Below, piece after piece: positions 1 through 64,000 of a stretch of 64,000 bases of DNA (positions are counted from its first letter, which is position 1; the number at the start of each line of letters is the position of its first letter). The translations under genes and the position numbers were made by a program. This stretch comes from Chloroflexota bacterium. Lineage in GTDB: Bacteria > Chloroflexota > Dehalococcoidia > UBA2247 > JAUWOP01. The stretch lies in the NCBI GenBank assembly GCA_030612045.1, contig JAUWOP010000001.1, forward strand, positions 26,767-90,766, read 5' to 3'. Under the pieces are notes generated by a model. That model ran no database searches and was not told where the DNA came from. It saw only the letters and a program-made list of their open reading frames with translations.

Positions 1-292
1 AACTTCCCACTACCCTTGCCGTATCGGCAATACTTTCACCCTTCGATAATGAAGAGGAGTGTAGCTCTGCCGATGATATAACACTACCTCCCAAACGGTG
101 CATTGCAGCCTCGAAGGATAGTCGTGTCCGGGTACTGGGTTCATAGAACAAGGTTGCCATTATTTTACCCTGGCAAAGCCCAAATTGCCCACTCATATTT
201 TCATTCATCTGGTCGGCTAGCGAAAAGATTAACTCAACCTCTTCATTGGAGAGGTCGTCAATAGTGATGACACTTCTGCCTGCCATGCTCAT
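1..292 (-). CDS. pyrB: Aspartate carbamoyltransferase catalytic subunit, N-terminal part (3' portion lies beyond the window edge)
   Basis: Reverse-strand translation MSMAGRSVITIDDLSNEEVELIFSLADQ...FYEPSTRTRLSFEAAMHRLGG contains the STRTR carbamoyl-phosphate binding motif. This ORF is not in the supplied track. Confidence 0.6.
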   Translation of the reverse strand, partial: MSMAGRSVITIDDLSNEEVELIFSLADQMNENMSGQFGLCQGKIMATLFYEPSTRTRLSFEAAMHRLGGSVISSAELHSSSLSKGESIADTARVVGS

Positions 293-613
293 GCTACCCT
301 TTCCTTCCCTGGGTTACTTGGTTTGACAGTTCCACACTTTAGTAGCAATGGCTGACTCCCGATGAGCGCGCCAGAGTCACTATTATCTTCAGGCATAAAA
401 AAACCCCCCTACCCTACTGGTGGGAGGTTAATCGAATATATCCGCTCATATTGAGGCTATACACAGCCCTCACTCCAACCTCATGGGCTGAATTCAAGGG
501 GCAACTTTCCGACTCCAAGTAACTTTAAGTATATCACATATGTTTACTACTTTTCAAATTGCCCCAATTGGGGATAAAATAGAGGGTGTACATAATAGGG
601 AGGTAGCAACCTT

Positions 614-1339
614 TTGGCATACATCATATCCCCAATGCATCTTGAAGATATACTCCAGGTCGTGGAGATTAGCCACGAGGCGTTCCCTTCAGAATGTCCG
701 CCGCTCTCCTTCAATTCCTTTAAGCGAGAGCTGGACAATGAGAGGGCTCACTACCTGGTAGCACGGGAGCAATCCGATTCTCCAATTTGTCAGAGCTACC
801 CCTTTCTTAACACTCACACTAGCACTGCGTCTGGAAGGAAGAGAACTATCTTACAACGACTGATTTCGAAGTTTAAGGCTTCCCCGGATAGATGGGATAT
901 TAACACAGGCGAAGAAGCTGCCTCGGACTCATGCTTGATTGTGGGATATAGTGGCTTATGGTTTATGGCAGACGAAGCTCACATCATGTCTATTGCTGTG
1001 CGTAGGTCTCACCAACACAGGGGGGTTGGGGAACCGCTTCTTACTGGTCTCATAGACCTGGCGATAGAATGTAATACAAGAGTCCTTACGCTGGAGGTAA
1101 GAGTTGACAATGTGTCTGCTCAGTCGTTGTATACGAAGTACGGTTTTCAAATAGTAGGTACACGCCCCAACTACTATACTGAGGACCACAAGGATGCCCT
1201 CATCATGTGCACTGGAGAGATTGCATCCGATTCTTTTCAGAAGCAGTTTCAGTGTCTAAAGCAGGACTATTCTAAGAAGCATAAGATTGTAAGTAAAGGA
1301 GAAGACTTATGGAGCAACTCTGGGCACCCTGGAGGATAG
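614..1339 (+). CDS. rimI: GNAT family N-acetyltransferase (RimI-like); the true start may be the internal Met near 635
   Basis: HEAF...HIMSIAVRRSHQHRGVGEPLL...LEVRVDNVSAQSLYTKYGF matches the acetyl-CoA binding Q/RxxGxG/A motif of the GNAT fold. Confidence 0.65.
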   Translation: MAYIISPMHLEDILQVVEISHEAFPSECPPLSFNSFKRELDNERAHYLVAREQSDSPICQSYPFLNTHTSTASGRKRTILQRLISKFKASPDRWDINTGEEAASDSCLIVGYSGLWFMADEAHIMSIAVRRSHQHRGVGEPLLTGLIDLAIECNTRVLTLEVRVDNVSAQSLYTKYGFQIVGTRPNYYTEDHKDALIMCTGEIASDSFQKQFQCLKQDYSKKHKIVSKGEDLWSNSGHPGG

Positions 1340-1785
1340 AATATATTCAGATGGAAAAGTCAGAGGGGTGTGTGATGTGCCAAAAGCCATTGGAGTCCCA
1401 GGATGAGGCAAACTATATTCTCTACAGAGGTGAGGAGAACTTTGTCATGCTCAACGCCTGGCCCTACAATCCTGGCCACCTGATGGTAATTCCTTACCGC
1501 CATATAGGAAATCTGGAAGAGCTATCTAATGCAGAGTTATGGGAACATGGGGATATAGTCAGAAAATGCCTTCATGCTCTGAAGACTGTGTTTAATCCTG
1601 GCGGTTTTAATCTGGGCATAAACTGCGGAAAGGTAGCGGGAGCGGGTATTGTGGGGCATATTCACACTCACATTGTACCTCGATGGGAGGGAGATACCAA
1701 CTTTATACCTGTCATCTCCAATACACGAGTGTTGCCAGAGGCATTATCTTCTACCTATCAGAAGTTGAAGGGGCAAATACGCTGA
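1309..1785 (+). CDS. HIT family hydrolase (histidine triad)
   Basis: HIHTHIVPR is the HxHxHxx triad. Cysteines near the N-terminus. Overlaps the rimI 3' end; the start could instead be at 1351. Confidence 0.7.
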   Translation: MEQLWAPWRIEYIQMEKSEGCVMCQKPLESQDEANYILYRGEENFVMLNAWPYNPGHLMVIPYRHIGNLEELSNAELWEHGDIVRKCLHALKTVFNPGGFNLGINCGKVAGAGIVGHIHTHIVPRWEGDTNFIPVISNTRVLPEALSSTYQKLKGQIR

Positions 1786-1786
1786 G

Positions 1787-1832
1787 CATTCAGTTTTCAG
1801 CTATTAGCCGCCAGATAGCTGTGCTGAAAGCG
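1787..1832. repeat. Family D short repeat (CAGCTATyAGC / GCTGAAAGC motifs), copy D1
   Basis: cattcagttttcagctattagcc...agctgtgctgaaagcgg. Related copies at 14524, 26374, 29728, 30329. Confidence 0.4.
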
Positions 1833-1877
1833 GTGGGCACTCACCTCCGAGGGCTATAGTATCTTCCCCCTTAAATT

Positions 1878-1906
1878 ATAGAGGAAACCCTTATGGTTTC
1901 CTCTAT
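1878..1906. terminator. Perfect 12-bp-stem hairpin between convergent genes; probable terminator for the minus-strand gene and possibly bidirectional
   Basis: atagaggaaacc-cttat-ggtttcctctat. There is no clean U tract on the plus side. Confidence 0.4.
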
Positions 1907-1976
1907 ATCCAAAAAAGAATACTCTACCCTTACACTCCCGACTCAAAAGAGGTATCAGCTTTTGCACATACCACCT

Positions 1977-2201
1977 TTAATATTCTATAACAGCTACAGC
2001 CTCTCCACCTTTGACCAATTGACCTGGTGAAACCTTAATCTCCTTAATTGTGCCTGATACAGGAGCAAGGATGGGGTTCTCCATCTTCATAGACTCCATC
2101 ATGCAAACCACATCACCCTCCTCCACCCCGTTACCTAACGATATAGTTATCTCTATTATTTTACCAGTTATCGGTACCTCTACTATTTCTGAAGCCAACA
2201 C
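1977..2201 (-). CDS. Small biotin/lipoyl-attachment domain protein (biotin carboxyl carrier type)
   Basis: 74 aa containing ...GDVVCMMESMKMENPILAPVSG..., with the biotinylation Lys in the MKM context. Confidence 0.65.
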   Translation of the reverse strand: MLASEIVEVPITGKIIEITISLGNGVEEGDVVCMMESMKMENPILAPVSGTIKEIKVSPGQLVKGGEAVAVIEY

Positions 2202-2354
2202 AATCCTCCTTTATATTCTTTTAATAAAAAACAGCAACTGAGAATTATTATATCGTGTGGCTTTTGTGGAGTCAATATACTGTACTCGTTCAATACTATA
2301 TTGACAAAATGACCATACATTGCTACACTATGTAGGTTATTTGTGAGATGAGAG

Positions 2355-3149
2355 ATGGAAGTTAGAATAGTAGGGGCTCATTGCTGTGAGTCAGTAGAGA
2401 CAAAGCTGACATGTATGGTATTGGATGGTATCCTTGCTCTGGATGCAGGAGGATTGACTACAAACCTTTGTTTTGCTGCGCAGGAGAGAATTCGGGCAAT
2501 CTTGCTTACCCACCAGCACCTTGACCATGTCAAGGGTATTGGTACTATTGGCTATTTCAATGGACTGCTGATAGATTCAGGATTAAAAGATACACCTAAA
2601 CATGTCTACGCTATCCCAAGCGTGTTAAAGAATCTCTCAACTGACCTACTTAATAATAGGACCTTTCCTGATTTTACTACCTGGCCCTCTGTGGAGAAAC
2701 CTGCCCTACAGTTCCATCCCGTGGAGTCCTACAAGGAATCCACCATAGAGGGATATAGAGTCCTACCACTCCCTGTAAATCATACTGTGCCCGCAGTGGG
2801 CTACTATGTGACTGCCCCAGATGGGGAAAGCTTGTTCTTTACCGGTGATTCTGGCCCCGGCTGGGTCAAACGAACATACGAATATATCACCCCTGATCTT
2901 ATTATCACAGAGCTCTCAGGCACGAACCATCACACAGAGACAGCCATAAAAATAGGTCACCTTACACCTCAGCTTCTCAAACAGGAACTGAGCGAATTTC
3001 ACCACTATAAGGGGTATTTGTCACCTGTCATCTTGATTCATCTTACTCCTCTCATTGAAGAGGAAATTAGACAGGAGGTAGAGGAAGTTGCCTCGGAGCT
3101 GGGAGCAAACATTCGTCTGGGGCGAGAGGGTATGAGAATTAGTGTTTGA
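2355..3149 (+). CDS. Metallo-beta-lactamase fold hydrolase
   Basis: THQHLDHVKGIG carries the HxHxDH motif; downstream His/Asp ligands are present. Confidence 0.6.
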   Translation: MEVRIVGAHCCESVETKLTCMVLDGILALDAGGLTTNLCFAAQERIRAILLTHQHLDHVKGIGTIGYFNGLLIDSGLKDTPKHVYAIPSVLKNLSTDLLNNRTFPDFTTWPSVEKPALQFHPVESYKESTIEGYRVLPLPVNHTVPAVGYYVTAPDGESLFFTGDSGPGWVKRTYEYITPDLIITELSGTNHHTETAIKIGHLTPQLLKQELSEFHHYKGYLSPVILIHLTPLIEEEIRQEVEEVASELGANIRLGREGMRISV

Positions 3150-3209
3150 ACGCACTGTGTGGGAATGCTGGAATACCAGAGGAAGGAATAGGGGAAGGGG
3201 GTTCTTAAA

Positions 3210-3554
3210 ATGAAGATGCTTTTTGTTGACCCCAAATTCTACCGCTGGGGATTTAGCTACCCTAACAGTGTTTCTGCCTTTGGTCCTATCTGTGTGGCTA
3301 CCTATCTGAAACATAATGGGCAAGAGGCTGAGATACTCGACATGAATGCCAGGAATGTCGGATGGGAGGAGCTTCCATCTATAATCAGAGAGAAGAACCC
3401 TAATATTGTTGGTATCCCCAGTGCGATGAATTGCTATGTTCCTGAAGCCCTGGAAGTTGCCGGGATTACCAAATCAGCAAACCTCAATATTGTCACTATT
3501 GGTGGAGGGATGAATTTTACCATACATAAAACCCTAATTCCTACTCCCCCATAA
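3210..3554 (+). pseudogene. N-terminal cobalamin-binding domain of a B12-binding radical SAM enzyme; the radical SAM domain is missing (truncated gene)
   Basis: MKMLFVDPKF...PICVATYLKHNGQEAEILDMNA...NPNIVGIPSAMN...IVTIGGG matches the B12-binding domain pattern. The ORF stops after 114 aa and abuts a convergent gene. Confidence 0.45.
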
Positions 3555-3957
3555 TCTGTACTACAATTTGCCGTGTGCGGGAGCGATTATCAAAGTCCAC
3601 GAAGACAATTTGCTGCCATGTTCCCAAAGATAACTTCCCATTACTGAAAGGTATAGTTAGAGAAGCCCCCAGAATCGAGGCACGCACATGAGAGTAGCCA
3701 TTGCCATCTCCCCAGGCTTGGTCATGAGCATAGGGAATATCAGTAGGGATGACCCTGTCCCACATTTTCTTGAAATCGGAGAGCAACCCTGACTCATTCT
3801 CAATAGTGGTAATACCTGCTGTAGAGCCAGTAACAAACAAGGTCACTATCCCATCTTTAATCTCAGATTCTGCTATTTTGCTTGCCACCTGAGAAGTAAT
3901 ATCAACGATATCACAGTGCCCTTGGGTCTGAAAACTAATCCTTTTGGTAGCTATCAT
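3541..3957 (-). CDS. YjbQ/UPF0047 family protein (secondary thiamine-phosphate synthase-like)
   Basis: 138 aa, ...VTLFVTGSTAGITTIENESGLLSDFKK...HDQAWGDGNGYSHVRASILG..., typical of UPF0047. Confidence 0.65.
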   Translation of the reverse strand: MIATKRISFQTQGHCDIVDITSQVASKIAESEIKDGIVTLFVTGSTAGITTIENESGLLSDFKKMWDRVIPTDIPYAHDQAWGDGNGYSHVRASILGASLTIPFSNGKLSLGTWQQIVFVDFDNRSRTRQIVVQIMGE

Positions 3958-4149
3958 AGTATATAAAGAGGCAAGAATTCCCTCACTCCCTTCTGTAAAC
4001 GGATTATATGAAATTTAGCTCTAAGTGTCAACAATGTTCCTTCTGAAAAGCTCCAATTGGCAGGATAATTAGTAAGATTGAGACTTGTATGGCAAGCATG
4101 CTACACTTATTAGTGGTGGGAGCAAATAGATGTTGAGGAAGGGAGAGTA

Positions 4150-5061
4150 ATGGCGGTTAGACTCTACAAGGAACCCAAACTTGAAGACCCTGTTTTGATA
4201 GCTGGTTGGCCAGGTATTGGAAATATCGGAATAATAGCTGTCGATACCTTAAGAGGAGCAGTAAAGGCAGAGGAATTTGGGGAGATAGAACCCTGGGATT
4301 TCTTCTATCCTAAGAAGGTTTTAATCGAAGATGGTGAGTTAAAGGATTTAGAGTTTCCCATCAATAAATTCTACTTCAGAAAAACTGAGAAAAAGGATTT
4401 GATATTTTTTATTGGAGAGGAACAGCCTGCTGGGATAGGAAGGGCTTACGCCGAAGGAATAAAAGCTTACCAGATGGCTAATCTCATCTTGGATGTTGCC
4501 CTAAAATTTGGGTGCCGGAGAGTTTATACTTCAGGCGCGGCTGTTGCCCCTATCCATCATACAGTGAAGCCAAGAGTTTGGGCGGTACCAAATAGTGGAG
4601 ACTTAGTTGATGAACTGAGAAGCTATGAAAATATAGTGCTAATGTCAGATATTGAGGAAAGAGGTGGGCAGGGCAATATCACTGGCTTAAACGGGCTCTT
4701 GCTGGGAGTTGCCAAGAAGAGGGGTCTAGAAGCTATCTGTGTAATGGGTGAGATACCAATCTATTTTCAGGGGTTCCCCTTTCCCTACCCAAAAGCATCA
4801 AAATCGGTTCTCGATGTATTAACTGCCATTCTGGGAATTAGCATCGAGATGGAGAGATTTACTGCCATTGTTGAGCGCAACGAAAGAGAAATCGAGAGAT
4901 TATATGAGAAATTCCCTTCAGAGATAAAGGAACAGCTCGATAAATTAAGATATGTGACTTATACCAAGCCGACTGAGCCAGGACCAATAACCGAAGAAGA
5001 CAAGGTAAGAATCTTAGAAGACATTGATAGATTCTTTAAAAAAGAACCAAAGGAAGACTAA
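4150..5061 (+). CDS. PAC2 (proteasome assembly chaperone 2-like) family protein, copy 1
   Basis: PVLIAGWPGIGNIGIIAVDTL...EFGEIEP...FF resembles PAC2 family N-terminal motifs. Good RBS gaggaagggagag. C-terminal coiled-coil tail. Confidence 0.5.
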   Translation: MAVRLYKEPKLEDPVLIAGWPGIGNIGIIAVDTLRGAVKAEEFGEIEPWDFFYPKKVLIEDGELKDLEFPINKFYFRKTEKKDLIFFIGEEQPAGIGRAYAEGIKAYQMANLILDVALKFGCRRVYTSGAAVAPIHHTVKPRVWAVPNSGDLVDELRSYENIVLMSDIEERGGQGNITGLNGLLLGVAKKRGLEAICVMGEIPIYFQGFPFPYPKASKSVLDVLTAILGISIEMERFTAIVERNEREIERLYEKFPSEIKEQLDKLRYVTYTKPTEPGPITEEDKVRILEDIDRFFKKEPKED

Positions 5062-5063
5062 AG

Positions 5064-5900
5064 TTGGGCGAGAGATGCCCCTTTATTAAGATTTATGGGA
5101 AACCGGAACTACAAAGCTCATCCCTGATAGTGGGCTGGGATGAAGATGCTGGCAGGCTGGGGACAAAGGTTACTGACTGCCTGAATAAGAAGCTGGGATG
5201 TGATGAATTCGGGGAAATTGAACCTGCAGGTTTCTTCCCAATAGACGGAGTCTTAGTAGAAGATGACATAGCCCAATTTCCAGAAAGTAAATTCTATTGC
5301 TGTAATAAAGAGAATCTGGTATTTTTTAAAAGTACCCCACCAAGAGCCGAGTGGTATAAATTTCTAAATTCAGTATTAGATGTGGCTGAACATTACTGCC
5401 ATGTGAGAGAGTTATACACTATTGGTGCCATGATTACTTCACGCCCCCATACTATCCCTCGAGAGTTGCTAGCTATGGTCAACTCATCGAAAATGAAGAA
5501 GATGTTGAGTCAGTATAATATAGCCACAGATACAGAGTATGAAACCCCACATGGACAAAGACCAACCTTAAGCTCTCTTCTTCTATGGGTTGCAAAAAGG
5601 AGAAATATTCCAGGAGTAGGACTCTGGGTGCCAATACCTTTTTATCTGGCATCGACTGAAGACCCTCAGGCATGGAGAAGAGCCATCGGATTTTTTGATG
5701 AGAGATTCAACTTGGGAATCGATTTCAGAGATATTGATGAAGAAGTGATAAGGCAAAATAAAAAGCTTACTGAATTAGCAAACCAGTTTCCTGAGTTCAA
5801 CGAATATGTCCGCAGATTAGAATGGAACCTCAGTCTAACTGAGAATGAAAGTGAGAAGCTTACTGAGACAACCGAAGAGTTCCTCAAGAAAAGAGATTAA
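5064..5900 (+). CDS. PAC2 family protein, copy 2 (diverged tandem paralog)
   Basis: SLIVGWDEDAGRLGTKVTDCL...EFGEIEPAGFF shares the GW...G..G...D.L...EFGEIEP..FF pattern with copy 1. Starts 3 nt after copy 1's stop. Confidence 0.45.
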   Translation: MGERCPFIKIYGKPELQSSSLIVGWDEDAGRLGTKVTDCLNKKLGCDEFGEIEPAGFFPIDGVLVEDDIAQFPESKFYCCNKENLVFFKSTPPRAEWYKFLNSVLDVAEHYCHVRELYTIGAMITSRPHTIPRELLAMVNSSKMKKMLSQYNIATDTEYETPHGQRPTLSSLLLWVAKRRNIPGVGLWVPIPFYLASTEDPQAWRRAIGFFDERFNLGIDFRDIDEEVIRQNKKLTELANQFPEFNEYVRRLEWNLSLTENESEKLTETTEEFLKKRD

Positions 5901-5990
5901 ACTCAGGTTTATCTCCGAAGAGTAAGAGTGGCTCACTAAAAGGGGTACTCCTATTATCTCGTGAACTGGAGGCGGCCTACCATGAAGAGA

Positions 5991-6066
5991 TGGTGGGCGG
6001 TAGAGGATTTGAACCTCTGACCCCTTGCGTGTGAAGCAAGTGCTCTCACCACTGAGCTAACCGCCC
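5991..6066 (-). tRNA. tRNA-Val (anticodon CAC), CCA encoded
   Basis: Reverse complement folds as GGGCGGT/ACCGCCC acceptor, GCTC/GAGC D-stem, CTTGC-TTCACAC-GCAAG anticodon arm, AGAGG-TTCAAAT-CCTCT T-arm, discriminator A73. Confidence 0.85.
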
Positions 6067-6843
6067 CAAATTATATCCAATTTGTCCCCGGTTCCTGTCG
6101 AAAATCCGCTAAAGCAAAAGGTCTTTTCGCTACCTTTAATCTTGCCCCACTGTCTCCTGCTCCCTCTCAAGATCGCATTATATCGCTGCCACATCACACA
6201 GTCAAATATACGTACGTAGCTTCATCCTGCTTGCAAATAACAAGCATATAATCTGCCCCCCATTCTTAACCTAACCGGCAGATGTTGACTTGCTATATTT
6301 CCTAATGAATCGGACTACTCTATCAACATTAGCAGTAGTAGCTTCCCTCAGCCTTCTTGCTACTCCCCTTGCCGTTCTCACGTCTTTATCCAATTGACGC
6401 CATATTCGCTTACCAATATACCTGATACCTGGCTATTTCCCTCTGGCACATCCTCTGACCTAAGGTCGCTTACAGCATCAATAAGGTTCTGCTGCTCACA
6501 AGTAAGCCCGTTTCCTGTTCTATCTTAAGCAGCTCAATTGCCGTGGGGATAAAGCCCTCCGGTGGAGTGGGACTTATCTCCGAGCAAAATGCTATCCATT
6601 CCTCTATCTTCTCAGGTTCAATCCCTATGCCCAGTAGCCTCTCAAGAAAGCGAAAGCCCAGTTTTGCTTGCGCAAGGTCTAAGTTTTATTCCGAAAATAG
6701 ACTCACCCCACATTTTCATGGTTCGTTGGTGGGCAGCCGCCCATGAGTGTTTGTTTTCTGATTAGCACAATTAGGGGTCTTGGTAGGCTTGCAGCCGCCA
6801 TTCCTTGGAACTAGAATGTAGGTAAAGGTGGGAAAGCTCAGCA

Positions 6844-7878
6844 ATGATTCACATCGATGGGTCAGAAAGGTCAGGAAGCGGGACTATCGTGCGATATGCT
6901 ATAGCCCTCTGCTCGCTGCTCGGTGAAGAATTGCATATCATCAACATCCGGGCAAAGCGGGACAAGCCAGGACTGCGTCCGCAGCACCTGGCCTCGGTGA
7001 GAGCCTGCGCCCAGATGTGCGATGCCCAAGTGGAGGGGGCAGAAGTAAACTCCAAGGAGATTGCCTACAAACCGGGAGGAAAGATAAAGGGTGGTTACTA
7101 CGAGTGGGATATCGGCACTGCCGGCTCGACCACCATGTTGGTGATGTCACTGCTTCCTCTGGCCTGCTTTGCCGATAAGGATACCACCATCAGAGTAACT
7201 GGCGGACTGTTTCAGGACTTTGCCCCCTCGGCCCATCACATGCAACGTGTATTATTCCCCACGCTGCAAAAGATGGGCGTGCAGACATCTCTGGAAGTAA
7301 TCCGCCCCGGGTATGTTCCCAAAGGGGGTGGCGTCATTCAGGTCAACATAAAGTCGGTCAACAGCATAAAGCCTTTGGCACTGTCCCGTCAGGGTAGAGT
7401 TAAGTCCATCAAGGGATTGTCCCTCTCCTCTCATTTGAAGAAACCAAGGGTGAGCGAGAGGATGGCAAGAGAATGTCGAGAATTTCTTGTTCAAAAAGGG
7501 TATCGCCCAGACATAGAAACCCTGTGGGACGAAACCTCCTCGCAAGAGGGGGCCAGCCTAGCCATCTGGGCGGAGACTGATACCGGCTGCCTGTTGGGGG
7601 CTGACCGTGCAGGAAGGAGAGGTCGTAGCTCCGAGGAGATCGGCAGATATGTGGCACGGACGCTTCTGGAGGACCTGGGGGCTGGCGCTACCGTTGATCG
7701 ATATCTGGCGGATCAGCTAATCATCTATGCGGCGCTCGCCAGAGGGACTACACAGTGCATCATACCACGCCTCACAGGGCATGTGGAAACTAACCTCTGG
7801 CTGGTGGAGCAGTTCGGGGCTCGCCCGCGACTCGAGGGAAACGATTTACAAATTGAAGGACTGGAGCTTACCAGGTAA
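6844..7878 (+). CDS. rtcA: RNA 3'-terminal phosphate cyclase
   Basis: MIHIDGSERSGSGTIVRYAIALCSLLG...HIINIRAKRDKPGLRPQHL is the typical RtcA N-terminus. 344 aa. Confidence 0.8.
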   Translation: MIHIDGSERSGSGTIVRYAIALCSLLGEELHIINIRAKRDKPGLRPQHLASVRACAQMCDAQVEGAEVNSKEIAYKPGGKIKGGYYEWDIGTAGSTTMLVMSLLPLACFADKDTTIRVTGGLFQDFAPSAHHMQRVLFPTLQKMGVQTSLEVIRPGYVPKGGGVIQVNIKSVNSIKPLALSRQGRVKSIKGLSLSSHLKKPRVSERMARECREFLVQKGYRPDIETLWDETSSQEGASLAIWAETDTGCLLGADRAGRRGRSSEEIGRYVARTLLEDLGAGATVDRYLADQLIIYAALARGTTQCIIPRLTGHVETNLWLVEQFGARPRLEGNDLQIEGLELTR

Positions 7879-8097
7879 GGGTGAGAATGTCCTCATCGAT
7901 GCCATGACGGGTGGGGGGACCATATTGACTCATTTTGGCATGACCATGCTTAAGACAAAACCCTGGGAATTGGCGAGCCGATTAACCGATGAGTCAGGGA
8001 TTGAGGTGATTGCATCCTCAGATGGGATGACGATAGCACTTGACCCTAACGAATGCTCACGACTCTTACCTCCCCCCCTACCGGAATGATAAGTTGC

Positions 8098-8127
8098 TTG
8101 ACGGCATTTTGGGATGTTAGTTATAAT
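8098..8127 (+). promoter_or_regulatory. Sigma70-like promoter for tRNA-Gly
   Basis: TTGACG (8098-8103), 18-nt spacer, TATAAT (8122-8127), about 11 nt before the tRNA 5' end. Confidence 0.5.
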
Positions 8128-8138
8128 AAACTTTGCGA

Positions 8139-8213
8139 GCGGGTGTAACTCAGTGGTAGAGTGCTTGCTTCCCAAGCAAGGAGCCGTGGGTTCGAATCCC
8201 ATCACCCGCTCCA
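8139..8213 (+). tRNA. tRNA-Gly (anticodon CCC), CCA encoded, bacterial-type U73 discriminator
   Basis: GCGGGTG/CACCCGC acceptor, ACTC/GAGT D-stem, CTTGC-TTCCCAA-GCAAG anticodon arm, TTCGAAT T-loop. Confidence 0.85.
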
Positions 8214-8482
8214 CAAAGCTAAGGATATCCGGCCTGTAAGAACTTGCATGAGTCAAGCAGCAGTGGTAGTCTACTAATTGCTTCTCAAAGAATCAGAGGA
8301 ATAACCTCTGCATCTGAGTAACTCTCACTATAATTGTTCAACACTCCACCACTGAGTTTAGTTAGTAACTATGAATATCTTCATCAAACTTACTGCCACT
8401 CGCTGCAGGATTTCTCTAATTATGCTATTTTAATAGGAGGGGATTTGCTTCAAAGGACTTCAGCTTGATATAATGAATCATC

Positions 8483-9484
8483 ATGATGGTAACCTCAGTT
8501 TCTGAAAAGCTGATACCAGTAGTAGACCTGGGTGGCTCAAAAATTATTGCTGCTTTGGTCTCCTACAATGGCGAGATTATTGCCGAAGAGCATGTTGCTA
8601 CCCTGGCAGAGCAGGGTCCCAATGCAGTAATTGACAGGATGCTCGCTACCCTCAAAGGGGTCATTTCTAAGGCTAACCTGTCTCTATCTTCACCTGCTAT
8701 TTCTAGGTTGGTCATTGCCTCCGCCGGAGCCATTGATAAGCATAATGGGATAGTAACCTCCTCTCCCAACCTTCCAGGGTGGCAAAATATCACCCTGAAA
8801 GAGACTGTGGAAAAGGAGATGGGACGGGAGGTTCTCCTTATAAACGATGCTAGCGCCGCCGCAATAGGCGAGCATCGCTTCGGTGCAGGCAGGGGAGTGG
8901 ATAATCTCATCTATGTTACAGTAAGCACCGGTATTGGTGGAGGAATCATTACAGATGGCAAATTATACACTGGCGTCTCGGGTAGTGCCGGTGAAATAGG
9001 GCATATGTGTATCAATCTCAATGGTCCTCATTGTAGCTGTGGTAACATAGGATGCCTAGAAAGCCTTGCTTCAGGGAAAGCTATAGCAAGAGAAGCCCAG
9101 AGGCGCATTACTCAGGGGACAAAGAGTCTCATTCTTGAATTAGCCGAAGGAGAGATACATAATATCAATGCCAGAATAGTTTCTGATGCTGCTCGAAGGG
9201 GAGATACTCTGGCAATAGAACTTATCTCCCAGGTAGCTACTTATCTTGGAATAGGACTGGTAAACCTGGTCAACATCTTCAATCCAGAGATGATTATCAT
9301 CGGAGGAGGAATGTCACAAATGGGAGAGATGCTTCTCTCTCCCGCCCGCCAAATTGTGGAAGAAAGAGCCTACCGACTACCCGCTGAGGCAGTGCAGATT
9401 GTGCCCAGTGAACTGGGTGATTATTCCAGTATCTTGGGCAGTGTTGCCTTCCTCCAGTTAGATGAGTTTAATTCGGTGCGTTGA
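8483..9484 (+). CDS. ROK family sugar kinase (glucokinase-like)
   Basis: VVDLGGSKI N-terminal ATPase motif, ...IGGGI..., and the ROK zinc motif HMCINLNGPHCSCGNIGCLE. Confidence 0.8.
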   Translation: MMVTSVSEKLIPVVDLGGSKIIAALVSYNGEIIAEEHVATLAEQGPNAVIDRMLATLKGVISKANLSLSSPAISRLVIASAGAIDKHNGIVTSSPNLPGWQNITLKETVEKEMGREVLLINDASAAAIGEHRFGAGRGVDNLIYVTVSTGIGGGIITDGKLYTGVSGSAGEIGHMCINLNGPHCSCGNIGCLESLASGKAIAREAQRRITQGTKSLILELAEGEIHNINARIVSDAARRGDTLAIELISQVATYLGIGLVNLVNIFNPEMIIIGGGMSQMGEMLLSPARQIVEERAYRLPAEAVQIVPSELGDYSSILGSVAFLQLDEFNSVR

Positions 9485-9645
9485 CAATCAAGATTAGCTA
9501 ATGATAGACTAAAAAGTAGTGGCTTGGATACTTTAGTATGCTAGCTAGCATGGAAGGTTGAGTATCGAGCTAAAGTAGGTTTGTGAAGGTGCAACTCCTG
9601 TTAATTATCCCAGTAAGTTAGACTGTCAACTAAAAGGAGAGTGAG

Positions 9646-10740
9646 ATGCAGGTTACACTAAGCGTGATCAAAGCTGATGTTGGAGGGTTCGTAGGTCATT
9701 CCAGCTCACATCCTGAAGTCTTAGATAAAGCTAGGAAATCGATGGATAAAGCTAAGAAACAAGGAATGCTCATTGATTATCATGTTACTCGCTGCGGAGA
9801 TGACCTGCAGTTGATTATGACCCATGAGATGGGGGAAAATAATGGTGCTATACACAAACTGGCATGGGATACCTTCCTGGAGTGTACTGAGGTTGCTAAG
9901 CGGCTGAAGCTACATGGAGCAGGTCAGGACCTCCTTAGTGACGCCTTTTCGGGTAATGTAAAGGGAATGGGTCCCGGGGTAGCCGAGATGCAGTTTGAAG
10001 AGAGAGAGGCTGAGACCATAATTATCTTTATGGCAGATAAGACTTCATCTGGAGCATGGAATTTGCCCCTCTATAAGATGTTCGCTGACCCATTTAATAC
10101 TATTGGACTGGTTATCGCCTCCAATATGCATAAGGGGTTTTCTTTCGAGGTACATGATGTTAAGGGACATAAGAAGATTGTGTTCCATGCCCCTGAAGAA
10201 ATCTATGATATGTTGGTCTTCATGGGAGCACCAAGCCATTATGCTGTCAAGGCAGTGTATCACCGTGAGACTGGAGAGATTGCTGCTGTCTCCTCTACTG
10301 AGCGTCTTTCTTTAATTGCGGGAAGGTATGTGGGTAAGGATGACCCTGTGTGTGTAGTTCGCTCCCAGGGACAATTTCCTGCCGTGGGAGAAATCTTGGA
10401 GCCCTTCACTATGCCAACATTGGTAGAAGGTTGGATGCGTGGTTCACACCATGGACCATTGATGCCAGTAGCTGTGGAGCAATCTAATCCTAGTCGTTTC
10501 GATGGTCCCCCTAGGGTGATTTCCCTGGGGTTCCAGATTGCCAATGGTATGCTGGTAGGACCCCGAGATATGTTCGATGACCCCTCCTTCGATGATGCTC
10601 GCCACCTGGCAAACCAGGCTGCTGAGTACATGAGGCGACATGGACCCTTTGAGCCCCATCGCCTTCCCCTGGAAGAAATGGAATACACTACTATGCCTCA
10701 GGTGATGAAAAAACTGGAGGTAAGGTTTACAGATTTGTGA
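9646..10740 (+). CDS. fbp: Fructose-1,6-bisphosphate aldolase/phosphatase (class V FBPase, archaeal type)
   Basis: MQVTLSVIKADVGGFVGHSSSHPEVL...DYHVTRCGDDLQLIMTH is the characteristic N-terminus of the bifunctional FBP aldolase/phosphatase. Confidence 0.8.
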   Translation: MQVTLSVIKADVGGFVGHSSSHPEVLDKARKSMDKAKKQGMLIDYHVTRCGDDLQLIMTHEMGENNGAIHKLAWDTFLECTEVAKRLKLHGAGQDLLSDAFSGNVKGMGPGVAEMQFEEREAETIIIFMADKTSSGAWNLPLYKMFADPFNTIGLVIASNMHKGFSFEVHDVKGHKKIVFHAPEEIYDMLVFMGAPSHYAVKAVYHRETGEIAAVSSTERLSLIAGRYVGKDDPVCVVRSQGQFPAVGEILEPFTMPTLVEGWMRGSHHGPLMPVAVEQSNPSRFDGPPRVISLGFQIANGMLVGPRDMFDDPSFDDARHLANQAAEYMRRHGPFEPHRLPLEEMEYTTMPQVMKKLEVRFTDL

Positions 10741-11360
10741 CTGCTAAACTACTCCTCGCTACAGGAAATGCTGCTAAACAGCAGGAGTATTTTCAGCTAC
10801 TGGAAGGTATTCCCTTCCAGCTCACTACCCCTGCGAGGGAGAATATCAAGTTAGTAGTGGCAGAGACAGGCACTACACTGGAGGAGAATGCTCGTCTTAA
10901 GGCTGTTGCCTATACCGTAGTAAGTGGTTTACTAACTCTGGCTGATGACTCTGGTCTGGAGGTAGTAGTATTGGGAGGAGCACCAGGGGTTCTTTCGGCA
11001 AGGTATGCAGGAGATAATGCCTCTGATGCAGATAAGGTTTCATATCTTCTTTCACAGCTTAGTGGAGTACCAATGGCGGAGCGTCTGGCCCACTTCCGAT
11101 GCATTATTGCTATCGCTCATCCCACAGATAAGATGGAGCTTTGTGAGGGAGTGTGTTGTGGTCTCATTACCCTTGAACCAAGAGGAGAACATGGCTTTGG
11201 CTATGACCCGATTTTTTATCTGCCCAAATTGGGTAAGACAATGGCTGAGCTTACTATGGATGAGAAGAATAAGCTGAGTCATAGAGGGATAGCTGCCCGA
11301 AAAGCCAGAGCCATCTTAGAATCTTACATAAGTCCATGTCTACCAGGAGGTGTGATGTGA
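10737..11360 (+). CDS. rdgB: Non-canonical purine NTP pyrophosphatase (RdgB/HAM1 family)
   Basis: LLLATGNAAKQQEY...DDSGLEV...FGYDPIFY are Ham1 family motifs. Overlaps fbp by 4 nt. Confidence 0.8.
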   Translation: MTAKLLLATGNAAKQQEYFQLLEGIPFQLTTPARENIKLVVAETGTTLEENARLKAVAYTVVSGLLTLADDSGLEVVVLGGAPGVLSARYAGDNASDADKVSYLLSQLSGVPMAERLAHFRCIIAIAHPTDKMELCEGVCCGLITLEPRGEHGFGYDPIFYLPKLGKTMAELTMDEKNKLSHRGIAARKARAILESYISPCLPGGVM

Positions 11361-12604
11361 AATTGACGTGTCTTCAAGAAAATCTGAACAAGGGGTTAGG
11401 GGTTGTTAGTCGAGCAGTAGCAACGCGGACAACCTTGCCCATTACTAATAATGTTCTTCTTTCTGCAAAGGAGTCTCGCCTCAAGCTATCAGCTACTAAC
11501 CTGGAGATGGCTGTAATGTGCTGGGTTGGAGCCAAGGTAGAAGAGGAGGGGGCAATCACGGTTCCTGCTCGACTCTTTATGGAGCTTGTTAATTCCCTGC
11601 CCAATGATTTGATAGGATTGAGTCTTTCTCGACATGTATTAGAACTGAAATGCGCTCGTCTTCATTCTCACATTAATGGGATAGATGCCGAGGACTTCCC
11701 TCCTATTTCTGTAGTTGAGGATGGCTTACGAATCCAAATTGAGGCTGAAGCACTCCGAACAGCCATTAGCCATGTGGTTTTTGTTACTGCTTCGGAGGAC
11801 ACTCGACCAGTGCTCACCGGTGTTCATATTGAGATAGAGAATGATACTATAACATTAGCTGCTGCTGATGGATTCAGATTAGCAGTGTATCAATTACCGC
11901 TGACTTCCTCGGTGGATGAGAAGGTGGAATTTATTGTCCCTGGACGTACCTTGACGGAATTACTTCGGCTTATTGGCGAGCAAGAAGAGCCAGTAGAGTT
12001 AATTGTTAATCCTGCCAGAGGACAGGCTTCATTCAAGCTAAAGAATGCTGAGATGACAACGCAACTTATTCAAGGGAGTTTCCCTAACTACAGACAACTT
12101 ATCCCCCAAAACTATGAAACCCGAGCAGTGGTTAATGTTAAGGATTTTCTCAAAGCAGTAAAAACCGCATCTATATTCGCCCGAGATGCAAGCGGAATAG
12201 TGCGTCTCATGATAAGTATGAATGCTGAGGGTGAAGGCACTTATGCTGCAGACCTGGGGTCGGGTAATCATGGGGGAAACAGTTCGGAATCGGAAACTAC
12301 CATTACACAGGTGGCTCCGAGAAGTGAAGCATTGGCATTGGGCAAAGTAAGCATAATTTCCTCTTCGGAACAGGTAGGTGACAATGTAAGTGAGATAGAT
12401 GCCAGTGTGGAAAGGCTCTCTCCAGAGCAAAGTGAGCTGGCTAGGATTGCCTTCAATTGCAGGTATCTTAGTGAAGTGCTGAGTGCCCTTCACGAGGAAC
12501 AGATAGCATTGGAGATTACCACCCCCTCAAGTGCAGGAGTTATTCGTCCTGTAGGCTCTGATAACTATGTCTACGTGATTATGCCAATGTTTGTTCAGTG
12601 GTGA
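11336..12604 (+). CDS. dnaN: DNA polymerase III beta sliding clamp, carrying an extra low-complexity insertion of about 50 aa in the C-terminal domain; the start is possibly GTG 11357, which has a better RBS
   Basis: KLTCLQENLNKGLGVVSRAVATRTTLPITNNVLL...LKLSATNLEM is canonical DnaN. 422 aa against the usual ~370. The extra GEGTYAADLGSGNHGGNSSESETTITQVAPRSEALALGKVSIISSSEQVGDN segment is the insertion. AGGAGG lies 6 nt upstream of GTG 11357. Confidence 0.8.
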   Translation: MSTRRCDVKLTCLQENLNKGLGVVSRAVATRTTLPITNNVLLSAKESRLKLSATNLEMAVMCWVGAKVEEEGAITVPARLFMELVNSLPNDLIGLSLSRHVLELKCARLHSHINGIDAEDFPPISVVEDGLRIQIEAEALRTAISHVVFVTASEDTRPVLTGVHIEIENDTITLAAADGFRLAVYQLPLTSSVDEKVEFIVPGRTLTELLRLIGEQEEPVELIVNPARGQASFKLKNAEMTTQLIQGSFPNYRQLIPQNYETRAVVNVKDFLKAVKTASIFARDASGIVRLMISMNAEGEGTYAADLGSGNHGGNSSESETTITQVAPRSEALALGKVSIISSSEQVGDNVSEIDASVERLSPEQSELARIAFNCRYLSEVLSALHEEQIALEITTPSSAGVIRPVGSDNYVYVIMPMFVQW

Positions 12605-12688
12605 AGCTAATTGCAGAAAGAACCAGAGGGATAGCCTCTGGTTCTTTCAGTTCTTTGGCGAAAAGGTAGCGGCAGGAGTATGAGGAGC

Positions 12689-13159
12689 TCAAGACTCCTC
12701 CTTAGGGGATTCTTTAGCTATAACCTTGATTTCCTTGGGTTTCAATTCCTCTAACCGTGGAATAGTTAGGGTGAGAATCCCATCTTTAAAGGTAGCCTCT
12801 GTCTTATCGGTGTTAAGCCCGGTAGGAAGCTGGATAGAACGGCTGAAGCTACCATAATGGTGCTCCTGATAGAGGTAATTCTCTTTCTTAACTTCCGTCT
12901 CAGACTTCGACTCACCCTTTATAGTCAGGGTATCTCCAGTAATAGTTACATCCATCTCATCAGGCTTTGTCCCTGGCACAGATGCCTTGATTACTATCCT
13001 ATCAGACTCTTGATACATGTCAATAGGTACCGCAGGTGTCTCTCCCAGCACACTACTAATCAGCCGAGAAGGGCGCATAAAACTACCCTCTAACAATTTA
13101 TCCATCGACTGCCGCACACGCATTAATTCATCGAATGGCTCCCAACGCATTAAATCCAT
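12689..13159 (-). CDS. Hsp20/alpha-crystallin small heat-shock protein
   Basis: Alpha-crystallin domain ...PIDMYQESDRIVIKASVPG...GILTLTIPR... 156 aa. Confidence 0.85.
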   Translation of the reverse strand: MDLMRWEPFDELMRVRQSMDKLLEGSFMRPSRLISSVLGETPAVPIDMYQESDRIVIKASVPGTKPDEMDVTITGDTLTIKGESKSETEVKKENYLYQEHHYGSFSRSIQLPTGLNTDKTEATFKDGILTLTIPRLEELKPKEIKVIAKESPKEES

Positions 13160-13227
13160 CGATACTAAGCTCCTTTCTGATTTATTAGGTTTCCTCTCCC
13201 CTAGCCACTATCCGCATCACTAAATTA

Positions 13228-13256
13228 AATATACCACCCTATAAAAAATTTGTCAA
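13228..13256 (-). promoter_or_regulatory. Sigma70-like promoter for hsp20 (minus strand)
   Basis: Read on the minus strand: TTGACA (13251-13256), 17 nt, TATATT (13228-13233). Confidence 0.45.
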
Positions 13257-13295
13257 GAGTTTTAAACAAAAATTATCACTTTCCTCATAAAAGTA

Positions 13296-13325
13296 TTGAC
13301 ATATTTCTTTAAAATATATTATAAT
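13296..13325 (+). promoter_or_regulatory. Near-consensus sigma70 promoter for the dnaJ-hspR-clpC operon, divergent from the hsp20 promoter
   Basis: TTGACA (13296-13301), 18-nt spacer, TATAAT (13320-13325). Confidence 0.55.
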
Positions 13326-13399
13326 ACCTGTAGTTGTAATAAGAGAGATAGCATTACCATAGAAGTTTGGAGAAGGAGAGGATACCCAAGGGGAAGAGT

Positions 13400-14425
13400 A
13401 TGAAAGGAAAGAAAGATTATTATCAGATTCTCGGGGTAAAGCGGGATGCCACTGAAAAGGAGATTAAGCAGGCTTATCGTAAGCTGGCTCGCAAGTACCA
13501 CCCTGACCTCAATCCAGGCAATAAGGCATCTGAGGAGAAGTTTAAGGAGATAAATGAGGCTCATGAGGTGCTCTCTGATACAGAGAAGCGTAAGAAGTAT
13601 GACCAGTTTGGGGAGCAGTGGATGTATGCTGACCAGTTTGCTAAGGGAGGAGGAGCTCATTGGGACTTCGGCAGTGGTGAGGGGCAGTCTACTTTTGACT
13701 TCAGAGGATTCTCCCCGGAAGGGGGTAGCCTGGATGATATACTGGGAGGAATCTTCTCGGGCTTCACTACAGGGCGTACTGCTGGGGGACGAGGAATGCC
13801 TCGTACCCGGCGAGGTAGGGACACAGAGCACCCCATTGAGATTACCCTAGAGGAAACATACCATGGCGCTACCCGTTTCATCCAACTTCAATCAGAGGCG
13901 GCTTGTCCCAGTTGTGGTGGAGCAGGGATGGTTCATAATGTTATCTGTTCCTCATGCCATGGTACAGGAATAATCCTTGAAGGGCGTCGTTTGGAGGTCA
14001 AGATTCCTGCTGGTATCAGTAATGGGTCAAGAATTCGCCTCGCTGGTAAGGGAGAAGCTGGTTCAGGCAGAGGCACTTCAGGTGACCTTTACTTAGTGGT
14101 CTCAATCAAGCACCATGAGCGTTTTGAGAGAAAAGGAGATGACCTCTATACTGAGGTGTCTGTTCCTCTGCTCACCGCAATACTTGGTGATGAGGTAAAG
14201 GTGCCTACCCTTAAAGGGAGTGTGAACCTTAAGATTCCTGCTGAGACTCAAAACGGGCAGGTTTTTCGTCTAGCAGGGCAGGGCATGACACGAATGAATA
14301 ACTCAGATTGTGGTTCCCTATATGTTAGTGTAAAGGTAACCCTCCCTACTCACTTTACAGAACAGGAGAAAAAATTATTCCGAGAGCTGCAAGCACTTCA
14401 GATAGAGAAGGTACATGAGAATTGA
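13400..14425 (+). CDS. DnaJ-class J-domain co-chaperone (CbpA/DnaJ-like, two zinc-finger CxxCxGxG pairs); the track ORF starts at TTG 13367
   Basis: J domain KDYYQILGV...[14 protein letters not shown] with HPD, a G/F-rich region, CPSCGGAGM / CSSCHGTG, and a C-terminal substrate-binding region. Confidence 0.8.
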
Positions 14426-14523
14426 AGACTGAGGAAGCTCTCTTCTTAGCTTTTCCCGTAAAGGAAGTGCTTCTCCCACACCTCATAAACGAAGCCGTCA
14501 GTGGTCAGCAGAGGGGGAGTGGA

Positions 14524-14558
14524 CTGAAAACTGAAAGCCGATAGCTGAAAGCTAAAAA
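14524..14558. repeat. Family D short repeat, copy D2 (intergenic between dnaJ and hspR)
   Basis: ctgaaaactgaaagccgatagctgaaagctaaaaag. Confidence 0.35.
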
Positions 14559-14578
14559 GAATAGAAAGGGTATGGAGA

Positions 14579-14896
14579 ATGGCAGAATTTGAATTTGATG
14601 AGTCAGAGCCTTGTTATGTCATAAGTATAGTAGCTAAGCGGGTTGGTATCCATATCCAAACCTTGCGGTATTATGAAAAGATGGGTGTTATTCAGCCAAC
14701 ACGCTCTGAGGGGAATATTCGCCTCTATTCAGAAAAGGACATCGAGAGGTTGCGGAAGGTCAAAATGCTAACAGATGACCTGGGAGTAAACCTCGCTGGA
14801 GTTGATGTCATCCTGCGCATGACAGAACATATGATAGAAATGGAAAGAGAGATGGAGCAGCTACGGGAGGAAATCAGAAAGCTAGATATGAGATAG
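14579..14896 (+). CDS. hspR: MerR-family heat-shock repressor HspR
   Basis: MerR HTH YVISIVAKRVGIHIQTLRYYEKMGVIQPTR, coiled-coil C-terminus, sits in a dnaJ-hspR-clp operon context. Confidence 0.75.
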   Translation: MAEFEFDESEPCYVISIVAKRVGIHIQTLRYYEKMGVIQPTRSEGNIRLYSEKDIERLRKVKMLTDDLGVNLAGVDVILRMTEHMIEMEREMEQLREEIRKLDMR

Positions 14897-14911
14897 AGAC
14901 AGACCACAGCC

Positions 14912-14943
14912 GGGTAGGTTGACCGATGTCGGTCAACCTACCC
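14912..14943. repeat. Family C 32-bp palindrome, copy C1 (centre TG)
   Basis: gggtaggttgaccga-tg-tcggtcaacctaccc, in the intergenic gap between hspR and clpC. Confidence 0.7.
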
Positions 14944-15057
14944 ATGATGAGATGGGCATTGATAGAGACCCTTCCCCTTTCTATCCCTGTTTGGTAAGGG
15001 GGAGTTGGGGCTGATAGCTAGGTCTCTATCTCTGTCTGATAAGGGGGTGTCACCATA

Positions 15058-17499
15058 ATGAAACAGGACAAATTTACTGAACAGGCACAGGAGGTACTGG
15101 CTACTTCACAGGAGTTGGTACGGCGTTATCACCACAGCCAATGGGATGTAGAGCACATTCTTCTGGCTCTCTTAGAACAAGAGCAGGGATTAGCCACTAA
15201 TATACTTCAGCAGTTGGGAGTAGATACCAGTGATATAAGACGGCGAGTAGAAATGGCGCTGGGACAAGCTCCTCGGGTTGCCTACGAGGGGAATCAGATT
15301 TATGCTACACCACGAGTAGCTCATCTTCTGGAAAATGCTGCTGAGGAGGCAGAACGATTCAAGGATGAATTTGTGGGGACTGAGCACATTCTTATTGCTA
15401 CTGCCACGGAGCAGAAAGGTGAGGCGGCTCGCATCTTGCACGAAGCAGGTATTGATAGAGAAAAGCTCTACTCCGCTCTGCAACGCATTCGAGGCACACA
15501 CCGTGTCACCGACCCCCGGGCAGAGAGCAAATACCATTCTCTGGAGAAGTATGGCCGTGACCTTACCGAGATGGCACAACGGGGAAGGCTTGACCCAGTT
15601 ATAGGGCGTGATGAAGAGATAAAGCGGGTAATGCAGATACTGACACGACGCACAAAGAATAATCCAGTGATTATTGGTGAGGCAGGTGTGGGCAAGACTG
15701 CTATTGCTGAGGGCTTAGCACAGAAGATAGCCACTGAGGATGCTCCTGTATCATTAAGAGGAAAAAGGGTAGTGGCACTTGACCTTGGTGCTCTTGTAGC
15801 CGGTACTAAGTTCCGGGGGGAGTTCGAAGAGCGACTCAAGGCAGTCATGGATGAGATTCGTGAGGCAAAGGGAGAGGTTATACTCTTCATTGATGAGCTC
15901 CATACAGTAGTAGGAGCCGGTGCAGCAGAGGGAGCACTGGATGCCGGAAATATGCTTAAACCAGCGCTGGCACGGGGAGAGCTACAATGTATTGGAGCTA
16001 CCACTCTCGACGAATACCGAGAGCATATTGAAAAGGACAAGGCTCTGGAAAGACGGTTCCAGCCACTTATTCTCAATGAGCCCAGTGTGGAGGACACTGT
16101 CGAAATGCTACGAGGACTGCGCCCCAGGTATGAGGCACACCACAAGGTTACCATTGACGATTCTGCCTTGGTAGCAGCAGCCCACTTAAGCCAGCACTAC
16201 ATAAGTGATCGCTTTCTACCAGATAAAGCTATTGACCTGATAGATGAGGCGGCGAGTAAGCTGCGTATTGAGAACGGTAGTGCACCACCCCAGGTTAGAG
16301 AATTAGAGCGCCGCTTGCAGCACTTGCTTGATGAGGAGGAAGCTGCTTCACAGCGCCAGGACTACCAGCGTGCTGCTGAGATAAAGACAGAGAGGCTTCG
16401 TCTGGAGGAAGAATATAATCATGAAAAGGCAAAGTGGCTGCAGTACAGGAGACCTGATGGTGTGGTGAGTGAAGATGACATCGCTGAACTCATCTCCAAG
16501 TGGACAGGTATCCCAGTAGCTCGTATGGTGGAGAGTGAAGCCAACCGTCTCCTTCACATGGAGGAGCGCCTCCACCAGAGAATCGTGGACCAGGAAGAGG
16601 CAGTGATAGCTCTTTCTGAAGCTATCCGCCGTGCCAGGGCAGGGCTTAAAGACCCCAAGAGACCTATCGGAAGCTTCATTTTCCTTGGACCCACCGGTGT
16701 AGGCAAGACTGAGCTGGTGCGGGCACTGGCAGAGTTACTCTTTGATGACGAAAATGCCATGGTCCGCCTGGATATGTCAGAATATATGGAAAAGTATGCC
16801 GTATCCCGTCTCATTGGAGCGCCACCGGGGTATATTGGTTATGAAGAAGGAGGACAACTTACAGAGGCAGTAAGGCGTCGTCCCTATCAGACAATCCTCC
16901 TTGATGAGATTGAGAAGGCACACCCTGATGTGTTCAATATTCTGCTCCAGGTTTTGGAGGATGGCAGGCTGACAGATGGACATGGCAGAACGGTAGACTT
17001 CAAAAATACTGTGATAATCATGACCAGTAATGTAGGAACTGAGGACATTGAACGCGACCTCAGTATCCATGGCGAGCAGATGGATTCTCAACAGCTACAC
17101 AGGGCAGTAGAGGGTGCCCTCAAACGCACCTTCCGTCCTGAATTTCTCAACCGTGTTGATGACATTATCGTCTTCCAACCCCTAAGTGAGGAGAGCATCA
17201 GGCAGATTGTTGACCTGATGATGAGAGAGGTGCAGAAGCGTCTCAATGAGCACAAGATAACCATCGAACTGACAGAAGAAGCTAAACAATGGTTAGTTAA
17301 AGAGGACTATAATCCCACCTATGGGGCAAGACCACTGCGCCGTGCCATCCAGCGCTATATAGAAAATCCACTGGCGAAGAAGATACTGGAGGAAAAATTT
17401 AACACAACTGCTGCAGATAGTGAAGGAAGCACCATCCTGGTTGATGTGAAAAATGGAGAGCTGGCATTTACCGTGAAAGAAGTGCCTGAGGGCGTTTAG
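15058..17499 (+). CDS. clpC: Class I Clp/Hsp100 AAA+ chaperone; ClpC-like by its length and short UVR-type middle domain
   Basis: Two Clp-N repeats, Walker A GEAGVGKT and [11 protein letters not shown]-like motif [27 protein letters not shown]. 813 aa. Confidence 0.85.
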
Positions 17500-17755
17500 G
17501 GTGATGTGTCACTAATGTACTGAACGAGTACACTCCCTTGAGCCAAATGATATGAGAGTGTATAGTTAACAGCGGGATTCCTTACAATCCCCGTTTGGGG
17601 AAACTAGCTAGAGGGGGACTCACCATTACACTGTTTCTCCTGACGGGCGATGTCACTAAGTTAAGCCCAAGCTATTATAGTCTTAGTGAAGCATCTACTC
17701 CTGTAGCAAGGAATGATTGTTCTTCTGGGGAAGATACTTTGTGAGGACATGCTAA

Positions 17756-17953
17756 TTGGGAGGAAATAAGAGGAATTTCTTGAATAAATCTCAGATGATT
17801 ACTAACCTTTATAAGGATAAATTCATAGATGAACAAGTACTATGGAATCTTTTAGGCTCAAGGCTTAAAAAATCAGAAATAGAACAAATAGATGAAACCT
17901 TTAGAAAGTGTAAAGGAAGAGGCAAAGCTAATCATGGGGGACTAAATGAGTGA
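17756..17953 (+). CDS. Hypothetical small basic protein (65 aa) in an AT-rich gap. A 31-aa ORF follows at 17950-18045 with an ATGA overlap
   Basis: ORF only. Local GC is lower than the surroundings. No family recognised. Confidence 0.25.
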   Translation: MGGNKRNFLNKSQMITNLYKDKFIDEQVLWNLLGSRLKKSEIEQIDETFRKCKGRGKANHGGLNE

Positions 17954-18050
17954 AGATATTAGGCCTAGAGAGAGGTTATTAGCCACTGATAATCCTAAAT
18001 TAGTTGGGAGGTATGCAGGGCAACTTGTTTTCATTATGTGAGGAGAAGAG

Positions 18051-19118
18051 GTGATTCAACGACACTATTCTCAGAGCATTCAAATAGGGAAGGTAACTAT
18101 TGGCGGTGACGCCCCTATCGTAGTACAGTCCATGACCAAGACTGATACCAGGGATGCTGCTGCCACTATCGAGCAAATTCGCCGACTGGAGGAGTGTGGC
18201 TGTGAACTCGTTCGGGTAGCAGTCCCCGACCTCAAGGCAGCTCAATCTATAGCCGAGATAAAGAAGGGTATCAACATCCCCCTGGTTGCCGATATCCACT
18301 TTGACTATCGGCTTGCGCTGGCATCTCTTGAGCATGGCGCCGATGCTCTGCGTCTTAACCCGGGAAACCTTCGTGACCCTGAGCACATTGCTGCTGTGGT
18401 TCAAGCTGCTAAAGAGAGGCAGACACCTATTCGTATCGGAGTGAATGCAGGGAGTATGCCACCAGATGAAGGCTGTCAGTCATCAGCTATCAGCTCTACG
18501 ACAGGCATCGTTAGCCGGATGGTTGAGGCTGCTATGGCACAGATACGTTTACTGGAGAGCCTGGACTTTAATCTCATCAAGGTATCCCTCAAGGCTTTCG
18601 ATGTGCCTACCACTGTTGAAGCCTACAGGGCTATTGCTTCTAGAATACCCTATCCACTACACCTGGGGATAACTGAGTCGGGTCTGACTCTACCAGGGTC
18701 TATCCGTAGCGCTATAGGACTGGGGATTCTACTCTCGGAGGGTATTGGGGACACCATCAGAGTCTCCTTGACTGACACCCCTGAGAAGGAAGTATTTGCT
18801 GCCTACGAGATATTAAAGTCTCTCAACCTGAGGGAACATGGGCCCACCCTCGTAAGTTGCCCTACCTGCGGCAGGTGTGAAATTGACCTGATAAGTCTGG
18901 CTAAGAAGGTGGGGGAGAGATTGCAAGGGGTAAGTAAACCCATCAAGGTAGCTGTGATGGGTTGCGTAGTAAATGGGCCTGGCGAAGCCAGGGAGGCTGA
19001 TGTAGGTATTGCTGGTGGAAAGGGCAAGGGGGCTCTATTTAGAAAAGGCAAGGTGGTGCGCACTCTACCAGAGGAAGAACTCCTGAGTGCCCTGATGTCG
19101 GAGATAGAAGACCTCTAA
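18051..19118 (+). CDS. ispG: 4-hydroxy-3-methylbut-2-en-1-yl diphosphate synthase (GcpE)
   Basis: IGKVTIGGDAPIVVQSMTKTDTRD..., C-terminal CPTCGRCEID Fe-S cysteines, GTG start with RBS gaggagaagag. Confidence 0.9.
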   Translation: MIQRHYSQSIQIGKVTIGGDAPIVVQSMTKTDTRDAAATIEQIRRLEECGCELVRVAVPDLKAAQSIAEIKKGINIPLVADIHFDYRLALASLEHGADALRLNPGNLRDPEHIAAVVQAAKERQTPIRIGVNAGSMPPDEGCQSSAISSTTGIVSRMVEAAMAQIRLLESLDFNLIKVSLKAFDVPTTVEAYRAIASRIPYPLHLGITESGLTLPGSIRSAIGLGILLSEGIGDTIRVSLTDTPEKEVFAAYEILKSLNLREHGPTLVSCPTCGRCEIDLISLAKKVGERLQGVSKPIKVAVMGCVVNGPGEAREADVGIAGGKGKGALFRKGKVVRTLPEEELLSALMSEIEDL

Positions 19119-19135
19119 ATTACCCTGCGGAAATC

Positions 19136-20344
19136 TTGAGATTATCTATGCAGGGGCTTCTAACTATCCCCAGAATAGAAGTACTGTGGAGATACGAAGT
19201 GATAGATTTTGAGCTAACTGAAGAACAGACTATGCTCCGTAATATGATTCGAGAGTTTGCTGAGCGAGAAGTTATCCCAGTTATCAGGAATTATGAGCGC
19301 CAATTCCAGTTCCCTTTTGAGATTGTCGCCAGAATGGCATCCCTGGGCATGCTAGGGGGACCAATACCCCAGCAATATGGAGGCATGGGAGTTGACTGGA
19401 TTACTCACGCTGTTATCTCTGAGGAAATTGGTCGCATCTCTTTTTCATTATGCATAGCTATTCCTATAGCTCATACTTCACTGGTAGAGATGAGTATCCT
19501 GAATTGGGGCAATGAGGAGCAACGGCAAAGCTACCTTCCCCGATTGACCAGGGGTGAGATGATTGGTTGTTTTGCTACCGTAGAGCCAAATGTGGGGAGT
19601 GATGGGGTTGCCATTGAAGCCAGAGCAGAGCTTGATGGGGACCAATGGGTGCTTGACGGTACCAAGATATGGATTACCAACGGCAGCATAGCAGACCTGG
19701 CTATAATCACAGCTCGGACAGAGGAAGGGATTACTGCCTTCCTCGTAGAGAAGGGAACCCCTGGCTTCTCTGTTACCAGGATTGAAGGGGTTATGGGGAT
19801 ACATTCTGCCAGTGAATCCGAGCTAAATCTGACTCAGTGCCGAATTCCTCGGCAAAATTTGCTGGGGAAGGTCGGGAAGGGATTCCATATTGCACTATCC
19901 AGCATTAGCATTGCACGCTATTCTATAGCTGCGGGGTGCACAGGGATAGCCCAGGGATGTGTTGATGCTTGCGTCAAATATGCGCAGGAACGCTACCAGT
20001 TCGGTAAGCCTATCGGTAGTTTTCAGCTAGTTCAGGGAATAATCGCTGATATGGTAGTAGAAACTGAGGCAGCAAGATTCCTTACCTATCGGGCAGGTTA
20101 TCTTAAAGATAGAGACCTTCCCAATGCCAGGGAGACCTCCATTGCTAAATACTATGCTACTGAAGCTGCCCTACGGGCATCCACTAATGCTATTCGGTTA
20201 CACGGTGCCTACGGGTATAGTGATGCTTCTCCTGTAGAACGCTATCATCGTGATGCTATGGGAGCTATCATATTTGGTGGCACTAATGAGATTCAAAAAT
20301 TGATTATAGGACGAGATGTTCTCGGTATTAGTGCCTTCGTGTAG
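19136..20344 (+). CDS. Acyl-CoA dehydrogenase family protein; the real start is probably GTG near 19199
   Basis: DFELTEEQTMLRNMIREFAEREV..., GYSDASPVERYHRDAMGAIIFGGTNEIQ C-terminal motif. Confidence 0.8.
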   Translation: MRLSMQGLLTIPRIEVLWRYEVIDFELTEEQTMLRNMIREFAEREVIPVIRNYERQFQFPFEIVARMASLGMLGGPIPQQYGGMGVDWITHAVISEEIGRISFSLCIAIPIAHTSLVEMSILNWGNEEQRQSYLPRLTRGEMIGCFATVEPNVGSDGVAIEARAELDGDQWVLDGTKIWITNGSIADLAIITARTEEGITAFLVEKGTPGFSVTRIEGVMGIHSASESELNLTQCRIPRQNLLGKVGKGFHIALSSISIARYSIAAGCTGIAQGCVDACVKYAQERYQFGKPIGSFQLVQGIIADMVVETEAARFLTYRAGYLKDRDLPNARETSIAKYYATEAALRASTNAIRLHGAYGYSDASPVERYHRDAMGAIIFGGTNEIQKLIIGRDVLGISAFV

Positions 20345-20350
20345 TACTAT

Positions 20351-22078
20351 TTACCATATATTGGAATGTTTCAATGAGGCTTGCATCTCTGGCAGGGGAA
20401 GTGTGTTAACAATATGCTTTGCCTCACACCAACCACGGCGAGCTACCCCTACACCAAAGCGCATAAACTTTAGGTGCTCTGTGGCATGGGAATCAGTATT
20501 TATCACTAGCTTCACTCCTAACTCCCTGGCTCGGAGTACACGAGTATCCTTTAGGTCAAGGCGATCTGGCATGGCATTTATCTCCAGTATGGTACCAGTT
20601 TGAGCCGCTGACTGGAAGATAGCTTCCCAATCAGCGTTGATTGCCTCTCTTTCCCCTATAAGACGGCAGGATGGGTGAGCTATAATATCTACCAGAGGAT
20701 GTTCTACGGCAGCAAGGATTCTTTGCGTCATCTTGTGCTCCTCTTGTCCCATTGCCGAGTGAACGCCCGCAACAACTATATCCAGTTGCTGCAACAGTTC
20801 CTCGGATAAATCAAGCCTTCCATTAGCTTTGATATCCACTTCAATACCACACAGCAGGTGAATGCCCATCAACCTCTTGTCGAGTTCTCTTATCTCAGTT
20901 ATCTGCTTTCTCAAGCGCTCCTCGCTCAGCCCTCGGGCAGCACCTCTTCCTGCCGAATGGTCAGTAATGGCTAAATACTGGTAGCCTAGTGCTTGAGCTG
21001 CTAGTGCCATTGTCTCAATGGAGTCATGTCCGTCACTCCAGTCAGTATGAACATGCAAATCCCCTTTAATATCCGAAGGGGTCACCAGAATAGGCATGGT
21101 ACCTTTCTCAGCCCTGGCTACTTCCTGCTGGCCCTCCCTCAATTCAGGTGGGATGAACTGGAGCCCCAGGCGATAATAGAAATCCTCCTCGGTAGAGAAT
21201 TTCTCCAGGTGGTCAGTCTTTATATCTGTAATGCCATATTCACTCAGCTTCAATCCCTGGCGATGCCCTCTTTCTCTTAAGGTGATATTATGCTGTTTGC
21301 TGCCGGTGAAGTATTGTAGTAGAGAGCCAAAGGCATCATGTTCCACTACCCTCAAGTCTACCTGAATGTCATGGCAGCTAATTACGCTTGCCTTGGTCCC
21401 CCCTTTAACCAGCGTTTCCTTCACATGAGGTAGACACACAAAGGCATTAATGACCTCTTCAGGATTCTCAGCAGTGCCCATAAGGTCAATATCTCCTACG
21501 GTCTCTCTGAAGCGGCGCAGGCTACCTGCTGTAGTGAGGTTGTGCACTCCTGAGCTCTGACGCAGAGAATTCATCATTTCTTCTGCCAGGGGAAGAGCCA
21601 GTCCCAGGAGAATGCGTTTCTCTTTACTGTGCATTGCCCGAATATGGTGGAGGATATTCTCCCCCGTCTTATCTCCTAGGCGATAAAGTGATGCTACCTT
21701 ACCCTCTAGAATTGCCTGCTCCAGTTGCTCTACTGAGCTTATCCCCAATTCCTGAGAAAGGAGGAGTGCAGTTTTAGGTCCTATGCCGGGAATATTGAGC
21801 ATATCAGTTATACCTGGGGGAAACTCAGCCTGAAGCTTCTCATAGTATTCCAGGTGTCCTGTGGTCAGAAGCTCAGTAATCTTCTTGGAGATGGCATCGC
21901 CGATGCCGGGGACTGTTCTAAGTTTTTTCTCCGCCATTAACTGCGTGAGTTCTACGGGCAGATGCTCAATAGAACGGGCGGCGCGCTGATATGCCCTGAC
22001 CTTGAAGGTTGTCTCACCTTTAATCTCCAGGAGGTCAGCAATATCCTGAAATATCTTAGCAACCTTATCATTCCTCAT
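20351..22078 (-). CDS. polX: Family X DNA polymerase with C-terminal PHP phosphoesterase domain (PolX)
   Basis: MRNDKVAKIFQDIADLLEIKGE...VPGIGDAISKKI (HhH), PHP motifs HVHTDWSDGHDSIE. The start is taken at the internal Met MRNDK. Confidence 0.8.
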   Translation of the reverse strand: MRNDKVAKIFQDIADLLEIKGETTFKVRAYQRAARSIEHLPVELTQLMAEKKLRTVPGIGDAISKKITELLTTGHLEYYEKLQAEFPPGITDMLNIPGIGPKTALLLSQELGISSVEQLEQAILEGKVASLYRLGDKTGENILHHIRAMHSKEKRILLGLALPLAEEMMNSLRQSSGVHNLTTAGSLRRFRETVGDIDLMGTAENPEEVINAFVCLPHVKETLVKGGTKASVISCHDIQVDLRVVEHDAFGSLLQYFTGSKQHNITLRERGHRQGLKLSEYGITDIKTDHLEKFSTEEDFYYRLGLQFIPPELREGQQEVARAEKGTMPILVTPSDIKGDLHVHTDWSDGHDSIETMALAAQALGYQYLAITDHSAGRGAARGLSEERLRKQITEIRELDKRLMGIHLLCGIEVDIKANGRLDLSEELLQQLDIVVAGVHSAMGQEEHKMTQRILAAVEHPLVDIIAHPSCRLIGEREAINADWEAIFQSAAQTGTILEINAMPDRLDLKDTRVLRARELGVKLVINTDSHATEHLKFMRFGVGVARRGWCEAKHIVNTLPLPEMQASLKHSNIW

Positions 22079-22309
22079 TGAGTTCACCCCATAAATAATA
22101 GTTGATTCATAATATCTTGTAAAATCCCTCCCTATCAACATCAATACCATAAACTTGTAGTTAACTACATAAATCATTGTGCAATCGTAATTGTGTTTAT
22201 TATCAACTTGACCTCTGGATTAATGATGGCTAAGATAAGTATAAGGGGTGGAATAGGCATCCTTACCAGAGGTAGAGTATGGGCGGCTGGATGCCTATAA
22301 GTAGTAGAT

Positions 22310-23437
22310 ATGGCTTCAAAGAGAAATTACTATGAGATACTCGGTGTGTCCCGGAATGCCAGTCAGGAAGAGATAAAACAGACTTTCCGCAAGCTAGCAT
22401 TTCAGTATCATCCTGACCACAACCATAATGATGGAACCGGGGAAAAGTTTAAAGAGATAAATGAAGCTTACGAAGTCCTGAGTAACTCAGAGAAACGAGC
22501 ACAGTATGACCGCTTCGGAACCTCTGCCCCGTTTGGACAGAATTTTGAAGGGTTCGGAGATTTTGCTGGAAGCTGGGGTGAGATCTTCGATACCTTTTTT
22601 GGTGGTACCACAAGAGCTAAGCGCAGACCTCCACAGCGGGGGGCTGACCTTCGCAGCACTCTCAATTTATCCTTCAGAGAAGCAGCCTTTGGATGTGAGA
22701 GAGAGATTAAGATAATTCGTGTGGAGAACTGCTCTCTATGTTATGGCTCAGGATGCAAACCGGGGACCAGTCCATCAAGGTGCCCTTACTGCAATGGTAG
22801 CGGCCAGGTGCAGCAGATGCGCCAGAGCCTATTTGGGCGCTTTGTCAGCACCACAATATGTCGCCATTGTAATGGTACGGGAAGTGTTATCTCTACCCCT
22901 TGCCCTCAATGTCATGGCACAGGGAGAGAAAACATGAAGCGGAAGATAATAATTAAGGTTCCTGCTGGCATAGAAGATGGTGCCTGCATCCATCTCAAGA
23001 GCGAGGGAGATACAGGGTTGCATAGGGGTATAAGTGGAGACCTTTATGTCAACATCTCGGTACAGGAAGATGCCTTATTCAAGCGAGAGGGAAACAATAT
23101 CACCTACGAGTTACCGCTGAACTTTGCCCAGGTCGCCCTGGGAGATGAGGTAGAGATACCTACACTGGATGGTAAGGTCTCCCTGCGAATCCCAGCAGGA
23201 GCACAAACAGGTACAGTATTCCGTCTGAAGGGCAAGGGAATAGCTGGGTCGTCTTATGCACCTCAGGGTGATTTATTGGTAATGGTACGAGTAGTTACCC
23301 CTGAAAAACTTACCCCAGAGCAGCAGCATCTATTGGAGGAGCTAGGCAGAAGCCTGTGGAAGGAAGCAATATCCGGCAAGAAAGCTGACAAGCACTTTTT
23401 TAGCCGTATCAAGGATGTCTTCAGTGGAACAGGGTAG
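22310..23437 (+). CDS. dnaJ: Chaperone DnaJ (type I, four CxxCxGxG zinc-finger repeats)
   Basis: J domain with HPD, G/F region, CSLCYGSG / CPYCNGSG / CRHCNGTG / CPQCHGTG. Confidence 0.9.
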
Positions 23438-23446
23438 ATAAATCTT

Positions 23447-25153
23447 ATGCCCATTCAAATTCTTACCACAGAGGTTGCATCTAGAATCGCTGCAGGAGAG
23501 GTCATAGAGAGACCAGCGTCTGTGGTGAAGGAATTAGTAGAGAATTCCCTGGATGCCACTTCTTCCAGTATCCACATGGAGGTACGGGGAGGAGGAGTAA
23601 ACCTCATTAAGATTTCTGATAATGGGATAGGAATCCCTTCCGAAGAAGCAGAGCTTGCTTTCCAGCACCATGCCACCAGTAAGCTCAATAGTCTTGATGG
23701 ACTAAGGAAGGTCTCTACCCTTGGTTTCCGAGGAGAGGCACTCCCAAGTATCGCTGCAGTAGCCGAGGTTGAACTCATTACCCGTTGCGCCACAGGGACT
23801 GCAGGAATATGCCTTAAGCTGGAAAAGGGAATCGTCACTGAAAAAGCCACTGTAGGATGCCCTCAGGGCACCACTGTGGCAGTACGAAACCTGTTCCGTT
23901 TCATTCCTGCCCGACTCAAATTCCTTAAGTCGACAACAACTGAAAACGCACATATAGCTGATGTTATCACCCATTATAGCCTAGCCTTTCCCAAGGTACA
24001 GTTTACACTGGCTACTGAGGGGCGTGAGATACTACACACCAGTGGTAACGGAAAGCTGGAAGATGTAATAGCTGAGGTCTATGGTACAGAGGTTGCCACA
24101 AAGATGCTGAGAGTAAACCCGCCAGAACAGGCAAATAATCCTCATGTTACTATCCAGGGTTATATTAGTCCCCCTCATCTTAGTCGTGCCAGTCGGAGAC
24201 ATCTTAGTTTCTTTATTAACCGACGCTGGATATATAGCTATCTGCTGAATAGGGCAGTGGAGAAGACCTATGAGGGGATGTTAATGAACGGGAGGTATCC
24301 TATGGTGATACTGAGCCTCTCTATGCCACCTGAGAATATTGATGTCAATGTGCATCCCTCTAAAAAAGAGGTCCGCTTCCTGCGGGAGCAGGAAGTCTTT
24401 TCTGTAATACATCAGGTAGTCCATGATACCCTGAGGGAGCAGACACCCCCACCGGAGATGAGACTGCATCCCTCTCCTTTTCATGCCCCGTGGCAACCCC
24501 AGGAAACAGTCAAGAGTCAGGAAGAGGTACTACTGAATACTGGCCCTCTGAATATCGACTCTCATACCTCACTGCCTTTTCTCCGTGTGCTGGGGCAAAT
24601 GGCAACTGTCTATATTATTGCTGAGGGTCCCGATGGATTATATCTGATTGACCAGCATGCCGCTCATGAAAGGGTGTTGTTTGAGAAAATCCTGGCTCAG
24701 CAACAGCATAGCATAGGTGGTACGAATGAGATAGAAGCTCAAGCACTGCTGCAACCCTTAACTCTTGAACTCGATATCCGACAGAAGGAGGTCATCCATT
24801 CCAAGGGTAAGTTGCTAGAGGAGTTTGGCTTTCTACTCGAGCCTTTTGGGAGAAACACCTACCTGGTGCGCAACATCCCTGCATCACTCAAGGAGGAGAA
24901 AGTAGATGTGGTAATAAAGGAAATTCTGGATTCACCTGACGAATCCATGACATCTCCCCAGTGGGTGAGGAAGTTAGCCACTTCTATAGCTTGTCACAGT
25001 GCTATCAGAGCAGGCCAAATCCTGAGTCCTGAGGAGATGCGAGAGTTGATATACCAACTGGAACAGACAGAATCCCCTCGCACCTGCCCCCACGGCAGGC
25101 CCACGATGATACACCTGAGTGTTGGGGAACTGGAAAAAGGGTTCAGGAGATAA
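23447..25153 (+). CDS. mutL: DNA mismatch repair protein MutL
   Basis: GHKL ATPase N-terminus IQILTTEVASRIAAGEVIERPASVVKELVENSLDA, C-terminal dimerisation domain. Confidence 0.9.
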   Translation: MPIQILTTEVASRIAAGEVIERPASVVKELVENSLDATSSSIHMEVRGGGVNLIKISDNGIGIPSEEAELAFQHHATSKLNSLDGLRKVSTLGFRGEALPSIAAVAEVELITRCATGTAGICLKLEKGIVTEKATVGCPQGTTVAVRNLFRFIPARLKFLKSTTTENAHIADVITHYSLAFPKVQFTLATEGREILHTSGNGKLEDVIAEVYGTEVATKMLRVNPPEQANNPHVTIQGYISPPHLSRASRRHLSFFINRRWIYSYLLNRAVEKTYEGMLMNGRYPMVILSLSMPPENIDVNVHPSKKEVRFLREQEVFSVIHQVVHDTLREQTPPPEMRLHPSPFHAPWQPQETVKSQEEVLLNTGPLNIDSHTSLPFLRVLGQMATVYIIAEGPDGLYLIDQHAAHERVLFEKILAQQQHSIGGTNEIEAQALLQPLTLELDIRQKEVIHSKGKLLEEFGFLLEPFGRNTYLVRNIPASLKEEKVDVVIKEILDSPDESMTSPQWVRKLATSIACHSAIRAGQILSPEEMRELIYQLEQTESPRTCPHGRPTMIHLSVGELEKGFRR

Positions 25154-25475
25154 ATATACTGAGCATATTCCAGGGAGCTCGTCTCAAATTCCCCTAGTGT
25201 AGTGTCTCCTAAATGACTTGACAATAGACGCCCCATGTCTCATTCCTGCCCCGTATCAAGTACGGGGTAAACTCCAGCAGGAATCCAGAAGGTCCAAGGA
25301 TGGATTCCGTGTCAAGTATGGAATGACAAACTGTATAGTTATTACGACTACACTACACTAGCTATATATGGCAACGCAAATATTTGCGCATAGGATATAT
25401 GAGGAATTTCTAAACTCTAAACAAACACTCATGGGTAGCTGCCCACCATCGAACTATGAAAATAACCCACTCTTT

Positions 25476-25588
25476 CTGTCATTACGAGCCCTTCCCCTAT
25501 GTCATTGCGAGCGAAGCGAAGACGCAAAGCTAATCTCATTGTCACCCCACCGAGATTGCTTCGGCACTGCGTGCCTCGCAATGACACA
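25476..25588. repeat. Family A nested-palindrome MITE-like element, copy A1
   Basis: tgtcattgcgagcgaagcgaag...ctaatctc / gagattgcttcgg...cctcgcaatgaca inverted arms around a caccccacc loop. Confidence 0.7.
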
Positions 25589-25744
25589 TTATGGGGACGC
25601 TCCTCGCCATGAAAATAGGCTGCGGCCCATACCGTTCGTGGTGAGCTTGCCGAACCATGAACACCCTTCGACAGGTTCAGGGCGAACGGGCAAGAGTCTA
25701 TTTTCGTAATAAACTCAAATGACCCAAATCACAATCTCAAAACT

Positions 25745-25874
25745 AGCCATAACTGCGCTTACGCTCCTCAGAATCTCGAAGACCCTGAGCAACCGATTAA
25801 GGTTCGTCGCTTCGCTCAGAATGACAAAAAGCGAAGGGCTCAGGGTGACATATAAAGAGTAGGTGAACGGTTAC
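25745..25874. repeat. Degenerate family A-related segment ending in the GGTGAACGGTTAC terminus
   Basis: cgcttcgctcagaatgacaaaaagcgaagggctcagggtgaca...aggtgaacggttac. Confidence 0.4.
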
Positions 25875-25882
25875 AAATAAAC

Positions 25883-27112
25883 CTAGAATTTGGGGTTTGA
25901 TGAGGACTGATGCCTCATTTCTCTGAAGAGTTGCCACGAGAGTGGTATCAATTTCACCATTTCTCTGGCTCCGAGATGCCTTAACCCACTACGTAATAGA
26001 TTACCATGCCAGTCGAAGGAGAATTCTGATGATTCCAATAAGGTAATATGGAGATTCCTCGATTTTACCAGTTGAAACATCTGCTCTATTTGTTCGTCAT
26101 CAAGATATTCAAATAAACGGCGTGCCCTATATCCTGTCCTTAGCTCTCTTCCTAGCTTCTTACGCCATCTCCTCTCGTATGGCAGGAGGGCGTGGGCAGT
26201 AAAGTCACCTTCAAGGAAAGCCTCATGAAGGGTATCAACTGCATCCTGTGCACAGAGGAGACCATAGTATATTCCCCCACCGGTAGTAGGCTTTACCTGC
26301 CCGGCAGAGTCGCCTACCACGATAAACCTCTCTCCATAGGTCTGTGGCAAGGGCAGGAGAGGAATGCCCCCATAGCTGATAGCTGATGGCTGATAGCTGT
26401 CAGCTATCAGTGGGATTATCTTACCCTGTGCTGAGAGGGTATCTATAAGTTGTCTCAAATAGGCACCAGGCTTACGCCGAGAAATCACACCTGCTAATGC
26501 CCTCCCATGTATTGTGGGGATGAGCCAGGCAAAGAAACCTGGGGCAATATCGTTACCCAAGTATATCTCTGTTTCCTCAATAGTAGAGTATCCTGATAAC
26601 TCAACCTCCAGTTGAGCCCCGGCTATGAAGTCCTGTATCTTTCCTAGCCCTAGCCTCTGGGGGAGGGAGGAACCAAAACCGGTGGCGATGACCACTACCT
26701 TGCTCTCTATCACTCCCTCTCCCGCTACAATTCGAACTGAATCCCTGCCTCGTTTAATATCTCTTACATGGCTACCCCATACATAGAGCGCCCCGGCTCT
26801 CATGGCTCTCTCCGCCAGTAGAGAATCAAGTTTCTCTCTACATACTATGTAAGCCTGTATCTCTTCCTTCCATATCTTGATGACCTCTCCTGAAGGGGAG
26901 AAGAAGCTGGCAGAGCTTGCCGGTCGAAAGACTATATTACCATCCAGGGAGAATCTTTCCATGCACTCTCTGCTAATAATGCCACTGCAACATATTGCTT
27001 CTCCAGCTCGAGCATGTTCCTCAAAGACAATAACATCATATCCCAGGGAAGCCATACCCTGAGCCACATAACTCCCCACTGGGCCCGCTCCTACTATAGC
27101 TACATCATACAA
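25883..27112 (-). CDS. Geranylgeranyl reductase family FAD-dependent oxidoreductase
   Basis: MYDVAIVGAGPVGSYVAQGMASLGYDVIVFEE Rossmann FAD motif with a GGR-like body. Contains the in-frame D repeat encoding LIADSYQPSAISY. Confidence 0.75.
   Translation of the reverse strand: MYDVAIVGAGPVGSYVAQGMASLGYDVIVFEEHARAGEAICCSGIISRECMERFSLDGNIVFRPASSASFFSPSGEVIKIWKEEIQAYIVCREKLDSLLAERAMRAGALYVWGSHVRDIKRGRDSVRIVAGEGVIESKVVVIATGFGSSLPQRLGLGKIQDFIAGAQLEVELSGYSTIEETEIYLGNDIAPGFFAWLIPTIHGRALAGVISRRKPGAYLRQLIDTLSAQGKIIPLIADSYQPSAISYGGIPLLPLPQTYGERFIVVGDSAGQVKPTTGGGIYYGLLCAQDAVDTLHEAFLEGDFTAHALLPYERRWRKKLGRELRTGYRARRLFEYLDDEQIEQMFQLVKSRNLHITLLESSEFSFDWHGNLLRSGLRHLGAREMVKLIPLSWQLFREMRHQSSSNPKF
26374..26410. 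repeat. Family D repeat with a perfect 10-1-10 palindrome, copy D3, lying in frame inside the geranylgeranyl reductase CDS
   Basis: agctgatagctgatggctgatagctg-t-cagctatcag. The 36-nt block is read through as about 12 codons. Confidence 0.6.
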
Positions 27113-27140
27113 CTGAGTTCACCAGCCTAAATGTAATGAC

Positions 27141-28235
27141 TCAAATATACTCCACCCGGCACCCTCTTCTTCTCATTACCCCCAGTGTTATAGAAAGTGC
27201 TTCGGCATCATGGTCACAGGAAGATAGCACTATCATTGCCGAAGGTAGAGGGTGCATCCCGGAGACCTTTTGCAATGCCTGTGCTGCAGGGTGATTCTCT
27301 GCTCCTCCACAAATAGCTCTATATTCTAATTCCAGGAGTGCTGCTAGTTTCTTCGCTGCCTCAGTCTCAGCTTCCTTCAGTCGATTCAGGGTTTGCCTCA
27401 ATATTTGGATGTTAGGTGGTTGGAGGAACCTAACCCCAAGTTCAACTATTATTATCTGTGGTATCAGTTGCAGCGCTTTCTCAAGTGCTGCTGTAGGGGG
27501 CATGGTAGGGGTTACTTCTATAACCTCCTGATGGTTATATGCTGCCAGTATCACAGGAATGGAATTTCTCGCCAGAGTCATCACAGTGGAGACAAGATTG
27601 AGCGCCAGTTTATCAGCCGCCTCAGCATCACTTACCGCCAGGTTGACCACCACTACAACAGAGCCTCGCGGTGCCTCCAGATATTCCTTCACCACCAGAC
27701 TCCTGAGTTTTGCCGTATGCTTCCAATCTATGTTTATCAAACTATCGCCAGGTTGAAAGAGACGGCTGCTATAGTACTCATCTTTGGCACCATACCTGAG
27801 TTTGGTAGATATTATAGTGGCAGTTCCACCTCCTCTTCCTGCTTCTCCTGCCAGGTATCTTCTTGCCAGCCACTCAGCATATCTAGCTCGGGGAATCACT
27901 ATCATCTCTGCCAGTTCCAGCCTCTGATTTGTCTGAATTAACCCCCATGGGTCAAGGATAGATGCCTGGAGTAATAACTGGGAGGGACCCGCCAGGGGTG
28001 GGGTGAGGAACGCCTCTATACTTACCTCATCTTTAATCTCACACTCGGTGGGTGAGGTGAGCCTAACCCATGGATAGGGGGAACTTAGTTTGGCACGCAG
28101 TGGCATACCATGATGGTTCCAAGCCTTTCCGGAAAGTGATTTTGTCTCACCAGCTACTACCTTGATTTCAGTCTGAGTACTCTCTAAAGGTGTAGTGGAA
28201 AGGTGATGCATGGTGCGGTAGGTGAGCGCCAGCAA
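27141..28235 (-). CDS. DUF58 domain protein (MoxR-partner, vWA-like)
   Basis: FQPGDSLINIDWKHTAKLRSLVVKEY is the DUF58 signature region. Confidence 0.65.
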   Translation of the reverse strand: MLALTYRTMHHLSTTPLESTQTEIKVVAGETKSLSGKAWNHHGMPLRAKLSSPYPWVRLTSPTECEIKDEVSIEAFLTPPLAGPSQLLLQASILDPWGLIQTNQRLELAEMIVIPRARYAEWLARRYLAGEAGRGGGTATIISTKLRYGAKDEYYSSRLFQPGDSLINIDWKHTAKLRSLVVKEYLEAPRGSVVVVVNLAVSDAEAADKLALNLVSTVMTLARNSIPVILAAYNHQEVIEVTPTMPPTAALEKALQLIPQIIIVELGVRFLQPPNIQILRQTLNRLKEAETEAAKKLAALLELEYRAICGGAENHPAAQALQKVSGMHPLPSAMIVLSSCDHDAEALSITLGVMRRRGCRVEYI

Positions 28236-28692
28236 GTAGGCTGCCAGTAAGGCTCATAGTATAGTCACCTAGCAAGAGGGCAATAACCAGCACCACACTC
28301 AGAAACAGCGCCATTGCCTTGAATACAGGGGTAGGTTTTCTGCCCTCCACAGTGGTAGGTTGACCGACATCGGTCAACCCTACCCAAAGGGGGATAAAGG
28401 GCTCTCCTTGAGCATTCCTCCTCAGCTCCCAGTCCAGCAGAGGAATAGCAGGTATTACTATAAAGGCAGACGCTATGCTAAAAGGTTGAGGTATTATTGC
28501 TTTGAAGGTCAGTGGCAATAATGCCAGGCTCAGCAAAATCAGGGGTAGCCCTACTCTGGGACTGACTGTCTTCCACAGAAAGTATGCCTGTAACAAGAAT
28601 AGTGCTATTGCTACCGCAGAGTAGGGCATTGGTGAGAGCACCATCACCACTACTGTGGCAAGCATGATGTATATGCGAGAGAAAAGGTTCAT
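28168..28692 (-). CDS. Hypothetical integral membrane protein (about 4 TM) between moxR and the DUF58 gene; contains an in-frame family C palindrome
   Basis: Strongly hydrophobic helices. Palindrome C2 encodes the loop GLTDVGQPTTVEG. Confidence 0.45.
   Translation of the reverse strand: MNLFSRIYIMLATVVVMVLSPMPYSAVAIALFLLQAYFLWKTVSPRVGLPLILLSLALLPLTFKAIIPQPFSIASAFIVIPAIPLLDWELRRNAQGEPFIPLWVGLTDVGQPTTVEGRKPTPVFKAMALFLSVVLVIALLLGDYTMSLTGSLLAGAHLPHHASPFHYTFREYSD
28355..28386. repeat. Family C palindrome, copy C2 (centre CA, one extra C), in frame inside the membrane-protein ORF
   Basis: ggtaggttgaccga-ca-tcggtcaaccctaccc. Confidence 0.65.
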
Positions 28693-28737
28693 AATCCCCC
28701 TAACCCCCTTTAGAAGAGGGGGAAAGAGGGGGATTAT
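28693..28737. repeat. Family B hairpin element, copy B1 (moxR / membrane-protein spacer)
   Basis: aatccccctaaccccctttagaagagggggaaagagggggatt, a nested inverted repeat. Confidence 0.6.
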
Positions 28738-28758
28738 TCTTCTTTAATGATTTGGACA

Positions 28759-29709
28759 TTACACTCCCCTGGGCACAGGGACCCTCTCTATAGCTCTCTC
28801 AATAATGTCTCGTGGAGTTATCTCTCCCACAATATCTGTCTCCTGATTCAGGTGAATGCGGTGCTCCACTACCGGGCGGATAAGCCGCTTCACATCATCT
28901 GGTATCACGAAATCCCGTTCTTGTAAGAAGGCTAGCGCCCGTGCCCCCTTATATAGAGAGATGCTGGCTCTAGGTCCAGCACCACTGGAGACATCCTCAT
29001 CTCCCCGAACATGATTTACTATTCTAACAATATAATTCTCTATCTCAGGGGAAACAAACACCTTGGTGACAGCCTTTCTAAATTCTATCACCTCAGCAGG
29101 GCTTATCACTGGCTCTATCTGGAGGATGTCAAGGCTGTCAATCCTGCGAAGTATCTCGACTTCCTCTGCCCCCGGAGGATAGTTGCTCTCTGCATAGAGC
29201 ATGAAACGGTCAGCTTGAACCTCAGTAAATGGGTAGGTTCCTTCAGCTCCATATTTGAGCTGGGTGGCAATAACCAGGAATGGTTGTGGGAGGGTGTGGG
29301 TCACCCCTTCTACTGTTACCTGCCCCTCCTGCATTGCCTCCAGTAGAGCTGATTGAGTTCGCGGGGTAGTAAGATTTAGCTCATCAGCTAACACCACATT
29401 AGCAAAAATGGGTCCTGGGATGAACCGTGACTTACCATTGAGGTCGTAAATATTGAACCCTGTGATGTCACTGGGGAGTATGTCAGGGGTGAATTGAATG
29501 CGTTTGAATTCACCACCCAGGGCGAGGGCGAAGCTCTTAGCAATAGTAGTCTTGGCAGTGCCGTTGGCACCCTCAATGAGGATATGTCCCCCGCTGAGGA
29601 TTGCCACCCCCAGTAGCTCCTTCAGCTCTGCCAGCCCCACCACTACACGGGAGACCTCATCCACTATCTTCCCAAATGCTTCAAGTGATACCTTAGGTGT
29701 TTCAATCAT
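28759..29709 (-). CDS. MoxR-family AAA+ ATPase
   Basis: HILIEGANGTAKTT Walker A, DELNLTTPRTQSALLEAMQE Walker B / sensor, length 316 aa. Confidence 0.85.
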   Translation of the reverse strand: MIETPKVSLEAFGKIVDEVSRVVVGLAELKELLGVAILSGGHILIEGANGTAKTTIAKSFALALGGEFKRIQFTPDILPSDITGFNIYDLNGKSRFIPGPIFANVVLADELNLTTPRTQSALLEAMQEGQVTVEGVTHTLPQPFLVIATQLKYGAEGTYPFTEVQADRFMLYAESNYPPGAEEVEILRRIDSLDILQIEPVISPAEVIEFRKAVTKVFVSPEIENYIVRIVNHVRGDEDVSSGAGPRASISLYKGARALAFLQERDFVIPDDVKRLIRPVVEHRIHLNQETDIVGEITPRDIIERAIERVPVPRGV

Positions 29710-29727
29710 AGTTCACTCCTTCTGGTA

Positions 29728-29769
29728 GTTGTCAGCATTCAGTTATCAGCCATCAGCATCCAGCTTTTG
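29728..29769. repeat. Family D repeat, copy D4 (immediately upstream of the moxR start)
   Basis: gttgtcagcattcagttatcagccatcagcatccagc. Confidence 0.4.
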
Positions 29770-29807
29770 TATAAGTCCTGTAAACATGCGTTTCACTTCC
29801 TGTAAGC

Positions 29808-29917
29808 GTTCACCCCCTTTCATGTCGTTGCGAGGAGCGTGGCGACGAAGCAATCTCTTCCACCCCACCGAGATTGCTTCGCCTTCGGCTCGCAATGACA
29901 CAGGTGAACGGTTACCA
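29808..29917. repeat. Family A element, copy A2, with GTTCACC...GGTGAAC termini
   Basis: gttcaccccctttcatgtcgttgcgag...ctcgcaatgacacaggtgaacggttacc. Confidence 0.7.
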
Positions 29918-30023
29918 CTTCTTTTACTTGACCATCCAATGCCTCATGGGTTTTTATATCCAGGTATCCCAACTCTTGAGACAGAAGTAGATGATATTCG
30001 TAAGTGTTCACCTGCTCCCTATC

Positions 30024-30106
30024 AAATCCCCCTTAGTCCCCCTTTTCTAAAGGGGGAAAAGAATGTAAGCCTCCCCCTTTTCTAAAGGGGGACTAAGGGG
30101 GATTTT
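30024..30106. repeat. Family B composite element, copy B2 (two CCCCCTTTTCTAAAGGGGG hairpins inside an outer inverted repeat)
   Basis: aatcccccttagt-cccccttttctaaaggggg-...-cccccttttctaaaggggg-actaagggggatt. Identical over more than 80 bp to the reverse complement of copy B5 at 52330. Confidence 0.7.
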
Positions 30107-30206
30107 TCTTCTCGGGGAAAGGATAGCGTAGCCTTATATACAGACAGTACCATTCCGTGAGCCTTCTGCCATACTTCCAAGCTTCTAAAATCTCTCATTT
30201 TCAGTT

Positions 30207-30327
30207 GCCGTTCACCCATGTCATTGCGAGCGAAGCGAAGCAATCTCACCCCCCCCACCACCGAGATTAGCTTGCGTCTTCGTCGCTACACTTCTCGCAA
30301 TGACATGAGAGTGGGTGAACACTTACC
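30207..30327. repeat. Family A element, copy A3, flanked by a 13-bp direct repeat attttcagttgcc
   Basis: gttcacccatgtcattgcgagcgaagcgaagcaatctc-acccccccaccacc-gagattagcttgcg...tctcgcaatgacatgagagtgggtgaacacttacc. The direct repeat sits at 30198-30210 and 30328-30340. Confidence 0.65.
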
Positions 30328-30328
30328 A

Positions 30329-30423
30329 TTTTCAGTTGCCAGCTATCTTTTTAGCTTTCAGTTATCAGCTTTCAGCCTCCACGCCCCTGCTGATGGCTGA
30401 ATGCTGATAGCTGACAGCTAAAT
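30329..30423. repeat. Family D repeat cluster, copy D5, running up to the stop of the DUF4350 gene
   Basis: ttcagttgccagctatctttttagctttcagttatcagctttcagcc...gctgatggctgaatgctgatagctgacagct. Confidence 0.45.
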
Positions 30424-31322
30424 TAATGTTTCCATACTCGCCTCCAGGTCAGTGCTAACACCACTACGATTATACCCAGAACAACCAGCGGTGCGTCAAG
30501 AACACCGCGAGTCTCCTCCAGTCCCTCCTTGGCTACAGTCAATGCCCCTTCAGGAAGATGCGACTGGTCGAGCAGAACCTGACTATCCGAGCCGGTGGCA
30601 TTCCTGAGGAACACAGCGTTGTCCTCCATACCTTCCATACTGTTAATCAGGATGCTGGGGTCAGCTACCAGAATAACCCTTCCTGAGCCGTATGCAGTGG
30701 TGGCAATTACCGGGAGGGGACCCTTAGGCTCATCTTCGTCCCAATTTAGGTTGCCATTCTCATCCACGAAGCTGAAGTGGGAGGATTGAGCGATGACTTC
30801 AGCCTCAGAAACGTCCTTCAAAGCAGTAGCGTGGTCGAATACAATGGCTTCCACACCTGTGACCAGAGGGGAGGGGGAGAAGTCCGTTATTTGGGGAAAC
30901 TGCTCATTCTTGTAATTGAACAGGGGGTCCAGGAGGGGTGTGCCATAGAACCTTACACTCAACCCCATGTGCTCCAGCACCTCATTTCCGCAGCCATAGT
31001 CATCCATAAGCAGCAGGGTTCCCCCACCAGAAACATATAATTTTACCTGCTCTAGTTCAGCAGTAGAGAATTTAGTATAGGGTATCAGCACCAGGGTGGT
31101 GCCTGAAGGGTCAGCAGGGAGGTCTGCCAGGGAGTTCACCCCGGTGGCGGTAAACTGAGCAGTGAAATCCGTCGCACCGTTCCAGGAGGGATTGTCCTCT
31201 CTGAAATCGTCTATTACCGGATAGAGCCAGACGAGCACACCCAGCGCTATCACCGTTACTACCCCGGAAATCCACAATACCCTACGCCAGTTTACCCTTT
31301 TGTAAAGCTCATCATTACCCAC
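30423..31322 (-). CDS. DUF4350-like protein with N- and C-terminal TM helices
   Basis: TM VLWISGVVTVIALGVLVWL at the N-terminus, a large soluble domain, and TM PLVVLGIIVVVLALTW at the C-terminus. This layout is typical of DUF4350 proteins found with MoxR and DUF58. Confidence 0.5.
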   Translation of the reverse strand: MGNDELYKRVNWRRVLWISGVVTVIALGVLVWLYPVIDDFREDNPSWNGATDFTAQFTATGVNSLADLPADPSGTTLVLIPYTKFSTAELEQVKLYVSGGGTLLLMDDYGCGNEVLEHMGLSVRFYGTPLLDPLFNYKNEQFPQITDFSPSPLVTGVEAIVFDHATALKDVSEAEVIAQSSHFSFVDENGNLNWDEDEPKGPLPVIATTAYGSGRVILVADPSILINSMEGMEDNAVFLRNATGSDSQVLLDQSHLPEGALTVAKEGLEETRGVLDAPLVVLGIIVVVLALTWRRVWKH

Positions 31323-31334
31323 AAATAAAACTCC

Positions 31335-31428
31335 TCTTCCCTAAGGGGGGGGGAATGGAAGTCCCCCTTCCCTAAAGGAAGATCCCATCAGTCCCCCTTT
31401 TCTAAAGGGGGATTTAGGGGGATTACAA
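31335..31428. repeat. Family B element, copy B3 (contains a G9 tract)
   Basis: ccctaagggggggggaatggaagtcccccttccctaaagg...gtcccccttttctaaagggggatttagggggatt. Confidence 0.55.
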
Positions 31429-31716
31429 ATTCTCATACACTCTTTCGACAGCTCCACTAAGGTTCTCAAACACCTCTCTATCTGAAAACCGCAAGACTTT
31501 CAATCCATGCTCCTTCATATAATCATCCCTAATCTTATCCTTCTTAACCCCCTCATCATTGTAGTGCTGGCTACCATCAATTTCAATAATTAGCTTTGCT
31601 TTTGGACAGTAGAAATCGACTATATAGTTACCTATAATCCTCTGCCTATAAAATTGATACCCTTTCAACTGCTTTCTCCTCACCTTAGACCAAAACAGCC
31701 TTTCTGCATCAGTCAT
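31423..31716 (-). CDS. DUF559 / Vsr-like PD-(D/E)xK endonuclease-domain protein (97 aa)
   Basis: ...YQFYRQRIIGNYIVDFYCPKAKLIIEIDGSQH...LRF matches the D...EIDG DUF559 core. Confidence 0.6.
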   Translation of the reverse strand: MTDAERLFWSKVRRKQLKGYQFYRQRIIGNYIVDFYCPKAKLIIEIDGSQHYNDEGVKKDKIRDDYMKEHGLKVLRFSDREVFENLSGAVERVYENL

Positions 31717-31796
31717 ATTATTTCGTAGTTGTCTTGAGTATTCTTGTAGATTTGTATTGTAAAACAGCGAAATATCTTACTCCTGCAAAGAGGTTC

Positions 31797-31835
31797 TAAT
31801 CCCCCTCTTTCCCCCTTTTCTAAAGGGGGATTACG
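31797..31835. repeat. Family B hairpin, copy B4, 3 nt beyond the stop of the 652-aa gene; possible terminator
   Basis: taatccccctctttcccccttttctaaagggggattacg. Confidence 0.5.
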
Positions 31836-31837
31836 TC

Positions 31838-33796
31838 CTACGCCAGCCCACTCTTTAGCCCCCTTTGCACCTGCTGAGACAGGTTCTCGGCTCGGGTAAT
31901 CTCCTCATCCCCGGGTGCAACCGCAGAATACAACGCCTTTTCTGCTATTGCTGTCAGTATAGTGAAGTCCTCCTCCACATCTCCTAAACCAGTGCGGCAG
32001 TCTTTCAGAAACTCCCTCATAGTCATATGAGGCTCAAATGCCACACTGCTGACTGCCTCTACTATCTCCACCGCATCATAGTATGCCACCACAGCCCCTC
32101 CCCCTTGGGGTCGTTGTGGGGTTGCATTGCTCGCCTCATCTTTCGCTAACTGCTCTACGGGTGGCGCGACCGTAACTATTTGACCTGGTAGAGATATATC
32201 CACTTGTCCCCTTCTGCGGGTGTACAACACTACACCAATGCATACCAGTGCGACAAAGAGGAATCCGATGTTGATAATATTAGCTACAAAGGTTTTTACC
32301 TCGGTTTGAGTCTGGTCATACCATGGCTCGGCAGGAATGACCGTCACCTCTACAGCCTGATTTCCCATGTAAGTAGGGTCCAGAGGAATATGGAGAACAG
32401 CTCTAAACTCACCATCTTCTCCAGTAATTGTCTCCACTGATTCCCCTCTCAGTGTTAAGGTTACTACGGCACCCGGTACTGGAGCCCCTCCAGAAAGGAC
32501 ACATCCCGTTATCGTAATATCACTGGAGGAGAATACGATATAGGGAGAGCGGACTTCAACCTGGGTCACCATCTTTGTTATCGTTAAGGTTATTTCTTCC
32601 GATACACCAGCATATCGCTGCCAGGAGGCAACAGAGACATTAAGGGTGTGGTCTCCTACGCTTGTATCAGACGGTGGTGTCAATATCAGGGTGAATTGCC
32701 CATCTTCTCCAGTTTTACCCGAAGCCTGAGGTAGAGACCCATCATCAAGGAATACCTCCACTATCCTTCCGTTCAGAGAAGAGCCATCAGAGGTTATTCG
32801 CCCGTTGACACTCATGGGGAATCCCGGGTGTGCTTCCTCCGGAACCGTCAATTCCAGATAGGTGTCGTAGAAACCTATCTGGATAGTTTCCGTAGCAGAA
32901 GTTCCCTGATAGATATCTTTGTCACTATCTGCTGGCGTATACACTGCCCTGACTTCCATTGTGGAGACATACTTGTAGGGGACAGTCAAACTCTTACTGT
33001 ATTTGCCCTCCTCATCAGTTGTCACTGTTCCCTGGAGCGAGTCTACTATGTAGAGGGCTATTACCCTACTACCCAAGGGGCTATTATCCTCACTATCCTT
33101 ATCCTTAAGCATTCCAGAAAGTGTCACCTCATTGCCCACAAATATCTCCTCGGCGGGCACATTAAGACTCAGTTGCGTAGGGGTGAGGTCTGCCTCTTTT
33201 TCTCTCACCTGCTCATCGAGTTGCTCCTGAAGGGATTCATATCGGTCTTTTAGGTCATGCACCTTCTGCACCATACCATCCATATTATCATACGCCTTCT
33301 TCAAAAGACCGGAAGCGGCAGAGGCGAAGACTCCCACCTTTTCACCCAGTGTCCTGGTAGCTGTAGTGAGCTCTGCCAGCAGATTCTCCGCCTCAGTAAT
33401 CTCCGTCCCCACTTCGTCGAGTTTATCCTGAGCCTCACTGAGACGATTCTGGCTAAGAAGGGATGCTGCCTCATCAAGCAGGGTATCTATACTATCCAGT
33501 TTGGCGGAGACATCAGATGTCAGGCTGTTGTAGAGATTGATTATATCCCTCAAATCGTCAGGGATATTAGCTCCATCCAACTGTGCCAGCAGGTTATCAA
33601 CATCAGCAAAGTTTCCTTCAGAGATCAGCCCCATAATCTCACCGTAGTAGTTGAGTAATGAGATAGCACCAAAGGTATCCGTTGCCGTCTCAGGGTCTTC
33701 ATGCGGACTGAAGGGTAACCCCGCCAGCACTGGTGCCCCGGGAAGCAGAGTAGCTATCAGTATAATGAGTAATAAAATGGTGATTAATTTCTTCAT
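31838..33796 (-). CDS. Large secreted protein anchored by one C-terminal TM helix: signal peptide, about 180 aa of coiled coil, three CarboxypepD_reg/Ig-like beta domains, TM, and a cytoplasmic DUF4129-like tail
   Basis: MKKLITILLLIILIATLLPGAPVLAG signal; heptad-rich LxxL region; repeats such as ITITGCVLSGGAPVPGAVVTLTLRGESVETITGEDGEFRAV; TM IINIGFLFVALVCIGVVLY followed by RRRG; tail ...YYDAVEIVEAV...MTMREFLKD...FTILTAIAEKALYS. Confidence 0.55.
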   Translation of the reverse strand: MKKLITILLLIILIATLLPGAPVLAGLPFSPHEDPETATDTFGAISLLNYYGEIMGLISEGNFADVDNLLAQLDGANIPDDLRDIINLYNSLTSDVSAKLDSIDTLLDEAASLLSQNRLSEAQDKLDEVGTEITEAENLLAELTTATRTLGEKVGVFASAASGLLKKAYDNMDGMVQKVHDLKDRYESLQEQLDEQVREKEADLTPTQLSLNVPAEEIFVGNEVTLSGMLKDKDSEDNSPLGSRVIALYIVDSLQGTVTTDEEGKYSKSLTVPYKYVSTMEVRAVYTPADSDKDIYQGTSATETIQIGFYDTYLELTVPEEAHPGFPMSVNGRITSDGSSLNGRIVEVFLDDGSLPQASGKTGEDGQFTLILTPPSDTSVGDHTLNVSVASWQRYAGVSEEITLTITKMVTQVEVRSPYIVFSSSDITITGCVLSGGAPVPGAVVTLTLRGESVETITGEDGEFRAVLHIPLDPTYMGNQAVEVTVIPAEPWYDQTQTEVKTFVANIINIGFLFVALVCIGVVLYTRRRGQVDISLPGQIVTVAPPVEQLAKDEASNATPQRPQGGGAVVAYYDAVEIVEAVSSVAFEPHMTMREFLKDCRTGLGDVEEDFTILTAIAEKALYSAVAPGDEEITRAENLSQQVQRGLKSGLA

Positions 33797-34059
33797 AAAA
33801 GTGCAACACCCCAGATTATCTCTGTCACTGCCGTTGCCACTATAACAAGAAAACCGGCAAAGAGTATATAATTTATGGCAGAGAGGCTGCGCCGTGCCCG
33901 AGGGTCAAGGGAAGAAAATAGCACTGTGAGGGCAAGGGTCTCTACCAAATAAACTGAGAGGTATATCTTTAGCTGTGACACCTCAGCAAATGCCATAATG
34001 ACAGTAGTAATGGCGAAGAGGGATGTCAGCCACAGGATATAGCGATTATAGAGAGTCAT
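33793..34059 (-). CDS. Small membrane protein (88 aa, about 3 TM), translationally coupled to the upstream gene by an ATGA overlap
   Basis: MTLYNRYILWLTSLFAITTVIMAF... The start ATG overlaps the stop of the 34056..34805 gene. Confidence 0.4.
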   Translation of the reverse strand: MTLYNRYILWLTSLFAITTVIMAFAEVSQLKIYLSVYLVETLALTVLFSSLDPRARRSLSAINYILFAGFLVIVATAVTEIIWGVALL

Positions 34060-34805
34060 GCTTGTATCTCCAGCGTGATTCTGCTCTTGTTTTTCTCTTC
34101 TACCTCCTGCTGTATTATGAGAGGTTTGTTGACTACCTCGGCAGCAATAGATGCTACTATGGAGGTGATGGGTGTTCCCAGCCACTCGTAGACCTGGATA
34201 TTCCTGCTTTCTTGATAAGGATGGGAGACCTCCACCTCAATATCACTATCGTTCATACTAATTACCCTGACACCACTTGCCAAATTGAGCAATCCTATAA
34301 GGATATAGTGCAGAGAAGCCTCCAGCCCCTCAGAGGTGGCGGAGGCGACTCCCTCCAGTTTAGTCGCACTTAGTGAACCCGGCGTAGTTACCAGTATCCC
34401 CACATCCTCAGGGCGGGAGCCAAACTTGACTATCATACGATGTGGGAGTGCCCGGTCAATACGAGGAAGCTCCGGGTTAGCATGAAGGGGTATGAGAGCC
34501 TGTGGCTGCCCACTGCCTGTCAGAGAGGAAGGAAGATAAATCGCTTTGGCTCTCAGCCCCACTTCCTCTACCAGAGCAGCGATATTTGCCATGCCTGTCT
34601 CCAGGAAGGTAACGCTTGTCTCCGGGGAAACGGCAGGTATACTCTTCCCCAGGGCGAGGCAAACTGCCCCCAGGATTATCATGGAGATTCCCATGGCTGT
34701 CAGGGGCGTGTCTAATAATAACAAATAGGCAGTAGAGGTAAGCCCTATTCCTCCCACCAGTAATCCTATGCCCAATAGAAGATAAATACTTTTATTACGG
34801 CGCAT
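34056..34805 (-). CDS. Hypothetical membrane protein (two N-terminal TM helices plus a soluble domain of about 170 aa)
   Basis: MRRNKSIYLLLGIGLLVGGIGL...MGISMIILGAVCLALG..., no family recognised. Confidence 0.45.
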   Translation of the reverse strand: MRRNKSIYLLLGIGLLVGGIGLTSTAYLLLLDTPLTAMGISMIILGAVCLALGKSIPAVSPETSVTFLETGMANIAALVEEVGLRAKAIYLPSSLTGSGQPQALIPLHANPELPRIDRALPHRMIVKFGSRPEDVGILVTTPGSLSATKLEGVASATSEGLEASLHYILIGLLNLASGVRVISMNDSDIEVEVSHPYQESRNIQVYEWLGTPITSIVASIAAEVVNKPLIIQQEVEEKNKSRITLEIQA

Positions 34806-34837
34806 ATTATGAGTTCTCTCTGTTTATTTTCGGTACT

Positions 34838-34871
34838 CAGGTAGGTTGACCGACGTCGGTCAACCTACCTG
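34838..34871. repeat. Family C palindrome, copy C3 (perfect 34-bp, centre CG, contains GACGTC)
   Basis: caggtaggttgaccgacgtcggtcaacctacctg. Confidence 0.7.
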
Positions 34872-34877
34872 TAGCCT

Positions 34878-36233
34878 TCACTTATTCTCATCCCACACAG
34901 GGTGCATTACCAATCCTGTAGGAGGCTTCGGGTAGAAATGGGTGGACTTCTGAGGCATACGGTCACCAGCATCAGCTATTGCCATGACACTGGATACAGG
35001 CATAGGATTAATCAAAAAGGCTAGCTGATACTCTCCGGAGTCTACTCGAGATACTGCTTCTAGAGCATCTCTTGTATAGTCCAGGGAATCTTCCTCACGA
35101 GAAGGAGAATCTATACCAATGATGCCCTTCAAAATTATCTCATGGAGTACACTGACATCAAGCTCTCTCCATGGCTCACTGTGCTCTACAGGCAGCATCT
35201 CTCGAAGAGTTAGCATCTTACGAGGCAAGAGCAGATGCAGACACCCCTTATCGAGTCCATAGAGACCAAGGGCTATTGCCTTGTCTCCCTGGTGGTGCAG
35301 AACATCCAGCCAGTTCCTCAGGATTTCCTCCTGTGAAGAACCATTACGAGGGAGCTCTTGTATATGAAACAACTCCTCTAACCTGCTTGTCAACTCAGTA
35401 GGGGTCATGACCACAGGGAGACGAACCAAACGATGAGTAGGCAGCATAAGTATTCCAGGGTCTGCCGCATCCATAATATTTATCATCACAAAATTGAATC
35501 GTTCTTCCCCTGTATAATGGGGCTGCCTCAGTTGCTGCTCCGCCTGATACCTCAAGGCAGTTTCGTAGCGGTGATGACCATCTGCGATATACAAAACCCT
35601 ATCATTGCAAAGTGCAGCGATTTTATCTATCCGTAGTTCATCATCTATTATCCACATGTTGTGTGTCACACCATATTGGTCCGTCACCTCTAGCACTGTC
35701 TCATTCTGGACTAAGTATGGCAGGAGTGATACAAGACCTTCTCCTTCAGAAGGGAGCATTGCCAGAACAGGACTCAGATTGACATGACAGGAGCGCAGAA
35801 GATTGAGACGGTCAACTGCTGGCTTGGGGAGAATAATCTCATGAGGGCGTATCCTGCCACTACTCCACTGTGCCAGTCTGACACTGGCAGCAAGCTCCCA
35901 GCGATTTTGGGTAACCCCCTGATAGCTAAAGCGGTGATTGAAGATATAAAAGGCAGGGTTTTCCCCTCGTATCAATATTCCTTGCTTCAGCCAGTCCTTC
36001 AGTGTAGTTGCCGCTCGTGTGTATCTATTGTTCTCAGCCGAATCTGAAGGATAGACCTCGCCCAATTCTAGTCTTATCACATTATATGGGCTCTTGTGGC
36101 AATAGAGTTGCTGTTCCTTTGGCGATATAATATCATAGGGAGGCGCGATTATTTGTGAGAGGTCTCCTACTTTCTCTAAATTATAGCAAAGCCCCTGAAA
36201 GGGGCAGATATTCTGTAGCTTCATATTCATCAC
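34878..36233 (-). CDS. DUF1015 family protein
   Basis: ...LQNICPFQGLCYNLEKVGDLSQIIAPPYDIIS... resembles the DUF1015 N-terminal motif. 451 aa. Confidence 0.65.
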   Translation of the reverse strand: MMNMKLQNICPFQGLCYNLEKVGDLSQIIAPPYDIISPKEQQLYCHKSPYNVIRLELGEVYPSDSAENNRYTRAATTLKDWLKQGILIRGENPAFYIFNHRFSYQGVTQNRWELAASVRLAQWSSGRIRPHEIILPKPAVDRLNLLRSCHVNLSPVLAMLPSEGEGLVSLLPYLVQNETVLEVTDQYGVTHNMWIIDDELRIDKIAALCNDRVLYIADGHHRYETALRYQAEQQLRQPHYTGEERFNFVMINIMDAADPGILMLPTHRLVRLPVVMTPTELTSRLEELFHIQELPRNGSSQEEILRNWLDVLHHQGDKAIALGLYGLDKGCLHLLLPRKMLTLREMLPVEHSEPWRELDVSVLHEIILKGIIGIDSPSREEDSLDYTRDALEAVSRVDSGEYQLAFLINPMPVSSVMAIADAGDRMPQKSTHFYPKPPTGLVMHPVWDENK

Positions 36234-36312
36234 AGTTTATATACTACCTCCAAAAGAGTTATAATACCAAAGGGGAAGCGAAGAGTCAATTCTATAATCG
36301 GTTTTCACAAGA

Positions 36313-37311
36313 ATGGTACAGATAGCTAAGAGTAAACAAAAGATGCTTCATCACACGAATGGTACCTTATTGCCCGAAGAGAGCAAGGAGGAACTACACC
36401 TTCAGGAGATAACCTGGGAGGGGTTAACATGGCTTAATGTTGAGAAGCCTACCCCAAGGGAAATTGAGTATCTATCCCAACACTACCCCTTTCACCATTT
36501 AGACCTGGATGACTGCCTGAGCCGAATCCAGCTTCCCAAAATAGATGTTTATGATGAGTACCTTTTCATTGTGCTGCACTTCCCCCTGTTTAGCAAAGAG
36601 GCACAGGTTACTATACCCAGTCAGGTTTCGATTTTTATCGGCAGGGATTATTTAGTTACTCTCCATGCAGGAACACTTAAACCCCTGACTAAGCTCTTCC
36701 GAGACTGCCAACTTCGTGAAGAGGCACGGCAGGAGAATATGCGATGCTCTGGCTATCTTCTGTATCGCATTGTTGACAGGTTGATTGATTATTGTTTACC
36801 CATATTGAACAAGATAATAGAGAATATGGATAAGGTGGAAGATGATATTTTTGATGCCAAGAAACGGGAAACAGTAAAGGAGCTTTCTGCCCTGCGCCGC
36901 GATATCATCTCTTACCGTCGCATCATCTCACCATTACGAACTGTAGTTGCTACCCTGGAATACCATACATCTCGCTTCCAGAGAGAGGATATGGAGGTCT
37001 ATTGGGGAGACGCTACAGACCATATTGATAAAATGCGGGATACTCTGGATGAGTGCAAGGAGATTATTGAAGGGTTGAACGACACCAATAACTCCCTCTA
37101 CTCCCATCACACCAATGAGGTAATGCGTATACTCACCATCCTGGCAACTGTAATAATGCCTCTTACTCTGGTTGCCAGTCTCTATGGAATGAATGTGCAT
37201 CTGCCAGGCGACTATGGAGAAGGTTACGCTACATTCATCATCATATTGGTAGTTATGAGTCTCATTACCGGAGGCATGCTGTTCTTCTTTTATCGTCGTG
37301 GCTGGATATGA
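36313..37311 (+). CDS. corA: Magnesium/cobalt transporter CorA
   Basis: C-terminal TM pair with YGMNVHLPG, the GMN signature. Confidence 0.85.
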   Translation: MVQIAKSKQKMLHHTNGTLLPEESKEELHLQEITWEGLTWLNVEKPTPREIEYLSQHYPFHHLDLDDCLSRIQLPKIDVYDEYLFIVLHFPLFSKEAQVTIPSQVSIFIGRDYLVTLHAGTLKPLTKLFRDCQLREEARQENMRCSGYLLYRIVDRLIDYCLPILNKIIENMDKVEDDIFDAKKRETVKELSALRRDIISYRRIISPLRTVVATLEYHTSRFQREDMEVYWGDATDHIDKMRDTLDECKEIIEGLNDTNNSLYSHHTNEVMRILTILATVIMPLTLVASLYGMNVHLPGDYGEGYATFIIILVVMSLITGGMLFFFYRRGWI

Positions 37312-37316
37312 ACAGA

Positions 37317-37375
37317 AGGCTGAAGGCTGAAGGGGTCTAGTAGCCTTCAGCCTAACTACCAGAGTGGGTGAACGG
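37317..37375 (+). repeat. GGCTGAAGG hairpin element plus a solo family-A terminus, in the 72-nt gap upstream of the YhhQ gene. It is a likely terminator for corA; alternatively a candidate preQ1-type aptamer (weak)
   Basis: gaaggctgaaggctgaagg-ggtctagtag-ccttcagcc followed by gagtgggtgaacggttatc. A related hairpin lies at 58121. Confidence 0.35.
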
Positions 37376-37383
37376 TTATCATT

Positions 37384-38052
37384 ATGGGAAACAGGGATAA
37401 GCTTCTTCTCCTCAGTAGTGGATTTGTCATTTCCCTGGCTACGGCAAATATTCTGGCGGTCAAGCTTGTCTCGGTGGGAGGCTTAACACTGCCGGCAGGT
37501 GTGATTGCCTATCCTCTCACCTTTTTATTTTCTGATGTCATCGCGGAGGTGTGGGGGAAGAAGACTGCCCGGACAGTAGTCTGGATTGGGTTCGCTACTA
37601 ACCTGTTAATGTTGTTGCTGCTCTATGTAGGCAAGGTGCTCCCCCCTGACCCATTATGGCATAACCAGGAGTCCTATGAGGCAATCTTGGGAGCAGTGCC
37701 CCGTATTGTAGCTGCATCATTGGTCGCTTATCTCATAGCACAGCATCATGATGTGTGGGCATTCCACTTCTGGAAAGCCAAAACAGGAAGCCGCTTTCTG
37801 TGGCTGAGGAATAATGCCTCTACGCTGGTCTCCCAGGGACTGGATACTGTCATCTTCATCGCCCTGGCATTCTATGCAGTAGTGCCCCTCGAGATGGTTC
37901 TGAACATGATGTGGGCTCAGTATGTAGTAAAACTCCTCTTTGCTCTGGCAGACACTCCCTTTTGCTACCTTCTGGTGGGATGGGCAAGGGGACATATTAG
38001 AAACACCGGTTCTCAACAAGGGGTGGCATTAAATACAGTTGAGAATCCCTGA
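37384..38052 (+). CDS. Queuosine-precursor transporter family membrane protein (YhhQ/DUF165)
   Basis: ...GFVISLATANILAVKLVSVGGLTLPAGVIAYPLTFLFSDVIAEVWGKK... is typical YhhQ. Confidence 0.7.
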   Translation: MGNRDKLLLLSSGFVISLATANILAVKLVSVGGLTLPAGVIAYPLTFLFSDVIAEVWGKKTARTVVWIGFATNLLMLLLLYVGKVLPPDPLWHNQESYEAILGAVPRIVAASLVAYLIAQHHDVWAFHFWKAKTGSRFLWLRNNASTLVSQGLDTVIFIALAFYAVVPLEMVLNMMWAQYVVKLLFALADTPFCYLLVGWARGHIRNTGSQQGVALNTVENP

Positions 38053-38094
38053 ATTTCTACCCTTCATTCTCTCTATGGTGAACATTCTTGAGCT

Positions 38095-38598
38095 ATGGAA
38101 TTGAGATTTATCGCCGACAGTAATGTAGGAAAACTTGCCAAGTGGCTAAGATTGATGGGCTATGACACCTTGTTCTTCAAAGATGTTGACGATAACCTTC
38201 TTATTGAGATTGCCCTGAATGAAGGGAGAATACTCCTGACCAGGGATACCCGCCTTGTTCAAAGACGGGTAGTCACTGGCGTGAGTGTTGCAAAACATGG
38301 AACTCTGAAGGCAATTCTACTTCAGGAAGATAACCCGAAGTTGCAATTGCGCCAGGTAGTAAAAGAACTTAACCTTGAATTGTATGCTGCCCCGTTCACC
38401 CGCTGCATGGAGTGTAATTGCTCTCTGACCCCACGGCACAAGGATGAGGTGCGCAAACTTGTTCCACCTTATGTATTCCGTACACAAAGCCAGTTTATGC
38501 AGTGTGAGGGCTGCAATCGAATTTACTGGAGAGGAACTCATTGGCAGAGGATGCATGAAGAGCTACAGAAGTTGATAGAAGAACAGAACACTGAATAG
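38095..38598 (+). CDS. Mut7-C RNase domain (DUF82) protein with C-terminal zinc ribbon
   Basis: LRFIADSNVGKLAKWLRLMGYDT...LLTRDTRL PIN-like N-terminus and CMECN...CEGCN zinc ribbon. Confidence 0.65.
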   Translation: MELRFIADSNVGKLAKWLRLMGYDTLFFKDVDDNLLIEIALNEGRILLTRDTRLVQRRVVTGVSVAKHGTLKAILLQEDNPKLQLRQVVKELNLELYAAPFTRCMECNCSLTPRHKDEVRKLVPPYVFRTQSQFMQCEGCNRIYWRGTHWQRMHEELQKLIEEQNTE

Positions 38599-38670
38599 CC
38601 ATAATACCTGTGGAAAAAGCATAAGGGAAAGCACCCTTCAGCTATCCAGTAGTAACAGGGTATGTGGTTA

Positions 38671-39129
38671 TTACTTACTATCCAGCATAATAGTAACAGG
38701 GCCATCATTGTAGATTTCTACCAGCATATGTTGTTGGAATCTGCCTGTTTCTACCCTTAGACCACTCCTTCGCAGTACCTCAACAAACCGCTCAAGGAGA
38801 GGCTCAGCTTCATCAGGTGGTGCTGCTGCCATAAAGCTGGGACGCCGTCCCTTTCGTGTATCTGCCAGGAGAGTAAACTGACTTACCACTAGCAGCCCAC
38901 CACCTACATCACGCACTGAGAGATTGAACCTGCCCTGTTCATCGGAGAAAATACGGAGGTTTATAATTTTGTCTGCCAGGTATTTTATATCTTGCTCAGT
39001 ATCCCCCCTGGCTATGCCAACAAATACTACTAAACCTGTGCCAATCTTACCTGCAATTATGCCATTTTTGGTAGTACTCACACTAACACCCACAGCAGCA
39101 TGGGTGACCCGTTGTAGCAATACCTTCAT
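38671..39129 (-). CDS. dtd: D-aminoacyl-tRNA deacylase
   Basis: MKVLLQRV...SQFTLLADTRKGRRPSF...NDGPVT are Dtd signature motifs. Confidence 0.85.
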   Translation of the reverse strand: MKVLLQRVTHAAVGVSVSTTKNGIIAGKIGTGLVVFVGIARGDTEQDIKYLADKIINLRIFSDEQGRFNLSVRDVGGGLLVVSQFTLLADTRKGRRPSFMAAAPPDEAEPLLERFVEVLRRSGLRVETGRFQQHMLVEIYNDGPVTIMLDSK

Positions 39130-39899
39130 TAAATCTCAAAGACATCCATTATGGTCTTATTGCTTATAGCAAAACCCATATTGTCAGCATCCTTGATTAT
39201 GGCATCGTTTATACCTACTATTAGAGCATGTTCACCATCTTCGGTAAGGCTTAGTCCTACTAGCGGTCCCCCGCTGTTACCTGGGTTGAGAGGAGCACTA
39301 GTCTGGATTATATCTGTGAACGTGTGCCCATCTACACCAATAGAACGATTTGTAGCACTTATAATCCCCTGAGATACTGTGGGGGAACCCGGAATATTAT
39401 AGGCATACCCTATTGCCAACACCCACTGACCCACACCCACGCTCTCAGGTGGAGCAATCTCCACATAAGGAAGAGGGTCTTTGGCATTAATCTTTACCAC
39501 TGCCAGGTCTACATCGGGGTAACACCATACCTTGGCATTAGAGAAGGAGCCTACATCTGGAACATCGACTTTGATGTCCGAAGCATTCTCTACCACATGG
39601 TTACAAGTAAGAATATAACCGTCAGCAGTATAGATTACTCCTGAGCCACACTTACCTTCACTGCCATCCTCACTAGTAGTAATGCGTACTACTGTTGGTA
39701 AAGCCTTCTCCAACGCAAGAATAAAATTGGGCAAGGGTGGCTTTTCATCTTGGCAAACAGTAGGCGATGCTGGCACAGAATCACCCCCCCCCATCCCCCA
39801 CTGGAAAAAGGGAGATATAAGGCAGGATGGGAAGACTAAACATGCCACTACGAAGAGCATGAGAACAATAATAAGAAATCCATGCTTCAATCTCATCAT
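39129..39899 (-). CDS. Secreted trypsin-like (S1) serine protease without a PDZ domain; contains a G9 homopolymer in the mature N-terminus
   Basis: Signal peptide, TCNHVV (His), DLAV (Asp), GNSGGPL (Ser). The G9 run (plus strand C9 at 39784-39792) encodes GMGGGDS. Confidence 0.8.
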   Translation of the reverse strand: MMRLKHGFLIIVLMLFVVACLVFPSCLISPFFQWGMGGGDSVPASPTVCQDEKPPLPNFILALEKALPTVVRITTSEDGSEGKCGSGVIYTADGYILTCNHVVENASDIKVDVPDVGSFSNAKVWCYPDVDLAVVKINAKDPLPYVEIAPPESVGVGQWVLAIGYAYNIPGSPTVSQGIISATNRSIGVDGHTFTDIIQTSAPLNPGNSGGPLVGLSLTEDGEHALIVGINDAIIKDADNMGFAISNKTIMDVFEI

Positions 39900-39962
39900 A
39901 CTCTCTATCTTACCACTATGCTCTACTTTATCTCTACAGTAACTTGACGATGTTACATTTCC

Positions 39963-40165
39963 ATGTCATTACGAGCATCTGACCCCGCCGCTACGCTGAG
40001 CGGGTTATATCAGAAAGAAGTTTTGAGTTTCTTAGGAGGAGCGTGAGCGACGAAGCAATCTCGGAAACAACAGTAAAGTGGATGGCTATGAGATTAGCTT
40101 GCGTCTTCGCCTTCGGCTCGCAATGACGGGTGGAGTTTCATCACCCGCAACCTAATTTAACATTG
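39963..40165. repeat. Family A long-form composite element, copy A4
   Basis: catgtcattacgagc + module cccgccgctacgctgagcggg...cttaggagga + gcgacgaagcaatctc ... gagattagcttgcgtcttcgccttcggctcgcaatgac + gggtggagtttcatcacccgcaacctaatttaacattg. Same architecture as 52224-52497. Confidence 0.7.
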
Positions 40166-40217
40166 CCAAGGTAAACTTTATCGACCATCTGGCATCGTTT
40201 TAGAATTTAAAAGAATC

Positions 40218-40928
40218 TTATTCACAACAGCACCAGTCAGTTTTACCTAGCTTCTCTAGTGCATGCTGTGCTGCAGCCTTCTCTGCTTCTCGCTTACTCT
40301 TACCACAGCCTCTCCCCATTACTACCCCACACACACTTACCTCTATAAGAAACCTCTTATCATGGTCTGGACCCTTAGCACTCACTGTATGATAGACAGG
40401 CGCCTTCCTCTCCCTTGACTGGACAACTTCCTGAAGTTTTGACTTAGGGTCATCAAGAATTCCTTCCTCCACTACTTTCCTAATCTTATCATCTAGAAGC
40501 CGCCGTACTACCTCAGCGCTGGCAGAACTGCCCTGGTCAATAAGTAATGCCCCCACAAATGCCTCTAATGTGGAGGCAAGATTTCTTGGTTTACTACACC
40601 CTCCGCTTTTTTGCTCTCCTTGCCCCAGATATAAGTAATCCCCCAAGTTGAGAGAGGATGCTAGTGCTGCGAGGTGATTCTTATCCACCACCAATGACCG
40701 AGCTTTGGTCATCGTTCCCTCATTCAGGTCACCTGAATACTTGTACAGTAATTCCGCTACCACAAATCCCAGAAAAGCATCCCCGAGGAATTCCAATCGC
40801 TCATTAGAACTCAGCATGGCATCCGGATTCTCATTGCAGAAAGAGCAATGGACGAAAGCCTGGTGTAATAGAGAAGGATTATTGAAGGTGACACCAATAC
40901 TCTTCTGTAATTCAACCCAATCTGCCAT
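40218..40928 (-). CDS. rnc: Ribonuclease III
   Basis: ERLEFLGDAFLGFVVAELLY RNase III signature and a C-terminal dsRBD. Confidence 0.9.
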   Translation of the reverse strand: MADWVELQKSIGVTFNNPSLLHQAFVHCSFCNENPDAMLSSNERLEFLGDAFLGFVVAELLYKYSGDLNEGTMTKARSLVVDKNHLAALASSLNLGDYLYLGQGEQKSGGCSKPRNLASTLEAFVGALLIDQGSSASAEVVRRLLDDKIRKVVEEGILDDPKSKLQEVVQSRERKAPVYHTVSAKGPDHDKRFLIEVSVCGVVMGRGCGKSKREAEKAAAQHALEKLGKTDWCCCE

Positions 40929-41131
40929 AACGCTAACACCTCCTGTATGCTACTATCCCATCACCGCTCCTAAAGCGTATCGCTCTCACCCTGATTTGTC
41001 AATCAAATCTTCCTTACTGCCTGTAAAATTGACAGGAGTTCATGAATCCTTCCAGTTGCATATGCTCTTACTCCACTGATATAATATATACGGCTAGCTA
41101 CAAGTTGTATGGCATTAGAATCTAGTTAATT

Positions 41132-43588
41132 ATGTATAACCCCCAGGAAATTGAAAAGAAGTGGCAAGGGAAATGGGCTGAGGATAGGCTCTATTCGGTT
41201 AAGAATGATGACCCCCGCCCCAAATGGTATGCTCTCACGATGTTCCCCTATACTTCTGGTAACCTCCACATAGGGCATTGGTATGCCCTGGCACCGGCTG
41301 ATGTTCATGCTCGATTTAAACGGATGCAGGGCTATAATGTGCTCCATCCCATAGGATTTGATGCCTTTGGGCTACCGGCAGAGAATGCCGCTATAAAACA
41401 AGGAATCCATCCTTATACCTGGACGATGCAGAATATCGAAAATATGCGCCGCCAGCTAAAAAGCATTGGGGCTATCTACGATTGGGAGCGAGAGGTCATC
41501 ACCTGTGCCCCTGAATACTATAAATGGACACAGTGGTTCTTCCTTAAGTTATACGAGGCAGGACTGGCCTACCGGGCTAAGGCTCCGGTTAACTGGTGTC
41601 CACAATGCCAGACAGTTCTGGCAAATGAACAGGTGGTGGGAGAGGGTAGGTGTGAACGGTGTAGCTCTATAGTAAGTAAGAAAGATATGGAACAGTGGTT
41701 CTTTCGTATCACCGAATATGCTGAGGAGATGTTGAAGCATGGTAAAATTCAGTGGCCGGAGCGCATAAACTTACTCCAGAAAAATTGGATTGGTAGAAGT
41801 GAGGGGATAGAGATTTTCTTTGCTTTGGACCACCCTTGTGTAGAGGAGAAGGAACTTCGTGTATTTACTACCCGCCCCGATACTATCTACGGGGTAACCT
41901 TTATCGTACTCGCCCCAGAACATCCCCTGGTAGAGAAACTCACTTCTTCAGAGTGCCGCCCAGCAGTAGAGGAGTATGTCGCCCAGACACGACTCCAGAC
42001 AGAGATTGAGCGTCTCTCCACTGAGAAAGAGAAGAGTGGGGTATTCATTGGTGCCTATGCTATTAATCAGCTCAGTAGAGAAAAAATACCTTTGTGGGTT
42101 GCTGATTATGCTCTTCTTAGCTACGGTACAGGAGTGGTGATGGGTGTTCCCGCTCATGACGCTAGGGACTTTGACTTCGCTAAAAAGTATAGTTTACCGA
42201 TAAGGGTAGTTATTGCTCCGCCTGATTGGGGGGGTGAAGAATTAGAGAGTGCATATGTTGGGCTCGGCGTTATGGGCAACTCTGGTCAATTTGATGGACT
42301 CCTTAGTGATAAGGGGTTAGAGGCAATCGCTGATTTCGTAGTAGAGCAGGGATATGGGAAGCGGACGGTGCACTATCATCTACATGATTGGTTAATTTCT
42401 CGGCAGCGATATTGGGGGGCACCAATTCCCATCATCTACTGTAAGCGATGTGGTACCATACCTATTCCCGAGGAGGAGCTACCGGTGCTCCTTCCACCTG
42501 ATGCTGAATTCAGACCTACCGGTGAATCACCACTCAGGTATTGTGATTCCTTTATTCATACCAAGTGCCCGCGGTGTAATGCCCCTGCTTTACGTGAGAC
42601 TGATACTATGGATACCTTTATGTGTTCCTCGTGGTACTTTCTGCGCTATGCCTCACCACACTTCCAAGAGGGACCCTTTGACCCAGAACAGTTAAGACAC
42701 TGGTTGCCTGTAGACCAATACATGGGTGGTGCAGAGCACGCCGTGATGCATCTACTCTATGCTCGGTTCTTTATCAAGGCAATCCGCGATATCGGACTAG
42801 TAGATTTTGATGAGCCCTTTATCCGTCTCTTCAACCAGGGCACAATAGTGACACAGCACCAGAAGATGAGCAAATCCAGGGGTAACGTAGTTAATCCTGA
42901 CGAGTATGTAGCCAAACTGGGCGCTGATACGGTGCGTGCCTACCTAATGTTTGTAGGACCCTGGGAGCAAGGTGGTGAGTGGAACGACGACGGAATTAGC
43001 GGTATCCACCGCTGGCTCAATCGAGTATGGAAACTCCTGATGGACATTGAAGAGAGAGAGTTTCCTGAGTCTTCTTCAGATTCAGAAGCAGCTAGAGACC
43101 TACAATACCATCTCCATAAGACAATCCGGAAGGTAACCAATGACCTTGAGGGGTTTCGCTTTAATACCATGCTGGCAACTCTAATGGAGTTTACTAACCA
43201 TCTAACTAATATAGCAGTAACAAAATCGGTTGAGCGTGCCTCATGGCATGAAGCTCTCGGGACCTTATTGCTTCTTCTTGCTCCCACGGCACCTCATTTG
43301 GCTGAAGAGTTGTGGGCCGCTAGTGGTCATCCCTACAGCATCCATAATCAGTCATGGCCTACATGGATAGAAGAACTCACCGAGAATGAACAGGTGACCC
43401 TGGTGATTCAGGTAAATGGTAGGTTAAGGGACAAGATACTGGTGCCTTCCTCAATTACCGAGACGGAGGCATGTGAGATGGCACTGAGCAGGGAGAAGAT
43501 AAAGCCTCACCTGGAACGAAAAGAGGTTATAAGGATGGTTTATGTACCTAAACGGTTGGTAAACCTCGTAACAAATCCCATCTGCTAG
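41132..43588 (+). CDS. leuS: Leucine--tRNA ligase (bacterial type)
   Basis: PYTSGNLHIGHWY (HIGH motif), KMSKS, 818 aa. Confidence 0.95.
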   Translation: MYNPQEIEKKWQGKWAEDRLYSVKNDDPRPKWYALTMFPYTSGNLHIGHWYALAPADVHARFKRMQGYNVLHPIGFDAFGLPAENAAIKQGIHPYTWTMQNIENMRRQLKSIGAIYDWEREVITCAPEYYKWTQWFFLKLYEAGLAYRAKAPVNWCPQCQTVLANEQVVGEGRCERCSSIVSKKDMEQWFFRITEYAEEMLKHGKIQWPERINLLQKNWIGRSEGIEIFFALDHPCVEEKELRVFTTRPDTIYGVTFIVLAPEHPLVEKLTSSECRPAVEEYVAQTRLQTEIERLSTEKEKSGVFIGAYAINQLSREKIPLWVADYALLSYGTGVVMGVPAHDARDFDFAKKYSLPIRVVIAPPDWGGEELESAYVGLGVMGNSGQFDGLLSDKGLEAIADFVVEQGYGKRTVHYHLHDWLISRQRYWGAPIPIIYCKRCGTIPIPEEELPVLLPPDAEFRPTGESPLRYCDSFIHTKCPRCNAPALRETDTMDTFMCSSWYFLRYASPHFQEGPFDPEQLRHWLPVDQYMGGAEHAVMHLLYARFFIKAIRDIGLVDFDEPFIRLFNQGTIVTQHQKMSKSRGNVVNPDEYVAKLGADTVRAYLMFVGPWEQGGEWNDDGISGIHRWLNRVWKLLMDIEEREFPESSSDSEAARDLQYHLHKTIRKVTNDLEGFRFNTMLATLMEFTNHLTNIAVTKSVERASWHEALGTLLLLLAPTAPHLAEELWAASGHPYSIHNQSWPTWIEELTENEQVTLVIQVNGRLRDKILVPSSITETEACEMALSREKIKPHLERKEVIRMVYVPKRLVNLVTNPIC

Positions 43589-43629
43589 CTTTCTCTTAGC
43601 CAAGAGGAGATGTAACCCCAATGAATTTA

Positions 43630-44502
43630 CTAAATATCCTGTGCCTTTTCACGCAGACTGGCAATTACCTCTTCTATCACATAATCCGGAGTGGAAGCTC
43701 CTGCAGTAATACCGGTTGTCTCTCGCCTCAGCCAGGAATCCTCTATCTCTGAAGCTACTTCAATGTGATGGGTCTCTACCCCGGCGGCAGTGCATATTTC
43801 AGCAAGTCGTCTAGTATTGGCACTGTTCCTTCCCCCTATTACCAGCATCATATCTACCCTTCTGGCAATTTCTAGAGCAGATTGCTGACGCTTCCAAGTA
43901 GCATCGCATATAGTATTTATAACTTGTAGTTCCCTGAGATTTGGCAGGAGAGCTTCGATAATCTGGCTTACAAAGTGAGCAAACTGAGAACGATTCTGGG
44001 TTGTCTGTGATAGTATTCCCAGTCGAGATGGTAGCTCTTCAGCACAGGTATTACGAAAAAGATTGAGCACTGCTGCACTGTCCATCGTGGCAATTCCCCG
44101 TTCCCCCACCCACCCCAGTATGCCCTTAACCTCGGTGTGATTAGATTCACCGAAGATGACCACCAGGAACTCTCTCTCTGACATCTCGGCAGCAGTTGTT
44201 TGTACCCTCCGTACCATAGGACAAGTAGTATCAATTACCTCTAGACCCCGCTTCTGGGCTTCTTCTATTACTTCTCTACCTGCGCCGTGTGCAGGGATAG
44301 CAATTACCTTACTCCGTACTTGATTCAAGTTCTCTACCACCCTCATACCTTGTCTGGTGAAGGCAGAAACTACTTCCTGATTGTGTACTGTTGGTCCCAG
44401 CGAATCTAGTCCACCATATCGCTGAAGCGCCTCTGCTACAAGCTTCACTGAACGTCTTACACCAAAGCAGAAGCCCATCTCACTGGCTCTTTCTATTCTC
44501 AT
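43630..44502 (-). CDS. ispH: 4-hydroxy-3-methylbut-2-enyl diphosphate reductase
   Basis: MRIERASEMGFCFGVRRSV...GPTVHN... is the LytB N-terminal motif, with conserved cysteines. Confidence 0.85.
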   Translation of the reverse strand: MRIERASEMGFCFGVRRSVKLVAEALQRYGGLDSLGPTVHNQEVVSAFTRQGMRVVENLNQVRSKVIAIPAHGAGREVIEEAQKRGLEVIDTTCPMVRRVQTTAAEMSEREFLVVIFGESNHTEVKGILGWVGERGIATMDSAAVLNLFRNTCAEELPSRLGILSQTTQNRSQFAHFVSQIIEALLPNLRELQVINTICDATWKRQQSALEIARRVDMMLVIGGRNSANTRRLAEICTAAGVETHHIEVASEIEDSWLRRETTGITAGASTPDYVIEEVIASLREKAQDI

Positions 44503-45164
44503 TTACTATCCTCCCTATACACACCACAATAGCTGTCAGGAAGAAGTAAGGCAAGCTGTCTCATGATGTAATCGGTAAGTTCACTCAATTGCCGATGGTT
44601 CGACCTGCCACCAGCATAAGGTAACTTGAAGGGTTCACCGATGTGGATTGTTACTTTGGGTCTACGATGCAGGTTAGTAAATAGGTGGACTCCCCCCCGA
44701 ATCTTTTCACTACCTTCCACTGCCACAGGAAGAATATAGGCATCATTACGCAAGGCAATGAGAGCTACGCCAGGATAGGCACGCTGCAGCCCTCCAGAGA
44801 TACTCCGAGTTCCCTCAGGAAACATACCTAATGCCCATCCCTGCCGCATTCTTTCTCTTACCATACGCATTGCCTCCCTATCAGAATTACCACGACTTAT
44901 CGGGAATGCTCCATAGGCATGCAGCATAGACCTTGCAAAGAAACTCCCGAAAAGTTCCTCTTTAGCCATGAAGGCAATCCTGCGCCGCATACAAAACCCT
45001 ACAAGAAGAGGGTCAAGAGCATGCAGGTGATTGGCAACGACAACAAGCGGACCTTCAGGTATCCCGGGACATGAAGGATTGTCATGTCTCACGACCCGGT
45101 AACAACAGAGGAGGTGAATAAGGACTCTGGCTAATGGCCGGGATGCCTCATAAATCAAGTGCAC
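44499..45164 (-). CDS. plsC: 1-acyl-sn-glycerol-3-phosphate acyltransferase
   Basis: NHLHALD (HxxxxD) and FPEGTRS motifs. Confidence 0.8.
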   Translation of the reverse strand: MHLIYEASRPLARVLIHLLCCYRVVRHDNPSCPGIPEGPLVVVANHLHALDPLLVGFCMRRRIAFMAKEELFGSFFARSMLHAYGAFPISRGNSDREAMRMVRERMRQGWALGMFPEGTRSISGGLQRAYPGVALIALRNDAYILPVAVEGSEKIRGGVHLFTNLHRRPKVTIHIGEPFKLPYAGGRSNHRQLSELTDYIMRQLALLLPDSYCGVYREDSK

Positions 45165-45173
45165 TTTTTAGGC

Positions 45174-45926
45174 TTACCGTCTTTCTACCAAGCTAAGTAT
45201 TAAACCTACTATTTGGCTTACAGTAAGTTCTCCTGTATCTATGATGTGGGCATCTGAAGCAGGATGAAGAGGAGAATAGGAACGATGAGTATCAATCTCG
45301 TCACGCCGTTTCAACTCAGCAAGAACAGTCACATACTTGATACCTTCTGCGGCAGCACGCTCCTGATAGCGGCGGCGTGCCCTTTCTCTCACAGGAGCAT
45401 CAAGGAAGATCTTTAGCTCAGCATGAGGTAAGACAACTGTACCAATGTCGCGCCCCGCCATAACAACCTTGCCTCCCTTGGCAAGCTGTTGCTGTTGAGC
45501 TACCATAGCATGACGCACACCTGCTATCCTTGACACCTGAGATACAAAGGAGTCTACTGATGCAAGGTAAATCTCATGGCTAATATCCTGATGCTCAATG
45601 AAAATAGCAGACTCACACCTATCACCTTTCATATTTTCTGAAGGTGCAGGAAATCCTTCTTCTCTGTAACCTATGGAGGAAAGAATTCCTTCAGACCTCG
45701 AGTAGCATGGAATAACAACCTCAATATTAGCTTCAGAGGCAAGCCGACTTAGTGCTGTTTCATCATTGGAATTTATGCCACGGTACAAGGCAAGCCATGT
45801 CACCGCACGATACATCATACCAGTATCAATAAATCGATACCCCAGCTTCTGTGCTACCAAATTGCCCACTGTGCTCTTACCTACTGCCACAGGACCATCA
45901 ATGGTAATCAGAGAAGGTTTACCCAT
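45174..45926 (-). CDS. cmk: Cytidylate kinase
   Basis: ITIDGPVAVGKSTV P-loop, ...RFIDTGMMYRAVT.... Confidence 0.85.
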   Translation of the reverse strand: MGKPSLITIDGPVAVGKSTVGNLVAQKLGYRFIDTGMMYRAVTWLALYRGINSNDETALSRLASEANIEVVIPCYSRSEGILSSIGYREEGFPAPSENMKGDRCESAIFIEHQDISHEIYLASVDSFVSQVSRIAGVRHAMVAQQQQLAKGGKVVMAGRDIGTVVLPHAELKIFLDAPVRERARRRYQERAAAEGIKYVTVLAELKRRDEIDTHRSYSPLHPASDAHIIDTGELTVSQIVGLILSLVERR

Positions 45927-47046
45927 CTTTCACAACACCTGTGCCTGATGCATCATCGGCTAGATTTTTGATAATGAGCTCACACATTTCCCTTGTTCCT
46001 ACCTGAGTTTTACCTTGCTCCATTATATCATAGGTGCGGTACCCCTGTTCCAAAACCTTGCTTATAGATTTCTCAATCATTTCTGCTTCTTTTTCCAGAG
46101 TGAAGGAGTAGCGAAGCATCATACCACAACTCAGGATAGTAGCTATAGGATTTACCAGATTCTGTCCTGCCCTCCGAGGAACACTGCCATGAATAGGCTC
46201 ATACATACCAAAGGTTTGCTCACCACTCTGAGGTATCCCTGATAAGCTAGCAGAAGCTAACATTCCCATAGAACCTGCCAGCATTGATGCCTCATCAGTG
46301 AGTATATCACCGAACATATTCTCGGTAACAATAGTATCAAAATAGATTGGCTGTCGAATTAGTCTCATAGCGCAGGCATCTACTAGCATGTGGTCCAGCT
46401 CTACATCAGGATATTCCTCAGCTACTTCAGTAACTACCTTGCGCCACAATCGGGAGGATTCCAGGACATTTGCTTTGTCTACCGAGGTTAATTTCCCGCG
46501 TCGTCTCCTCGCCAGTTCAAACCCTACCCTTACTATGCGCTCAATTTCCTGTTCAGAGTATGCCATAGAGTCTATAGCCCGTCTGCCACGATTAGTACGC
46601 CATTGCCTCTTAGGCCTACCAAAATAGACTCCACCGGTGAGTTCACGTACAAACATGAGGTCTACATCCTTAATAATCTGTGGTTTCAGAGTAGTAGAGT
46701 CAGCCAGCACAGGAAGAACCTTTACAGGGCGGAGATTAGCGAAAAGCCCCAGTTCCTTACGCAGTGCCAGGAGTCCATCCTCAGGACGAACTCTAGCCTC
46801 CGGGTTGTCCCATTTGGGACCACCTACCGCTCCCAGAAGTACAGCATCACTTCCATTACACAATTTCAGGGTTTGGGGGGCGAGAGCCACACCAAACTCA
46901 TCAATTGCCGTTCCACCCACCAAATCATAGTGCAGATTAAATTCATGTCCAGACCTCTTCGCAACTACTTTCAAAACCGCAACTCCAGCGGTGATGACCT
47001 CTGGACCTACACCATCACCCGGCAGAACTGTAATATCAAATCTCAT
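45919..47046 (-). CDS. leuB: 3-isopropylmalate dehydrogenase (beta-decarboxylating dehydrogenase family)
   Basis: [14 protein letters not shown]-terminus and family motifs. Adjacent to leuD. Confidence 0.8.
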
Positions 47047-47606
47047 TCCGTCTCCTTTTTCGCAATACCTACATCTTTCGCAGCGCTTGCACTTGCTGCA
47101 AGCCTTTTCCTGGTATACTCAATTAACCCTGGTGCTGCCATCAACTCCAGCATGAACTCAGGGTAAGGGAGAGCATAAAATATTCTACTCTCGCTCATAG
47201 CATTCACGCTAGTATAATTCCTAATTTCGCCACTCTCAAGCTCAACCTCCAGAATATCCCCCTCTTCTGTTGCATCAACTGCTGCTTCACATTCTAGAAC
47301 CGGCAGGGCAATGTTGACAGCATTACGGTAGAAGATGCGAGCGAAGCTCTTGGCAATGACACAAGAGATACCTGCCGCCTTGATTGCCAAAGGAGCATGT
47401 TCACGGGAGGAGCCACAACCAAAATTAGTGGTAGCAACAATAATATCACCTGGCTGTACTCGGCTTGTGAACTCAGTATCAATATCCTCCATACAGTGCT
47501 TAGCCAGTTCACCAATGTCAGAGGTATTCAGGTAACGAGCGGGAATAATTACATCCGTATTTACATCAGCGCCATATTTATGAACCCTACCTTTGAGTTT
47601 CAACAA
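47043..47606 (-). CDS. leuD: 3-isopropylmalate / (R)-2-methylmalate dehydratase small subunit (LeuD type 2)
   Basis: [21 protein letters not shown]...[11 protein letters not shown]. Confidence 0.8.
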
Positions 47607-47617
47607 GTGACCTCCTT

Positions 47618-47977
47618 CTATCCCTGAGACTTCCTCATCTTACTATCGATGAATCGTACAAATTTTCCTACCCATTCCATATCCAGACCTTCGTTGAGCT
47701 CAATCATTTTTCTTCTAAGATGGGGAACCTCTTTAAGCTCTCCTGCATTAATAGCATCCTGTATTTGCAGGCATAATACCTTGAGTTCCTCTTCGTCTTC
47801 ATCCCGCTCATCCATTCTGGAGAAGAAGCTATTCTGGTTACATCTAGGACAAGCTCTTACCCTCATACCAGGGCTTGCACTTGTGTATACCGGGTCCATA
47901 TCCCTCTTGAACTCACTCCTTGGACCCTCATAGCCACAGTGCTGGCATCTCATTTTGCTAACCCTCCTTATTCCCAA
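47618..47977 (-). CDS. Hypothetical zinc-ribbon protein (CxxC...CxxC) with acidic linker; the start is probably the internal Met MRCQHCG
   Basis: CQHCGYEG...CPRCNQNS. Confidence 0.4.
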
Positions 47978-48116
47978 CCATTATTGACAATCATGCCCTG
48001 TAGCATTTATCCTATCTGCTAAGGCATCTCTTCTTGTGACCTTCTAGTTAGAGGGTATTACCAAGTCATATTATAGCGGAAAAGGAGTACCTCAGCCACA
48101 GTTTTTAGATTTAGAT

Positions 48117-49304
48117 ATGGTAGATGTACAGCACCAAGTTAAACATAATTTGATTTCCCGTCGGATAAGTCAAATTCCTCCTTCAGGCATCAGGAGATTT
48201 TTTGATATCCTGTCCTCATTAGAGGGAGTCATCTCTCTAGGGATAGGTGAGCCAGATTTTACCACACCCTGGCATATCAGGGAATCAGCCATCTACTCTC
48301 TGGAGAGAGGCAACACGATGTATACCTCTAATTTGGGTTTGTTGGAGCTACGTGAGGAGCTTGCTTGCTATCTGAGAAAAAGTTATGGGTTAAAGTATGA
48401 CCCCTGCTCAGAGATACTCATCACTGTAGGAGTGAGTGAAGCCCTCGACCTTACCCTACGAGCACTTATTGACCCTGGTGATGAGGTTATTCTATCTGAC
48501 CCAAGCTATGTTGCCTATGAGCCATGTATTATCTTGTCTGGGGGTGTTCCTGTTTTTGTACCTACTGATTCAGAGAACCAGTTTAGGCTGGATCCTGTAG
48601 AGATAGAAAGGCGGATTACTCCTAATACCAAGGCTATTCTCATTAGCTATCCTTCAAATCCTACCGGTGCAGTAATGCCCCGTGAGGGATTACTTGAACT
48701 AGCAGCAATAGCTGAGCAACATGACTTACTGGTGATATCTGATGAAATCTATAGCAGCCTTGTATATGGCGTGGAACATACCTGCTTTGCTTCTCTCCCA
48801 GGTATGAGAAAGAGGACTGTGTTGCTTGGTGGTTTCTCCAAGGCTTATGCGATGACAGGGTGGCGAGTAGGTTATGCTGCTGCCTCTGCTGAAATTATCC
48901 AGGCAATGACCAGGATTCATCAATATGCCATAATGTGTGTTCCCACCATGGGACAAGTGGCAGCAGTAGAAGCATTACGGGCAGGTGATGCAGAGGTGAA
49001 CCGAATGGTATCAGAATATGACCAACGCCGCCGTGTGATGGTTAAGGGACTGAATAATCTCGGTCTCCCCTGCATTGAGCCTCAGGGTGCCTTTTATGCC
49101 TTCCCCTCAGTAAAAAGAACAGGGCTATCTTCAGATGAGTTTGCTGAGAGATTACTACGGGAAGGGAAGGTAGCAGTAGTACCGGGCTCAGTTTTTGGGA
49201 AGTGTGGTGAGGGATATATTCGCTGCTGTTATGCTACCTCTATCGCTGAGATTAATGAAGCTCTGATGAGGATGAAGTATTTTGTGGAGAAGTTCCACAT
49301 TTAA
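48117..49304 (+). CDS. Pyridoxal-phosphate-dependent aminotransferase, class I (aspartate/aromatic type)
   Basis: ...SYPSNPTGAV...SKAYAMTGWRVGY (PLP Lys region), 395 aa. Confidence 0.85.
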   Translation: MVDVQHQVKHNLISRRISQIPPSGIRRFFDILSSLEGVISLGIGEPDFTTPWHIRESAIYSLERGNTMYTSNLGLLELREELACYLRKSYGLKYDPCSEILITVGVSEALDLTLRALIDPGDEVILSDPSYVAYEPCIILSGGVPVFVPTDSENQFRLDPVEIERRITPNTKAILISYPSNPTGAVMPREGLLELAAIAEQHDLLVISDEIYSSLVYGVEHTCFASLPGMRKRTVLLGGFSKAYAMTGWRVGYAAASAEIIQAMTRIHQYAIMCVPTMGQVAAVEALRAGDAEVNRMVSEYDQRRRVMVKGLNNLGLPCIEPQGAFYAFPSVKRTGLSSDEFAERLLREGKVAVVPGSVFGKCGEGYIRCCYATSIAEINEALMRMKYFVEKFHI

Positions 49305-49570
49305 TTCAGGAATTCCTGGTCTACCTTCCTCAAGCTGACATCTGGTTCAGTATCTAATCCCACATCCATGCGAGCTTCACCCAATGGCAGCTCCTTTCCC
49401 TCACACAGACAATCAGTGATATAGTTCCTGAATTCCCTTTCTGCGCCACAGAACCTACATACTCCCCTGCTGATAGGGCCATCCGCCCTCTCCAGCATCC
49501 AGTGATGCCGACATCGGGGCTGAGCCTCTACATCTCCTATATCTAAAACTTTCGTATCACCTTTTTCCAT
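49301..49570 (-). CDS. Hypothetical small cysteine-rich protein
   Basis: CRHHW...CRFCGAE; no family recognised. Confidence 0.3.
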   Translation of the reverse strand: MEKGDTKVLDIGDVEAQPRCRHHWMLERADGPISRGVCRFCGAEREFRNYITDCLCEGKELPLGEARMDVGLDTEPDVSLRKVDQEFLN

Positions 49571-49674
49571 TTCTGAACACCTCCTTTCCTGCCTTATTCT
49601 CCAATGGTGATATTATGCCACTGTCACCAGCTTTTGTATGTGACTTTTATCCCTCTTTACCACAGAAGTAATTG

Positions 49675-49755
49675 TTCACCCACTCTTAGGTCATTGTGAG
49701 TGAAGCGAAGCAATGACACCTGGTGAACGGTAGACGGTTTACGGTTGCGCAGCTA
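49675..49755. repeat. Family A minimal element, copy A5 (termini joined with most of the interior deleted)
   Basis: gttcacccactcttaggtcattgtgagtgaagcgaagcaatgacacctggtgaacggtagac. Confidence 0.55.
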
Positions 49756-50021
49756 GTCACGTCTAACGTTCAACGGTAACCAAAACGAGCAGCCCAACCG
49801 CAACCGTAGAACGAAAAAGGGGAATAGGATTCATGCTAGATGACTTAGCAGCTATGTTCCAATACAACACGGGCAATAACCACATTTGTAGAAGCAATCT
49901 CCACATGCCCATGCTAAGAAACAGCATCAGTACTCACTTCTACATTAGGGATTTTCAAATGGGCTCTATCCAATAACAAAAGTTGGTGGGTTTCAGACTA
50001 AGTAACTTGAGGGACAAAGTA

Positions 50022-51041
50022 CTATCTAATCTCTTCTTCGAGTCTTCTCATCCAGGTTCTTAGCAGGACTCTATCATAGATGATTTCTTCCCACACAGAA
50101 TAGGGGTCAAGCTCTCCCCTCTCCACTATTTCCAGGTAGCGGGTAAACTCCCCTCCTTCATTGATGAGCTCAGAGAATTTAGATGTAATCTTTGTTCCTA
50201 TCATATTAGTCAGCTCTTTCTTCCTCTGTTCACACCGCTTTAAGTCGAGTTTACCCATTTGCTGTAAAGCTTGGTGGTGACTTTCAATCCTCTCGTATAA
50301 CTCTTCAATACCAATGTCATTAGCCGCCTGAGCAGTAAGCGCGGGTACCTCCCACCAGGTTTGTTTGAGATTCTGGTGCAGCATTGCCTCTAATTCAGCT
50401 ACCAGATTCTCAGCACCACCACGGTCAGCTTTGTTGACTACAAAGACATCCCCAATCTCCATTAAACCTGCCTTCAAGGTTTGAATGGTATCTCCAGCTT
50501 CAGGAACTAACACCACCACAATAGTATCTACAGCTTCCATAATATCCAGCTCGGTCTGTCCAACCCCTACTGTCTCCACTAAAATGATATCCTTACCGGC
50601 AGCATCAAGGAGTTTTATCACACCTCGGACGGTCCGAGGGAGTCCCCCCTGACTGCCTCTCGTAGCCATGCTACGAATAAATACACCACTATCTAAGTAG
50701 TGCTGCTGCATTCGGATTCGGTCACCCAGCATTGCTCCACCTGAAAAAGGGCTAGTGGGGTCAACAGCTACTATTCCTACTGTGAGCCCCTTCCTCCTCA
50801 GAACAGCAGTCAATCTATCTATCAAGGTACTCTTACCACCCCCAGGGGGACCCGTAACTCCAACGACATAGGACTTCCCTGTGTGAGGATAAATAGATTT
50901 TATGATTTGAGGTGTTTCTGATGCTTCTCTCTCTACTAGCGTAATAAGACGAGCTAGCGCTAGCTGGTCACTACCCAGCATCTGCTCTACTAATTCCACT
51001 ACTGAAGAACCTCCTGAATTAGGCTGCCCGTTCCCTGACAT
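50022..51041 (-). CDS. meaB: Methylmalonyl-CoA mutase-associated GTPase MeaB/ArgK
   Basis: [19 protein letters not shown]-loop, ...DRIRM..., VVNKAD. Confidence 0.85.
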
Positions 51042-51423
51042 TCTCTCGAATAAACTCTGCTATCTTTCCGATTGAGCTTCCCGGTCCGAAGATACCAGCA
51101 ATACCTTCCTCTTGCAGATGGGGAACGTCTTCAGGGGGGATAATTCCACCACCAATCACCAATACATCATCCCTTTTCTTCTCTTTCAACAATCCCACTA
51201 CCTTGGGGAAAAGATAGCTATGAGCCCCCGAAAGGCAACTCAAACCTACTACATCTACATCCTCTTGAAGGGCAGCCTGCACAATCTTCTCAGGAGATTG
51301 CCGCAATCCTGTATAGATTACCTCAAACCCCTCATCCCTCAAACCAAGCGTTAGAACCTTAGCACCCCGGTCATGTCCATCTAACCCAGGTTTTGCTACC
51401 AGTACCTTTATAAACCTTGCCAT
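51019..51423 (-). CDS. Methylmalonyl-CoA mutase family B12-binding domain subunit
   Basis: [19 protein letters not shown] carries the DxHxxG B12-binding motif. 134 aa. Confidence 0.85.
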
Positions 51424-51621
51424 TCTCTCAAATGCCCCCTTTCAGCAGCATCTTTCATCTCTACACACACATAAGATACCCTCAATTAAGTAAGCTTGTC
51501 AACCATAGGGAATGGGTTGTTAGAAAAAATTCAAAACTGGACTGTCTAAACTTGAAAACTATACTGTGTAAAGGTGAAAAGTGAACTCAGATGATACACT
51601 CCTCCATGGAAGGGGGGATGT

Positions 51622-52095
51622 ATGCAGATACATAAACGGTTCACTGCCGAGCAGGTGAAAGTCTTGCTCAAGGGATACTTGCCAGGGGACATTAGACAGG
51701 TCAGCAATTGGAGAGATCTTAGGGATCAATAAAACCAGATTCTTTGCTCTTCTAACGCAATACCGCCGGGATCCAGATAACCTTTCCCTTACTTACCGGA
51801 GGGCTGCCTCAGCTAGGCTGCCTGCTTCTGTCGAAAGGGAAATTGGGAAGGAATTGATGTTAGACAAGAAGAAAACAGCCTGTTTAGACCTTTTACCTTA
51901 CCCAAGCCATACAGCTCGACTAAGGATGTCTTCTGCTTAAGGGAGAAACGGACGGTCAATGGCTATCGGAGAATATCCCTGTTCAACCACGAAATAGAAG
52001 CGCCAAAAGCGCCACTGCGAGAGGAGGTTGAAGTTCATCTGATTCCTGATGCAGCAAGGGGGGCTTTAGAGATTCCAATATGGCGGGATAACTGA
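51622..52095 (+). pseudogene. Degraded IS481-like transposase remnant (three frameshifted fragments)
   Basis: Frame 1 MQIHKRFTAEQVKVLLKGYLPGDIRQVSNWRDL; frame 2 GINKTRFFALLTQYRRDP...RLPASVEREIGKEL; frame 3 NGYRRISLFNHEIEAP...VEVHLIPD. M-IHK-RFT plus an HTH resembles IS481-family N-termini. No intact ORF. Confidence 0.4.
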
Positions 52096-52223
52096 ATGGT
52101 GCAGTCGGTTACCTGCCCGTTAAAGGAGTTCCCAAGAGTTCACCTTTCAACTTTTCCTAACAGCTTCCGTACTGGAGGTCGTTTATATTGAACGACACAA
52201 TTAAATGTGCATACACTGGAGTT

Positions 52224-52497
52224 GTAACCGTTCACCCTGTGTCATTGCGAGCATCCGACCCGCCGCTGCGCTGGGCGGGTTATATCAGAAAGGAACTCTG
52301 AGTTCCTTAGGAGGAGTGTAGCGATGAGTAATCCCCCTTAGTCCCCCTTTAGAAAAGGGGGAGGCTTACATTCTTTTCCCCCTTTAGAAAAGGGGGACTA
52401 AGGGGGATTTGATGGAGGATGAGATTAGCCTTGCGTCTTCGCTCCGCTCGCAATGACGGGTGGAATTTCATCACCCGCAACCTAATCTAACATTGTC
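52224..52497. repeat. Family A long-form element, copy A6, with a complete family B composite (copy B5, 52330-52410) nested inside
   Basis: gtaaccgttcaccctgtgtcattgcgagc + cccgccgctgcgctgggcggg module + [B5] + gagattagccttgcgtcttcgctccgctcgcaatgac + gggtggaatttcatcacccgcaacctaatctaacattg. Confidence 0.7.
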
Positions 52498-52671
52498 GAG
52501 TTACTAAATGACCTCGAAGTTTCTTGGTTGACACCCAATTTAGGGATAGGATACTATCTATACTGTGGGTAGTTGTTCAAATCTTTGTTACAGAATTTGT
52601 ATAGAGCACAGAGGAAGTTATTACCATTCCTTTGATAAGTCTAGAGTGTTTCAGCGCGAGGAGGGCTGTCT

Positions 52672-52992
52672 ATGCCTACAGAAGTTACAAGCAGCATAGG
52701 AACCATCGAGACTGAGGCTGAGAAGATACTTGTGGAGGCTAGAGCTGAAGTCAGTAAGATTTTGCTTAAAGCTAAAGAGGAGAGCGTCAAGATTCTGTCC
52801 TCTGAATTACCCATGGATGAAACTAAGGTGGAGTGTGAGCATATTATACAGAGTGCGAGAGAAGAAGCTGGTAGAAAAGCTGAAGATTCCAGAGAAAAAG
52901 CCTCCAAAATCAGGGCTGATATTAATAACAGGTTAGAGGGAATTGTGGAGCGTATGGCAGCTATCATCGCTACTGGGGTAGACCCCAGGTGA
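52672..52992 (+). CDS. atpH: A/V-type ATPase subunit H (small coiled-coil subunit)
   Basis: 106-aa charged helical protein at the head of an H-I-K-E-C-F-A-B-D operon. Confidence 0.55.
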   Translation: MPTEVTSSIGTIETEAEKILVEARAEVSKILLKAKEESVKILSSELPMDETKVECEHIIQSAREEAGRKAEDSREKASKIRADINNRLEGIVERMAAIIATGVDPR

Positions 52993-54992
52993 TACCTGTA
53001 TTTATTAACTCCCCTGAACCCATGGCTAAGACCAGGGTAATGACAACGAAGGATTACTCTGAGAAAGCCCTTAAAACCTTGCACAGGCTTGGAGTGCTTC
53101 ATGTCGAGGAGAGTGAAGAGCTAAATCCTGTAGATAGAGCGGCTATTAGCTCCCAGCGGAGGGAAGTTAGCAAGCTATTAGCATGTATGGACAGCGTGCT
53201 GGCTTACATACCGGAGAAGGAAAGGGTGGCTCTGGGAGAGGATATTATAGTAACGTATGTTCGGCCCTTCAGTGAACTCGACAGCGAAGTAGCAGCATTA
53301 TACACCAGACTTACTAACTTGCACCAGGGAATCGTAGGGCACGATGAGGAGCTTAACTGGCTAATAGAACTAAAGAGATATTTTGGTGCTCTCGCCGGAC
53401 AAAGTGATTTTAGGTTAAAGGATTTAAGTTTTTCAGGAGGATACCTTTTCTCCCGGGTCTTTGCGCTTCCCAGCGAGATATATGAAACTTCGCATGATAA
53501 GATTAAGGGTTACCTGCTGGTAAGTAATACCGCCACTGTGGAAAATGAGACTGTTCTCTATGTAATTGCCAGGACTAAAGACCAGAAGATTGTAGAGTCT
53601 CTAGTTACAGATACCGCAGGTAAAATCCTCAAGGTACCAGATGAAGATTTAACACTGAGAGAATTTCTGGGAGCAGTTGATGGTAAGATTCACGACCTTG
53701 AAGAAGAACTGTCAAGACTCCATGCGGAGCTCCAGAGTAAGACTAGAGAGAACCTGGAGAGAATTGCCCTTCTAAGAGAAACATTGCTAGCAGAGAACGA
53801 GAGGCTCTCAGTCCTGGAGAAAGCCTGCGAAGCAAAGTATGTAACATTAGTTGAAGGATGGATTCCGGAGAGTAATGTTGAATCTGCCATTTCTGAACTT
53901 AAAGAAAATATAGGCTATGTGTTTGTTGACATCAGAGAGCCAGAACAAGCAGAGGAGCCTCCTACCAGGCTGAGGAACCCATCAGGATTTAAGCCATTCC
54001 AGAGTGTGGTAGACCTCTTCGGTACTCCTAAATACCGAGAGTGGGACCCAACACCGATAGTAGCCTACTCCTTCGCTATCTTCTTTGGTCTCATGGCAGC
54101 CGATGTGGTTTATGCTATCGGCATTATACTGGGCACAAGATTTCTTCTAGGCAAATTCGTTGATGACCCTGAAACCGATGGCTTTAAGCTATTTCAGAAA
54201 TTGCTTTATACCTGTGGTGGGGTTGCCCTGGTTTTTGGCTTGCTTACCGGAAATTACCTGGGGGATATGCCTAGTAAGTTTTTTGGAGTTGAATCACTGG
54301 CACTTGTAGAAGGGGTCCAACAAATGTTAGGAGACCCTCTGAAGTTTATTGTGCTCTCATTAGTGCTGGGTTTTATCCACGTAAACATAGCTCATCTGCT
54401 GGGGTTTATCAGGGGAGTAAGGGAAAAGGGAGTAGCGCCTGGTAAGATTGGGCTGTTTGCGCTTCAAATTGGTGGGATACCCTGGGTCATACACAACCTG
54501 CTTGGCATTGACATCCCGTTGCTGAGTACCTTAGCATACAGCATTCTTCTGTACCTTGTAGTGGTGGGCGTAATCTTGGTTATTGTTTCTTCTGTTATGC
54601 AGAAGGGTGCTTTCCTAGGAGGTATTTTCTGGATATTTGATATAACCGGGATACTAGGTGATATTATGTCTTATTGTAGAATAGCCGGGGTAGGTTTAGC
54701 TACATTTTATCTGGCATTCTGTTTCAATCTGATAGCAGACTTGATAGGAGGTGCTATCTCAGGGATAATACCCGGGGTAGTAGGGATTGTAATCAGCATC
54801 ATTGTAATGGTGGTCATATTGCTTGTTCTCCATGCCCTTAATCTATTTCTCACTGGTCTGGCGTCCTTTATACATTCACTCAGGTTATGCTTTGTAGAGT
54901 TCATGTTCAAGTTCTTTGAAGGAGGGGGCAGGGAGTATAGCCCATTTCGGCTAAGTACCAGGACATCGGTGTTGGTTAAGGGAGGAGCATGA
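52989..54992 (+). CDS. atpI: A/V-type ATPase subunit I (membrane a-subunit)
   Basis: 667 aa with a soluble N-terminal half and a C-terminal multi-TM domain. Position in operon. Confidence 0.8.
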   Translation: MIPVFINSPEPMAKTRVMTTKDYSEKALKTLHRLGVLHVEESEELNPVDRAAISSQRREVSKLLACMDSVLAYIPEKERVALGEDIIVTYVRPFSELDSEVAALYTRLTNLHQGIVGHDEELNWLIELKRYFGALAGQSDFRLKDLSFSGGYLFSRVFALPSEIYETSHDKIKGYLLVSNTATVENETVLYVIARTKDQKIVESLVTDTAGKILKVPDEDLTLREFLGAVDGKIHDLEEELSRLHAELQSKTRENLERIALLRETLLAENERLSVLEKACEAKYVTLVEGWIPESNVESAISELKENIGYVFVDIREPEQAEEPPTRLRNPSGFKPFQSVVDLFGTPKYREWDPTPIVAYSFAIFFGLMAADVVYAIGIILGTRFLLGKFVDDPETDGFKLFQKLLYTCGGVALVFGLLTGNYLGDMPSKFFGVESLALVEGVQQMLGDPLKFIVLSLVLGFIHVNIAHLLGFIRGVREKGVAPGKIGLFALQIGGIPWVIHNLLGIDIPLLSTLAYSILLYLVVVGVILVIVSSVMQKGAFLGGIFWIFDITGILGDIMSYCRIAGVGLATFYLAFCFNLIADLIGGAISGIIPGVVGIVISIIVMVVILLVLHALNLFLTGLASFIHSLRLCFVEFMFKFFEGGGREYSPFRLSTRTSVLVKGGA

Positions 54993-55008
54993 AGGTGAGG
55001 AGTAAAAG

Positions 55009-55491
55009 GTGCTGATTGACCCATCTTCTCTGGCTACATTGGGTGGGGGAGTAGCGCTAGGCGGCGGACTACTAGGTGCATCAATAGGTATAGCCATTGC
55101 TGCTTCTGCTGGGACAGCCACATTGTCTCAGGATCGCTCACAGCTCAGGAATGTAGTTATATTGGCAGCTTTACCAATGTCCCGATCTTTTTATGGGATC
55201 ATCCTGCTAATAATTATCCTCACAGTAGTAGTTCCTAAGTTAGATGCAATGTCAGGGGGTGGGGGGGGTAATGGCTTCGCTGTATTTGCCTGTGGTATCG
55301 GGGCAGCTTTGGCTCTAGGTGTCTCAGGAGCATACCAGGGCTCTGTATGTGCTGCAGGCATTTCATACTTACCTAAGACAAAGGGACGAATACTGGCTAA
55401 TGCTGTAATGTTAGCTGTGTTTGTTGAACTTATAGCTGTATTGGGGCTGGTGTTTACTATACTAGCGCTGAGTATGCTGAATCTTATGTAG
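55009..55491 (+). CDS. atpK: A/V-type ATPase proteolipid subunit K (4-TM, duplicated hairpin), copy 1; contains a G5-T-G8 tract
   Basis: Gly-rich TM helices, conserved Glu in VFVELIAVLGL. The G8 run at 55261-55268 encodes SGGGGGNG. Confidence 0.8.
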   Translation: MLIDPSSLATLGGGVALGGGLLGASIGIAIAASAGTATLSQDRSQLRNVVILAALPMSRSFYGIILLIIILTVVVPKLDAMSGGGGGNGFAVFACGIGAALALGVSGAYQGSVCAAGISYLPKTKGRILANAVMLAVFVELIAVLGLVFTILALSMLNLM

Positions 55492-55548
55492 AAAAGAGGG
55501 CTAAACTGTAGCCACCATAAGTAATCATACAATGAAGGGAGGCATGAA

Positions 55549-56028
55549 ATGGTAATTGACCCAGGGTCCTTGGCAGTTCTTGGAGGTGCTATAGCACTAG
55601 GTGGAGGCTTGGCAGGTTCATCAATAGGGATAGCCAGGGCCGGAGTTAATGGAGTAGCTACGCTGGCTGAAGAGCCGGGGCAACTCAGGAATGTTATTGT
55701 TCTGGCATCTCTACCAATGACACAAACCTTTTATGGACTTATAGTGCTGATACTTATTCTAACCACAGTAAAAGGTAATGTGGAGGCACCAGAGGCTTGG
55801 GCTGGGGCGGGTTTTGCTATATTTGCCTGTGGGATTATAGCTGCCTGTGCGGAATGCTTCTCCGGAGCATATCAGGGCTCCGTGTGTGCTTCAGGTATCG
55901 CAATGTTAACTAAAACGAAGGGAGCGATACTCACTAATGCCATGATGCTAGCAGTCTTTGTGGAATTAATAGGTGTACTAGGACTGGTATTCACCATACT
56001 GGCAGTAAGTATGCTAGGTCTCATGTAA
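55549..56028 (+). CDS. atpK: A/V-type ATPase proteolipid subunit K, copy 2 (tandem paralog)
   Basis: Same architecture; VFVELIGVLGL. Confidence 0.8.
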   Translation: MVIDPGSLAVLGGAIALGGGLAGSSIGIARAGVNGVATLAEEPGQLRNVIVLASLPMTQTFYGLIVLILILTTVKGNVEAPEAWAGAGFAIFACGIIAACAECFSGAYQGSVCASGIAMLTKTKGAILTNAMMLAVFVELIGVLGLVFTILAVSMLGLM

Positions 56029-56038
56029 GGAGTGCCAC

Positions 56039-56632
56039 ATGAATGGAATGGAGAAGATAAGCGAGGCTATCCTAGAGAAGGTGAAAGGGGATGCCCGGAA
56101 TATAGTAGCTGATGCTGAGGAAAAGGCACGTCAGGAAATAGAGAAAGCCAAAAAGCAGAGAGAGAAAAGACTTGAAGAAGAGGAGCATAAGCTAGTACGG
56201 GAAGCTAAAGAGGAGGCTGCTCGAATTCTGGCTCAAGCCTCTATAGCAGCCCGCCAGGAGTTGGTAAGGGCTAAGACTGACATGATTGATAAGGTAATTG
56301 ACAGAGTAAGAAGTGTTCTGTCAGAAACCTCAAGCAATGCAGCTACGCTACTTAGCCTGGCTCAGGAGGCTTATGATGCCCTCGGTGTCGACAAGGTCAG
56401 GGTCTATGTCGCCACCAGGGATATAGATACGACACGAAGAGCCATAGGAACGAACAAAGAGCTAGCTGAGAAGATAGTAGATATTAGAGAGTTCGACTGT
56501 GTAGGGGGATTGATAGTAGAGAGTCTCGATGGGAAAATGAGGATAGATAATACCTACGGGGCTAGGCTTGAGATATTATTACCCAAGATTCTGCCTGAGG
56601 TAAGTAATGACCTCTTTAGCCAAATCAGGTAG
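56039..56632 (+). CDS. atpE: A/V-type ATPase subunit E
   Basis: Charged helical N-terminus with a C-terminal globular part. 197 aa. Operon position. Confidence 0.65.
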   Translation: MNGMEKISEAILEKVKGDARNIVADAEEKARQEIEKAKKQREKRLEEEEHKLVREAKEEAARILAQASIAARQELVRAKTDMIDKVIDRVRSVLSETSSNAATLLSLAQEAYDALGVDKVRVYVATRDIDTTRRAIGTNKELAEKIVDIREFDCVGGLIVESLDGKMRIDNTYGARLEILLPKILPEVSNDLFSQIR

Positions 56633-56707
56633 GTAACAGATAGACACAGAGTTAGAGATAGAGAAGGTAGAGTAGTCTCTGCCTCTATCTTAATTCTCTA
56701 TCTGGAA

Positions 56708-57763
56708 GTGTGGGAGTTCATTTTGCTTGATCCAAGTAATGCATTTATATCAGCATACCTGAAAGGCGAAGAATCCAAGCTGATAACTCTTGAACATATA
56801 GATAAGATGTTATCAGCATCCAGCATCCGGGATATATTAGAAATCATCAAAGGGAGCGATATTGGGGATTACCTTCAAGGAGTCCCTATTAACACCTTTG
56901 ATGATATTGATGCATGTCTGTGGAAGTACTTGCTGAGTTGCATCGAGCATATAGAATCGTTCAACCTCCTGCCAGATGACATACGGCGGATATTGAGGGC
57001 ATACCTAGTAAAATATGATATCTCGAATGTCAAGGCTGCTTTGTGGGGTATCTCGAGCGGCAAAAAGGCCCGCATGATGCCGCTGGGTGCCATTCAGAGT
57101 TATGGAATGCTGGACAGACTCTCTCATGTTGAAAACATAGATGGCATCATTGAACTACTTACTGAATGTAGATTGGGAGATTATGCACCTATCTTGAAGG
57201 AATACGAGATAGAGGGGGAGATAAGGTCAAGGCTCATGGTTGAAGCCAGATTAGATAGTGAGTACTACAAGAACATGTTAGGCATGGCAAATGACACACA
57301 GGATGGTTTTATCCTGGCGAAAGCCTTTGGTGTTATTATAGACCTAACAAACCTGCAAATTACATCGAGAGCTATAATTGAGGGTATAGGGACTGAAGTA
57401 GCTGAATGTACCATTAGCGGTGGGTATATAATATCAGAGAAAACTATCAGGGAGCTGCTACCGCTTACACTAGCTGATATACCTCATAGATTAGAGAATA
57501 CTCCATACCATGAGGTAGCACGGGAATTATCAGATAGCTATGATAGGACTAAGAGTATTACTAGTATAGAGGAAACTATCGACAAATATGAGTTTAGATT
57601 ACTCAAGGGGGTATTATCAACATGGGTGCTATCCCCTTTAGTAGTAGCATGGTATCTGATACTCAAAGAGAATGAAATACGAAACCTAAGGCTAGTTATA
57701 AAGATGATATTTGATAGTATCCCCCTAAGTGAAATAAAGGACTATCTGGTACTTTCATCATGA
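56708..57763 (+). CDS. atpC: A/V-type ATPase subunit C
   Basis: 351 aa. Operon position between E and F. Confidence 0.6.
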   Translation: MWEFILLDPSNAFISAYLKGEESKLITLEHIDKMLSASSIRDILEIIKGSDIGDYLQGVPINTFDDIDACLWKYLLSCIEHIESFNLLPDDIRRILRAYLVKYDISNVKAALWGISSGKKARMMPLGAIQSYGMLDRLSHVENIDGIIELLTECRLGDYAPILKEYEIEGEIRSRLMVEARLDSEYYKNMLGMANDTQDGFILAKAFGVIIDLTNLQITSRAIIEGIGTEVAECTISGGYIISEKTIRELLPLTLADIPHRLENTPYHEVARELSDSYDRTKSITSIEETIDKYEFRLLKGVLSTWVLSPLVVAWYLILKENEIRNLRLVIKMIFDSIPLSEIKDYLVLSS

Positions 57764-58113
57764 TGCCTATTAGACAACTGGGTATAGCTGTTATAGGAGA
57801 TAAAGACCTGGTTAATGGATTAAGGCTAATTGGTGTTAGTAGATATTATATGATAGAAGATAGCCACAATGCCTCTGAGGATGTCAGAGAGGCTCTAGGA
57901 GAACTGATAGGTGACCCTGGTATCGGTGTAGTAATAATATTAGAAGAGTATGCCAAACATGTTGAGGATTTAATAATCCAGCTTAGAGGGGGAAAGAGGT
58001 TTGTACCAGTAATTGTTGAAGTCCCGCCAAGGGGTGGTACAACCTATGGGGATGTGGGAGAATATTACAAGGAGTTTATCAAGAGATTCCTTGGCTTTGA
58101 GATAGAGATTTAG
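57760..58113 (+). CDS. atpF: A/V-type ATPase subunit F
   Basis: 117 aa, ...IAVIGDKDLVNGLRLIGV... is typical of subunit F. Confidence 0.7.
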   Translation: MMPIRQLGIAVIGDKDLVNGLRLIGVSRYYMIEDSHNASEDVREALGELIGDPGIGVVIILEEYAKHVEDLIIQLRGGKRFVPVIVEVPPRGGTTYGDVGEYYKEFIKRFLGFEIEI

Positions 58114-58120
58114 ATAGATG

Positions 58121-58170
58121 AGGCTAAAGGTTGAAGGTCTCCTTCAGTCTTCAGCCTAGCTATCTTTTGT
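58121..58170. repeat. GGYTGAAGG hairpin element related to 37317 and to family D (agctatctttt)
   Basis: gaggctaaaggttgaagg-tct-ccttcagtcttcagcctagctatcttttg, in the gap between atpF and atpA. Confidence 0.4.
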
Positions 58171-58185
58171 TGTGGAGGCATTGAA

Positions 58186-59937
58186 ATGGGGAAGATACGG
58201 AGGGTTTCAGGCCCGCTGGTCATCGGTGAAGAGATGGAGGGCGCCCAGATTTATGAGCTTGTTGAAATAGGTAAGGAGGGGCTGGTAGGAGAGGTTATTG
58301 GGCTGGAGGGAGATAATGTAATAATTCAGGCACATGAAGATACTTTAGGACTGGAGGTGGGTGAAGAGGTCAGGGGGACAGGGAGCATTTTATCCGTAGA
58401 GTTAGGCCCCGGAATAGTGGGAGCTATCTATGACGGGTTACAGAAATCCTTGACTGATTTGATGAAGGATAGCTCGTTCATAAAACGAGGAGTGAAATCA
58501 CCGGCATTACCTCGAGATAAGAAGTGGAGCTTCACACCCAAAATTAAGGTAGGAGATACGGTCAACGAAGGGGATATAATAGGCACAGTTCCTGAGACCG
58601 AGCTTGTCGAGCACAGAATAATGGTGCCACCAGGAGTTAAGGGAGTAGTAGAGAAGATAGGTGAGGGCAATTATACTGTTGAAGAACCGATAGTATGGCT
58701 GAAGGGTGATAGGGAGACAAAAGAGCTTACCATGGTACAAAGATGGCCTGTAAGGAAACCTCGTCCCTATAAAGGAAGGCTTGCTCCTTCAGGGCTGCTA
58801 GTTACCGGAATGCGGATTATGGATTACCTGTTTCCCCTAGCTTTGGGTGGTAAGGCAGCAATACCAGGAGGTTTCGGTACTGGTAAGACCGTTGCACTAC
58901 AGCAGCTTGCCAGGTGGTCTCAGACACAACTTAACATCTATGTGGGGTGCGGCGAAAGAGGCAACGAGATGTCCGATGTGCTCTATAGCTTCAGAAAGCT
59001 TAAGGACCCCGCTACAGGCAGGTTACTGCAGGAGAAAGAGATATTCCTGGCTAATACCTCTAATATGCCTGTGGTAGCCCGTGAAGCAAGCATCTTTGTC
59101 GGTATCACCCTGGCTGAGTATTTTAGGGACATGGGTTACGATGTGCTGATGGTGGCAGATTCAACCTCAAGATGGGCTGAAGCTATGAGAGAGATTGGTG
59201 GCAGACTGGAAGAGATGCCTGGTGAGGAGGGTTTTCCTGCATATATGGGTTCACGACTTGCCTCATTTTATGAGAGGGCAGGGGTGGTGGAATGCCTCGG
59301 TGCACCTGAGAGGAAGGGGTCAATAACACTGGTTGGTGCGGTAAGCCCTCCCGGAGCTGATTTCAGTGAGCCGGTAACTCAGAATACACTCAGGATAGTA
59401 GATGCATTGTACTCCCTGGATGTTTCACTGGCGAATAAGAGACATTTCCCCACCATAAGCTGGCTTACCAGCTACAGTCTTTACGTAGATGCGGTGAGAG
59501 ATTGGTGGAACCAGATTGATTCAGGGTGGGAAAATCTGAGAGCTAACGCACTGAGTATTCTACAGCAGGAAGCTGAGCTTGAGGAAATTGTAAGGCTGGT
59601 GGGTCCTGAGGCACTGCCTGAAAGGGACAAGCTATTATTACTGGCAGCAAGAATGATACGCGAGGATTTCCTCCAGCAGAGTGCTTACCATGAAGTTGAT
59701 ACCTATTCTGAACCTTCCAGGGCTAATCTTATGATGAAGACCATAAGCAAGTTTTATGAGCTGACTCAAGCAATGCTAGATTCTGGAGTGAGTGTAGCAG
59801 ATGTTCGTTCTTCTCCTATAGTGTATAAAATATCACGCATGAAGGATATACCCCATGAGGACTTCGAGCAGAGAATCAAGGAGCTGTGGTTGGAGATGGA
59901 GTCTAGCTTGGTGCCTCAGAAAGGAGGGGTCTTATGA
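58186..59937 (+). CDS. atpA: A/V-type ATPase catalytic subunit A (no intein)
   Basis: GPFGSGKT-type P-loop (GGFGTGKTV), 583 aa. Confidence 0.9.
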
Positions 59938-61352
59938 ATTTCTCTCCCCTTTATGTAAAGGAATCTAGGGCAATTAACAGTGCTAAGGGCTCTCTGCTCG
60001 TAGCAGAGAGTATCCCAGGGATAAAGCTTGGGGAAATGGTTGATATCATACTCCGAAATAAGGATGTGAGAGCAGCCCAGGCAATAGACATTAGTAAAGA
60101 AACGGCTGTATTTCAGGTATTTGGTGGGGTAAGTGAGGTAGACCTTACGGGGAGTAAGATAAGATGCAGAGGAGAGTCCTTAAAACTAGCAGTATCCATT
60201 GACATCCTGGGGAGGATATTTAATGGATTGGGAGAACCTATAGATGGAGGTTCCCCCACGGTTGCCGAAGACTATCGGGATATTGGTGGTGCCCCTATGA
60301 ATCCTGCATCTCGTGAGCCCCCGTCTGAGTTTATTGAGACTGGCATATCAGCTATAGACGGGCTAAATGCTCTGGTAAGGGGGCAGAAGCTGCCCATATT
60401 CAGTGGCTCAGGTTTACCACATAATCGAATTATAGCTCAAATAGTTAGACAGGCTACTATAAAGGGCAAAGAGGAGGGATTTGCCATAGTATTCGCCGCT
60501 GTTGGTGTGAGCTACAACGATGCTGCTTTTTTTATGCGGAACCTTGAAGAGACAGGAGCGCTGGAAAGGTCTGTAGCATTTATCAATATAGCGTCAGACC
60601 CCGTAATAGAGCGTATTTCAACACCAAGGCTGGCATTAACTGCTGCCGATTACCTGGCACTGGAACACCATATGCATGTACTGGTGATAATTAGCGACAT
60701 GACCAGCTATTGTGAAGCTCTCCGTGAGCTTTCCGCTACACGGGAGGAGATACCCTCAAGAAGAGGATACCCCGGATACATGTATACTGACCTTGCTACA
60801 ATGTATGAGAGGGCTGGCAGAATATTCGGGCAAGAAGGCTCAGTGACTATAATGCCCATTCTGACCATGCCTGATGATGACATAACACACCCTATTCCTG
60901 ACCTCACTGGTTACATAACCGAAGGACAAATTGTGCTCTCCAGAGAGCTAGAAAGAAAGGGCGTATATCCCCCTATAAATGTCTTCTTGTCTCTGTCCCG
61001 AATGATGAAAGAGGGAATCGGAGCAGGTAAAACCAGGGAGGACCATAATAATGTCTTCATGCAGCTGTATGCTGCCTATGCTGAAGGATGCTATCTCAGG
61101 GAGATATCAACCATCATAGGCGCCGAGGCATTGAGTGAGAGAGATAAATTATACCTGACGATTGCAGACAGGTTCGAGAGGGAATTTATCTCTCAGGGTG
61201 AGCGTGAAAAGAGGTCAGTGGAGGAAACTCTCGATATAGGATGGAGGCTATTCTCATCTCTGCCCGAGGGAGACTTGAAGCTGATTAGCGAGGGCTATAT
61301 TCAGAAATACCTTCCAAAACATAGGGAAGAAGGGGTTTTAGTTCCTGATTAA
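59934..61352 (+). CDS. atpB: A/V-type ATPase subunit B
   Basis: 472 aa non-catalytic B subunit; ...[12 protein letters not shown]... Confidence 0.9.
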
Positions 61353-61363
61353 AGGCGAAGTAA

Positions 61364-61993
61364 ATGGCACAACCGTTCAAAGTTAGACCGACAAAGATTG
61401 AGTTAGTGAACCTGAAGCGCAGGCTTGCATTATCTTCGAGAGTACAGAAGATAATAAAGGATAGACTTTCCATACTAACTCTGGAATTTTTGCAGACGGC
61501 AAGAGAGACTGTAGAAGCCAAGAGGAGATTGCTTAGCAATTTCGCTGAGGTCTATAGAGCATTATCAATTACCGTAGGGTATCATGGGTATATAGCCTTG
61601 GAAAAGGAATTGATAGCCTCCGAGAGAGATTTGGGAGTTGCTGCTGGCTCAAGAAGTGTGGCAGGAGTGAGAACTCCTTCCTTTGAGCTAATGAGTCACA
61701 ATGGAGTAGGACGAGGATATAATTTAGTTGATACCTCTTCATGGGTAGACCAAACGGCACAATTATCTGAAAAATGTCTTGAGGCTATTGTCGAGTTAGC
61801 TGAGTCCCAGAGGAATCTGGAGCTACTCGGAATGGAGATAAGCAGGACAAAAAGAATCTCTAACGCCCTGGAATATATAGTAATTCCCGGCTTGCAAGCA
61901 ACGATAAAGTACCTGGAGCAGAAGTTTGAGGAGAGGGATAGAGAAGAGAAAACACGATTAAAACGTGTGAAGATACTACTCCAGCAAAGATAA
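61364..61993 (+). CDS. atpD: A/V-type ATPase subunit D
   Basis: MAQPFKVRPTKIELVNLKRRL is the typical D-subunit N-terminus. Confidence 0.8.
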   Translation: MAQPFKVRPTKIELVNLKRRLALSSRVQKIIKDRLSILTLEFLQTARETVEAKRRLLSNFAEVYRALSITVGYHGYIALEKELIASERDLGVAAGSRSVAGVRTPSFELMSHNGVGRGYNLVDTSSWVDQTAQLSEKCLEAIVELAESQRNLELLGMEISRTKRISNALEYIVIPGLQATIKYLEQKFEERDREEKTRLKRVKILLQQR

Positions 61994-62063
61994 CTAGAGA
62001 TAGCGGTAGAGAGGGGACAACTGGTCTCTGTCTCTATCACAAACCCCCATCTGACGTTGAAAT

Positions 62064-62492
62064 ATGTTACCTTATGAGAAAGCACTTCAGGAATATCTGA
62101 GGGATGAGCTTAGGGTAGTAAATGCTCATCTTCCCAGCCACCAAAAATCGTTATCAGCCTTGCTCCAGGAGGATTATCCTCATGTAAGATGCCAGGATGG
62201 TAATGTTTACCTCTTCAAGAAGAAGGAGTTGGAATATCTTGCCAGCCTGGTAGATGCCGCAGAGCAGGAAGCACTATCACTTCCTATACTTATAGAATCG
62301 GGTTCAAATCAAGGTGAAGTAGCAATAATATGCAGGGGAGAGGTGGAGGAGAAGGTTATTTCCCATATTCTTGATATGCCTGTTACGAGCCAAAAAGGAA
62401 AAATTGTGATATATAGACCACAGCTAGCCTTACTAAGGAAGACATTAAAAACCACAACCCAGTATGTGTTTTCCCCCGCAATCCTCAAATAA
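62064..62492 (+). CDS. DUF61/UPF0216-like protein (family otherwise typical of archaea)
   Basis: ...ELRVVNAHLPSHQKSLSALLQEDYPHV...LPILIE...IVIYRPQLALLRKTLKTTTQYVF resembles UPF0216 motifs. Confidence 0.45.
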   Translation: MLPYEKALQEYLRDELRVVNAHLPSHQKSLSALLQEDYPHVRCQDGNVYLFKKKELEYLASLVDAAEQEALSLPILIESGSNQGEVAIICRGEVEEKVISHILDMPVTSQKGKIVIYRPQLALLRKTLKTTTQYVFSPAILK

Positions 62493-62860
62493 GAGCTTGT
62501 CCAGTCATCAGCCCTCAGATACTTCCACTAATCAGCAGATTGATAGACGGTAAGTATTCACCCACTCGATTACTAATCACAGGAGTCTTCGAGTTGCACC
62601 TGCTTTCCCATGGAATATTGAAGGTTCTCGTTGGTATTTGCAAGCGCCGTGAGAACAAACTCACCCCACAAGTTACCCTCCCTCAGAGGAATGTTGTGGT
62701 AGAAAAATCACACGATGAGAACTTATTCCCAGTAAGTAGGAGCGGAGAAAGCAATTGAGCTTTTACTGGGGTAGTGAAGAAAATACGGATTATTTTTGTT
62801 CTTGTACAAGAGGAGACTTAGAGTAAGGGAAGGCATTTGCTAGCCTTGGGGCAAGGTGAA

Positions 62861-63020
62861 TTAAGGAGTGGAAATTATCTCTAAATTCCCAACCCTTTCA
62901 AAATCCCTGTCAGCAGTCAGGATGGCTAGATCATGGTAAAGGCGATAGGAGTTTAGCCACAGTCTTTTCATTGCCCCGCAGGTATTCAATAATCCAGGTG
63001 GTGTCAACCAGGTATCTCAC
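62861..63020 (-). pseudogene. Decayed VapC-type PIN toxin (N-terminal and C-terminal fragments in different frames, middle deleted)
   Basis: The GTG start overlaps the antitoxin stop. VRYLVDTTWIIEYLRGNEKTVAKLL then a frameshifted ...LAILTADRDFERVGNLEIIS. Confidence 0.5.
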
Positions 63021-63241
63021 AAGCTGATTTCCTGACCATGGTGGCGTCGGCTGGCATAGATATCCCTTAGGAATTCGTCAAAATCCAAAGTCTCCTTCCA
63101 ACTTCCAGCCGCCCTAACAAAAGCATCCTCCCGAGGGATTTCCTTTATGACGACCACTATCTTCTCACCTTCTTTAAGTTCCAACTTTTCCAAGGGCTCG
63201 ATTACACCTTTGGAAAACCTGGCTCTAATTTCCTTTGCCAT
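63017..63241 (-). CDS. DUF104-family antitoxin-like protein
   Basis: ...RFSKGVIEPLEKLELKEGEKIVVVIKEI... matches the DUF104 pattern. Confidence 0.55.
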   Translation of the reverse strand: MAKEIRARFSKGVIEPLEKLELKEGEKIVVVIKEIPREDAFVRAAGSWKETLDFDEFLRDIYASRRHHGQEISL

Positions 63242-63638
63242 ATTTCCCCCTTTGATGCGTTCTTCCTTTTACTCACTCCTAATAGGTAGTATACCATAAA
63301 AGACTTATCCCGAGATGCAGACAAACTCTCGCCAGAGCTGCGTTCCTGTTTTGCTACACGCAGACTTCAATCCTACACCAGAGAGGAGTATCGCACAGTA
63401 ATAAAGGGGGTACTCACGCACCGTGAGGAGGTCGCTCCAGAGATAGCTGAGGAGGTTGCCCACAGGCTTGATGGCAGAACCCAGGATGTGCGGGATGCCG
63501 TCCGGGTTGCCAGGCTATCACCCCAGGTAGGAGTGGAGAAGGCAATTGAGATTTTGCTGGGGTAGAGTGCAATTTCACGTTTAGGCAGCCTTGAAACCTT
63601 CCATTACCTTATGACTGAGTGAACATTCTGGACTTTTG

Positions 63639-63986
63639 TTACTTGCTGAGCCGCTTCGTTGTAAGCTTCCTCTGAGCACCAGGGGTCTTAGTGAGTTGCT
63701 CTAGTTCATCTAACCGTTGCTCAAAAAAGGTAGCAATCTGCTGCAATTCCTCAACATCTTTTGTGCCGCTAATGAGCTGATCAAGTAAGTGAGCGTCACT
63801 TGGTAAACCGATCTCAACAAGCTGTGCAGGCATTTCAGGCCGTGATAGTGGAAACACATGTGCTCGAAGTAGGAAGGCACGCGCAATATGAGTAGCAAAC
63901 ATAAGATATTCCTCTTCAGCAGCATCCCAATCGCCATCCTCAAGCATGCGAGAGGCTATAGATTGGCGTTTGCGAGCATGGTGCAC
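63639..63986 (-). CDS. HEPN-domain protein (probable toxin of a HEPN/MNT pair; the partner would lie beyond the window end)
   Basis: 115-aa helical protein containing an R-x(4-6)-H type motif. Confidence 0.4.
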   Translation of the reverse strand: MHHARKRQSIASRMLEDGDWDAAEEEYLMFATHIARAFLLRAHVFPLSRPEMPAQLVEIGLPSDAHLLDQLISGTKDVEELQQIATFFEQRLDELEQLTKTPGAQRKLTTKRLSK

Positions 63987-64000
63987 TTTTAGTTGCCAGT

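Follow-up and report, generated by a model that had tools for sequence, protein, structure and literature searches.

The DNA analysed here (the window) is a 64-kb stretch of a Chloroflexota MAG, in which a gene of the geranylgeranyl reductase family holds a short block of repeated heptamers within its reading frame. Gene, block and palindrome are placed as follows:

25883..27112, minus strand: FAD flavoprotein of the geranylgeranyl reductase family, host of the block; 409 aa, TTG start; assigned from TIGR02032, alignment and AlphaFold model
26374..26410, minus strand: heptamer block in the reductase gene; the plus strand reads AGCTGATA GCTGATG GCTGATA GCTG T CAGCTATCAG
26390..26410, no strand assigned: exact 10-1-10 palindrome, CTGATAGCTG-T-CAGCTATCAG, at the point where the heptamer array flips orientation

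On the plus strand of the window, positions 26374-26410 read AGCTGATAGCTGATGGCTGATAGCTG-T-CAGCTATCAG, i.e.: 37 nt composed of the units GCTGATA GCTGATG GCTGATA GCTG-T-CAGCTATCAG. Both this sequence and the 10-1-10 palindrome had been pointed out in the original prediction, and both are exact in the window. The coding (minus) strand of the block is CTG ATA GCT GAC AGC TAT CAG CCA TCA GCT ATC AGC TAT, translated as L235-Y247 (LIADSYQPSAISY). The reading frame 25883..27112 stays open across it (...GKIIPLIADSYQPSAISYGGIPLLPLP..., no stop), so that the claimed position inside this coding sequence, with the frame unbroken, holds as well.

The palindrome at 26390-26410 is hardly a chance occurrence (0.01 matches expected in a pattern search), and the array that contains it is the most regular of its kind in the region: Tandem Repeats Finder reports, at 26372-26399, a period of 7 with 4.0 copies and 90% matches, which makes this the top-scoring heptamer array of the window, and when the full 64 kb were scanned for period-7 self-matches at high stringency, the reductase block was the sole locus returned. 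An AGCT core (once AGCC) recurs every 7 nt through the entire block, and the 3-base spacer alone varies, passing from GAY to ATC. Because the core of the heptamer unit is self-complementary, the array could flip its orientation while staying in phase, and the palindrome results from this flip. In the reductase mRNA an 11-bp hairpin can form with the palindrome as its nucleus (-26.6 kcal/mol, z = -3.7). At 37 nt the block falls short of MITEs and of Rickettsia palindromic elements (RPE), which measure ~100 bp or more and are marked by terminal inverted repeats and a target-site duplication. No family consensus fixes the ends of the block, and no flanking direct repeat or target-site duplication is visible around it or around the second coding copy described below. 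The reductase block is a heptanucleotide tandem array and not a palindromic element of defined length.

The host gene looks functional, judging from full coverage of the family model, the retention of invariant residues and the predicted fold. It scores 187.7 bits against TIGR02032 (cut-off 158.8) over profile positions 1-296 of 297, and it matches several FAD/NAD Rossmann Pfam families. The protein is full length and keeps every family-invariant residue in a 25-sequence alignment. Its AlphaFold model (mean pLDDT 80) finds its best structural match in PDB 3OZ2 (Foldseek, TM 0.78), a Thermoplasma reductase that does not have the extra loop residues. Scores for the ChlP, archaeal lipid reductase and MenJ equivalog models were far under their cut-offs. 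In the model, pLDDT falls from 90 just before the segment to 70 and 60 over residues 231-250, a dip that fits what would be expected of an added flexible segment.

We compared the loop that holds the block with its counterparts in homologues. The spacing between GKI and YGGIP is exactly 8 residues in all 85 well-anchored homologues among the 120 best matches, and 14 residues here; in the 25-sequence alignment, too, the other 24 sequences have 8 residues between the two motifs and none carries extra ones. This supports the first of the two origins originally proposed, an in-frame repeat insertion, and homologues sharing the additional residues, which would have spoken against it, did not appear. 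The size of the insertion has to be corrected, though: the extra residues are unique to this protein, yet the block encodes 12-13 residues and the net gain is 6 (18 nt), not the 12 that had been claimed. The C-terminal I-S-Y of the block (ATC AGC TAT) coincides with ISYGG, a motif common among homologues, which suggests that part of the block replaces or coincides with older loop sequence; this part may be ancestral and may have acted as a seed. A gain of 18 nt does not correspond to whole heptamers, so that at least two events have to be invoked, or else part of the old loop was replaced; a gain of 21 nt with a loss of 3, or an inverted duplication of 11 nt together with one further unit of 7 nt, would for example lead to this length. 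In the databases searched (5.8 billion clusters) there is no close relative and no insertion-free allele, and the nearest non-self protein is at most 55% identical, with nothing between 55% and 100% identity and a 90% cluster of one member.

The other origin originally proposed was that the residues are ancestral and that this coding region was the source of the repeat family. The overlap of I-S-Y with the homologue consensus is the sole point in its favour. Against it stand the short loop of all 85 homologues and a genome scan for (GCTGATR)3GCTG, which returned identical arrays at at least 120 loci in many phyla; among the matches listed are Acidobacteriota, Gemmatimonadota, Planctomycetota, Bacteroidota, Cyanobacteriota (Moorena, Okeania, Microcoleus), Chloroflexota, Patescibacteria, Vibrio and others. 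With the same arrays in so many phyla, and a family that is mostly intergenic in the window, the gene is not the source of the family, and we regard an origin without insertion as very improbable.

Short tandem repeats can be misassembled, and an assembly or sequencing error in a low-complexity stretch had to be weighed too. The identical reductase protein, with its frame intact, is found on 7 contigs, which come from 6 samples (ENA assemblies and Logan runs, three of each, from different sequencing runs), so the block is not an artefact; what chance we leave to an error is negligible. The DNA of these contigs is 99.7-100% identical to the window, i.e. nearly clonal, and differs from it by three SNPs and one 11-nt indel, none of them in any heptamer array. 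The heptamer-block allele is fixed in every assembly of the population. No length variants were seen at 26374-26410, at 29727-29764 or at the second coding copy among the 6 assemblies, which, being near-clonal, make a weak test of slippage variation. The neighbouring DUF58 gene, on the same strand, does vary: it carries an 11-nt repeat, near 28255, in 1 or 2 copies depending on the assembly, an on/off polymorphism of its frame.

The reductase block is one of several related arrays in the window. Apart from the block itself, they are:

1781..1835, no strand assigned: intergenic inverted arrays, directly past the stop codon of ORF 1309..1785
14523..14558, plus strand: intergenic 5-unit array of the ACTGAAA type, ~20-30 nt upstream of the ATG of ORF 14579..14896
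18051..19118, plus strand: ispG (HMBPP synthase), host of the second coding copy; loop of 20 aa, homologue mode 13 aa
18474..18494, plus strand: in-frame copy inside ispG, TGT CAG TCA TCA GCT ATC AGC = CQSSAIS; exactly 3 heptamers, 21 nt
29727..29764, minus strand: intergenic 5-unit array with one true TAACTGA unit, ending ~20 nt upstream of the ATG of the MoxR-like gene 28759..29709
30349..30423, no strand assigned: intergenic pair of inverted arrays, TTTCAGC-type units, a 12-nt spacer, then GCTGATG GCTGAAT GCTGATA GCTGACA GCTAAAT
37312..37353, plus strand: intergenic GCTGAAG units with an inverted partner, directly past the stop codon of ORF 36313..37311
62499..62519, minus strand: weak intergenic 3-unit array after ORF 62064..62492

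The family unit can be written RCTGAWD, mostly as TAGCTGA, with variants mixed together (GCTGATA, GCTGATG, GCTGAAA, ACTGAAT, GCTGACA, etc.). Arrays of at least three units occur 9 times in the 64-kb window, against 0-2 (about one) in each of 20 dinucleotide-preserving shuffles, and GCTGATAGCTG with at most one mismatch is seen 16 times where 1.7 are expected. Seven of the nine arrays lie outside genes, in a window of which ~83% is ORF; the binomial P for this intergenic bias is 0.001, computed with three arrays counted inside ORFs, one of whose apparent hosts (ORF 29729..30085) is itself built of repeats and not a called gene. Exact TAACTGA units occur in two intergenic arrays (29740-29750 and 30359-30369), and the dominant TAGCTGA is one mismatch away from them. 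The copies to which the block had been matched, at 1787, 14524, 29728 and 30329, are real family members, but they are degenerate heptamer arrays and not instances of a fixed 36-nt element. Closest to the reductase block is the right arm 30389-30421, identical at 28 of 33 positions.

Inverted arrays able to form hairpins are present at four sites, the reductase block among them. A long hairpin is folded by 30350-30421 (-43.3 kcal/mol, z = -8.3), and the others are found at 1786-1831 (-23.3 kcal/mol, z = -2.1) and 37317-37353 (-23 kcal/mol, z = -3.9). We rejected a reading of these hairpins as intrinsic terminators: they have no T-tails, and a terminator consensus scan of 25000-31500 gave no site at any heptamer array. 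With the Rfam 15 covariance models two tRNAs alone reached the gathering score in the window, and no array was matched. Copies of a second repeat family, AGTGGGTGAAC..TTAC, often lie within ~60 nt of the heptamer arrays. A fixed composite of the two was rejected as their order and orientation are inconsistent, and we treat them as separate but co-located families.

The original prediction had proposed a screen for other coding sequences carrying copies, and one such copy lies within the window, in ispG. On the minus strand it reads GCTGATA GCTGATG ACTGACA, which over its first 14 nt agrees exactly with the start of the reductase block. We delimited the ispG loop by regular expression, between NAGS[LM] and the MVEAA motif: among 99 Chloroflexota homologues it has 13 residues in 79 and 12 in 7, and it has 20 here. 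Deleting CQSSAIS restores the 13 residues, so the insertion is exactly three heptamers (21 nt, seven residues). Like an insertion of the RPE type, each of the two coding copies preserves the frame and encodes a peptide absent from homologues, as judged from alignments and loop lengths. The best-named homologues of the reductase and of ispG belong to Dehalococcoidia and other Chloroflexota MAGs.

The two coding copies are oriented in the same way with respect to their genes. Read in the GCTGATA direction, the repeat meets TGA or TAG in all three frames within 21 nt (read from GCTGATAGCTGATAG); read in the CAGCTAT direction, it encodes the stop-free heptapeptide L-S-A-I-S-Y-Q in any frame. Both coding copies lie in this stop-free (reverse) orientation, giving ...SYQPSAISY in the reductase and ...QSSAIS in ispG, with SAIS in both. 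Of the three frames across the short inverted arm of the reductase block (CTGATAGCTGAC), a single one is open, and the gene is read in that frame. The gains in length, 18 nt in the reductase and 21 nt in ispG, are both divisible by three. Such a pattern would be expected if copies land or grow randomly and selection removes all but the harmless ones. The locus thereby offers a clean and quantifiable example of filtering by selection, visible in orientation, in the single open frame and in lengths divisible by three.

The order of the units is informative about where the copies came from. Both coding copies have in common the 14-mer GCTGATAGCTGATG followed by RCTGWCA, and GCTGACA also ends three intergenic arrays. 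Among 129 arrays built of this unit in other genomes, the GCTGNCAGC junction follows the last unit directly only once, and an inverted array downstream is never found. The shared unit order and the rarity of this junction elsewhere point to common descent within this genome: the copies seem to share a genome-specific ancestry instead of having arisen independently, and their arrangement does not appear to be a generic property of the repeat. We consider it probable that a member of the heptamer family was copied into a permissive loop of the reductase and has been carried there as a passenger. It would have arrived by copying from another member, through insertion, gene conversion or template switching, with slippage after or along with the copying. 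Copies in genes would survive only with a compatible orientation and frame, a length change divisible by three and a permissive loop, and at the protein level they would be neutral or near-neutral passengers with no function of their own. The intergenic members probably work as hairpins in RNA or DNA, or as binding sites for proteins close to the ends of genes, a role that would not extend to the coding copy. No enzyme associated with the family was identified.

The main rival to this explanation is that the block grew in place, by replication slippage and a strand switch (a quasi-palindrome), without transfer from other members, from a seed in the ancestral I-S-Y codons ATC AGC TAT (ATCAGCTAT), which equal one heptamer unit. 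Given that ISYGG is common in homologues, a proto-unit plausibly pre-existed, and slippage does operate in the population, as seen in the DUF58 repeat; among the long simple repeats of bacteria heptamers are moreover the commonest class, an abundance that has been ascribed to slippage of the polymerase (Mrazek 2007, as summarised in PMC4679880). Slippage would, however, homogenise the units, and those of the block are heterogeneous (ATA/ATG/ATA/TCA) and follow the same order as in ispG and the intergenic copies. A net gain that is not a multiple of 7, the presence of the motif family at nine sites in 64 kb and the absence of a comparable seed from the loops of ispG homologues also argue against growth in place, and we hold it to be unlikely.

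More remote still is a role for the block itself, be it as a contingency (phase-variation) switch through frameshifts of +/-7 nt, as an mRNA hairpin modulating translation or as a useful new protein loop. One could be drawn to it by the regularity of the block, unequalled among the heptamer arrays of the window, by the stable mRNA hairpin that is possible, by the finding of both coding copies in enzymes of the isoprenoid pathway and by the on/off frame polymorphism of the adjacent DUF58 gene. A switch would nonetheless be hard to reconcile with the lack of copy-number variation at the block or the ispG copy across the 7 contigs from 6 samples; four units are also short for efficient slippage, and ispG is normally essential, making an off switch implausible. 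As for a useful loop, the peptide is merely the fixed translation of the repeat, and two genes are too few to establish a pathway bias. All this makes a functional element quite improbable, and leaves the copied passenger as the reading we prefer.

Several known systems resemble this one in part. Cyanobacteria reportedly carry short tandemly repeated repetitive (STRR) heptamers, from which the family differs in its unit sequences; STRRs are described mainly as intergenic genotyping markers, and the palindromic arrangement and the shared unit order set the arrays of the window apart from their description. RPEs are said to be ~100-150 bp long, to have a family-wide consensus and to add 30-50 residues to their host proteins. 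The reductase block is like them in being repeated, hairpin-capable DNA that lies in frame in a conserved gene and gives the host protein an extra peptide without disrupting it, and it is unlike them in its 37 nt, its 7-nt units, its six added residues and its lack of the MITE features. The small dispersed repeats (SDR, 21-27 nt) of Nostoc punctiforme have reportedly been copied, by all appearances, to new sites including tandem heptamers and genes, with no known enzyme. Here too the repeats are in the 20-40 nt range, seemingly copied and associated with no known enzyme; SDRs, though, have a fixed, non-tandem consensus, whereas the module here is a heptamer array whose mobility we infer from the unit order of a few copies. 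The heptamers are, to our knowledge, unlike described REP sequences in composition.

Long simple sequence repeats, heptanucleotides included, are a further class (Mrazek 2007, as summarised in PMC4679880), and with these and the STRRs the family shares dispersed tandem heptamers, a species-specific unit and an ascription to slippage. A Nostoc preprint speculates on regulatory roles of heptamer repeats and goes no further.

The nearest counterpart is the family of TAACTGA heptamer direct repeats described in Beggiatoaceae, cyanobacteria and Bacteroidetes (MacGregor 2015, Front Microbiol 6:1397, PMC4679880). These arrays of 2-6 copies are mostly intergenic, often just upstream of start codons, with some overlapping stops; no frame is open in their forward orientation (LITDN-), and their reverse encodes LSVISYQ; in eleven ORFs the repeats run in reverse, and most of these cases concern hypothetical proteins or the ends of proteins; and neither the mechanism of their spread nor a binding protein has been identified (PMC4679880). 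The arrays of the window agree with them in the 7-base unit, in being short, dispersed and mostly intergenic with some near starts or stops, in the forward stops in three frames, in a translatable reverse strand (LSVISYQ there, LSAISYQ here) and in having a minority in ORFs. They differ in that the dominant unit here, TAGCTGA, departs by one base and units are mixed within an array; in that hairpin-forming inverted pairs are common here, against one indirect repeat among 170 sets there (PMC4679880); in their host, a Chloroflexota MAG; and in that the coding copies here lie in the middle of conserved enzymes, and there at protein ends or in hypothetical proteins. The window family thus belongs to a known, still unexplained class of bacterial heptamer repeats, and what is new here is the phylum, the variant unit and the hairpin arrangement. 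No paper on heptanucleotide repeats in Chloroflexi came up in a literature search; heptamer arrays known from cyanobacteria, Beggiatoaceae and Bacteroidetes are now shown in Chloroflexota, and our genome scan adds many phyla. The finding reveals no new mechanism or function.

In-frame arrays of the same unit also lie inside real enzymes elsewhere, namely a WecG glycosyltransferase, AnmK and a CoxM-CoxS linker, and in a DUF2142 membrane protein. Their presence in enzymes of other phyla suggests that in-frame heptamer arrays are a general phenomenon. Altogether 34 open frames run through arrays in other genomes; many of these are spurious high-GC ORFs or natural T9SS sorting-domain sequence (locus L081), and those were not counted as insertions. 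In uncultured bacteria, enzyme genes that are otherwise conserved can evidently contain short repeats and remain intact, and gene callers and alignment-based quality filters should not flag such segments as errors.

A bolder possibility, which we put forward tentatively and think doubtful, is that the Chloroflexota heptamer modules are very small, actively copied elements with the shared order GCTGATA-GCTGATG-(GCTGATA)-GCTGWCA, which would enter new sites, coding sequence included, and remodel permissive loops of enzymes. If true, this would be a repeat-driven route to the evolution of protein loops, resembling RPEs at a tenth of their size and with no known enzyme. Long ispG loops are not always derived from repeats, given that the long-loop homologues P0138 and P0124 gave no period-7 signal. 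A point in favour of actively copied elements is that the same ispG loop has been expanded by repeats in three separate lineages: by three heptamers here, by ~19 heptamers in GCA_016190665.1 and by a 33-nt palindrome in a JGI contig.

The loop of ispG that is 13 residues long in most homologues, and 20 in the gene of the window, has been interrupted in other lineages as well. In the Chloroflexi MAG GCA_016190665.1 (protein P0199; locus L127, 3438-3571) this segment contains ~19 gradually drifting heptamers, running in the order GAAGCGG... GCCGGGG... ATCGGTA... ATCAAAA, and the loop that they encode reaches 51 residues, versus 13. This is an independent insertion of a heptamer array, in another lineage, at the same permissive site as in the window. 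A third lineage, represented by a JGI metagenome contig (P0133; L129, 918-950), has a small insertion of the hairpin type at the loop, which is 20 residues long there and includes 33 nt that form an almost perfect palindrome, AGTGGGCGTCAGGTCC-C-GGACCTGACACCCACT. We also looked for a repeat signal in the long ispG loops of P0138 and P0124 and found none there.

Heptamer arrays are not restricted to this site. A genome scan for exact (GCTGATR)3GCTG arrays retrieved at least 120 loci (L007-L126) from many bacterial phyla. Among the matches listed, the longest array of this type has 31 units, several genomes have multiple matches (Blastocatellia PMV_6.28, Cyanobacteriota MAG08, Chitinophagales bin.151, Gemmatimonadaceae SMAG_U1704, and Moorena), and in-frame arrays occur inside WecG (L008), AnmK (L074), a CoxM-CoxS linker (L114), and DUF2142 (L073).

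The 64-kb window contains further repeats and repeat-associated ORFs:

25858, 29802, 30000, 30310, 37363, 49668, 52224, 62550: copies of AGTGGGTGAACNNTTAC
30021-30079 (reverse complement) and 52355-52413: exact 59-nt repeat AAGGGGGAGGCTTACATTCTTTTCCCCCTTTAGAAAAGGGGGACTAAGGGGGATTTGAT
25368-25709, plus strand: ORF of 113 codons in repeat-rich intergenic DNA
29729-30085, plus strand: ORF of 118 codons in repeat-rich intergenic DNA

With eight copies against 0.08 expected, AGTGGGTGAACNNTTAC constitutes a second dispersed family. Half of its copies (4/8) are found within ~60 nt of a heptamer array, with no consistent order or orientation, and the intergenic regions of the window therefore resemble nests in which several families of small repeats are gathered. 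The 59-nt repeat, which bears GGGGGA/TCCCCC motifs, is a member of yet another family. As for the two ORFs, the first contains CHCERSE...LAMT-type peptide strings, which are typical of translated repeats. At the second, the same-population loci spanning the site carry no gene call.

Regarding the start of the reductase gene (27080-27112), the database gene call (P0001, 398 aa) begins at an internal ATG and loses the GxGxxG dinucleotide-binding motif. A TTG start at 27112 gives the N-terminus MYDVAIVGAGPVGS, matching those of homologues. The immediate upstream neighbour is a DUF58 gene with a short tandem repeat of its own:

28245-28255, minus strand: 11-nt tandem repeat in the DUF58 gene (ORFs 28168..28692 and 27141..28235)

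Its copy number differs among same-population assemblies. Two copies, AGCCTTACTGT AGCCTTACTGG, are present in L002-L005 and yield a single intact ORF of 520 aa; the window, L001, and L006 have one, and the gene is split into ORFs of 174 and 364 aa. This difference is a slippage-type frameshift polymorphism.

Follow-up and report, generated by a model that had tools for sequence, protein, structure and literature searches.

A six-gene MoxR-DUF4350 operon in Dehalococcoidia, a putative bacterial copy of a membrane system predicted in archaea

In the 64,000-nucleotide stretch of DNA analysed here (the window), a six-gene minus-strand operon encodes a cytoplasmic MoxR ATPase together with membrane partners and, judging by its genes, represents in a bacterium (Dehalococcoidia) a system whose existence in archaea was predicted in 2015 and whose function is itself a prediction. 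Namely, Makarova, Galperin and Koonin (PMC5898192) described an arCOG01314/DUF4350-MoxR-vWA assembly as a 'putative secretion or membrane-remodelling complex', predicted it in archaea 'and several bacteria', and included in it Ig-like surface proteins and small TM proteins. The original prediction saw here a coherent system joining the cytoplasmic ATPase to envelope proteins, and the conserved loci support this; it also called the system undescribed, while the set of DUF4350, MoxR and Ig-vWA modules had already been predicted in that paper. What the window operon adds is a bacterial, Dehalococcoidia member to an uncharacterised type of complex predicted from archaea.

A colinear unit of six genes

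The order DUF7982, DUF8044, ~650-aa surface protein, DUF4350, MoxR, DUF58 (Table 1) recurs, with identical strand and 25-67% amino-acid identity, in 30 distinct related loci, and the six-gene operon is also present on a 221-kb Bathyarchaeota contig (L044). This conservation is far above chance expectation and extends well beyond the MoxR-DUF58 pair. In particular, MoxR identity is 50-67% across all complete loci, and DUF8044 lies directly 3' of DUF7982 in 35 of 40 locus entries (tblastn). In the window, DUF8044 shares ATGA overlaps with both genes 1 and 3 (34056-34059 and 33793-33796), both confirmed in the sequence. Among 33 species-representative carrier genomes, 32 belong to Dehalococcoidia/Chloroflexota (one of them carries no label beyond 'uncultured bacterium') and one to Bathyarchaeia; nearly all relatives are Dehalococcoidia, and a Bathyarchaeia clade is nested among them.

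The cluster had been described as comprising nine genes. All of the minus-strand ORFs named between 27141 and 36233 are indeed present, and a Pfam search of each upheld the domain calls. That said, locus comparison gives a conserved unit of six genes, not nine, because two of the ORFs are halves of a single DUF58 gene and because DUF1015 and DUF559 are missing from relatives: these two, as well as the flanking geranylgeranyl-reductase gene, occur in none of 40 related loci. Both the DUF1015 gene and the DUF559 ORF lie outside the conserved system. As for the supposed separate '4-TM' and DUF58 proteins, the ORFs at 28168-28692 (174 aa) and 27141-28235/28211 (364/356 aa) are split by a 1-nt insertion (G) at 28244-28245, inside TM6, according to frame analysis and alignment; in 10 loci the homologue is one uninterrupted ORF of 511-563 aa, and gene calls agree. 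About six helices, rather than four, are predicted in the N-terminal half. Consequently, of three 'extra' membrane proteins, DUF7982 and DUF8044 prove to be conserved core, and the third is no protein of its own but the N-terminal part of the DUF58 protein.

Table 1. Features of the operon and its surroundings (window positions).
Feature	Position	Strand	Basis
Gene 1, DUF7982 protein, 249 aa	34056..34805	-	precomputed Pfam match
Gene 2, DUF8044 protein, 88 aa, 3 TM	33793..34059	-	precomputed PF26161 match
Gene 3, bitopic surface protein, 652 aa	31838..33796	-	Pfam, alignment, AF2 model
Gene 4, DUF4350 protein, 299 aa	30423..31322	-	Pfam 1.6e-22
Gene 5, MoxR-family AAA+ ATPase, 316 aa, cytoplasmic	28759..29709	-	AAA_3 + AAA_lid_2, 1.9e-50
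Gene 6, 6TM-Ig-vWA DUF58 protein, ~517 aa reconstructed	27141..28692	-	alignment with 10 homologues
DUF1015 gene, upstream neighbour	34878..36233	-	Pfam 1.4e-77
DUF559 (Vsr-like endonuclease) ORF, inserted	31423..31716	-	Pfam 7e-31
Nested palindromic repeats, 713-bp insertion, genes 4/5 junction	29710..30422	.	repeat search

Predicted topology and folds

The TM descriptions originally given for the DUF4350, 652-aa, 249-aa and 88-aa proteins agree with hydropathy predictions; topologies were derived from hydropathy combined with the positive-inside rule. The 652-aa protein opens with a signal peptide or anchor (residues 7-25) and a P-H-x-x-P motif (PHEDP/PHQNP, residues 31-35) that is invariant in the alignment. 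In the AF2 model (pLDDT 77.5), three long helices (80-201) precede three beta-sandwich (Ig/MG-like) domains (207-505), and these are followed by a TM helix (507-529), a disordered linker and a cytoplasmic three-helix DUF4129-like tail (567-650). Foldseek matched tandem Ig domains of adhesins and MG domains of complement/alpha-2-macroglobulin, and Pfam gave a CarboxypepD_reg match (2.7e-10); the DUF4129 tail is sub-threshold (6.9e-4, 20.1 bits against a Pfam cutoff of 24.8). The fusion of this tail to a large coiled-coil/Ig ectodomain is not peculiar to the window, as had been thought, since a 703-aa protein of equal architecture adjoins DUF4350-MoxR on a Halobellus plasmid (hhalign probability 97.4%).

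By hydropathy, DUF4350 has an N-in TM helix, an extracytoplasmic GldG/IFT52(GIFT)-like domain (~34-272) and a C-terminal TM helix; its homologues contain no invariant Cys. HHpred similarity to GldG/IFT52-type domains was reported before (PMC5898192), a PDB search returned a weak IFT52 match, and the ectodomain is weakly similar to GldG/ABC_transp_aux and IFT52 GIFT domains, its scores (21.3 bits where 34.7 are required) falling short of the family cutoffs. Pfam already has families for the 249-aa and 88-aa proteins, DUF7982 and DUF8044. The former begins with two TM helices (N-in); a fold model and structure matches suggest a cytoplasmic alpha/beta domain (~190 aa) whose fold resembles V4R/Bet3/BcsD. 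MoxR scores 170.6 bits for AAA_3, 68 bits for AAA_lid_2 and 29.2 bits for bpMoxR (cutoff 27), and its translation contains Walker A (GANGTAKT) and Walker B (LADELN) motifs. The DUF58 match is marginal (27141-28235, 2.9e-5; 23.8 bits, cutoff 23.4). Its Ig-vWA part is predicted, from hydropathy parity only, to face the cytoplasm, and its vWA MIDAS motif is degenerate in the alignment (N-L-[SA]-x-x); therefore, the adaptor chemistry may differ from that of characterised pairs.

Archaeal counterparts and possible role

Named DUF4350 homologues (537 homologues in all) come from Dehalococcoidia and Bathyarchaeota, and a tblastn search of 72,556 plasmids gave matches in which every one of the 10 genera listed (covering 30 of 32 records) is haloarchaeal; the window version therefore appears closer to archaeal forms. 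The DUF4350-MoxR pair resides on haloarchaeal plasmids, and we tallied its surroundings in three such loci (Halorussus, Halobellus, Haladaptatus). A DUF58 homologue adjoins the pair in Halorussus and a homologue of the ~650-aa protein in Halobellus; DUF7982 homologues lie near it in Haladaptatus and, weakly, in Halorussus, while DUF8044 HMM matches lie immediately 5' of DUF4350 in Haladaptatus and Halobellus. Taken jointly, these plasmids carry homologues, by sequence comparison, of all six components.

The window operon, whose six proteins all have homologues in haloarchaeal or Bathyarchaeial loci, resembles the arCOG01314 complex in combining a DUF4350 protein bearing an N-terminal signal/TM and a C-terminal TM with a MoxR/GvpN-type ATPase, a DUF58 protein of Ig-vWA type, a surface protein with Ig domains and small proteins of 2-3 TM helices. 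The differences are that the host is a bacterium (Dehalococcoidia) rather than an archaeon, that the Ig-vWA protein is predicted here to be membrane-anchored with a cytoplasmic soluble part, whereas it was predicted secreted in PMC5898192, and that the V4R/Bet3-like domain of DUF7982 is not described there. Actinobacterial DUF4350/DUF4129/MoxR/DUF58 neighbourhoods, the recurring association first noted, bring together the four Pfam families that also stand side by side in the window.

MoxR ATPases and their vWA adaptors, such as RavA-ViaA, CbbQ-CbbO and NorQ-NorD, are assembly chaperones, and cultured Dehalococcoidia are not known to have peptidoglycan, their wall being S-layer-like. The window operon likewise sets an AAA_3-type ATPase beside a vWA-fold partner, the expected adaptor; unlike in those pairs, its clients seem to be membrane proteins encoded in the same operon and bearing large ectodomains, not a soluble enzyme, and its vWA protein combines the degenerate MIDAS with ~six TM helices. 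It is quite possible, and this is the reading we tentatively prefer, that an arCOG01314-type membrane complex uses ATP to assemble or maintain a cell surface made of protein. Namely, the DUF58 protein, with its TM helices followed by the cytoplasm-facing Ig-like and MIDAS-less vWA domains, would bring MoxR to the membrane, at whose cytoplasmic face the DUF4129-like tail, the V4R/Bet3-like domain and the 3-TM DUF8044 would be found, with the helical stalk and three Ig-like domains of the 652-aa protein and the GldG/IFT52-like domain of DUF4350 outside. The vWA protein would act as adaptor, as in other MoxR-vWA pairs, and ATP hydrolysis would remodel or assemble the client, presumably the bitopic membrane proteins. 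The complex would thereby build, anchor or keep up a surface layer of protein, probably glycosylated, in hosts presumed murein-free (Dehalococcoidia, archaea). Genes for GlmS, two NTP-transferases and PGM lie convergent and downstream in 16 of 37 loci, in two clades; Wzx/Wzy/Wzz/DegT genes adjoin one locus (L007), GT4/GT2/PIG-L/DUF1616 genes the Halorussus locus, and DUF1616 all four Bathyarchaeia loci, DUF1616 neighbours being also a feature of the arCOG01314 complex. The window operon has no glycan or DUF1616 neighbours, and the sugar-nucleotide genes may owe their position to shared ancestry and not to a common function, because they are convergent, not co-transcribed, and recur mostly in genomes related to one another.

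An unlikely alternative, even if it is the published one, preferred by Makarova et al. 2015 (PMC5898192), is protein secretion, with the membrane components forming a conduit, MoxR regulating its assembly, and the GldG-like DUF4350, in some lineages with a MacB-type ABC/FtsX transporter, exporting large surface proteins. The weak likeness of DUF4350 to ABC_transp_aux/GldG and IFT52 agrees with this, as do the ABC_tran and FtsX genes beside the operon in three Bathyarchaeia loci (L006, L039, L044) and in Halobellus. However, adjacent FtsX genes occur in none of the Dehalococcoidia loci, where weak ABC-like matches (26-29% identity) are confined to L031 and L034, and the window operon lacks a GldA/GldF-type transporter. 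What is more, none of the components looks like a known channel or secretin, TM helices number only 1-6 per protein, and a consistently linked candidate cargo gene is absent. Somewhat less probable still is that the Ig ectodomain senses an external cue which MoxR-vWA relays inward, in analogy to the MoxR-vWA-beta-propeller 'ternary' conflict systems or the Esr threat-sensing pathway of Actinomycetales. In favour of such signalling one can cite the MoxR N-terminal region scoring above the bpMoxR cutoff, the combination of a filamentous surface protein, MoxR and vWA as in Esr (bioRxiv 10.64898/2026.09.08.750141), the HTH(XRE)-CARDB membrane protein upstream of the operon in L015, with tblastn matches to a related CARDB protein upstream in ~11 Dehalococcoidales loci, and the toxin-antitoxin genes flanking Bathyarchaeia copies. 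Still, beta-propeller, kinase, phosphatase, FHA and effector domains were found in no locus, PADLOC gave only a generic AAA match, and most loci, the window included, are set among ordinary metabolic or housekeeping genes and not in a defence island. Least convincing, and in our view very improbable, is the classical MoxR role, in which a redox enzyme, membrane-bound or extracytoplasmic, is matured or given its metal cofactor. Here, the precedents are several MoxR-vWA pairs (NorQ/NorD, CoxD/CoxE, the MoxR of methanol dehydrogenase), and multicopper oxidases and a molybdopterin oxidoreductase do lie upstream in L008 and L010, respectively; against it, linkage to a redox enzyme is not consistent from locus to locus, the metal site (MIDAS) is degenerate, and among the six conserved partners four are membrane proteins of a non-enzymatic kind.

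Condition of the window copy

With its repeat and DUF559 invasion and its DUF58 frameshift, this particular copy may be impaired. That its operon is decaying and non-functional, which would concern this genome only and would be compatible with every functional reading, is a minority view, albeit not a negligible one. Two further assemblies share the frameshift, although one of them shows 5 SNPs and an indel at other sites; three junctions lack translational coupling, with repeat and DUF559 ORF insertions of 515, 713 and 66 nt; and the DUF58 coding sequence is interrupted by a palindrome. On the other hand, that insertion (~36 nt, with a 30-nt palindrome at 28354-28383, at a cytoplasmic loop) keeps the frame, the remaining ORFs are full length relative to homologues, and the displaced starts are preceded by Shine-Dalgarno-like sequences. 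In addition, both DUF58 halves could still be produced separately, and there is a small chance that the extra G is a sequencing error.

The intergenic gaps are packed with repeats, just as first noted, but the repeats are specific to this genome and not a component of the system. In related loci, genes 3 and 4 overlap, without DUF559 between them (40 loci), and genes 4 and 5 abut or overlap. In the window, inverted hairpin repeats (31392-31426 and 31795-31830) flank the DUF559 ORF, the 72-nt gap between DUF1015 and gene 1 holds a perfect 30-nt palindrome (34840-34869), and a 33-nt imperfect inverted repeat (29726-29758/30388-30420) bounds the insertion between genes 4 and 5, within which an 84-nt element (30021-30104) is 100% identical, in inverted orientation, to 52330-52413.

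Extent and composition of the conserved unit

Judged by comparison of related loci, the operon around the MoxR ATPase is real and conserved, and it comprises six genes, encoding in order a DUF7982 protein, a DUF8044 protein, a 652-aa protein, a DUF4350 protein, the MoxR ATPase and a DUF58 protein. This order is shared by the contigs that carry homologues of the 652-aa protein (11 word-indexed homologues in total) and of the DUF7982 protein, and a scan of one genome per species recovered 33 loci. With the window proteins as tblastn queries against 40 locus entries, which represent 37 distinct loci, 30 distinct loci were found to carry the six genes colinearly on a single strand, at 25-67% identity; L044, a Bathyarchaeota contig retrieved afterwards, has the same six-gene order. 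More is thus conserved than the MoxR-DUF58 pair; conservation of that pair alone would have counted against the original prediction. Of the seven non-colinear loci, five lie on contigs that break off within the cluster. The remaining two are L023, a single-cell genome with no MoxR or DUF58 gene past DUF4350 and about 3.4 kb of sequence left, and L031, in which DUF7982 is present and the other five genes are missing.

Which of the neighbouring genes belong to the unit? All minus-strand ORFs listed in the original prediction between 27141 and 36233 are present, and both ATGA overlaps are real when read from the sequence. The nine-gene unit built from these ORFs has to be given up, because DUF1015, DUF559 and the geranylgeranyl-reductase gene are missing from all 40 related loci; CorA and Vut1 are likewise found in none of the 40. 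Moreover, the features taken to be special to the window, such as the fusion of a DUF4129-like tail to a large ectodomain, are family-wide. The window itself is matched by the ENA contig NODE_28 (78 kb) and by a Logan contig. The geranylgeranyl-reductase-family flavoprotein gene, which lies 28 nt downstream of the operon, encodes a protein with weaker similarity to archaeal digeranylgeranylglycerophospholipid reductases and is next to the operon in none of these related loci.

Features of the window, with coordinates (nt), strand and description
Feature	Coordinates	Strand	Description
DUF1015 protein	34878-36233	-	Pfam 1.4e-77
DUF7982 protein (249 aa)			PF25939, precomputed match
DUF8044 protein (88 aa)			PF26161, precomputed match
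652-aa protein			CarboxypepD_reg 2.7e-10; DUF4129 tail 6.9e-4, sub-threshold; N-terminal signal or anchor; three long helices (residues 80-201); three beta-sandwich domains (207-505); TM (507-529); disordered linker; three-helix tail (567-650)
515-nt gap			DUF559 ORF flanked by inverted hairpins
DUF559 unit	31392-31830		97-aa ORF between inverted TCCCCCTTTTCTAAAGGGGGA / GGGGGATTA hairpin copies
DUF559 ORF	31423-31716	-	Pfam 7e-31
DUF4350 protein	30423-31322	-	Pfam 1.6e-22
713-nt gap	29710-30422		Nested palindromes between 33-nt imperfect inverted repeats (29726-29758 / 30388-30420)
84-nt hairpin element	30021-30104; 52330-52413		Two copies, inverted
MoxR ATPase	28759-29709	-	AAA_3 1.9e-50; AAA_lid_2 5.7e-19
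66-nt gap			One more hairpin copy
DUF58 protein	27141-28235	-	Pfam 23.8 bits against a cutoff of 23.4, marginal
30-nt palindrome family	28354-28383; 14913-14942; 34840-34869; 46799-46828		Near-perfect, GGTAGGTTGACCGACGTCGGTCAACCTACC
Flavoprotein	25883-27112		Geranylgeranyl-reductase family, TIGR02032 3.6e-55
~90-nt intergenic repeats	39964-40173; 52240-52503		Two stretches, same order, ~12.3 kb apart
V/A-type ATPase gene set	52989-62000		Subunits I, C/AC39 and A; more ORFs at 59934-61993
~440-nt direct repeat	55052-55490; 55592-56027		68% identity

The Pfam searches proposed in the original prediction confirmed DUF1015, DUF4350 and AAA_3, placed DUF58 marginally above its cutoff and left DUF4129 sub-threshold. 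For the 249-aa and 88-aa proteins, the local Pfam copy gave no match. DUF7982 is a small family, numbering 891 representatives (E<=1e-3) among 1.84 billion; NCBIfam holds no model for five of the six operon proteins, and a PDB sequence search with profiles of the 652-aa, DUF7982, DUF58 and DUF4350 families returned no significant match. The MoxR protein scores above both gathering thresholds (AAA_3 170.6 bits against a cutoff of 27, AAA_lid_2 68.1 bits against 22.7), and both its Walker A (GANGTAKT) and Walker B (LADELN) motifs are intact in the translation. Hydropathy places a TM helix at each end of the DUF4350 protein and three in DUF8044. The DUF4350 ectodomain shows distant kinship with GldG and IFT52, and a catalytic cysteine in its DDYGCGN motif was rejected, since this residue is unconserved among homologues. 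The AF2 model of the 652-aa protein has a pLDDT of 77.5; in Foldseek searches its beta-sandwich domains resemble adhesin Ig repeats and the MG domains of complement and alpha-2-macroglobulin, and in the alignment the motif P-H-x-x-P is invariant at residues 31-35, as PHEDP or PHQNP.

The split DUF58 gene and the repeats of the window copy

The 4-TM protein and the DUF58 protein, originally described as separate genes (ORFs of 174 and 364 aa), are one gene, as homologues carry both halves in a single ORF of 511-563 aa, whose N-terminal ~170 residues align with the shorter window ORF and the remainder with the longer one; the gene calls in relatives agree with this. The junction in L010, a related locus, reads SYTMSLTAALLTAY, while in the window DYTMSLT and AAYLLALTY lie in successive frames, so that the split fits a single extra G at 28244-28245, and no uninterrupted DUF58 ORF is present in the window. 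The frameshift is probably real in the population, because the identical one occurs in L001, this organism's ENA assembly, which differs from the window elsewhere. A programmed +1 frameshift at this site is unlikely, given that no recognisable slippery or stop-codon context surrounds it. It is possible, if rather doubtful, that the window copy of the operon is impaired or decaying, whatever its function. In L003, a Bathyarchaeia-like locus, the DUF58 gene (13810-15370) is also split, into 291 and 219 aa, but the break lies elsewhere, where the Ig-like part gives way to the vWA part; either an indel error of long-read sequencing or a separate disruption could account for it.

From hydropathy and the positive-inside rule, the DUF58 protein is predicted to have about six TM segments with both termini inside, which would leave its Ig-like and vWA domains in the cytoplasm, beside MoxR. 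The MIDAS motif D-x-S-x-S is absent from the window protein and from 10 homologues, the position being occupied by N-L-[SA]-[VA]-x. Precomputed DUF58 matches in homologues are mostly weak or faint; the one in the related locus L008 carries no such mark (E-value at most 1e-5), and L009, another relative, has none.

The gene pairs 3/4, 4/5 and 5/6 are overlapping or directly adjoining in relatives, and it is here that the window has gaps of 515, 713 and 66 nt. An in-frame insertion of ~36 nt, which holds the 30-nt palindrome at 28354-28383, lengthens a cytoplasmic loop of the DUF58 protein by some 12 residues, and a perfect copy of this palindrome (34840-34869) lies 35 nt upstream of gene 1. Of the 12 GGGGGATT motifs in the 64-kb window, eight are clustered between 28693 and 31825, and the two copies of the 84-nt hairpin element are 100% identical, which suggests recent spread. 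That the repeats belong to the system was considered and rejected. They are, by comparison with related loci, genome-specific, for the palindrome occurs in none of the other organisms' loci, the hairpin motif occurs among them once (in the related locus L016), and further copies lie elsewhere in the window. Genome-specific palindromic elements have colonised the operon junctions of the window copy and even its coding sequence. A known noncoding RNA in the gaps was likewise rejected, as no Rfam family or tRNA mapped to them.

The DUF559 (Vsr-like endonuclease) ORF, the sole copy in the window, and its flanking hairpins resemble a small mobile cassette that has entered between two genes which normally overlap. 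The two ~90-nt intergenic stretches recur at 86-90% identity and could represent a regulatory region that was duplicated, or else a further family of repeats or MITEs. Relative to L001, the window has a 6-nt indel in DUF4350 (30909) and five SNPs within 62 nt of the 652-aa gene (32088-32149), at roughly codons 550-570, where the disordered linker in the cytoplasm leads into the tail, which indicates strain-level microdiversity concentrated in the operon. Outside the operon, the V/A-type ATPase gene set is of archaeal type in a bacterial genome, and the ~440-nt direct repeat may be a duplicated proteolipid subunit.

Distribution and relation to predicted archaeal complexes

Nearly all relatives are MAGs assigned to Dehalococcoidia, Dehalococcoidales or Dehalococcoidaceae, and the same six genes occur in four archaeal loci, namely a Bathyarchaeota contig of 221 kb and three similar loci, all four with two DUF1616 genes preceding the operon and three with an ABC/FtsX transporter. 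In a neighbour-joining tree of MoxR and DUF4350, built without bootstraps, the archaeal loci form one clade among bacterial ones, and the window groups with L010 and L007. A search of 72,556 plasmids with the DUF4350 protein matched 32 records, and all 10 genera listed (30 records) are haloarchaeal. In Halorussus, DUF4350-MoxR stands beside DUF58, DUF1616, glycosyltransferases and a PIG-L deacetylase; in Halobellus, it stands beside ABC/FtsX genes and a 703-aa protein that aligns with the 652-aa family over 551 columns (97.4% probability). With local HMMs, DUF8044 homologues were found directly upstream of DUF4350 in Haladaptatus and Halobellus, and DUF7982 homologues near it in Haladaptatus, with a weak match in Halorussus. 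The six-gene version is shared by Dehalococcoidia and Bathyarchaeia, with every part traceable to haloarchaea.

That the cluster is a coherent, conserved system, as originally claimed, has held; its nine-gene extent and its description as new have not. From neighbourhoods in which arCOG01314 (DUF4350) is accompanied by a MoxR ATPase and an Ig-vWA protein, by 'S-layer' proteins with Ig domains, and by DUF1616 and small membrane proteins, a new complex for secretion or membrane remodelling was proposed for archaea 'and several bacteria' (Makarova, Galperin and Koonin 2015; PMC5898192), and the present operon is a bacterial member of this predicted kind. It shares with the predicted complex a DUF4350 protein that begins with a signal or TM and ends in a TM, a MoxR/GvpN ATPase encoded in one predicted operon with an Ig-vWA protein, and an Ig-domain surface protein, the 652-aa protein with its three beta-sandwich domains and its homologue in the Halobellus neighbourhood. 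It differs in that the window has no DUF1616 (pfam07760) gene, which is adjacent in the four Bathyarchaeia loci, in three Dehalococcoidia loci and in Halorussus. In the literature, we found no experimental follow-up to this prediction, no paper mentioning DUF7982 or DUF8044, and nothing relevant on MoxR in Dehalococcoidia. To the arCOG01314/MoxR/vWA module, one of the widespread archaeal membrane systems known from prediction, we add a compact, sharply delimited six-gene version and a minimal parts list.

Possible function

What might such an operon do? Our best explanation, tentative and given a little less than an even chance, is that a membrane-embedded MoxR-vWA complex assembles or maintains a proteinaceous, probably glycosylated surface layer. 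All protein contacts, and the function of the operon, are ones that we infer. Through the membrane-anchored vWA protein, a MoxR hexamer would dock to the tails and domains that the co-encoded membrane proteins expose in the cytoplasm, and ATP-driven remodelling would then lead to their ectodomains being assembled or maintained as part of the surface layer. In this topology model, the ATPase, the vWA domain, the DUF4129 tail and the putative V4R-like domain of DUF7982 would lie inside, and a helical stalk, the Ig domains and the GldG-like domain outside. The surface-layer reading is supported by the neighbours of the relatives: in 16 of the 37 loci, from two clades, genes for GlmS, one or two NTP-transferase/hexapeptide (GlmU-like) proteins and a phosphoglucosamine/phosphohexose mutase (PGM) lie convergently downstream of DUF58 (L004, L008, L010, L015, L018, L021, L022, L026, L028, L033-L035, L037, L040 and L042); polysaccharide or glycosyltransferase genes adjoin the operon in L007, L003 and Halorussus; and DUF1616 neighbours are recurrent. 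It also agrees with cultured Dehalococcoidia, like archaea, not being known to have murein. The window has no GlmS, GlmU-like or PGM gene.

Other readings have to be weighed against the same parts. A true secretion system, in line with one half of the published proposal, is in our judgement unlikely. A surface-sensor relay of the Esr type is quite improbable: as in the MoxR-vWA-beta-propeller ternary systems, the window MoxR has a bpMoxR N-terminal match (29.2 bits, cutoff 27, confined to positions 5-82 of the 205 in the profile), but Pfam finds no propeller, effector or kinase/FHA domain in the window or the related loci, which weakens this alternative, and PADLOC supports neither a ternary nor a defence system, so that anti-phage defence was rejected. 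The vWA-fold partner is encoded directly downstream of MoxR in the window and in 30 distinct loci; that such a pair would here serve metalloenzyme maturation seems very improbable.

A more speculative and on the whole rather unlikely extension of the surface-layer reading is that the six genes form an archaeal-type machine for envelope biogenesis, a trans-membrane complex driven by its AAA+ ATPase that assembles or anchors a layer of protein and glycoprotein, that was exchanged between Bathyarchaeia or other archaea and murein-less Dehalococcoidia, and that helps these bacteria live with an archaeon-like cell wall, the putative V4R/Bet3-like domain of DUF7982 binding a lipid or lipid-linked glycan at the inner membrane face. 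If the surface-layer role is true, it would bear on envelope construction in wall-less Chloroflexota and in archaea, and haloarchaea suggest themselves as genetically tractable hosts for the operon.

In L015, another related locus, a gene upstream of the operon on the same strand (7822-9759) encodes a protein of 645 aa that combines an XRE-type HTH at its N-terminus with a CARDB-like domain; the window has no such HTH-CARDB protein. Matches by tblastn to the CARDB protein of L009 suggest homologues upstream of the operon in about 11 other Dehalococcoidales loci, and the HTH-CARDB protein could be a membrane-spanning regulator.

Follow-up and report, generated by a model that had tools for sequence, protein, structure and literature searches.

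The palindrome family and its three copies in the window

The 64-kb window (the whole stretch of DNA analysed here) contains three copies of a palindrome, designated family C, with the consensus GGGTAGGTTGACCGA-NN-TCGGTCAACCTACCC. The three copies proposed in the first-pass annotation were all located, and a search with this pattern allowing up to three mismatches gave 3 matches in the window against none in 100 dinucleotide-preserving shuffles. A half-site search of the window found no additional degenerate copy. The first copy, C1, lies where it had been placed, with the centre TG, but C2, reported before as 32 bp at 28355-28386, was found to be longer by one nucleotide and to occupy slightly different positions.

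C1, 14912..14943, no strand assigned: GGGTAGGTTGACCGA-TG-TCGGTCAACCTACCC, a perfect 15+15 palindrome
C2, 28353..28385, minus strand: 33 nt, centre CA (TG on the coding strand)
C3, 34838..34871, no strand assigned: perfect 34-nt palindrome with the centre CG (GACGTC)

C1 is found 15 nt past the stop of an hspR-like MerR gene and 114 nt ahead of clpC. C3 is located 6 nt past the stop of a DUF1015 gene and 32 nt ahead of the start of a DUF7982 gene, both on the minus strand, and is kept in two sister assemblies (L033 and L035); its outermost pairs (CAGG.../...CCTG) depart from the family consensus. The perfect palindrome of 32 bp, as single-stranded DNA or RNA, folds into a hairpin with a 14-bp stem and a 4-nt loop (-26.9 kcal/mol, z = -6.9), with the layout GG-GTAG-GTTGACCG-ACGT-CGGTCAAC-CTAC-CC in which ACGT is the tetraloop. 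Across the copies the stability goes from -27 to -32 kcal/mol, the RNA hairpin of C1 having the same stem and loop lengths at -28.4 kcal/mol (z = -6.9) and that of C3 reaching -31.6 kcal/mol (z = -8.4).

A copy read through in a membrane protein gene

C2 lies in the DUF58-family gene of the operon DUF7982-DUF8044-DUF4129-DUF4350-MoxR-DUF58, which is kept in L039 and L040. The features of this region are:

27141..28211, minus strand: C-terminal DUF58 portion of the gene, called as 356 aa, with a Pfam PF01882 match
28168..28692, minus strand: ORF of 174 aa, N-terminal multi-helix membrane domain of the ~520-aa DUF58-family (MoxR-operon) protein
28254..28255, minus strand: point where 11 bp are deleted, by loss of one unit of the near-tandem AGCCTTACTGT/AGCCTTACTGG
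28348..28395, minus strand: segment of 16 codons, IPLWVGLTDVGQPTTV, flanked by the conserved motifs ..PF and EGRK
28759..29709, minus strand: MoxR-type AAA+ ATPase, directly upstream in the operon (Pfam AAA_3, AAA_5, AAA_lid_2)

The ORF around C2 had been described as a membrane protein of 174 aa. It does code for membrane protein sequence, but it is not a complete gene, being the N-terminal fragment of a frameshifted gene of ~520 aa. Searched on its own, the 174-aa ORF returned no homologue; homology surfaced by way of the neighbouring DUF58 part and of longer proteins related to it. The homologues of 500-550 aa span 94-100% of the C-terminal part and reach ~170 aa further N-terminally, and the ORF has 52% identity to the N-termini of P0002 and P0003. 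Alignment of the window DNA to L037 showed that the gene is split in this strain by the 11-bp deletion. Four other assemblies (sister strains) have the gene as an intact allele of 520 aa (P0123), with the palindrome read through, and the palindrome-spanning peptide is NAQGEPFIPLWVGLTDVGQPTTVEGR. The samples SRR12623519 and SRR14865926 are among those with this allele. The undeleted form is the one matched by the outgroup homologues, and the deletion is an event separate from, and unrelated to, the palindrome.

Both the protein alignment and a codon alignment with L039 and L040 place 4 codons in the homologues where the window gene has 16, which amounts to a net insertion of ~12 codons (36 nt, plus or minus one codon). 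The palindrome-encoded segment is absent from all 12 aligned homologues and the motif is carried by none of 120 homologues. An AlphaFold2 model predicts six long helices, with the insert in the low-confidence loop 97-121 (pLDDT about 53). Judged from these alignments and from the intact allele, C2 is a true intragenic insertion, in frame, in a loop between helices of a membrane protein that is conserved, as had been claimed. The minus-strand translation of C2 within the gene is W-VGLTDVGQPT. Only one of the three reading frames of the consensus is open (GRLTDVGQPT), and the frame in which C2 is entered would run into a TGA; an extra base (CCC at 28378-28380 against CC in the consensus, that is, an additional G on the coding strand) moves the reading to the open frame and brings the copy to 33 nt or 11 codons. 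The outermost base of C2 is mismatched.

Copies in other genomes

The collections were scanned with the arms fixed and the centre alone free. The exact 32-mer was found at about 20 independent loci of other metagenomes and MAGs, with unrelated flanks and on contigs spanning 34-58% GC, which bears out the proposal of a repeat family with additional copies. Eight of the 32 scan matches (L001, L003, L005, L006, L010, L015, L017 and L032) have other flanks and were set aside as unrelated or as chance matches to a 22-nt core. At least 9 of about 19 other loci have the palindrome 5-35 nt after a stop codon, and its neighbours are varied, functionally unrelated housekeeping genes. Several short contigs have 2-3 copies (L021, L022 and L026), and the 7.6 kb upstream of the window add one related variant palindrome to the three copies inside.

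No target-site duplications, direct repeats or common insertion motif were seen in the flanks of the 20+ copies checked, and three loci (L007, L022 and L026) have the flank GRAGACCTTWWAA in common, in an otherwise unrelated context. We also looked for presence/absence alleles among orthologous loci: every orthologous pair has the copy and no empty site was seen, so that recent mobility is not demonstrated. L011 and L025 share a toxin-antitoxin (TA) module but not the palindrome site. A scan of viral contigs gave zero matches to the palindrome, and a full-text literature search with the exact sequence retrieved no paper.

Variant palindromes were also recovered (TTGACC, TTGCCC, TTGGCC, CTGGCC, TCGCCC and GCTTGGCC), all with perfect complementarity. 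Across these variants 99.2% of the cells are paired and 6 pairs are changed on both sides, values that none of 500 shuffles reached.

Linkage to RAYT genes

The proteins of L026 and L031 pass the NCBIfam equivalog NF047646, "REP-associated tyrosine transposase" (RAYT), with 109.3 and 107.5 bits (cut-off 80 bits), match Pfam Y1_Tnp and stay below the IS200 equivalog cut-off (31-36 bits, cut-off 55 bits). HUH and Tyr motifs are found in both, the RAYT motifs MPDHLHLL and YIHHNPV being present. The L031 RAYT has a family-C copy ~200 nt upstream, the L026 RAYT contains one, and that of L050 has clusters of related GTAG palindromes on its flanks. In the window's own genome (L051) the pyr operon contains a RAYT gene, 5.4 kb upstream of window position 1, with the GTAG-type palindrome GGGTAGAGTTCGCCCGACGTCGGGTGAACTCTACC 28 nt ahead of its ATG. 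The apex of this palindrome, CCGACGTCGG, is as in family C, but the palindrome is a variant and not family C itself; the one inside the L051 RAYT gene is of another family (E-type). Several genomes likewise have dispersed variants unlike the variant inside the local RAYT, and hence a cognate pairing is not established. The L051 gene is frameshifted by a CC insertion inside the HUH motif, and is thus probably a pseudogene. The tblastn "RAYT" matches in L007, L011 and L022 were discarded, as they consisted of the palindrome-encoded peptide alone.

The RAYTs of Dehalococcoidia are single-copy, with a fixed syntenic position that is always in the pyr operon. They number ~200 orthologues, and P0130 and P0133 are intact members of the clade. 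Among solved structures their profile comes nearest to E. coli TnpA-REP, 4ER8 (E = 3.8e-9), in an alignment that takes in the HUH and WQ motifs as well as the region of the catalytic Tyr. A phmmer search of PDB with the RAYT gave no match, only the profile reaching 4ER8.

A hairpin inside the RAYT reading frame

In four of five RAYT orthologues, with DNA identities of 65-78%, the in-gene core of 30-32 nt is still a perfect palindrome, placed just upstream of the WQ motif. Changes in its arms are compensated: one pair is synonymous on both sides (TTG/CAA to CTG/CAG), and in another a single amino-acid change is offset by a synonymous change in the partner codon. Palindromic codings make up about 7 per million of the synonymous codings of the peptide. 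From this we consider it an evenly balanced proposition that the Dehalococcoidia RAYT clade carries an in-frame REP-type hairpin upheld at the nucleic-acid level, possibly as a self-recognition site or a master copy. Such a hairpin could serve autoregulation or cis-cleavage, or it could be the source of dispersed REPs like family C; either way, if true, the RAYT would be physically coupled to its own substrate, an arrangement undescribed in the REP/RAYT literature consulted. REPs and domesticated transposases are well described in Proteobacteria, and RAYTs with a selectively maintained in-gene hairpin would give a handle on RAYT-REP recognition, autoregulation and co-evolution.

Probable assignment to GTAG-type REPs

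Family C is probably a GTAG-type REP of a Dehalococcoidia-like Chloroflexota genome, linked to RAYT. REPs are stem-loop palindromes of 20-40 bp, a size into which the 32 bp of family C fall, and by the published rule GT[AG]G is found 0-2 nt 5' of a fully paired stem of 7-20 bp with a loop of 2-5 nt (PMC6006769). Family C follows the rule on both strands, with the deviation that the tag itself is complementary to the 3' CTAC. The copies are mostly extragenic and near ORF 3' ends, like C1 and C3, and the combination that defines a REPtron, a RAYT with adjoining REPs in the same genome, was found in L051 and also in L026, L031 and L050. Some features count against a canonical REP. The copies are singletons, with no REPIN or BIME doublets, and their number appears low compared with classical REPs (3 in 64 kb, and one exact copy on each of the contigs of 166-291 kb elsewhere), which have hundreds per genome (>100). 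Against the assignment stands also the presence of the exact 32-mer in low-GC, apparently non-Chloroflexota contigs, where the L002/L029 copy is beside a Por_Secre_tail protein and the L023 copy beside an LpxB-like gene.

The centre dinucleotide

The centres TG and CA had been taken as the two different products of deamination of a methylated CpG. The element being palindromic, they are one and the same C>T transition read from two strands. In addition to the REP assignment, the variation of the centre might report a 5mC site (GACGTC or ACGT) decaying to TG/CA, although we regard this as rather doubtful. All five independent centre variants (C1 and C2 of the window, L012/L019, L027 and the palindrome upstream of the L049 RAYT) are C>T, and no other centre dinucleotide occurs in about 21 family loci. 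This is compatible with deamination with or without methylation: the central CG is in the unpaired tetraloop, where an unmethylated C in single-stranded DNA also deaminates faster and where changes escape the selection acting on the stem. Five events are a small sample and, with the arms fixed in the scans, rates of change in arm and centre are not comparable. The composition of the window counts in favour of a methylated site, with a CpG O/E of 0.49 against 1.075 for TG/CA, and with 28 ACGT observed for 68 expected from trinucleotides or 248 from base composition. Nevertheless, GATC (O/E 0.10) and GGCC (0.20) are depleted beyond ACGT, which resembles a general restriction avoidance, so that the depletion of CpG and ACGT plausibly fits methylation or restriction avoidance and proves neither. 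The window holds a Vsr-like DUF559 gene fragment, but no methyltransferase was identified.

Other explanations of the palindromes

An improbable alternative is that another mobile system, one of small cassettes such as TA modules, uses the palindromes for recombination or has left them as remnants of its ends (attC-like sites, IS200/IS605 hairpins or MITE ends). Several copies are indeed beside TA modules (DUF4258 in L007; Phd/YefM in L011, L025 and L022), the palindrome is on one side of the homologous module in L011 and on the other in L025, TA or defence cassettes occur in RAYT neighbourhoods, and the L026 RAYT unit sits within a duplicated carB 5' end. However, most copies flank housekeeping genes, no integrase or tnpB is near them, and the larger units have no target-site duplications or terminal inverted repeats around them. 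The Y1 proteins score as RAYT and not as IS200 (109 vs 31 bits) and keep a fixed syntenic position. The element is also perfectly symmetric and of 32 bp, against the 55-140 bp with extrahelical bases of attC; GTTGACC is one base off the GTTRRRY box of integrons, and the locus annotations have no arrays and no integrase. MITEs were rejected by the lack of direct repeats beside the 20+ copies.

Even less probable is that the copies are local terminators, mRNA-stabilising hairpins or a conserved structured RNA instead of a dispersed element. The hairpins are very stable and their typical spot 5-35 nt past the stop would suit such a role. Yet the terminator scan around C1 detected no T-tract terminator, no consistent T run appears in the flanks of the copies (which discards an intrinsic terminator), and C3 is 32 nt ahead of the next gene in the same operon. 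The Rfam search of the window had no match besides two tRNAs, and one copy is coding. As an account of origin this explanation fails, because independent origins cannot give one and the same sequence at unrelated loci and in different genomes.

The least probable alternative that we considered takes the palindrome for a duplex target of a protein that binds DNA as a dimer, for example an operator, a HAIR-like HspR site or a parS-like centromere. The perfect dyad, its sequence conservation across genomes and the clustering of the three copies within 20 kb would agree with it, as would the place of C1 between hspR and clpC, where it is overlapped by a -35-like TTGACC followed by CATGAT 18 nt on. 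TTGAcc-N6-ggTCAA is moreover loosely like the HAIR half-sites, TTGAGT/ACTCAA. But exact identity over 32 bp far exceeds the needs of an operator, the genes beside the copies are functionally unrelated, the copies are just past stops and not in promoters, and the linkage to RAYT genes speaks against it too. Changes in the arms are always compensated, even synonymously within the RAYT gene, as expected of a hairpin and not of two independent half-sites. Finally, parS, a HAIR operator, a protelomerase site, a CRISPR solo repeat and a sequencing-linker artefact were each rejected by length, symmetry, context or independent assemblies.

Comparison with known systems

The nearest relatives of family C are the GTAG-tagged REPs and REPtrons (Nunvar et al. 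2010, PMC2817692; Di Nocera et al. 2013, PMC3733652), already known in the phylum Chloroflexi from T. roseum GTAG-23 (PMC2817692 / PMC3733652). Both are hairpins of 20-40 bp with GTAG at the foot, mostly just downstream of ORFs and between co-directional genes, with occasional in-frame intragenic copies and a RAYT with adjoining REPs. The published distribution of REPs near ORF 3' ends agrees with the family-C positions, and intragenic REPs are recorded in several species (PMC3733652). In contrast, the family-C palindrome is perfect while canonical REPs are imperfect, with an unpaired GTAG at one end; here GTAG pairs with CTAC and the tag is therefore on both strands. Family C also differs from the published GTAG REPs by its singleton and apparently few copies and by an identical 32-mer common to many genomes. 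In Dehalococcoidia a copy is inside the RAYT reading frame, whereas published REPs flank the RAYT. Dehalococcoidia are absent from the published GTAG-REP lists consulted, to which family C would add a REP family of unusually clean, symmetric architecture.

The REP and TnpA-REP of E. coli are reportedly the subject of a study by Ton-Hoang in 2012. TnpA-REP is YafM (PDB 4ER8), and its WQ motif contacts GTAG (Messing 2012, PMC3479197). The Dehalococcoidia RAYTs differ from it by ~30 extra residues between HUH and WQ, including the palindrome-encoded peptide. A likeness with IS200/IS605 may be drawn by analogy, a Y1 HUH enzyme recognising single-stranded DNA hairpins with insertion free of target duplication, but here no left and right ends travel together with the RAYT gene as one element.

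REPINs are said to have been described by Bertels and Rainey in 2011. The RAYTs associated with them are single-copy, syntenic, apparently vertically inherited and housekeeping-like (PMC5581495). The Dehalococcoidia RAYT is similarly single-copy, syntenic and apparently inherited vertically, but family C differs from REPINs in that no inverted doublets were seen and the unit is a single symmetric hairpin.

The behaviour of C2 had been compared with that of the Rickettsia palindromic elements (RPEs), reportedly described by Ogata et al. in 2000, and we know of no transposase for them. The likeness holds for the in-frame behaviour, as in both cases a palindromic repeat adds a surface or loop peptide and leaves the protein intact. 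It does not extend to identity, family C being more probably the RAYT-linked REP proposed above. RPE-1 measures 100-150 bp and RPEs form unrelated sequence families in Rickettsia, against 32 bp in Chloroflexota, and membership in RPE-1 to RPE-8 was rejected by length, sequence and host. RPE-4 and RPE-6 have been equated with REPs, of the CGTC-tagged and not the GTAG-tagged type (PMC3733652).

A possible history of the copies

If family C is a REP, its elements would be non-autonomous, served by a single RAYT gene per genome. On the model of E. coli TnpA-REP, this HUH-Y1 enzyme would bind and cut the single-stranded hairpin with its GTAG, and its action might seed copies at new sites without target duplications. 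Copies would survive at low-harm sites, mostly a few nt past stops between co-directional genes like C1 and C3, where they would be transcribed and could act as stable 3' hairpins. C2 would be a rare intragenic landing, in the loop joining two membrane helices of the DUF58-family protein, and would owe its survival to the use of the single stop-free frame and to the extra G, by which the TGA is avoided and the frame restored; the insertion and this +1 correction came in an order that we can only infer. With the centre CG in the loop, C>T changes would leave the stem strength intact and be tolerated or favoured. Since the RAYT of this lineage is frameshifted, the three copies are probably relics, no longer mobile.

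In-frame REP behaviour is uncommon but already documented, and at C2 a probable REP insertion in a membrane protein can be followed through intact and broken alleles in the same population. For annotation, the "orphan" ORF of 174 aa is a fragment of a gene, and palindromes of this kind can create spurious ORFs or lengthen real ones.

Family C in the window

Family C is a family of GTAG-type repetitive extragenic palindromes (REPs). Its Dehalococcoidia-like genome has a REP-associated tyrosine transposase (RAYT) nearby, which is now broken. The three palindromes of the first-pass annotation were recovered by a search allowing up to three mismatches, which found exactly three in the window and none in 100 shuffles. 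A half-site search of the window gave no further degenerate copy.

Family C copies in the window
C1, 14912-14943, GGGTAGGTTGACCGA-TG-TCGGTCAACCTACCC
C2, 28353-28385 (best placement), 33 nt, one extra base (CCC for CC, 28378-28380), outermost base mismatched
C3, 34838-34871, perfect 34-mer, centre CG

C1 is located 15 nt 3' of the stop of the hspR-like MerR gene at 14579-14896, and clpC follows 114 nt after it. C3 lies 6 nt past the stop of the DUF1015 gene, with the next same-strand gene 32 nt further on. Each copy forms a hairpin, whether as RNA or as single-stranded DNA, with a stem of 14 bp and a 4-nt loop that includes the centre dinucleotide (-27 to -32 kcal/mol, z = -7 to -8). No T tract was found at these hairpins and a terminator scan was negative. 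The hairpins may have a role as RNA. Ahead of clpC, the TTGACC of C1 with CATGAT 18 nt after it (14919-14948) is scored as a promoter of sigma-70 type, which may be incidental.

Distribution outside the window

We scanned one genome per species and the JGI metagenomes for GGTTGACCGANNTCGGTCAACC. The full 32-bp consensus GGGTAGGTTGACCGACGTCGGTCAACCTACCC was present in 24 of the 32 loci, counts that were obtained with the arms held fixed and do not address arm variation; the remaining eight were unrelated, with different flanks. The family therefore has further copies outside the window, at ca. 20 independent sites once orthologous pairs were merged. These sites differ in their flanks, which are unrelated, and are on contigs of 34-58% GC. 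The core had no match in a scan of viral contigs, and a full-text search for the exact sequence did not find it in published papers.

In other loci, at least nine copies follow a long ORF, 5-35 nt past its stop codon. Adjoining genes include nuo subunits, alcohol dehydrogenase, nitronate monooxygenase, molybdopterin oxidoreductase, TatD, a GGDEF regulator, trpF, nadA, PolX and tsaE. Several copies are next to toxin-antitoxin modules of small size (DUF4258, Phd/YefM), in the following contigs from other assemblies or metagenomes (L-numbers).

Toxin-antitoxin modules next to family C copies
L007, 395-658
L011, 501-785
L025, 10456-10758
L022, 1270-1473

The homologous modules of L011 and L025 have the palindrome on opposite sides. 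The identical 32-mer was also seen in contigs of 34-40% GC (L002 1817-1848 / L029 981-1012; L023 4102-4133), next to a Por_Secre_tail (T9SS-sorting) beta-propeller protein and an LpxB-like gene; by these neighbours the hosts are apparently non-Chloroflexota.

Variation at the centre

Most sites have CG at the centre, and CA/TG is found at C1, C2, L012/L019 (one shared event) and L027, with no other dinucleotide among the family C sites. All five independent changes, the fifth being in the palindrome upstream of the L049 RAYT, are C>T transitions. TG and CA had been taken as two products of deamination; since the element is a palindrome, they are one C>T change read on opposite strands. The window is strongly CpG-poor (O/E 0.49) and ACGT is its third most under-represented palindromic tetramer (28 observed versus 68 expected from trinucleotides, O/E 0.41), after GATC (0.10) and GGCC (0.20), with CGCG at 0.44 (Markov expectation). 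The C>T centres and the CpG and ACGT depletion are compatible with 5mC at ACGT or GACGTC. Restriction avoidance fits them just as well, and so does deamination of a loop cytosine that is exposed and free of constraint. Strong avoidance of several short palindromes suggests several restriction-modification pressures.

An in-frame insertion in a DUF58-family gene

The 174-aa ORF containing C2 (28168..28692, minus strand) gave no homologue when queried alone. The adjacent DUF58 ORF (27141..28211, minus strand) has homologues of 500-550 aa that are ~170 residues longer at the N-terminus, and alignment identified the 174-aa ORF as the N-terminal membrane domain of these relatives (52% identity to proteins P0002 and P0003). 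Between the conserved ..PF and EGRK.. motifs there are 16 codons in the window versus 4 in the homologues, and the C2 motif appears in 0 of 120 homologues; therefore, the palindrome arrived with an insertion of ~12 codons. The consensus palindrome has a single open frame (GRLTDVGQPT), and the other two hold TAG and TGA. Reading enters C2 in the TGA frame and the extra G moves it to the open one, giving an insert of 33 nt, a pattern expected if a copy could survive only in frame and free of stops. AlphaFold2 modelled the fragment with a mean pLDDT of 79.6, and the insert falls within a loop of low confidence (residues 97-121, pLDDT ~53) that joins helices 71-96 and 122-141.

Contigs of ENA ERZ4220366 and Logan SRR12623520 match the window at 99.9-100% identity. 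Four other sister-strain assemblies carry an intact 520-aa gene (P0123) reading through the same palindrome. In the window and in contigs L033 and L034, an 11-bp deletion at 28254/28255, with one unit of the near-tandem AGCCTTACTGT/AGCCTTACTGG gone, splits this gene into ORFs of 174 and 356 aa. Outgroups match the undeleted form, so the deletion is recent and unrelated to the palindrome. C2, as anticipated from the sequence, is a real in-frame insertion; it is a REP within the gene of a DUF58-family membrane protein. The host ORF, first read as a membrane-protein ORF, is a membrane domain left as a fragment by the additional split in this strain.

Association with RAYT genes in the pyr operon

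The palindrome of L026 is in frame within the gene of a 187-aa protein that has MPDHLHLL (HUH) and YIHHNPV motifs, and in L031 a homologue begins ~200 nt from the palindrome. Pfam Y1_Tnp matches both proteins. Both also score above the cut-off of the NCBIfam 'REP-associated tyrosine transposase' equivalog (109 and 107 bits, respectively, versus 80) and fail the IS200 model. Among solved structures, the clade profile matched best E. coli TnpA-REP (4ER8). The ~200 homologues are mostly labelled Dehalococcoidia or Chloroflexota, and in every locus fetched the gene was within the pyrimidine operon (pyrB-pyrC-(carA)-RAYT-carB-pyrK), in agreement with the single-copy, vertically inherited pattern known for RAYTs (PMC5581495). 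Such a RAYT would mobilise the family C copies. RAYT neighbourhoods also contain toxin-antitoxin or defence cassettes (HicB, DUF433/DUF5615, PIN, SLFN_AlbA_2, TIR domain).

The window was extended through sister contig L051 (window position 1 = L051 7647), and this genome proved to be organised like the other loci, with the gene order pyrB, pyrC, carA, a VapBC pair, an unknown gene and RAYT (2207-1678).

The window genome's own RAYT
L051 1678-2207, ~5.4-6.0 kb upstream of window position 1

This gene is probably an inactive pseudogene, because a CC insertion within the HUH motif (GAC-CC-CAT CTG CAT) is found in two independent assemblies (L051, L052). A 34-nt GTAG palindrome with one mismatch, GGTAGAGTTCGCCCGACGTCGGGTGAACTCTACC, precedes its ATG by 28 nt (L051 2235-2268), an arrangement also found in L026. 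In L026 the first ~57 nt of carB are duplicated on either side of the RAYT unit (3300-3355 and 4010-4066), and the upstream copy is ended by TGA plus a GTAG palindrome.

A hairpin inside RAYT genes

Related palindromes have in common the base GGGTAG.../...CTACCC and the apex CCGACGTCGG and vary in the mid-stem, every change being mirrored on the other arm. In nine variants 99.2% of cells are paired and six pairs changed on both sides, which no shuffle or slid register reaches, a test that is partly circular as the variants came from a palindrome finder. An unbiased test used the segment at homologous codon positions in five RAYT orthologues (65-78% DNA identity). Four of the five have a core that is perfectly palindromic, with ACC>GCC paired with synonymous GGT>GGC, TTG>CTG with CAA>CAG (both synonymous) and AGG>AGC with CCT>GCT; among the 589,824 synonymous ways to encode the peptide, only 4 give a palindrome. 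A second sub-clade has, at this position, a different palindrome (GGGTTGGAGCAGATGCTCCAACC, peptide GLEQMLQPT), with dispersed copies clustering around the RAYT in L050, L047 and L046. The first motif was found in 26 of 120 RAYT homologues and the second in 87. In these Dehalococcoidia genes the palindrome is placed between the HUH and WQ/Tyr motifs.

In-frame palindromes in RAYT genes
L026, 3579-3610
L042, 10324-10355
L043, 10318-10349
L049, 10354-10385
L046, 10327-10352
L047, 10302-10323
L050, 4268-4295
L051, 1879-1902

From the paired codon changes, this in-frame hairpin appears to be selectively maintained, and it is the most novel by-product of the analysis. Other GTAG...CTAC families, e.g. 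GTAGGGGCAATTCGCGAATTGCCCCTAC and GTAGGGGAGGGTTTCAAACCCTCCCCTAC, were seen in related genomes, and therefore several REP families coexist in Dehalococcoidia.

Other GTAG...CTAC palindromes
L031, 226-253
L047, 19202-19229
L046, 15964-15992, 16204-16232, 18082-18108
L049, 5468-5496

Comparison with known elements

The published REP rule (PMC6006769) asks for GT[AG]G at 0-2 nt on the 5' side of a stem of 7-20 bp whose loop has 2-5 nt, and family C follows it. GTAG REPs are known from Chloroflexi, lie mostly 3' of ORFs between unidirectional genes, can provide TAG stop codons, are at times intragenic and translated, and flank RAYT genes (Di Nocera et al. 2013, PMC3733652); the genomic distribution of family C is alike. 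Unlike canonical REPs, it is perfectly symmetric, with GTAG paired and on both strands, it is singleton with an apparently low copy number, and the same 32-mer recurs across many genomes. One copy is inside a RAYT frame, whereas the literature examined has only REPs overlapping RAYT gene ends. The original analogy with Rickettsia palindromic elements was right as behaviour and wrong as family; RPE-4 and RPE-6 are themselves REPs (PMC3733652).

Other features of the window

An 81-aa DUF559/Vsr-like (PF04480, MTES_1575) gene fragment (~31423-31668, minus strand) lies between the CarboxypepD_reg/DUF4129 and DUF4350 genes and is absent at that operon position in L039 and L040, relatives with a conserved MoxR operon. 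A second palindrome family, TCCCCCTTTTCTAAAGGGGGA, has at least six copies in the window, which occupy MoxR-operon gaps absent from the same relatives.

Copies of TCCCCCTTTTCTAAAGGGGGA in the window
30037-30057
30072-30092
31390-31414
31810-31830
52342-52362
52377-52397
also ~28694-28740

In addition, an 84-nt block at 30015-30098 is 100% identical, inverted, to 52330-52413.

Follow-up and report, generated by a model that had tools for sequence, protein, structure and literature searches.

Family A repeats of an uncultured Chloroflexota: IS66-type ends enclosing a REP-like hairpin pair

The window analysed here, a 64-kb stretch of DNA from an uncultured member of the Chloroflexota, carries several copies of a small hairpin-forming repeat, and the question raised by these copies is what kind of element they are and what put them there. 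A preliminary description, made from the letters alone, had grouped them as six copies of one modular MITE-like element, Family A. The genes of the window include those for a V-type ATPase, PolX, ClpB, MutL, DnaN and LeuRS, with the nearest homologues of MoxR about 68% identical and the nearest LeuRS 75% identical, and all named relatives belong to the Chloroflexota or Dehalococcoidia. A cyanobacterial origin, to which the heptamer arrays might point, is rejected on this gene content and these homologues. It is apparent that Family A is a compound, in which IS66-type ends enclose a REP-like pair of hairpins and of which several copies are decayed or mosaic. The kind of element is already known, and it is the transposase family to which the ends belong, IS66, that can now be named.

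That a repeat family exists, as first claimed, is clear from the motif GTCATTGCGAGC, which with up to one mismatch is matched 10 times in the 64-kb window compared with 0.18 matches expected from shuffles. The matches lie in both arms of the copies at 25.5, 29.8, 30.2, 40.0 and 52.3 kb, and a further copy, A5 at 49.7 kb, joins the family through the two-mismatch variant GTCATTGTGAGT, which an 11-mer matches with one mismatch. The ends had been given as GTTCACC and GGTGAAC; consistent ends do exist, but they are longer than this, the TIR being of 13 nt, GTAA(G/C)(C/T)GTTCACC. With up to one mismatch this outer terminus, GTAANNGTTCACC, has nine matches in the 64-kb window against 0.8 expected, an 11-fold over-representation (Table 1). 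Termini at both ends are found only in A2, A3 and, imperfectly, A5, with A1 having the remnant of a left end, A6 a left terminus only and A4 no recognisable terminus. Other parts of the preliminary description were confirmed, in that the inner inverted pair GAAGCAATCTC/GAGATTGCTTC is present in A1, A2 and A3, the extra hairpin module of the long forms, CCCGCCGCTRCGCTGRGCGGG, is present in A4 (39984-40004) and A6 (52259-52279), and every copy is intergenic with respect to the gene calls of near-identical contigs. The elements themselves carry no gene call there; they are 68-282 bp in length, with six copies plus solo ends within the 64 kb.

Table 1. Positions in the window of the termini and copies of Family A and of the repeats associated with them.
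Feature	Position	Strand	End	Remarks
TIR GTAANNGTTCACC match	25862		right	S1, solo
TIR GTAANNGTTCACC match	29802		left	A2
TIR GTAANNGTTCACC match	29903		right	A2
TIR GTAANNGTTCACC match	30000		left	solo
TIR, 2 mismatches, outside the nine	30204		left	A3, outer 6 nt atypical
TIR GTAANNGTTCACC match	30314		right	A3
TIR GTAANNGTTCACC match	37367		right	S2, solo
TIR GTAANNGTTCACC match	49668		left	A5
TIR GTAANNGTTCACC match	52224		left	A6
TIR GTAANNGTTCACC match	62550		left	solo
A1	25462-25588			unit dimer, left tag duplicated; left terminus remnant ATAACCCACTCT
S1	25807-25874			right-end fragment; right TIR GGTGAACGGTTAC at 25862-25874
A2	29802-29915			complete 114-bp putative MITE, TIRs at both ends
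A2 putative 8-bp target-site duplication	29794-29801 CACTTCCT and 29916-29923 CACTTCTT			7/8 match
Solo left TIR GTAAGTGTTCACC	30000-30012	+	left	8 nt upstream of 84-bp palindromic element
A3	30204-30326			123-bp putative MITE
A3 8-bp flanking repeat CATTTTCA/CATTTTCA	30196-30203 and 30327-30334			8/8
S2 solo terminus	37367-37379	-		reverse complement ATAACCGTTCACC, then CACTCT
A4	39963-40173			long compound form, without clean TIRs
A5	49668-49735			collapsed copy: GTAATTGTTCACC, one fused unit GTCATTGTGAGTGAAGCGAAGCAATGAC, then GGTGAACGGTAGAC
A6	52224-52505			long compound form; left TIR GTAACCGTTCACC
Nested 84-bp palindromic element	52330-52413			second repeat family, inside A6

Of the six copies it is A2 and A3 that stand as TIR-bounded elements. 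The left TIR of A2, GTAAGCGTTCACC, and its right TIR, GGTGAACGGTTAC (which reads GTAACCGTTCACC on the opposite strand), are complementary at 12 of 13 positions, and they enclose an inverted heterodimer of two hairpin units, whose variants GAGGAGCG(N)GGCGACGAA and GAGCCGAAGGCGAA are both seen elsewhere too. The interior of A3 is likewise an inverted unit pair, enclosing a C-rich loop, and its ends, GTTGCCGTTCACC on the left and GGTGAACACTTAC on the right, match perfectly over the inner 7 nt and poorly over the outer 6 nt, those of the left end being atypical. When folded, both copies give hairpins in the range of about -50 to -55 kcal/mol, the z-scores lying between -4.2 and -7.1 (A2 at -55 kcal/mol, z -5.7/-7.1; A3 at about -50 kcal/mol, z -4.2/-6.8).

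A3 had been reported to sit between two copies of a 13-bp direct repeat, ATTTTCAGTTGCC, and these are indeed found at 30198-30210 and 30328-30340, the direct repeat in full being 14 bp, CATTTTCAGTTGCC. Its interpretation as a target-site duplication survives only in part, as 13 bp is not the length made by the IS clade described below, whilst the first 8 nt would fit an IS66-type duplication if the element begins at 30204. The greater length of the repeat as first described arises because the 8-bp flank is followed at 30335-30340 by GTTGCC, the 6 nt with which A3 also begins. The left end of A3 and its repeat could reflect either a repeat that was already there or a rearrangement of the left end, with heptamer arrays lying around it, and the duplication may be older than the insertion. 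A2 is the cleaner case.

The remaining copies, A1, A4 and A6 among them, are degenerate or compound. A5 has collapsed as had been claimed, its left and right units being fused at their common GCAAT, and the copy continues into GGTNNAC-like heptamers. A1 has no adjacent right TIR. In S1 the variant units ..GCTCAGAATGAC.. and ..GCTCAGGGTGAC.. precede the right TIR, and this arrangement of CTCAGAATGAC plus TIR recurs in a metagenome MITE (L253/L269). A4 consists, in order, of a left unit tag, a CCCGC..GCGGG hairpin, a spacer, GAAGCAATCTC, a loop, the right unit and a GGGTG..CACCC hairpin tail, and self-comparison shows that it shares ~78 nt per side with A6 at 87-92% identity. In A6 the central loop is replaced by the nested 84-bp palindrome, which is 100% identical in reverse complement to a free copy at 30021-30104.

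The termini suggest which transposase may have been involved. The inverted repeats of IS66 have been published as GTAAGCGTCCGG... and GTAACCGTCCGG... (PMC12888890), and for ISDge4, a member of the single-ORF ISBst12 group, a TIR of GTAACTGCTCAGCA and a direct repeat of 8 bp are given (PMC12898284). A TIR that begins GTAAGCG or GTAACCG and comes with an 8-bp duplication marks the IS66 family, and as in that family the TIRs of Family A begin 5'-GTAA and are accompanied by an 8-bp direct repeat. When the metagenome collection was scanned for the extended terminus GTAANNGTTCACCCACTCT there were 28 matches, mostly chance, and in two of them (L252 and L258) GTAANNGTTCACCCACTCT starts on the first base of an IS of ~1.5 kb. 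The opposite end of this IS is ...GTGAACATTTAC, and it contains a single ORF of 479 aa with the domains DUF6444, zf-IS66 and DDE_Tnp_IS66 (E 1.5e-28), the Pfam domains of full-length relatives being PF03050, PF13005 and PF20042; in L258 the flanks are CCTTGTTT/CCTTGTTT. As the L252/L258 IS was found using the MITE-terminus pattern this match is partly circular, but the homologues of its transposase were chosen without the pattern. These homologues have 59-64% amino-acid identity to it, 1565 proteins being found at E<=1e-20. The IS that carry them (L279-L285) are 1584 bp long with perfect 20-nt TIRs, GTAAATGTTCACCTCCCTCC, and 8-bp duplications (ATTAGACC, GATCAGTG, AGAAGATC). The clade recovered in this way has a length of 1.5-1.6 kb, the ends GTAAATGTTCACC / GTAAnnGTTCACC and 8-bp duplications, its members coming from unrelated metagenomes, and homologues on plasmids are annotated as IS66 family transposase.

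A sister MITE family with the structure GTAACAGTTCACC..units..GGTRAATTGTTAC is found in Caldilineales MAG_24, where flanks matching at 8/8 positions are TAGAAACC (L189, a palindromic target) and GATTGATG (L159); the MITE of L253/L269 has the same left end. Intact 8-bp duplications are present at 2 of the 7 copies in this MAG (5 with both ends on the contig and 2 cut by contig ends) and at two copies only in the window, A2 and A3. None is recognisable in the flanks of A5, where a target duplication was looked for, and none is present at L178 and L207.

In its ends and in its duplication length Family A thus agrees with the IS66 clade, it has no coding capacity, and it is likely that it consists of non-autonomous MITEs with the TIRs of the single-ORF (ISBst12-like) clade. 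It contains no ORF and no DDE_Tnp_IS66 transposase, it is therefore not itself a member of IS66. The original reading as a MITE is supported by termini and flanking 8-mers for the TIR-bounded copies (A2 at 7/8, A3 at 8/8). Like known IS66/ISBst12 MITEs, Family A has a TIR that starts GTAA and from there on follows that of the recovered clade (GTAAnnGTTCACC), an 8-bp flanking duplication, a length of 114-123 bp, no coding sequence and several copies per 64 kb. It differs in that its interior is unrelated to the IS and is instead a REP-like unit pair known from many phyla, in that its host is an uncultured member of the Chloroflexota, and in having no partner IS over 13.4-55.9 kb. The autonomous partner that the preliminary description proposed to look for was not found, there being no transposase of any kind among the genes called over 13.4-55.9 kb. 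A search of ~1.9 Mb of collected loci for a full-length IS by inverted GTAA ends gave none, and a scan of viral contigs for the extended terminus gave only chance matches in coding sequence.

If Family A did arise in this way, a DDE transposase of the clade, whose gene either lies elsewhere in the genome or has since been lost, would bind both termini and insert the element of ~115-125 bp, thereby producing the 8-bp target duplication. The interior is not derived from the IS, and its inverted pair of REP-like units turns the whole element into a hairpin of ~-50 kcal/mol. The collapse of A5 would be the result of a deletion between two GCAAT motifs, A1, S1 and S2 would have lost termini, and A4 and A6 would have gained extra hairpin modules, A6 also gaining another palindromic repeat. 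Mobilisation in trans, as well as any effect of the elements on transcription, is what we infer.

The part of the element within these ends has a far wider distribution than the ends themselves. What had been described as a nested palindrome consists of two inverted copies of a hairpin unit of ~25-35 nt, gTC-ATTGC-GA-[variable stem-loop]-GNR-GCAAT-C. The core common to the six copies is not specific to the element, as the GTCATTGCGAG...GAAGCAATC unit occurs across many phyla. A scan of genomes for the unit gave at least 114 loci and it is found in ~18 phyla among the matches listed, as well as on plasmids and on at least 120 viral contigs, the latter matched by TCATTGCGAG-N(4-16)-GAAGCAATC. 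The loci listed are from Bacteroidota, Chloroflexota, Nitrospirota, Planctomycetota, Actinomycetota, Bacillota, Spirochaetota, Acidobacteriota, Verrucomicrobiota, Gemmatimonadota, Myxococcota, Desulfobacterota, Zixibacteria, Omnitrophota, candidate-phyla-radiation lineages and others. A core identical at 26/26 nt is carried on Novosphingobium plasmids, with at least 40 places on one replicon, and at 89-96% identity the core is found in Methylosinus, Methylobacterium, Psychrobacter, Halomonas and several cyanobacteria. Inverted dimers occur in the window, in Novosphingobium and at many other loci, whilst IS66-type TIRs around the units are specific to the Chloroflexota families; a Chloroflexota relative (75% LeuRS) has unit pairs without such termini. 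No transposase is linked to the unit itself.

The anatomy of the unit was derived from 196 unique variants. It has a basal stem of 5 bp, ATTGC/GCAAT, then an internal loop in which a 5' GA faces a 3' triplet (GAA in 137 of the 196, GCG in 21 and GTG in 20), and beyond this a distal helix of 2-8 bp with loops that are mostly GNA. In the proposed register the distal closing pairs number 2.49 consecutive, compared with 0.56 in shuffles and with 0.05 and 0.39 in shifted registers, and there are 39 distinct stems among the 196 unique inserts. This excess of closing pairs in register, together with the number of different stems, shows that the hairpin is maintained despite sequence change. In the window the units start with (c/a/t)TGTC-ATTGC and finish with GCAAT-CTC; over all loci TCATTGC is preceded by G, itself following mostly C or T, and the commonest tail is CCAG (79 of 400 units), the tail in the window being CTC.

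It may be that the unit, which is nearly invariant base for base in ~18 phyla and on viral contigs, is a structured site, in single-stranded DNA or in RNA, for a very widespread enzyme or host factor, although this is rather unlikely. Were it true, the Chloroflexota families would represent one spreading route of the unit, through capture between IS66-type ends, and the finding would bear on how 'transposase-less' REPs of the CGTC type are mobilised. An RNA element upstream of genes was considered and rejected, as a crude count of single units on viral contigs upstream of genes in sense orientation showed no bias (39 vs 51). The unit was also considered as a ribozyme, a k-turn or an attC site, and it fits none of their consensus motifs. 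In Rfam only two tRNAs reach the gathering threshold over the window, an E-value scan of 25300-30500 gave only chance matches to microRNA-like hairpins, and literature searches by the motif and by peptides encoded by the repeats returned nothing relevant.

The closest match in the literature is the CGTC/TGTC-tagged REPs, which the unit resembles, the comparison being one of descriptions that the authors' own alignment may parse differently. As described by Di Nocera et al. 2013 (PMC3733652), these REPs have an unpaired tag, CGTC or else TGTC/CCTC, a stem of 8-9 bp that starts with A-T, a loop of 4-5 nt and a 3-nt tail, they are mostly inverted dimers, and they are reported from five phyla with no associated transposase. 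With them the unit has in common the unpaired (C/T)GTC tag, the A-T start of ATTGC/GCAAT, the short 3' tail, the mostly inverted dimers, here with spacers of 15-40 nt, and the lack of a dedicated transposase, and the 26/26-nt core is in Novosphingobium, a genus listed there. It is unlike them in its stem, which has 5 bp at the base, then a GA/GNR internal loop and 2-8 bp in the distal part, in occurring in ~18 phyla among the matches listed and on viral contigs as against five phyla, and in being bracketed here by IS66-type TIRs. The sequence of the unit is absent from the supplements of the same paper. The hairpin core extends well past the five phyla from which CGTC-tagged REPs have been reported, and its packaging between ends of a kind recognised by a transposase would be one testable route of spreading.

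Such a resemblance leads to a first alternative, in which spread is as in REPINs, the unit pair being itself mobile by means of a RAYT-type or other HUH/Y1 transposase and the GTAA..GTTCACC ends being incidental flanks. REPINs consist of two inverted hairpin units with a short spacer that form one long hairpin and are intergenic (Bertels and Rainey 2011, PMC3116915), all of which is true of Family A. The dimer architecture and structured unit also resemble REPs and REPINs (PMC3733652), and many phyla, as well as a Chloroflexota relative, have unit pairs that lack these termini. Incidental flanks would not, however, be expected to be inverted, 11-fold over-represented and placed precisely around A2 and A3, nor to match the ends of real elements of the IS66 clade, and the outer TIRs together with the 8-bp duplications speak for a DDE transposase. 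The units lack a GTAG tag, which RAYT substrates typically have, there is no RAYT/Y1 gene among the genes called over 13.4-55.9 kb, and Di Nocera et al. (PMC3733652) did not find a transposase linked to the CGTC repeats either. This alternative is thus quite unlikely.

A MITE with IS66-type ends would also account for features of the genes around the elements. A2 and A3 sit within a DUF4129-DUF4350-MoxR-DUF58 operon, and a distant relative (L238, 67% MoxR identity) has the same operon with one junction of 3 bp and one that is overlapping. At the equivalent junctions the window contains spacers filled with repeats, one of 713 bp (29710-30422) and one of 515 bp (31323-31837), which suggests that the spacers were acquired by insertion, L238 being too distant for an exact definition of the empty site. 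Given how tight these junctions are in L238, A2 and A3 are probably co-transcribed with the operon. Around LeuRS synteny is not conserved with the relative that has 75% identity.

The preliminary description had also suggested comparing filled and empty sites, and for this six assemblies of the same population with at least 99.9% identity over 13.4-55.9 kb were available (ENA ERZ4220366, ERZ4220937 and ERZ4219663 plus Logan runs). There is no difference in presence or absence of elements among the six and no sign of recent transposition. Indels are confined to 11 bp at position 28244, 6 bp at position 30908 and, in one assembly (L245), a gap of 1 bp at 16683. This absence of insertion polymorphism would be expected under a second alternative, in which the copies are old hairpins kept by selection for a structural or regulatory role (as terminators, as stabilisers of mRNA or as binding sites for proteins), which recombination or slippage has multiplied and which are not mobile now. 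Very stable folds, a location between genes and within an operon, and a unit structure preserved through sequence change all agree with it. What it does not account for are the 8-mer flanks at A2, A3 and the sister family and the identity of the termini with those of an IS clade; in addition there are no terminator-like T-tracts at the elements, and the copies are heterogeneous and decaying rather than conserved. It is consequently very unlikely that retained hairpins are all that Family A represents.

Most improbable is that Family A is not one element but a mosaic of very small repeats with each module (terminus, unit, CCCGC hairpin, 84-bp palindrome) mobile alone, for which the small dispersed repeats of cyanobacteria are a model. 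In keeping with it are the solo termini at 30000, 37367 and 62550, the 84-bp palindrome, which lies free at 30021 as well as nested in A6, and the extra modules of A4 and A6. Against it, A2 and A3 are compact elements with TIRs at their ends and duplications beside them, and decay explains the solo termini equally well. Nested modular small repeats with adjoining heptamer arrays are also a likeness to the Nezha MITEs, small dispersed repeats and STRR of cyanobacteria, although Nezha is tied to ISNpu3 and not IS66 and the host here belongs to the Chloroflexota, this comparison being by description and not by sequence.

With Family A read as IS66-ended MITEs, elements of the IS66/ISBst12 type are now documented in uncultured Chloroflexota, where they inflate operon spacers, generate spurious ORFs and break short-read assemblies. 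Contigs from short reads end inside A2 (29891), A4 (40106), A6 (52268) and the 84-bp palindrome (30057). Tandem arrays of heptamers neighbour the elements.

A second repeat family is carried in the window, an 84-bp near-perfect palindrome made up of CCCCCTTTTCTAAAGGGGG / GGGGGATTT motifs. Identity between its two full copies is 100%, and this points to a recent spread of the family. One copy is nested within A6, a long compound copy of Family A (the MITEs with IS66-type terminal inverted repeats), whilst the other follows a solo IS66-type left terminus after 8 nt.

Within the 515-bp spacer of the DUF4129-DUF4350-MoxR-DUF58 operon there is an 81-aa ORF with matches to DUF559/MTES_1575 (Vsr-like endonuclease), and on both sides of it the GGGGGATT palindrome family is represented by partial copies. 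No gene of the DUF559/MTES_1575 type lies between the two corresponding neighbour genes of L238, a distant relative with the same operon. The ORF may be a small mobile cassette.

The termini of the MITEs are also adjoined by heptamer and octamer tandem arrays, with the right terminus of A5, a collapsed copy, running on as the heptamers GGTGAAC GGTAGAC GGTTTAC GGTTGCG. Such arrays likewise directly abut MITE ends at two loci (L159 and L216) of a Caldilineales MAG that holds a sister family, and in both genomes they are similar in look to the STRRs of cyanobacteria. They may be preferred targets, or may be products of the MITE ends.

A third small repeat in the window is a 30-nt perfect palindrome, GGTAGGTTGACCGACGTCGGTCAACCTACC, the copy at 28354 falling within an ORF which other population assemblies (at least 99.9% identical over 13.4-55.9 kb of the window) have fused to DUF58. 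Two of these assemblies have an 11-bp insertion (CAGTAAGGCTA) at 28244 that joins ORFs of 364 aa and 174 aa into one protein of 520 aa, thus the allele in the window may be a frameshifted gene. A further population indel, of 6 bp at 30908, is within the DUF4350 gene. Between A1, a Family A copy, and the right-end fragment S1 lies GTGGTGAGCTTGCCGAACCATGAACACCCTTCGACAGGTTCAGGGCGAACGG, which may resemble another intergenic repeat that is widespread in bacteria.

The solo sequence GTAAGTATTCACCCACTCG, which resembles a terminus, is matched weakly and in inverted orientation by GAGTGAACATT at a distance of about 1.07 kb. Small ORFs lie between the two, but the interval is too short to hold an IS66 transposase, and the pairing may be due to chance. 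On the viral contig L045 the REP-like hairpin unit that also forms the core of Family A occurs four times in direct tandem with a 33-nt period, in contrast to its usual inverted pairs.

Positions of the small repeats and associated features (window coordinates unless stated)
Feature	Position	Remark
84-bp palindrome	30021-30104	full
84-bp palindrome	52330-52413	full, in A6
84-bp palindrome	28703-28736, 31377-31425, 31795-31843	partial
DUF559/MTES_1575 ORF	31423-31668	- strand
Heptamer and octamer arrays	29729-29762, 30348-30417, 26382-26410, 49722-49749	
GGTAGGTTGACCGACGTCGGTCAACCTACC	14913-14942, 28354-28383, 34840-34869	
GGTAGGTTGACCGACGTCGGTCAACCTACC	46799-46828	weak
GTGGTGAGCTTGCCGAACCATGAACACCCTTCGACAGGTTCAGGGCGAACGG	25638-25690	
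GTAAGTATTCACCCACTCG	62550-62562	
GAGTGAACATT	about 63612-63632	
Tandem hairpin units	2696-2818	on L045
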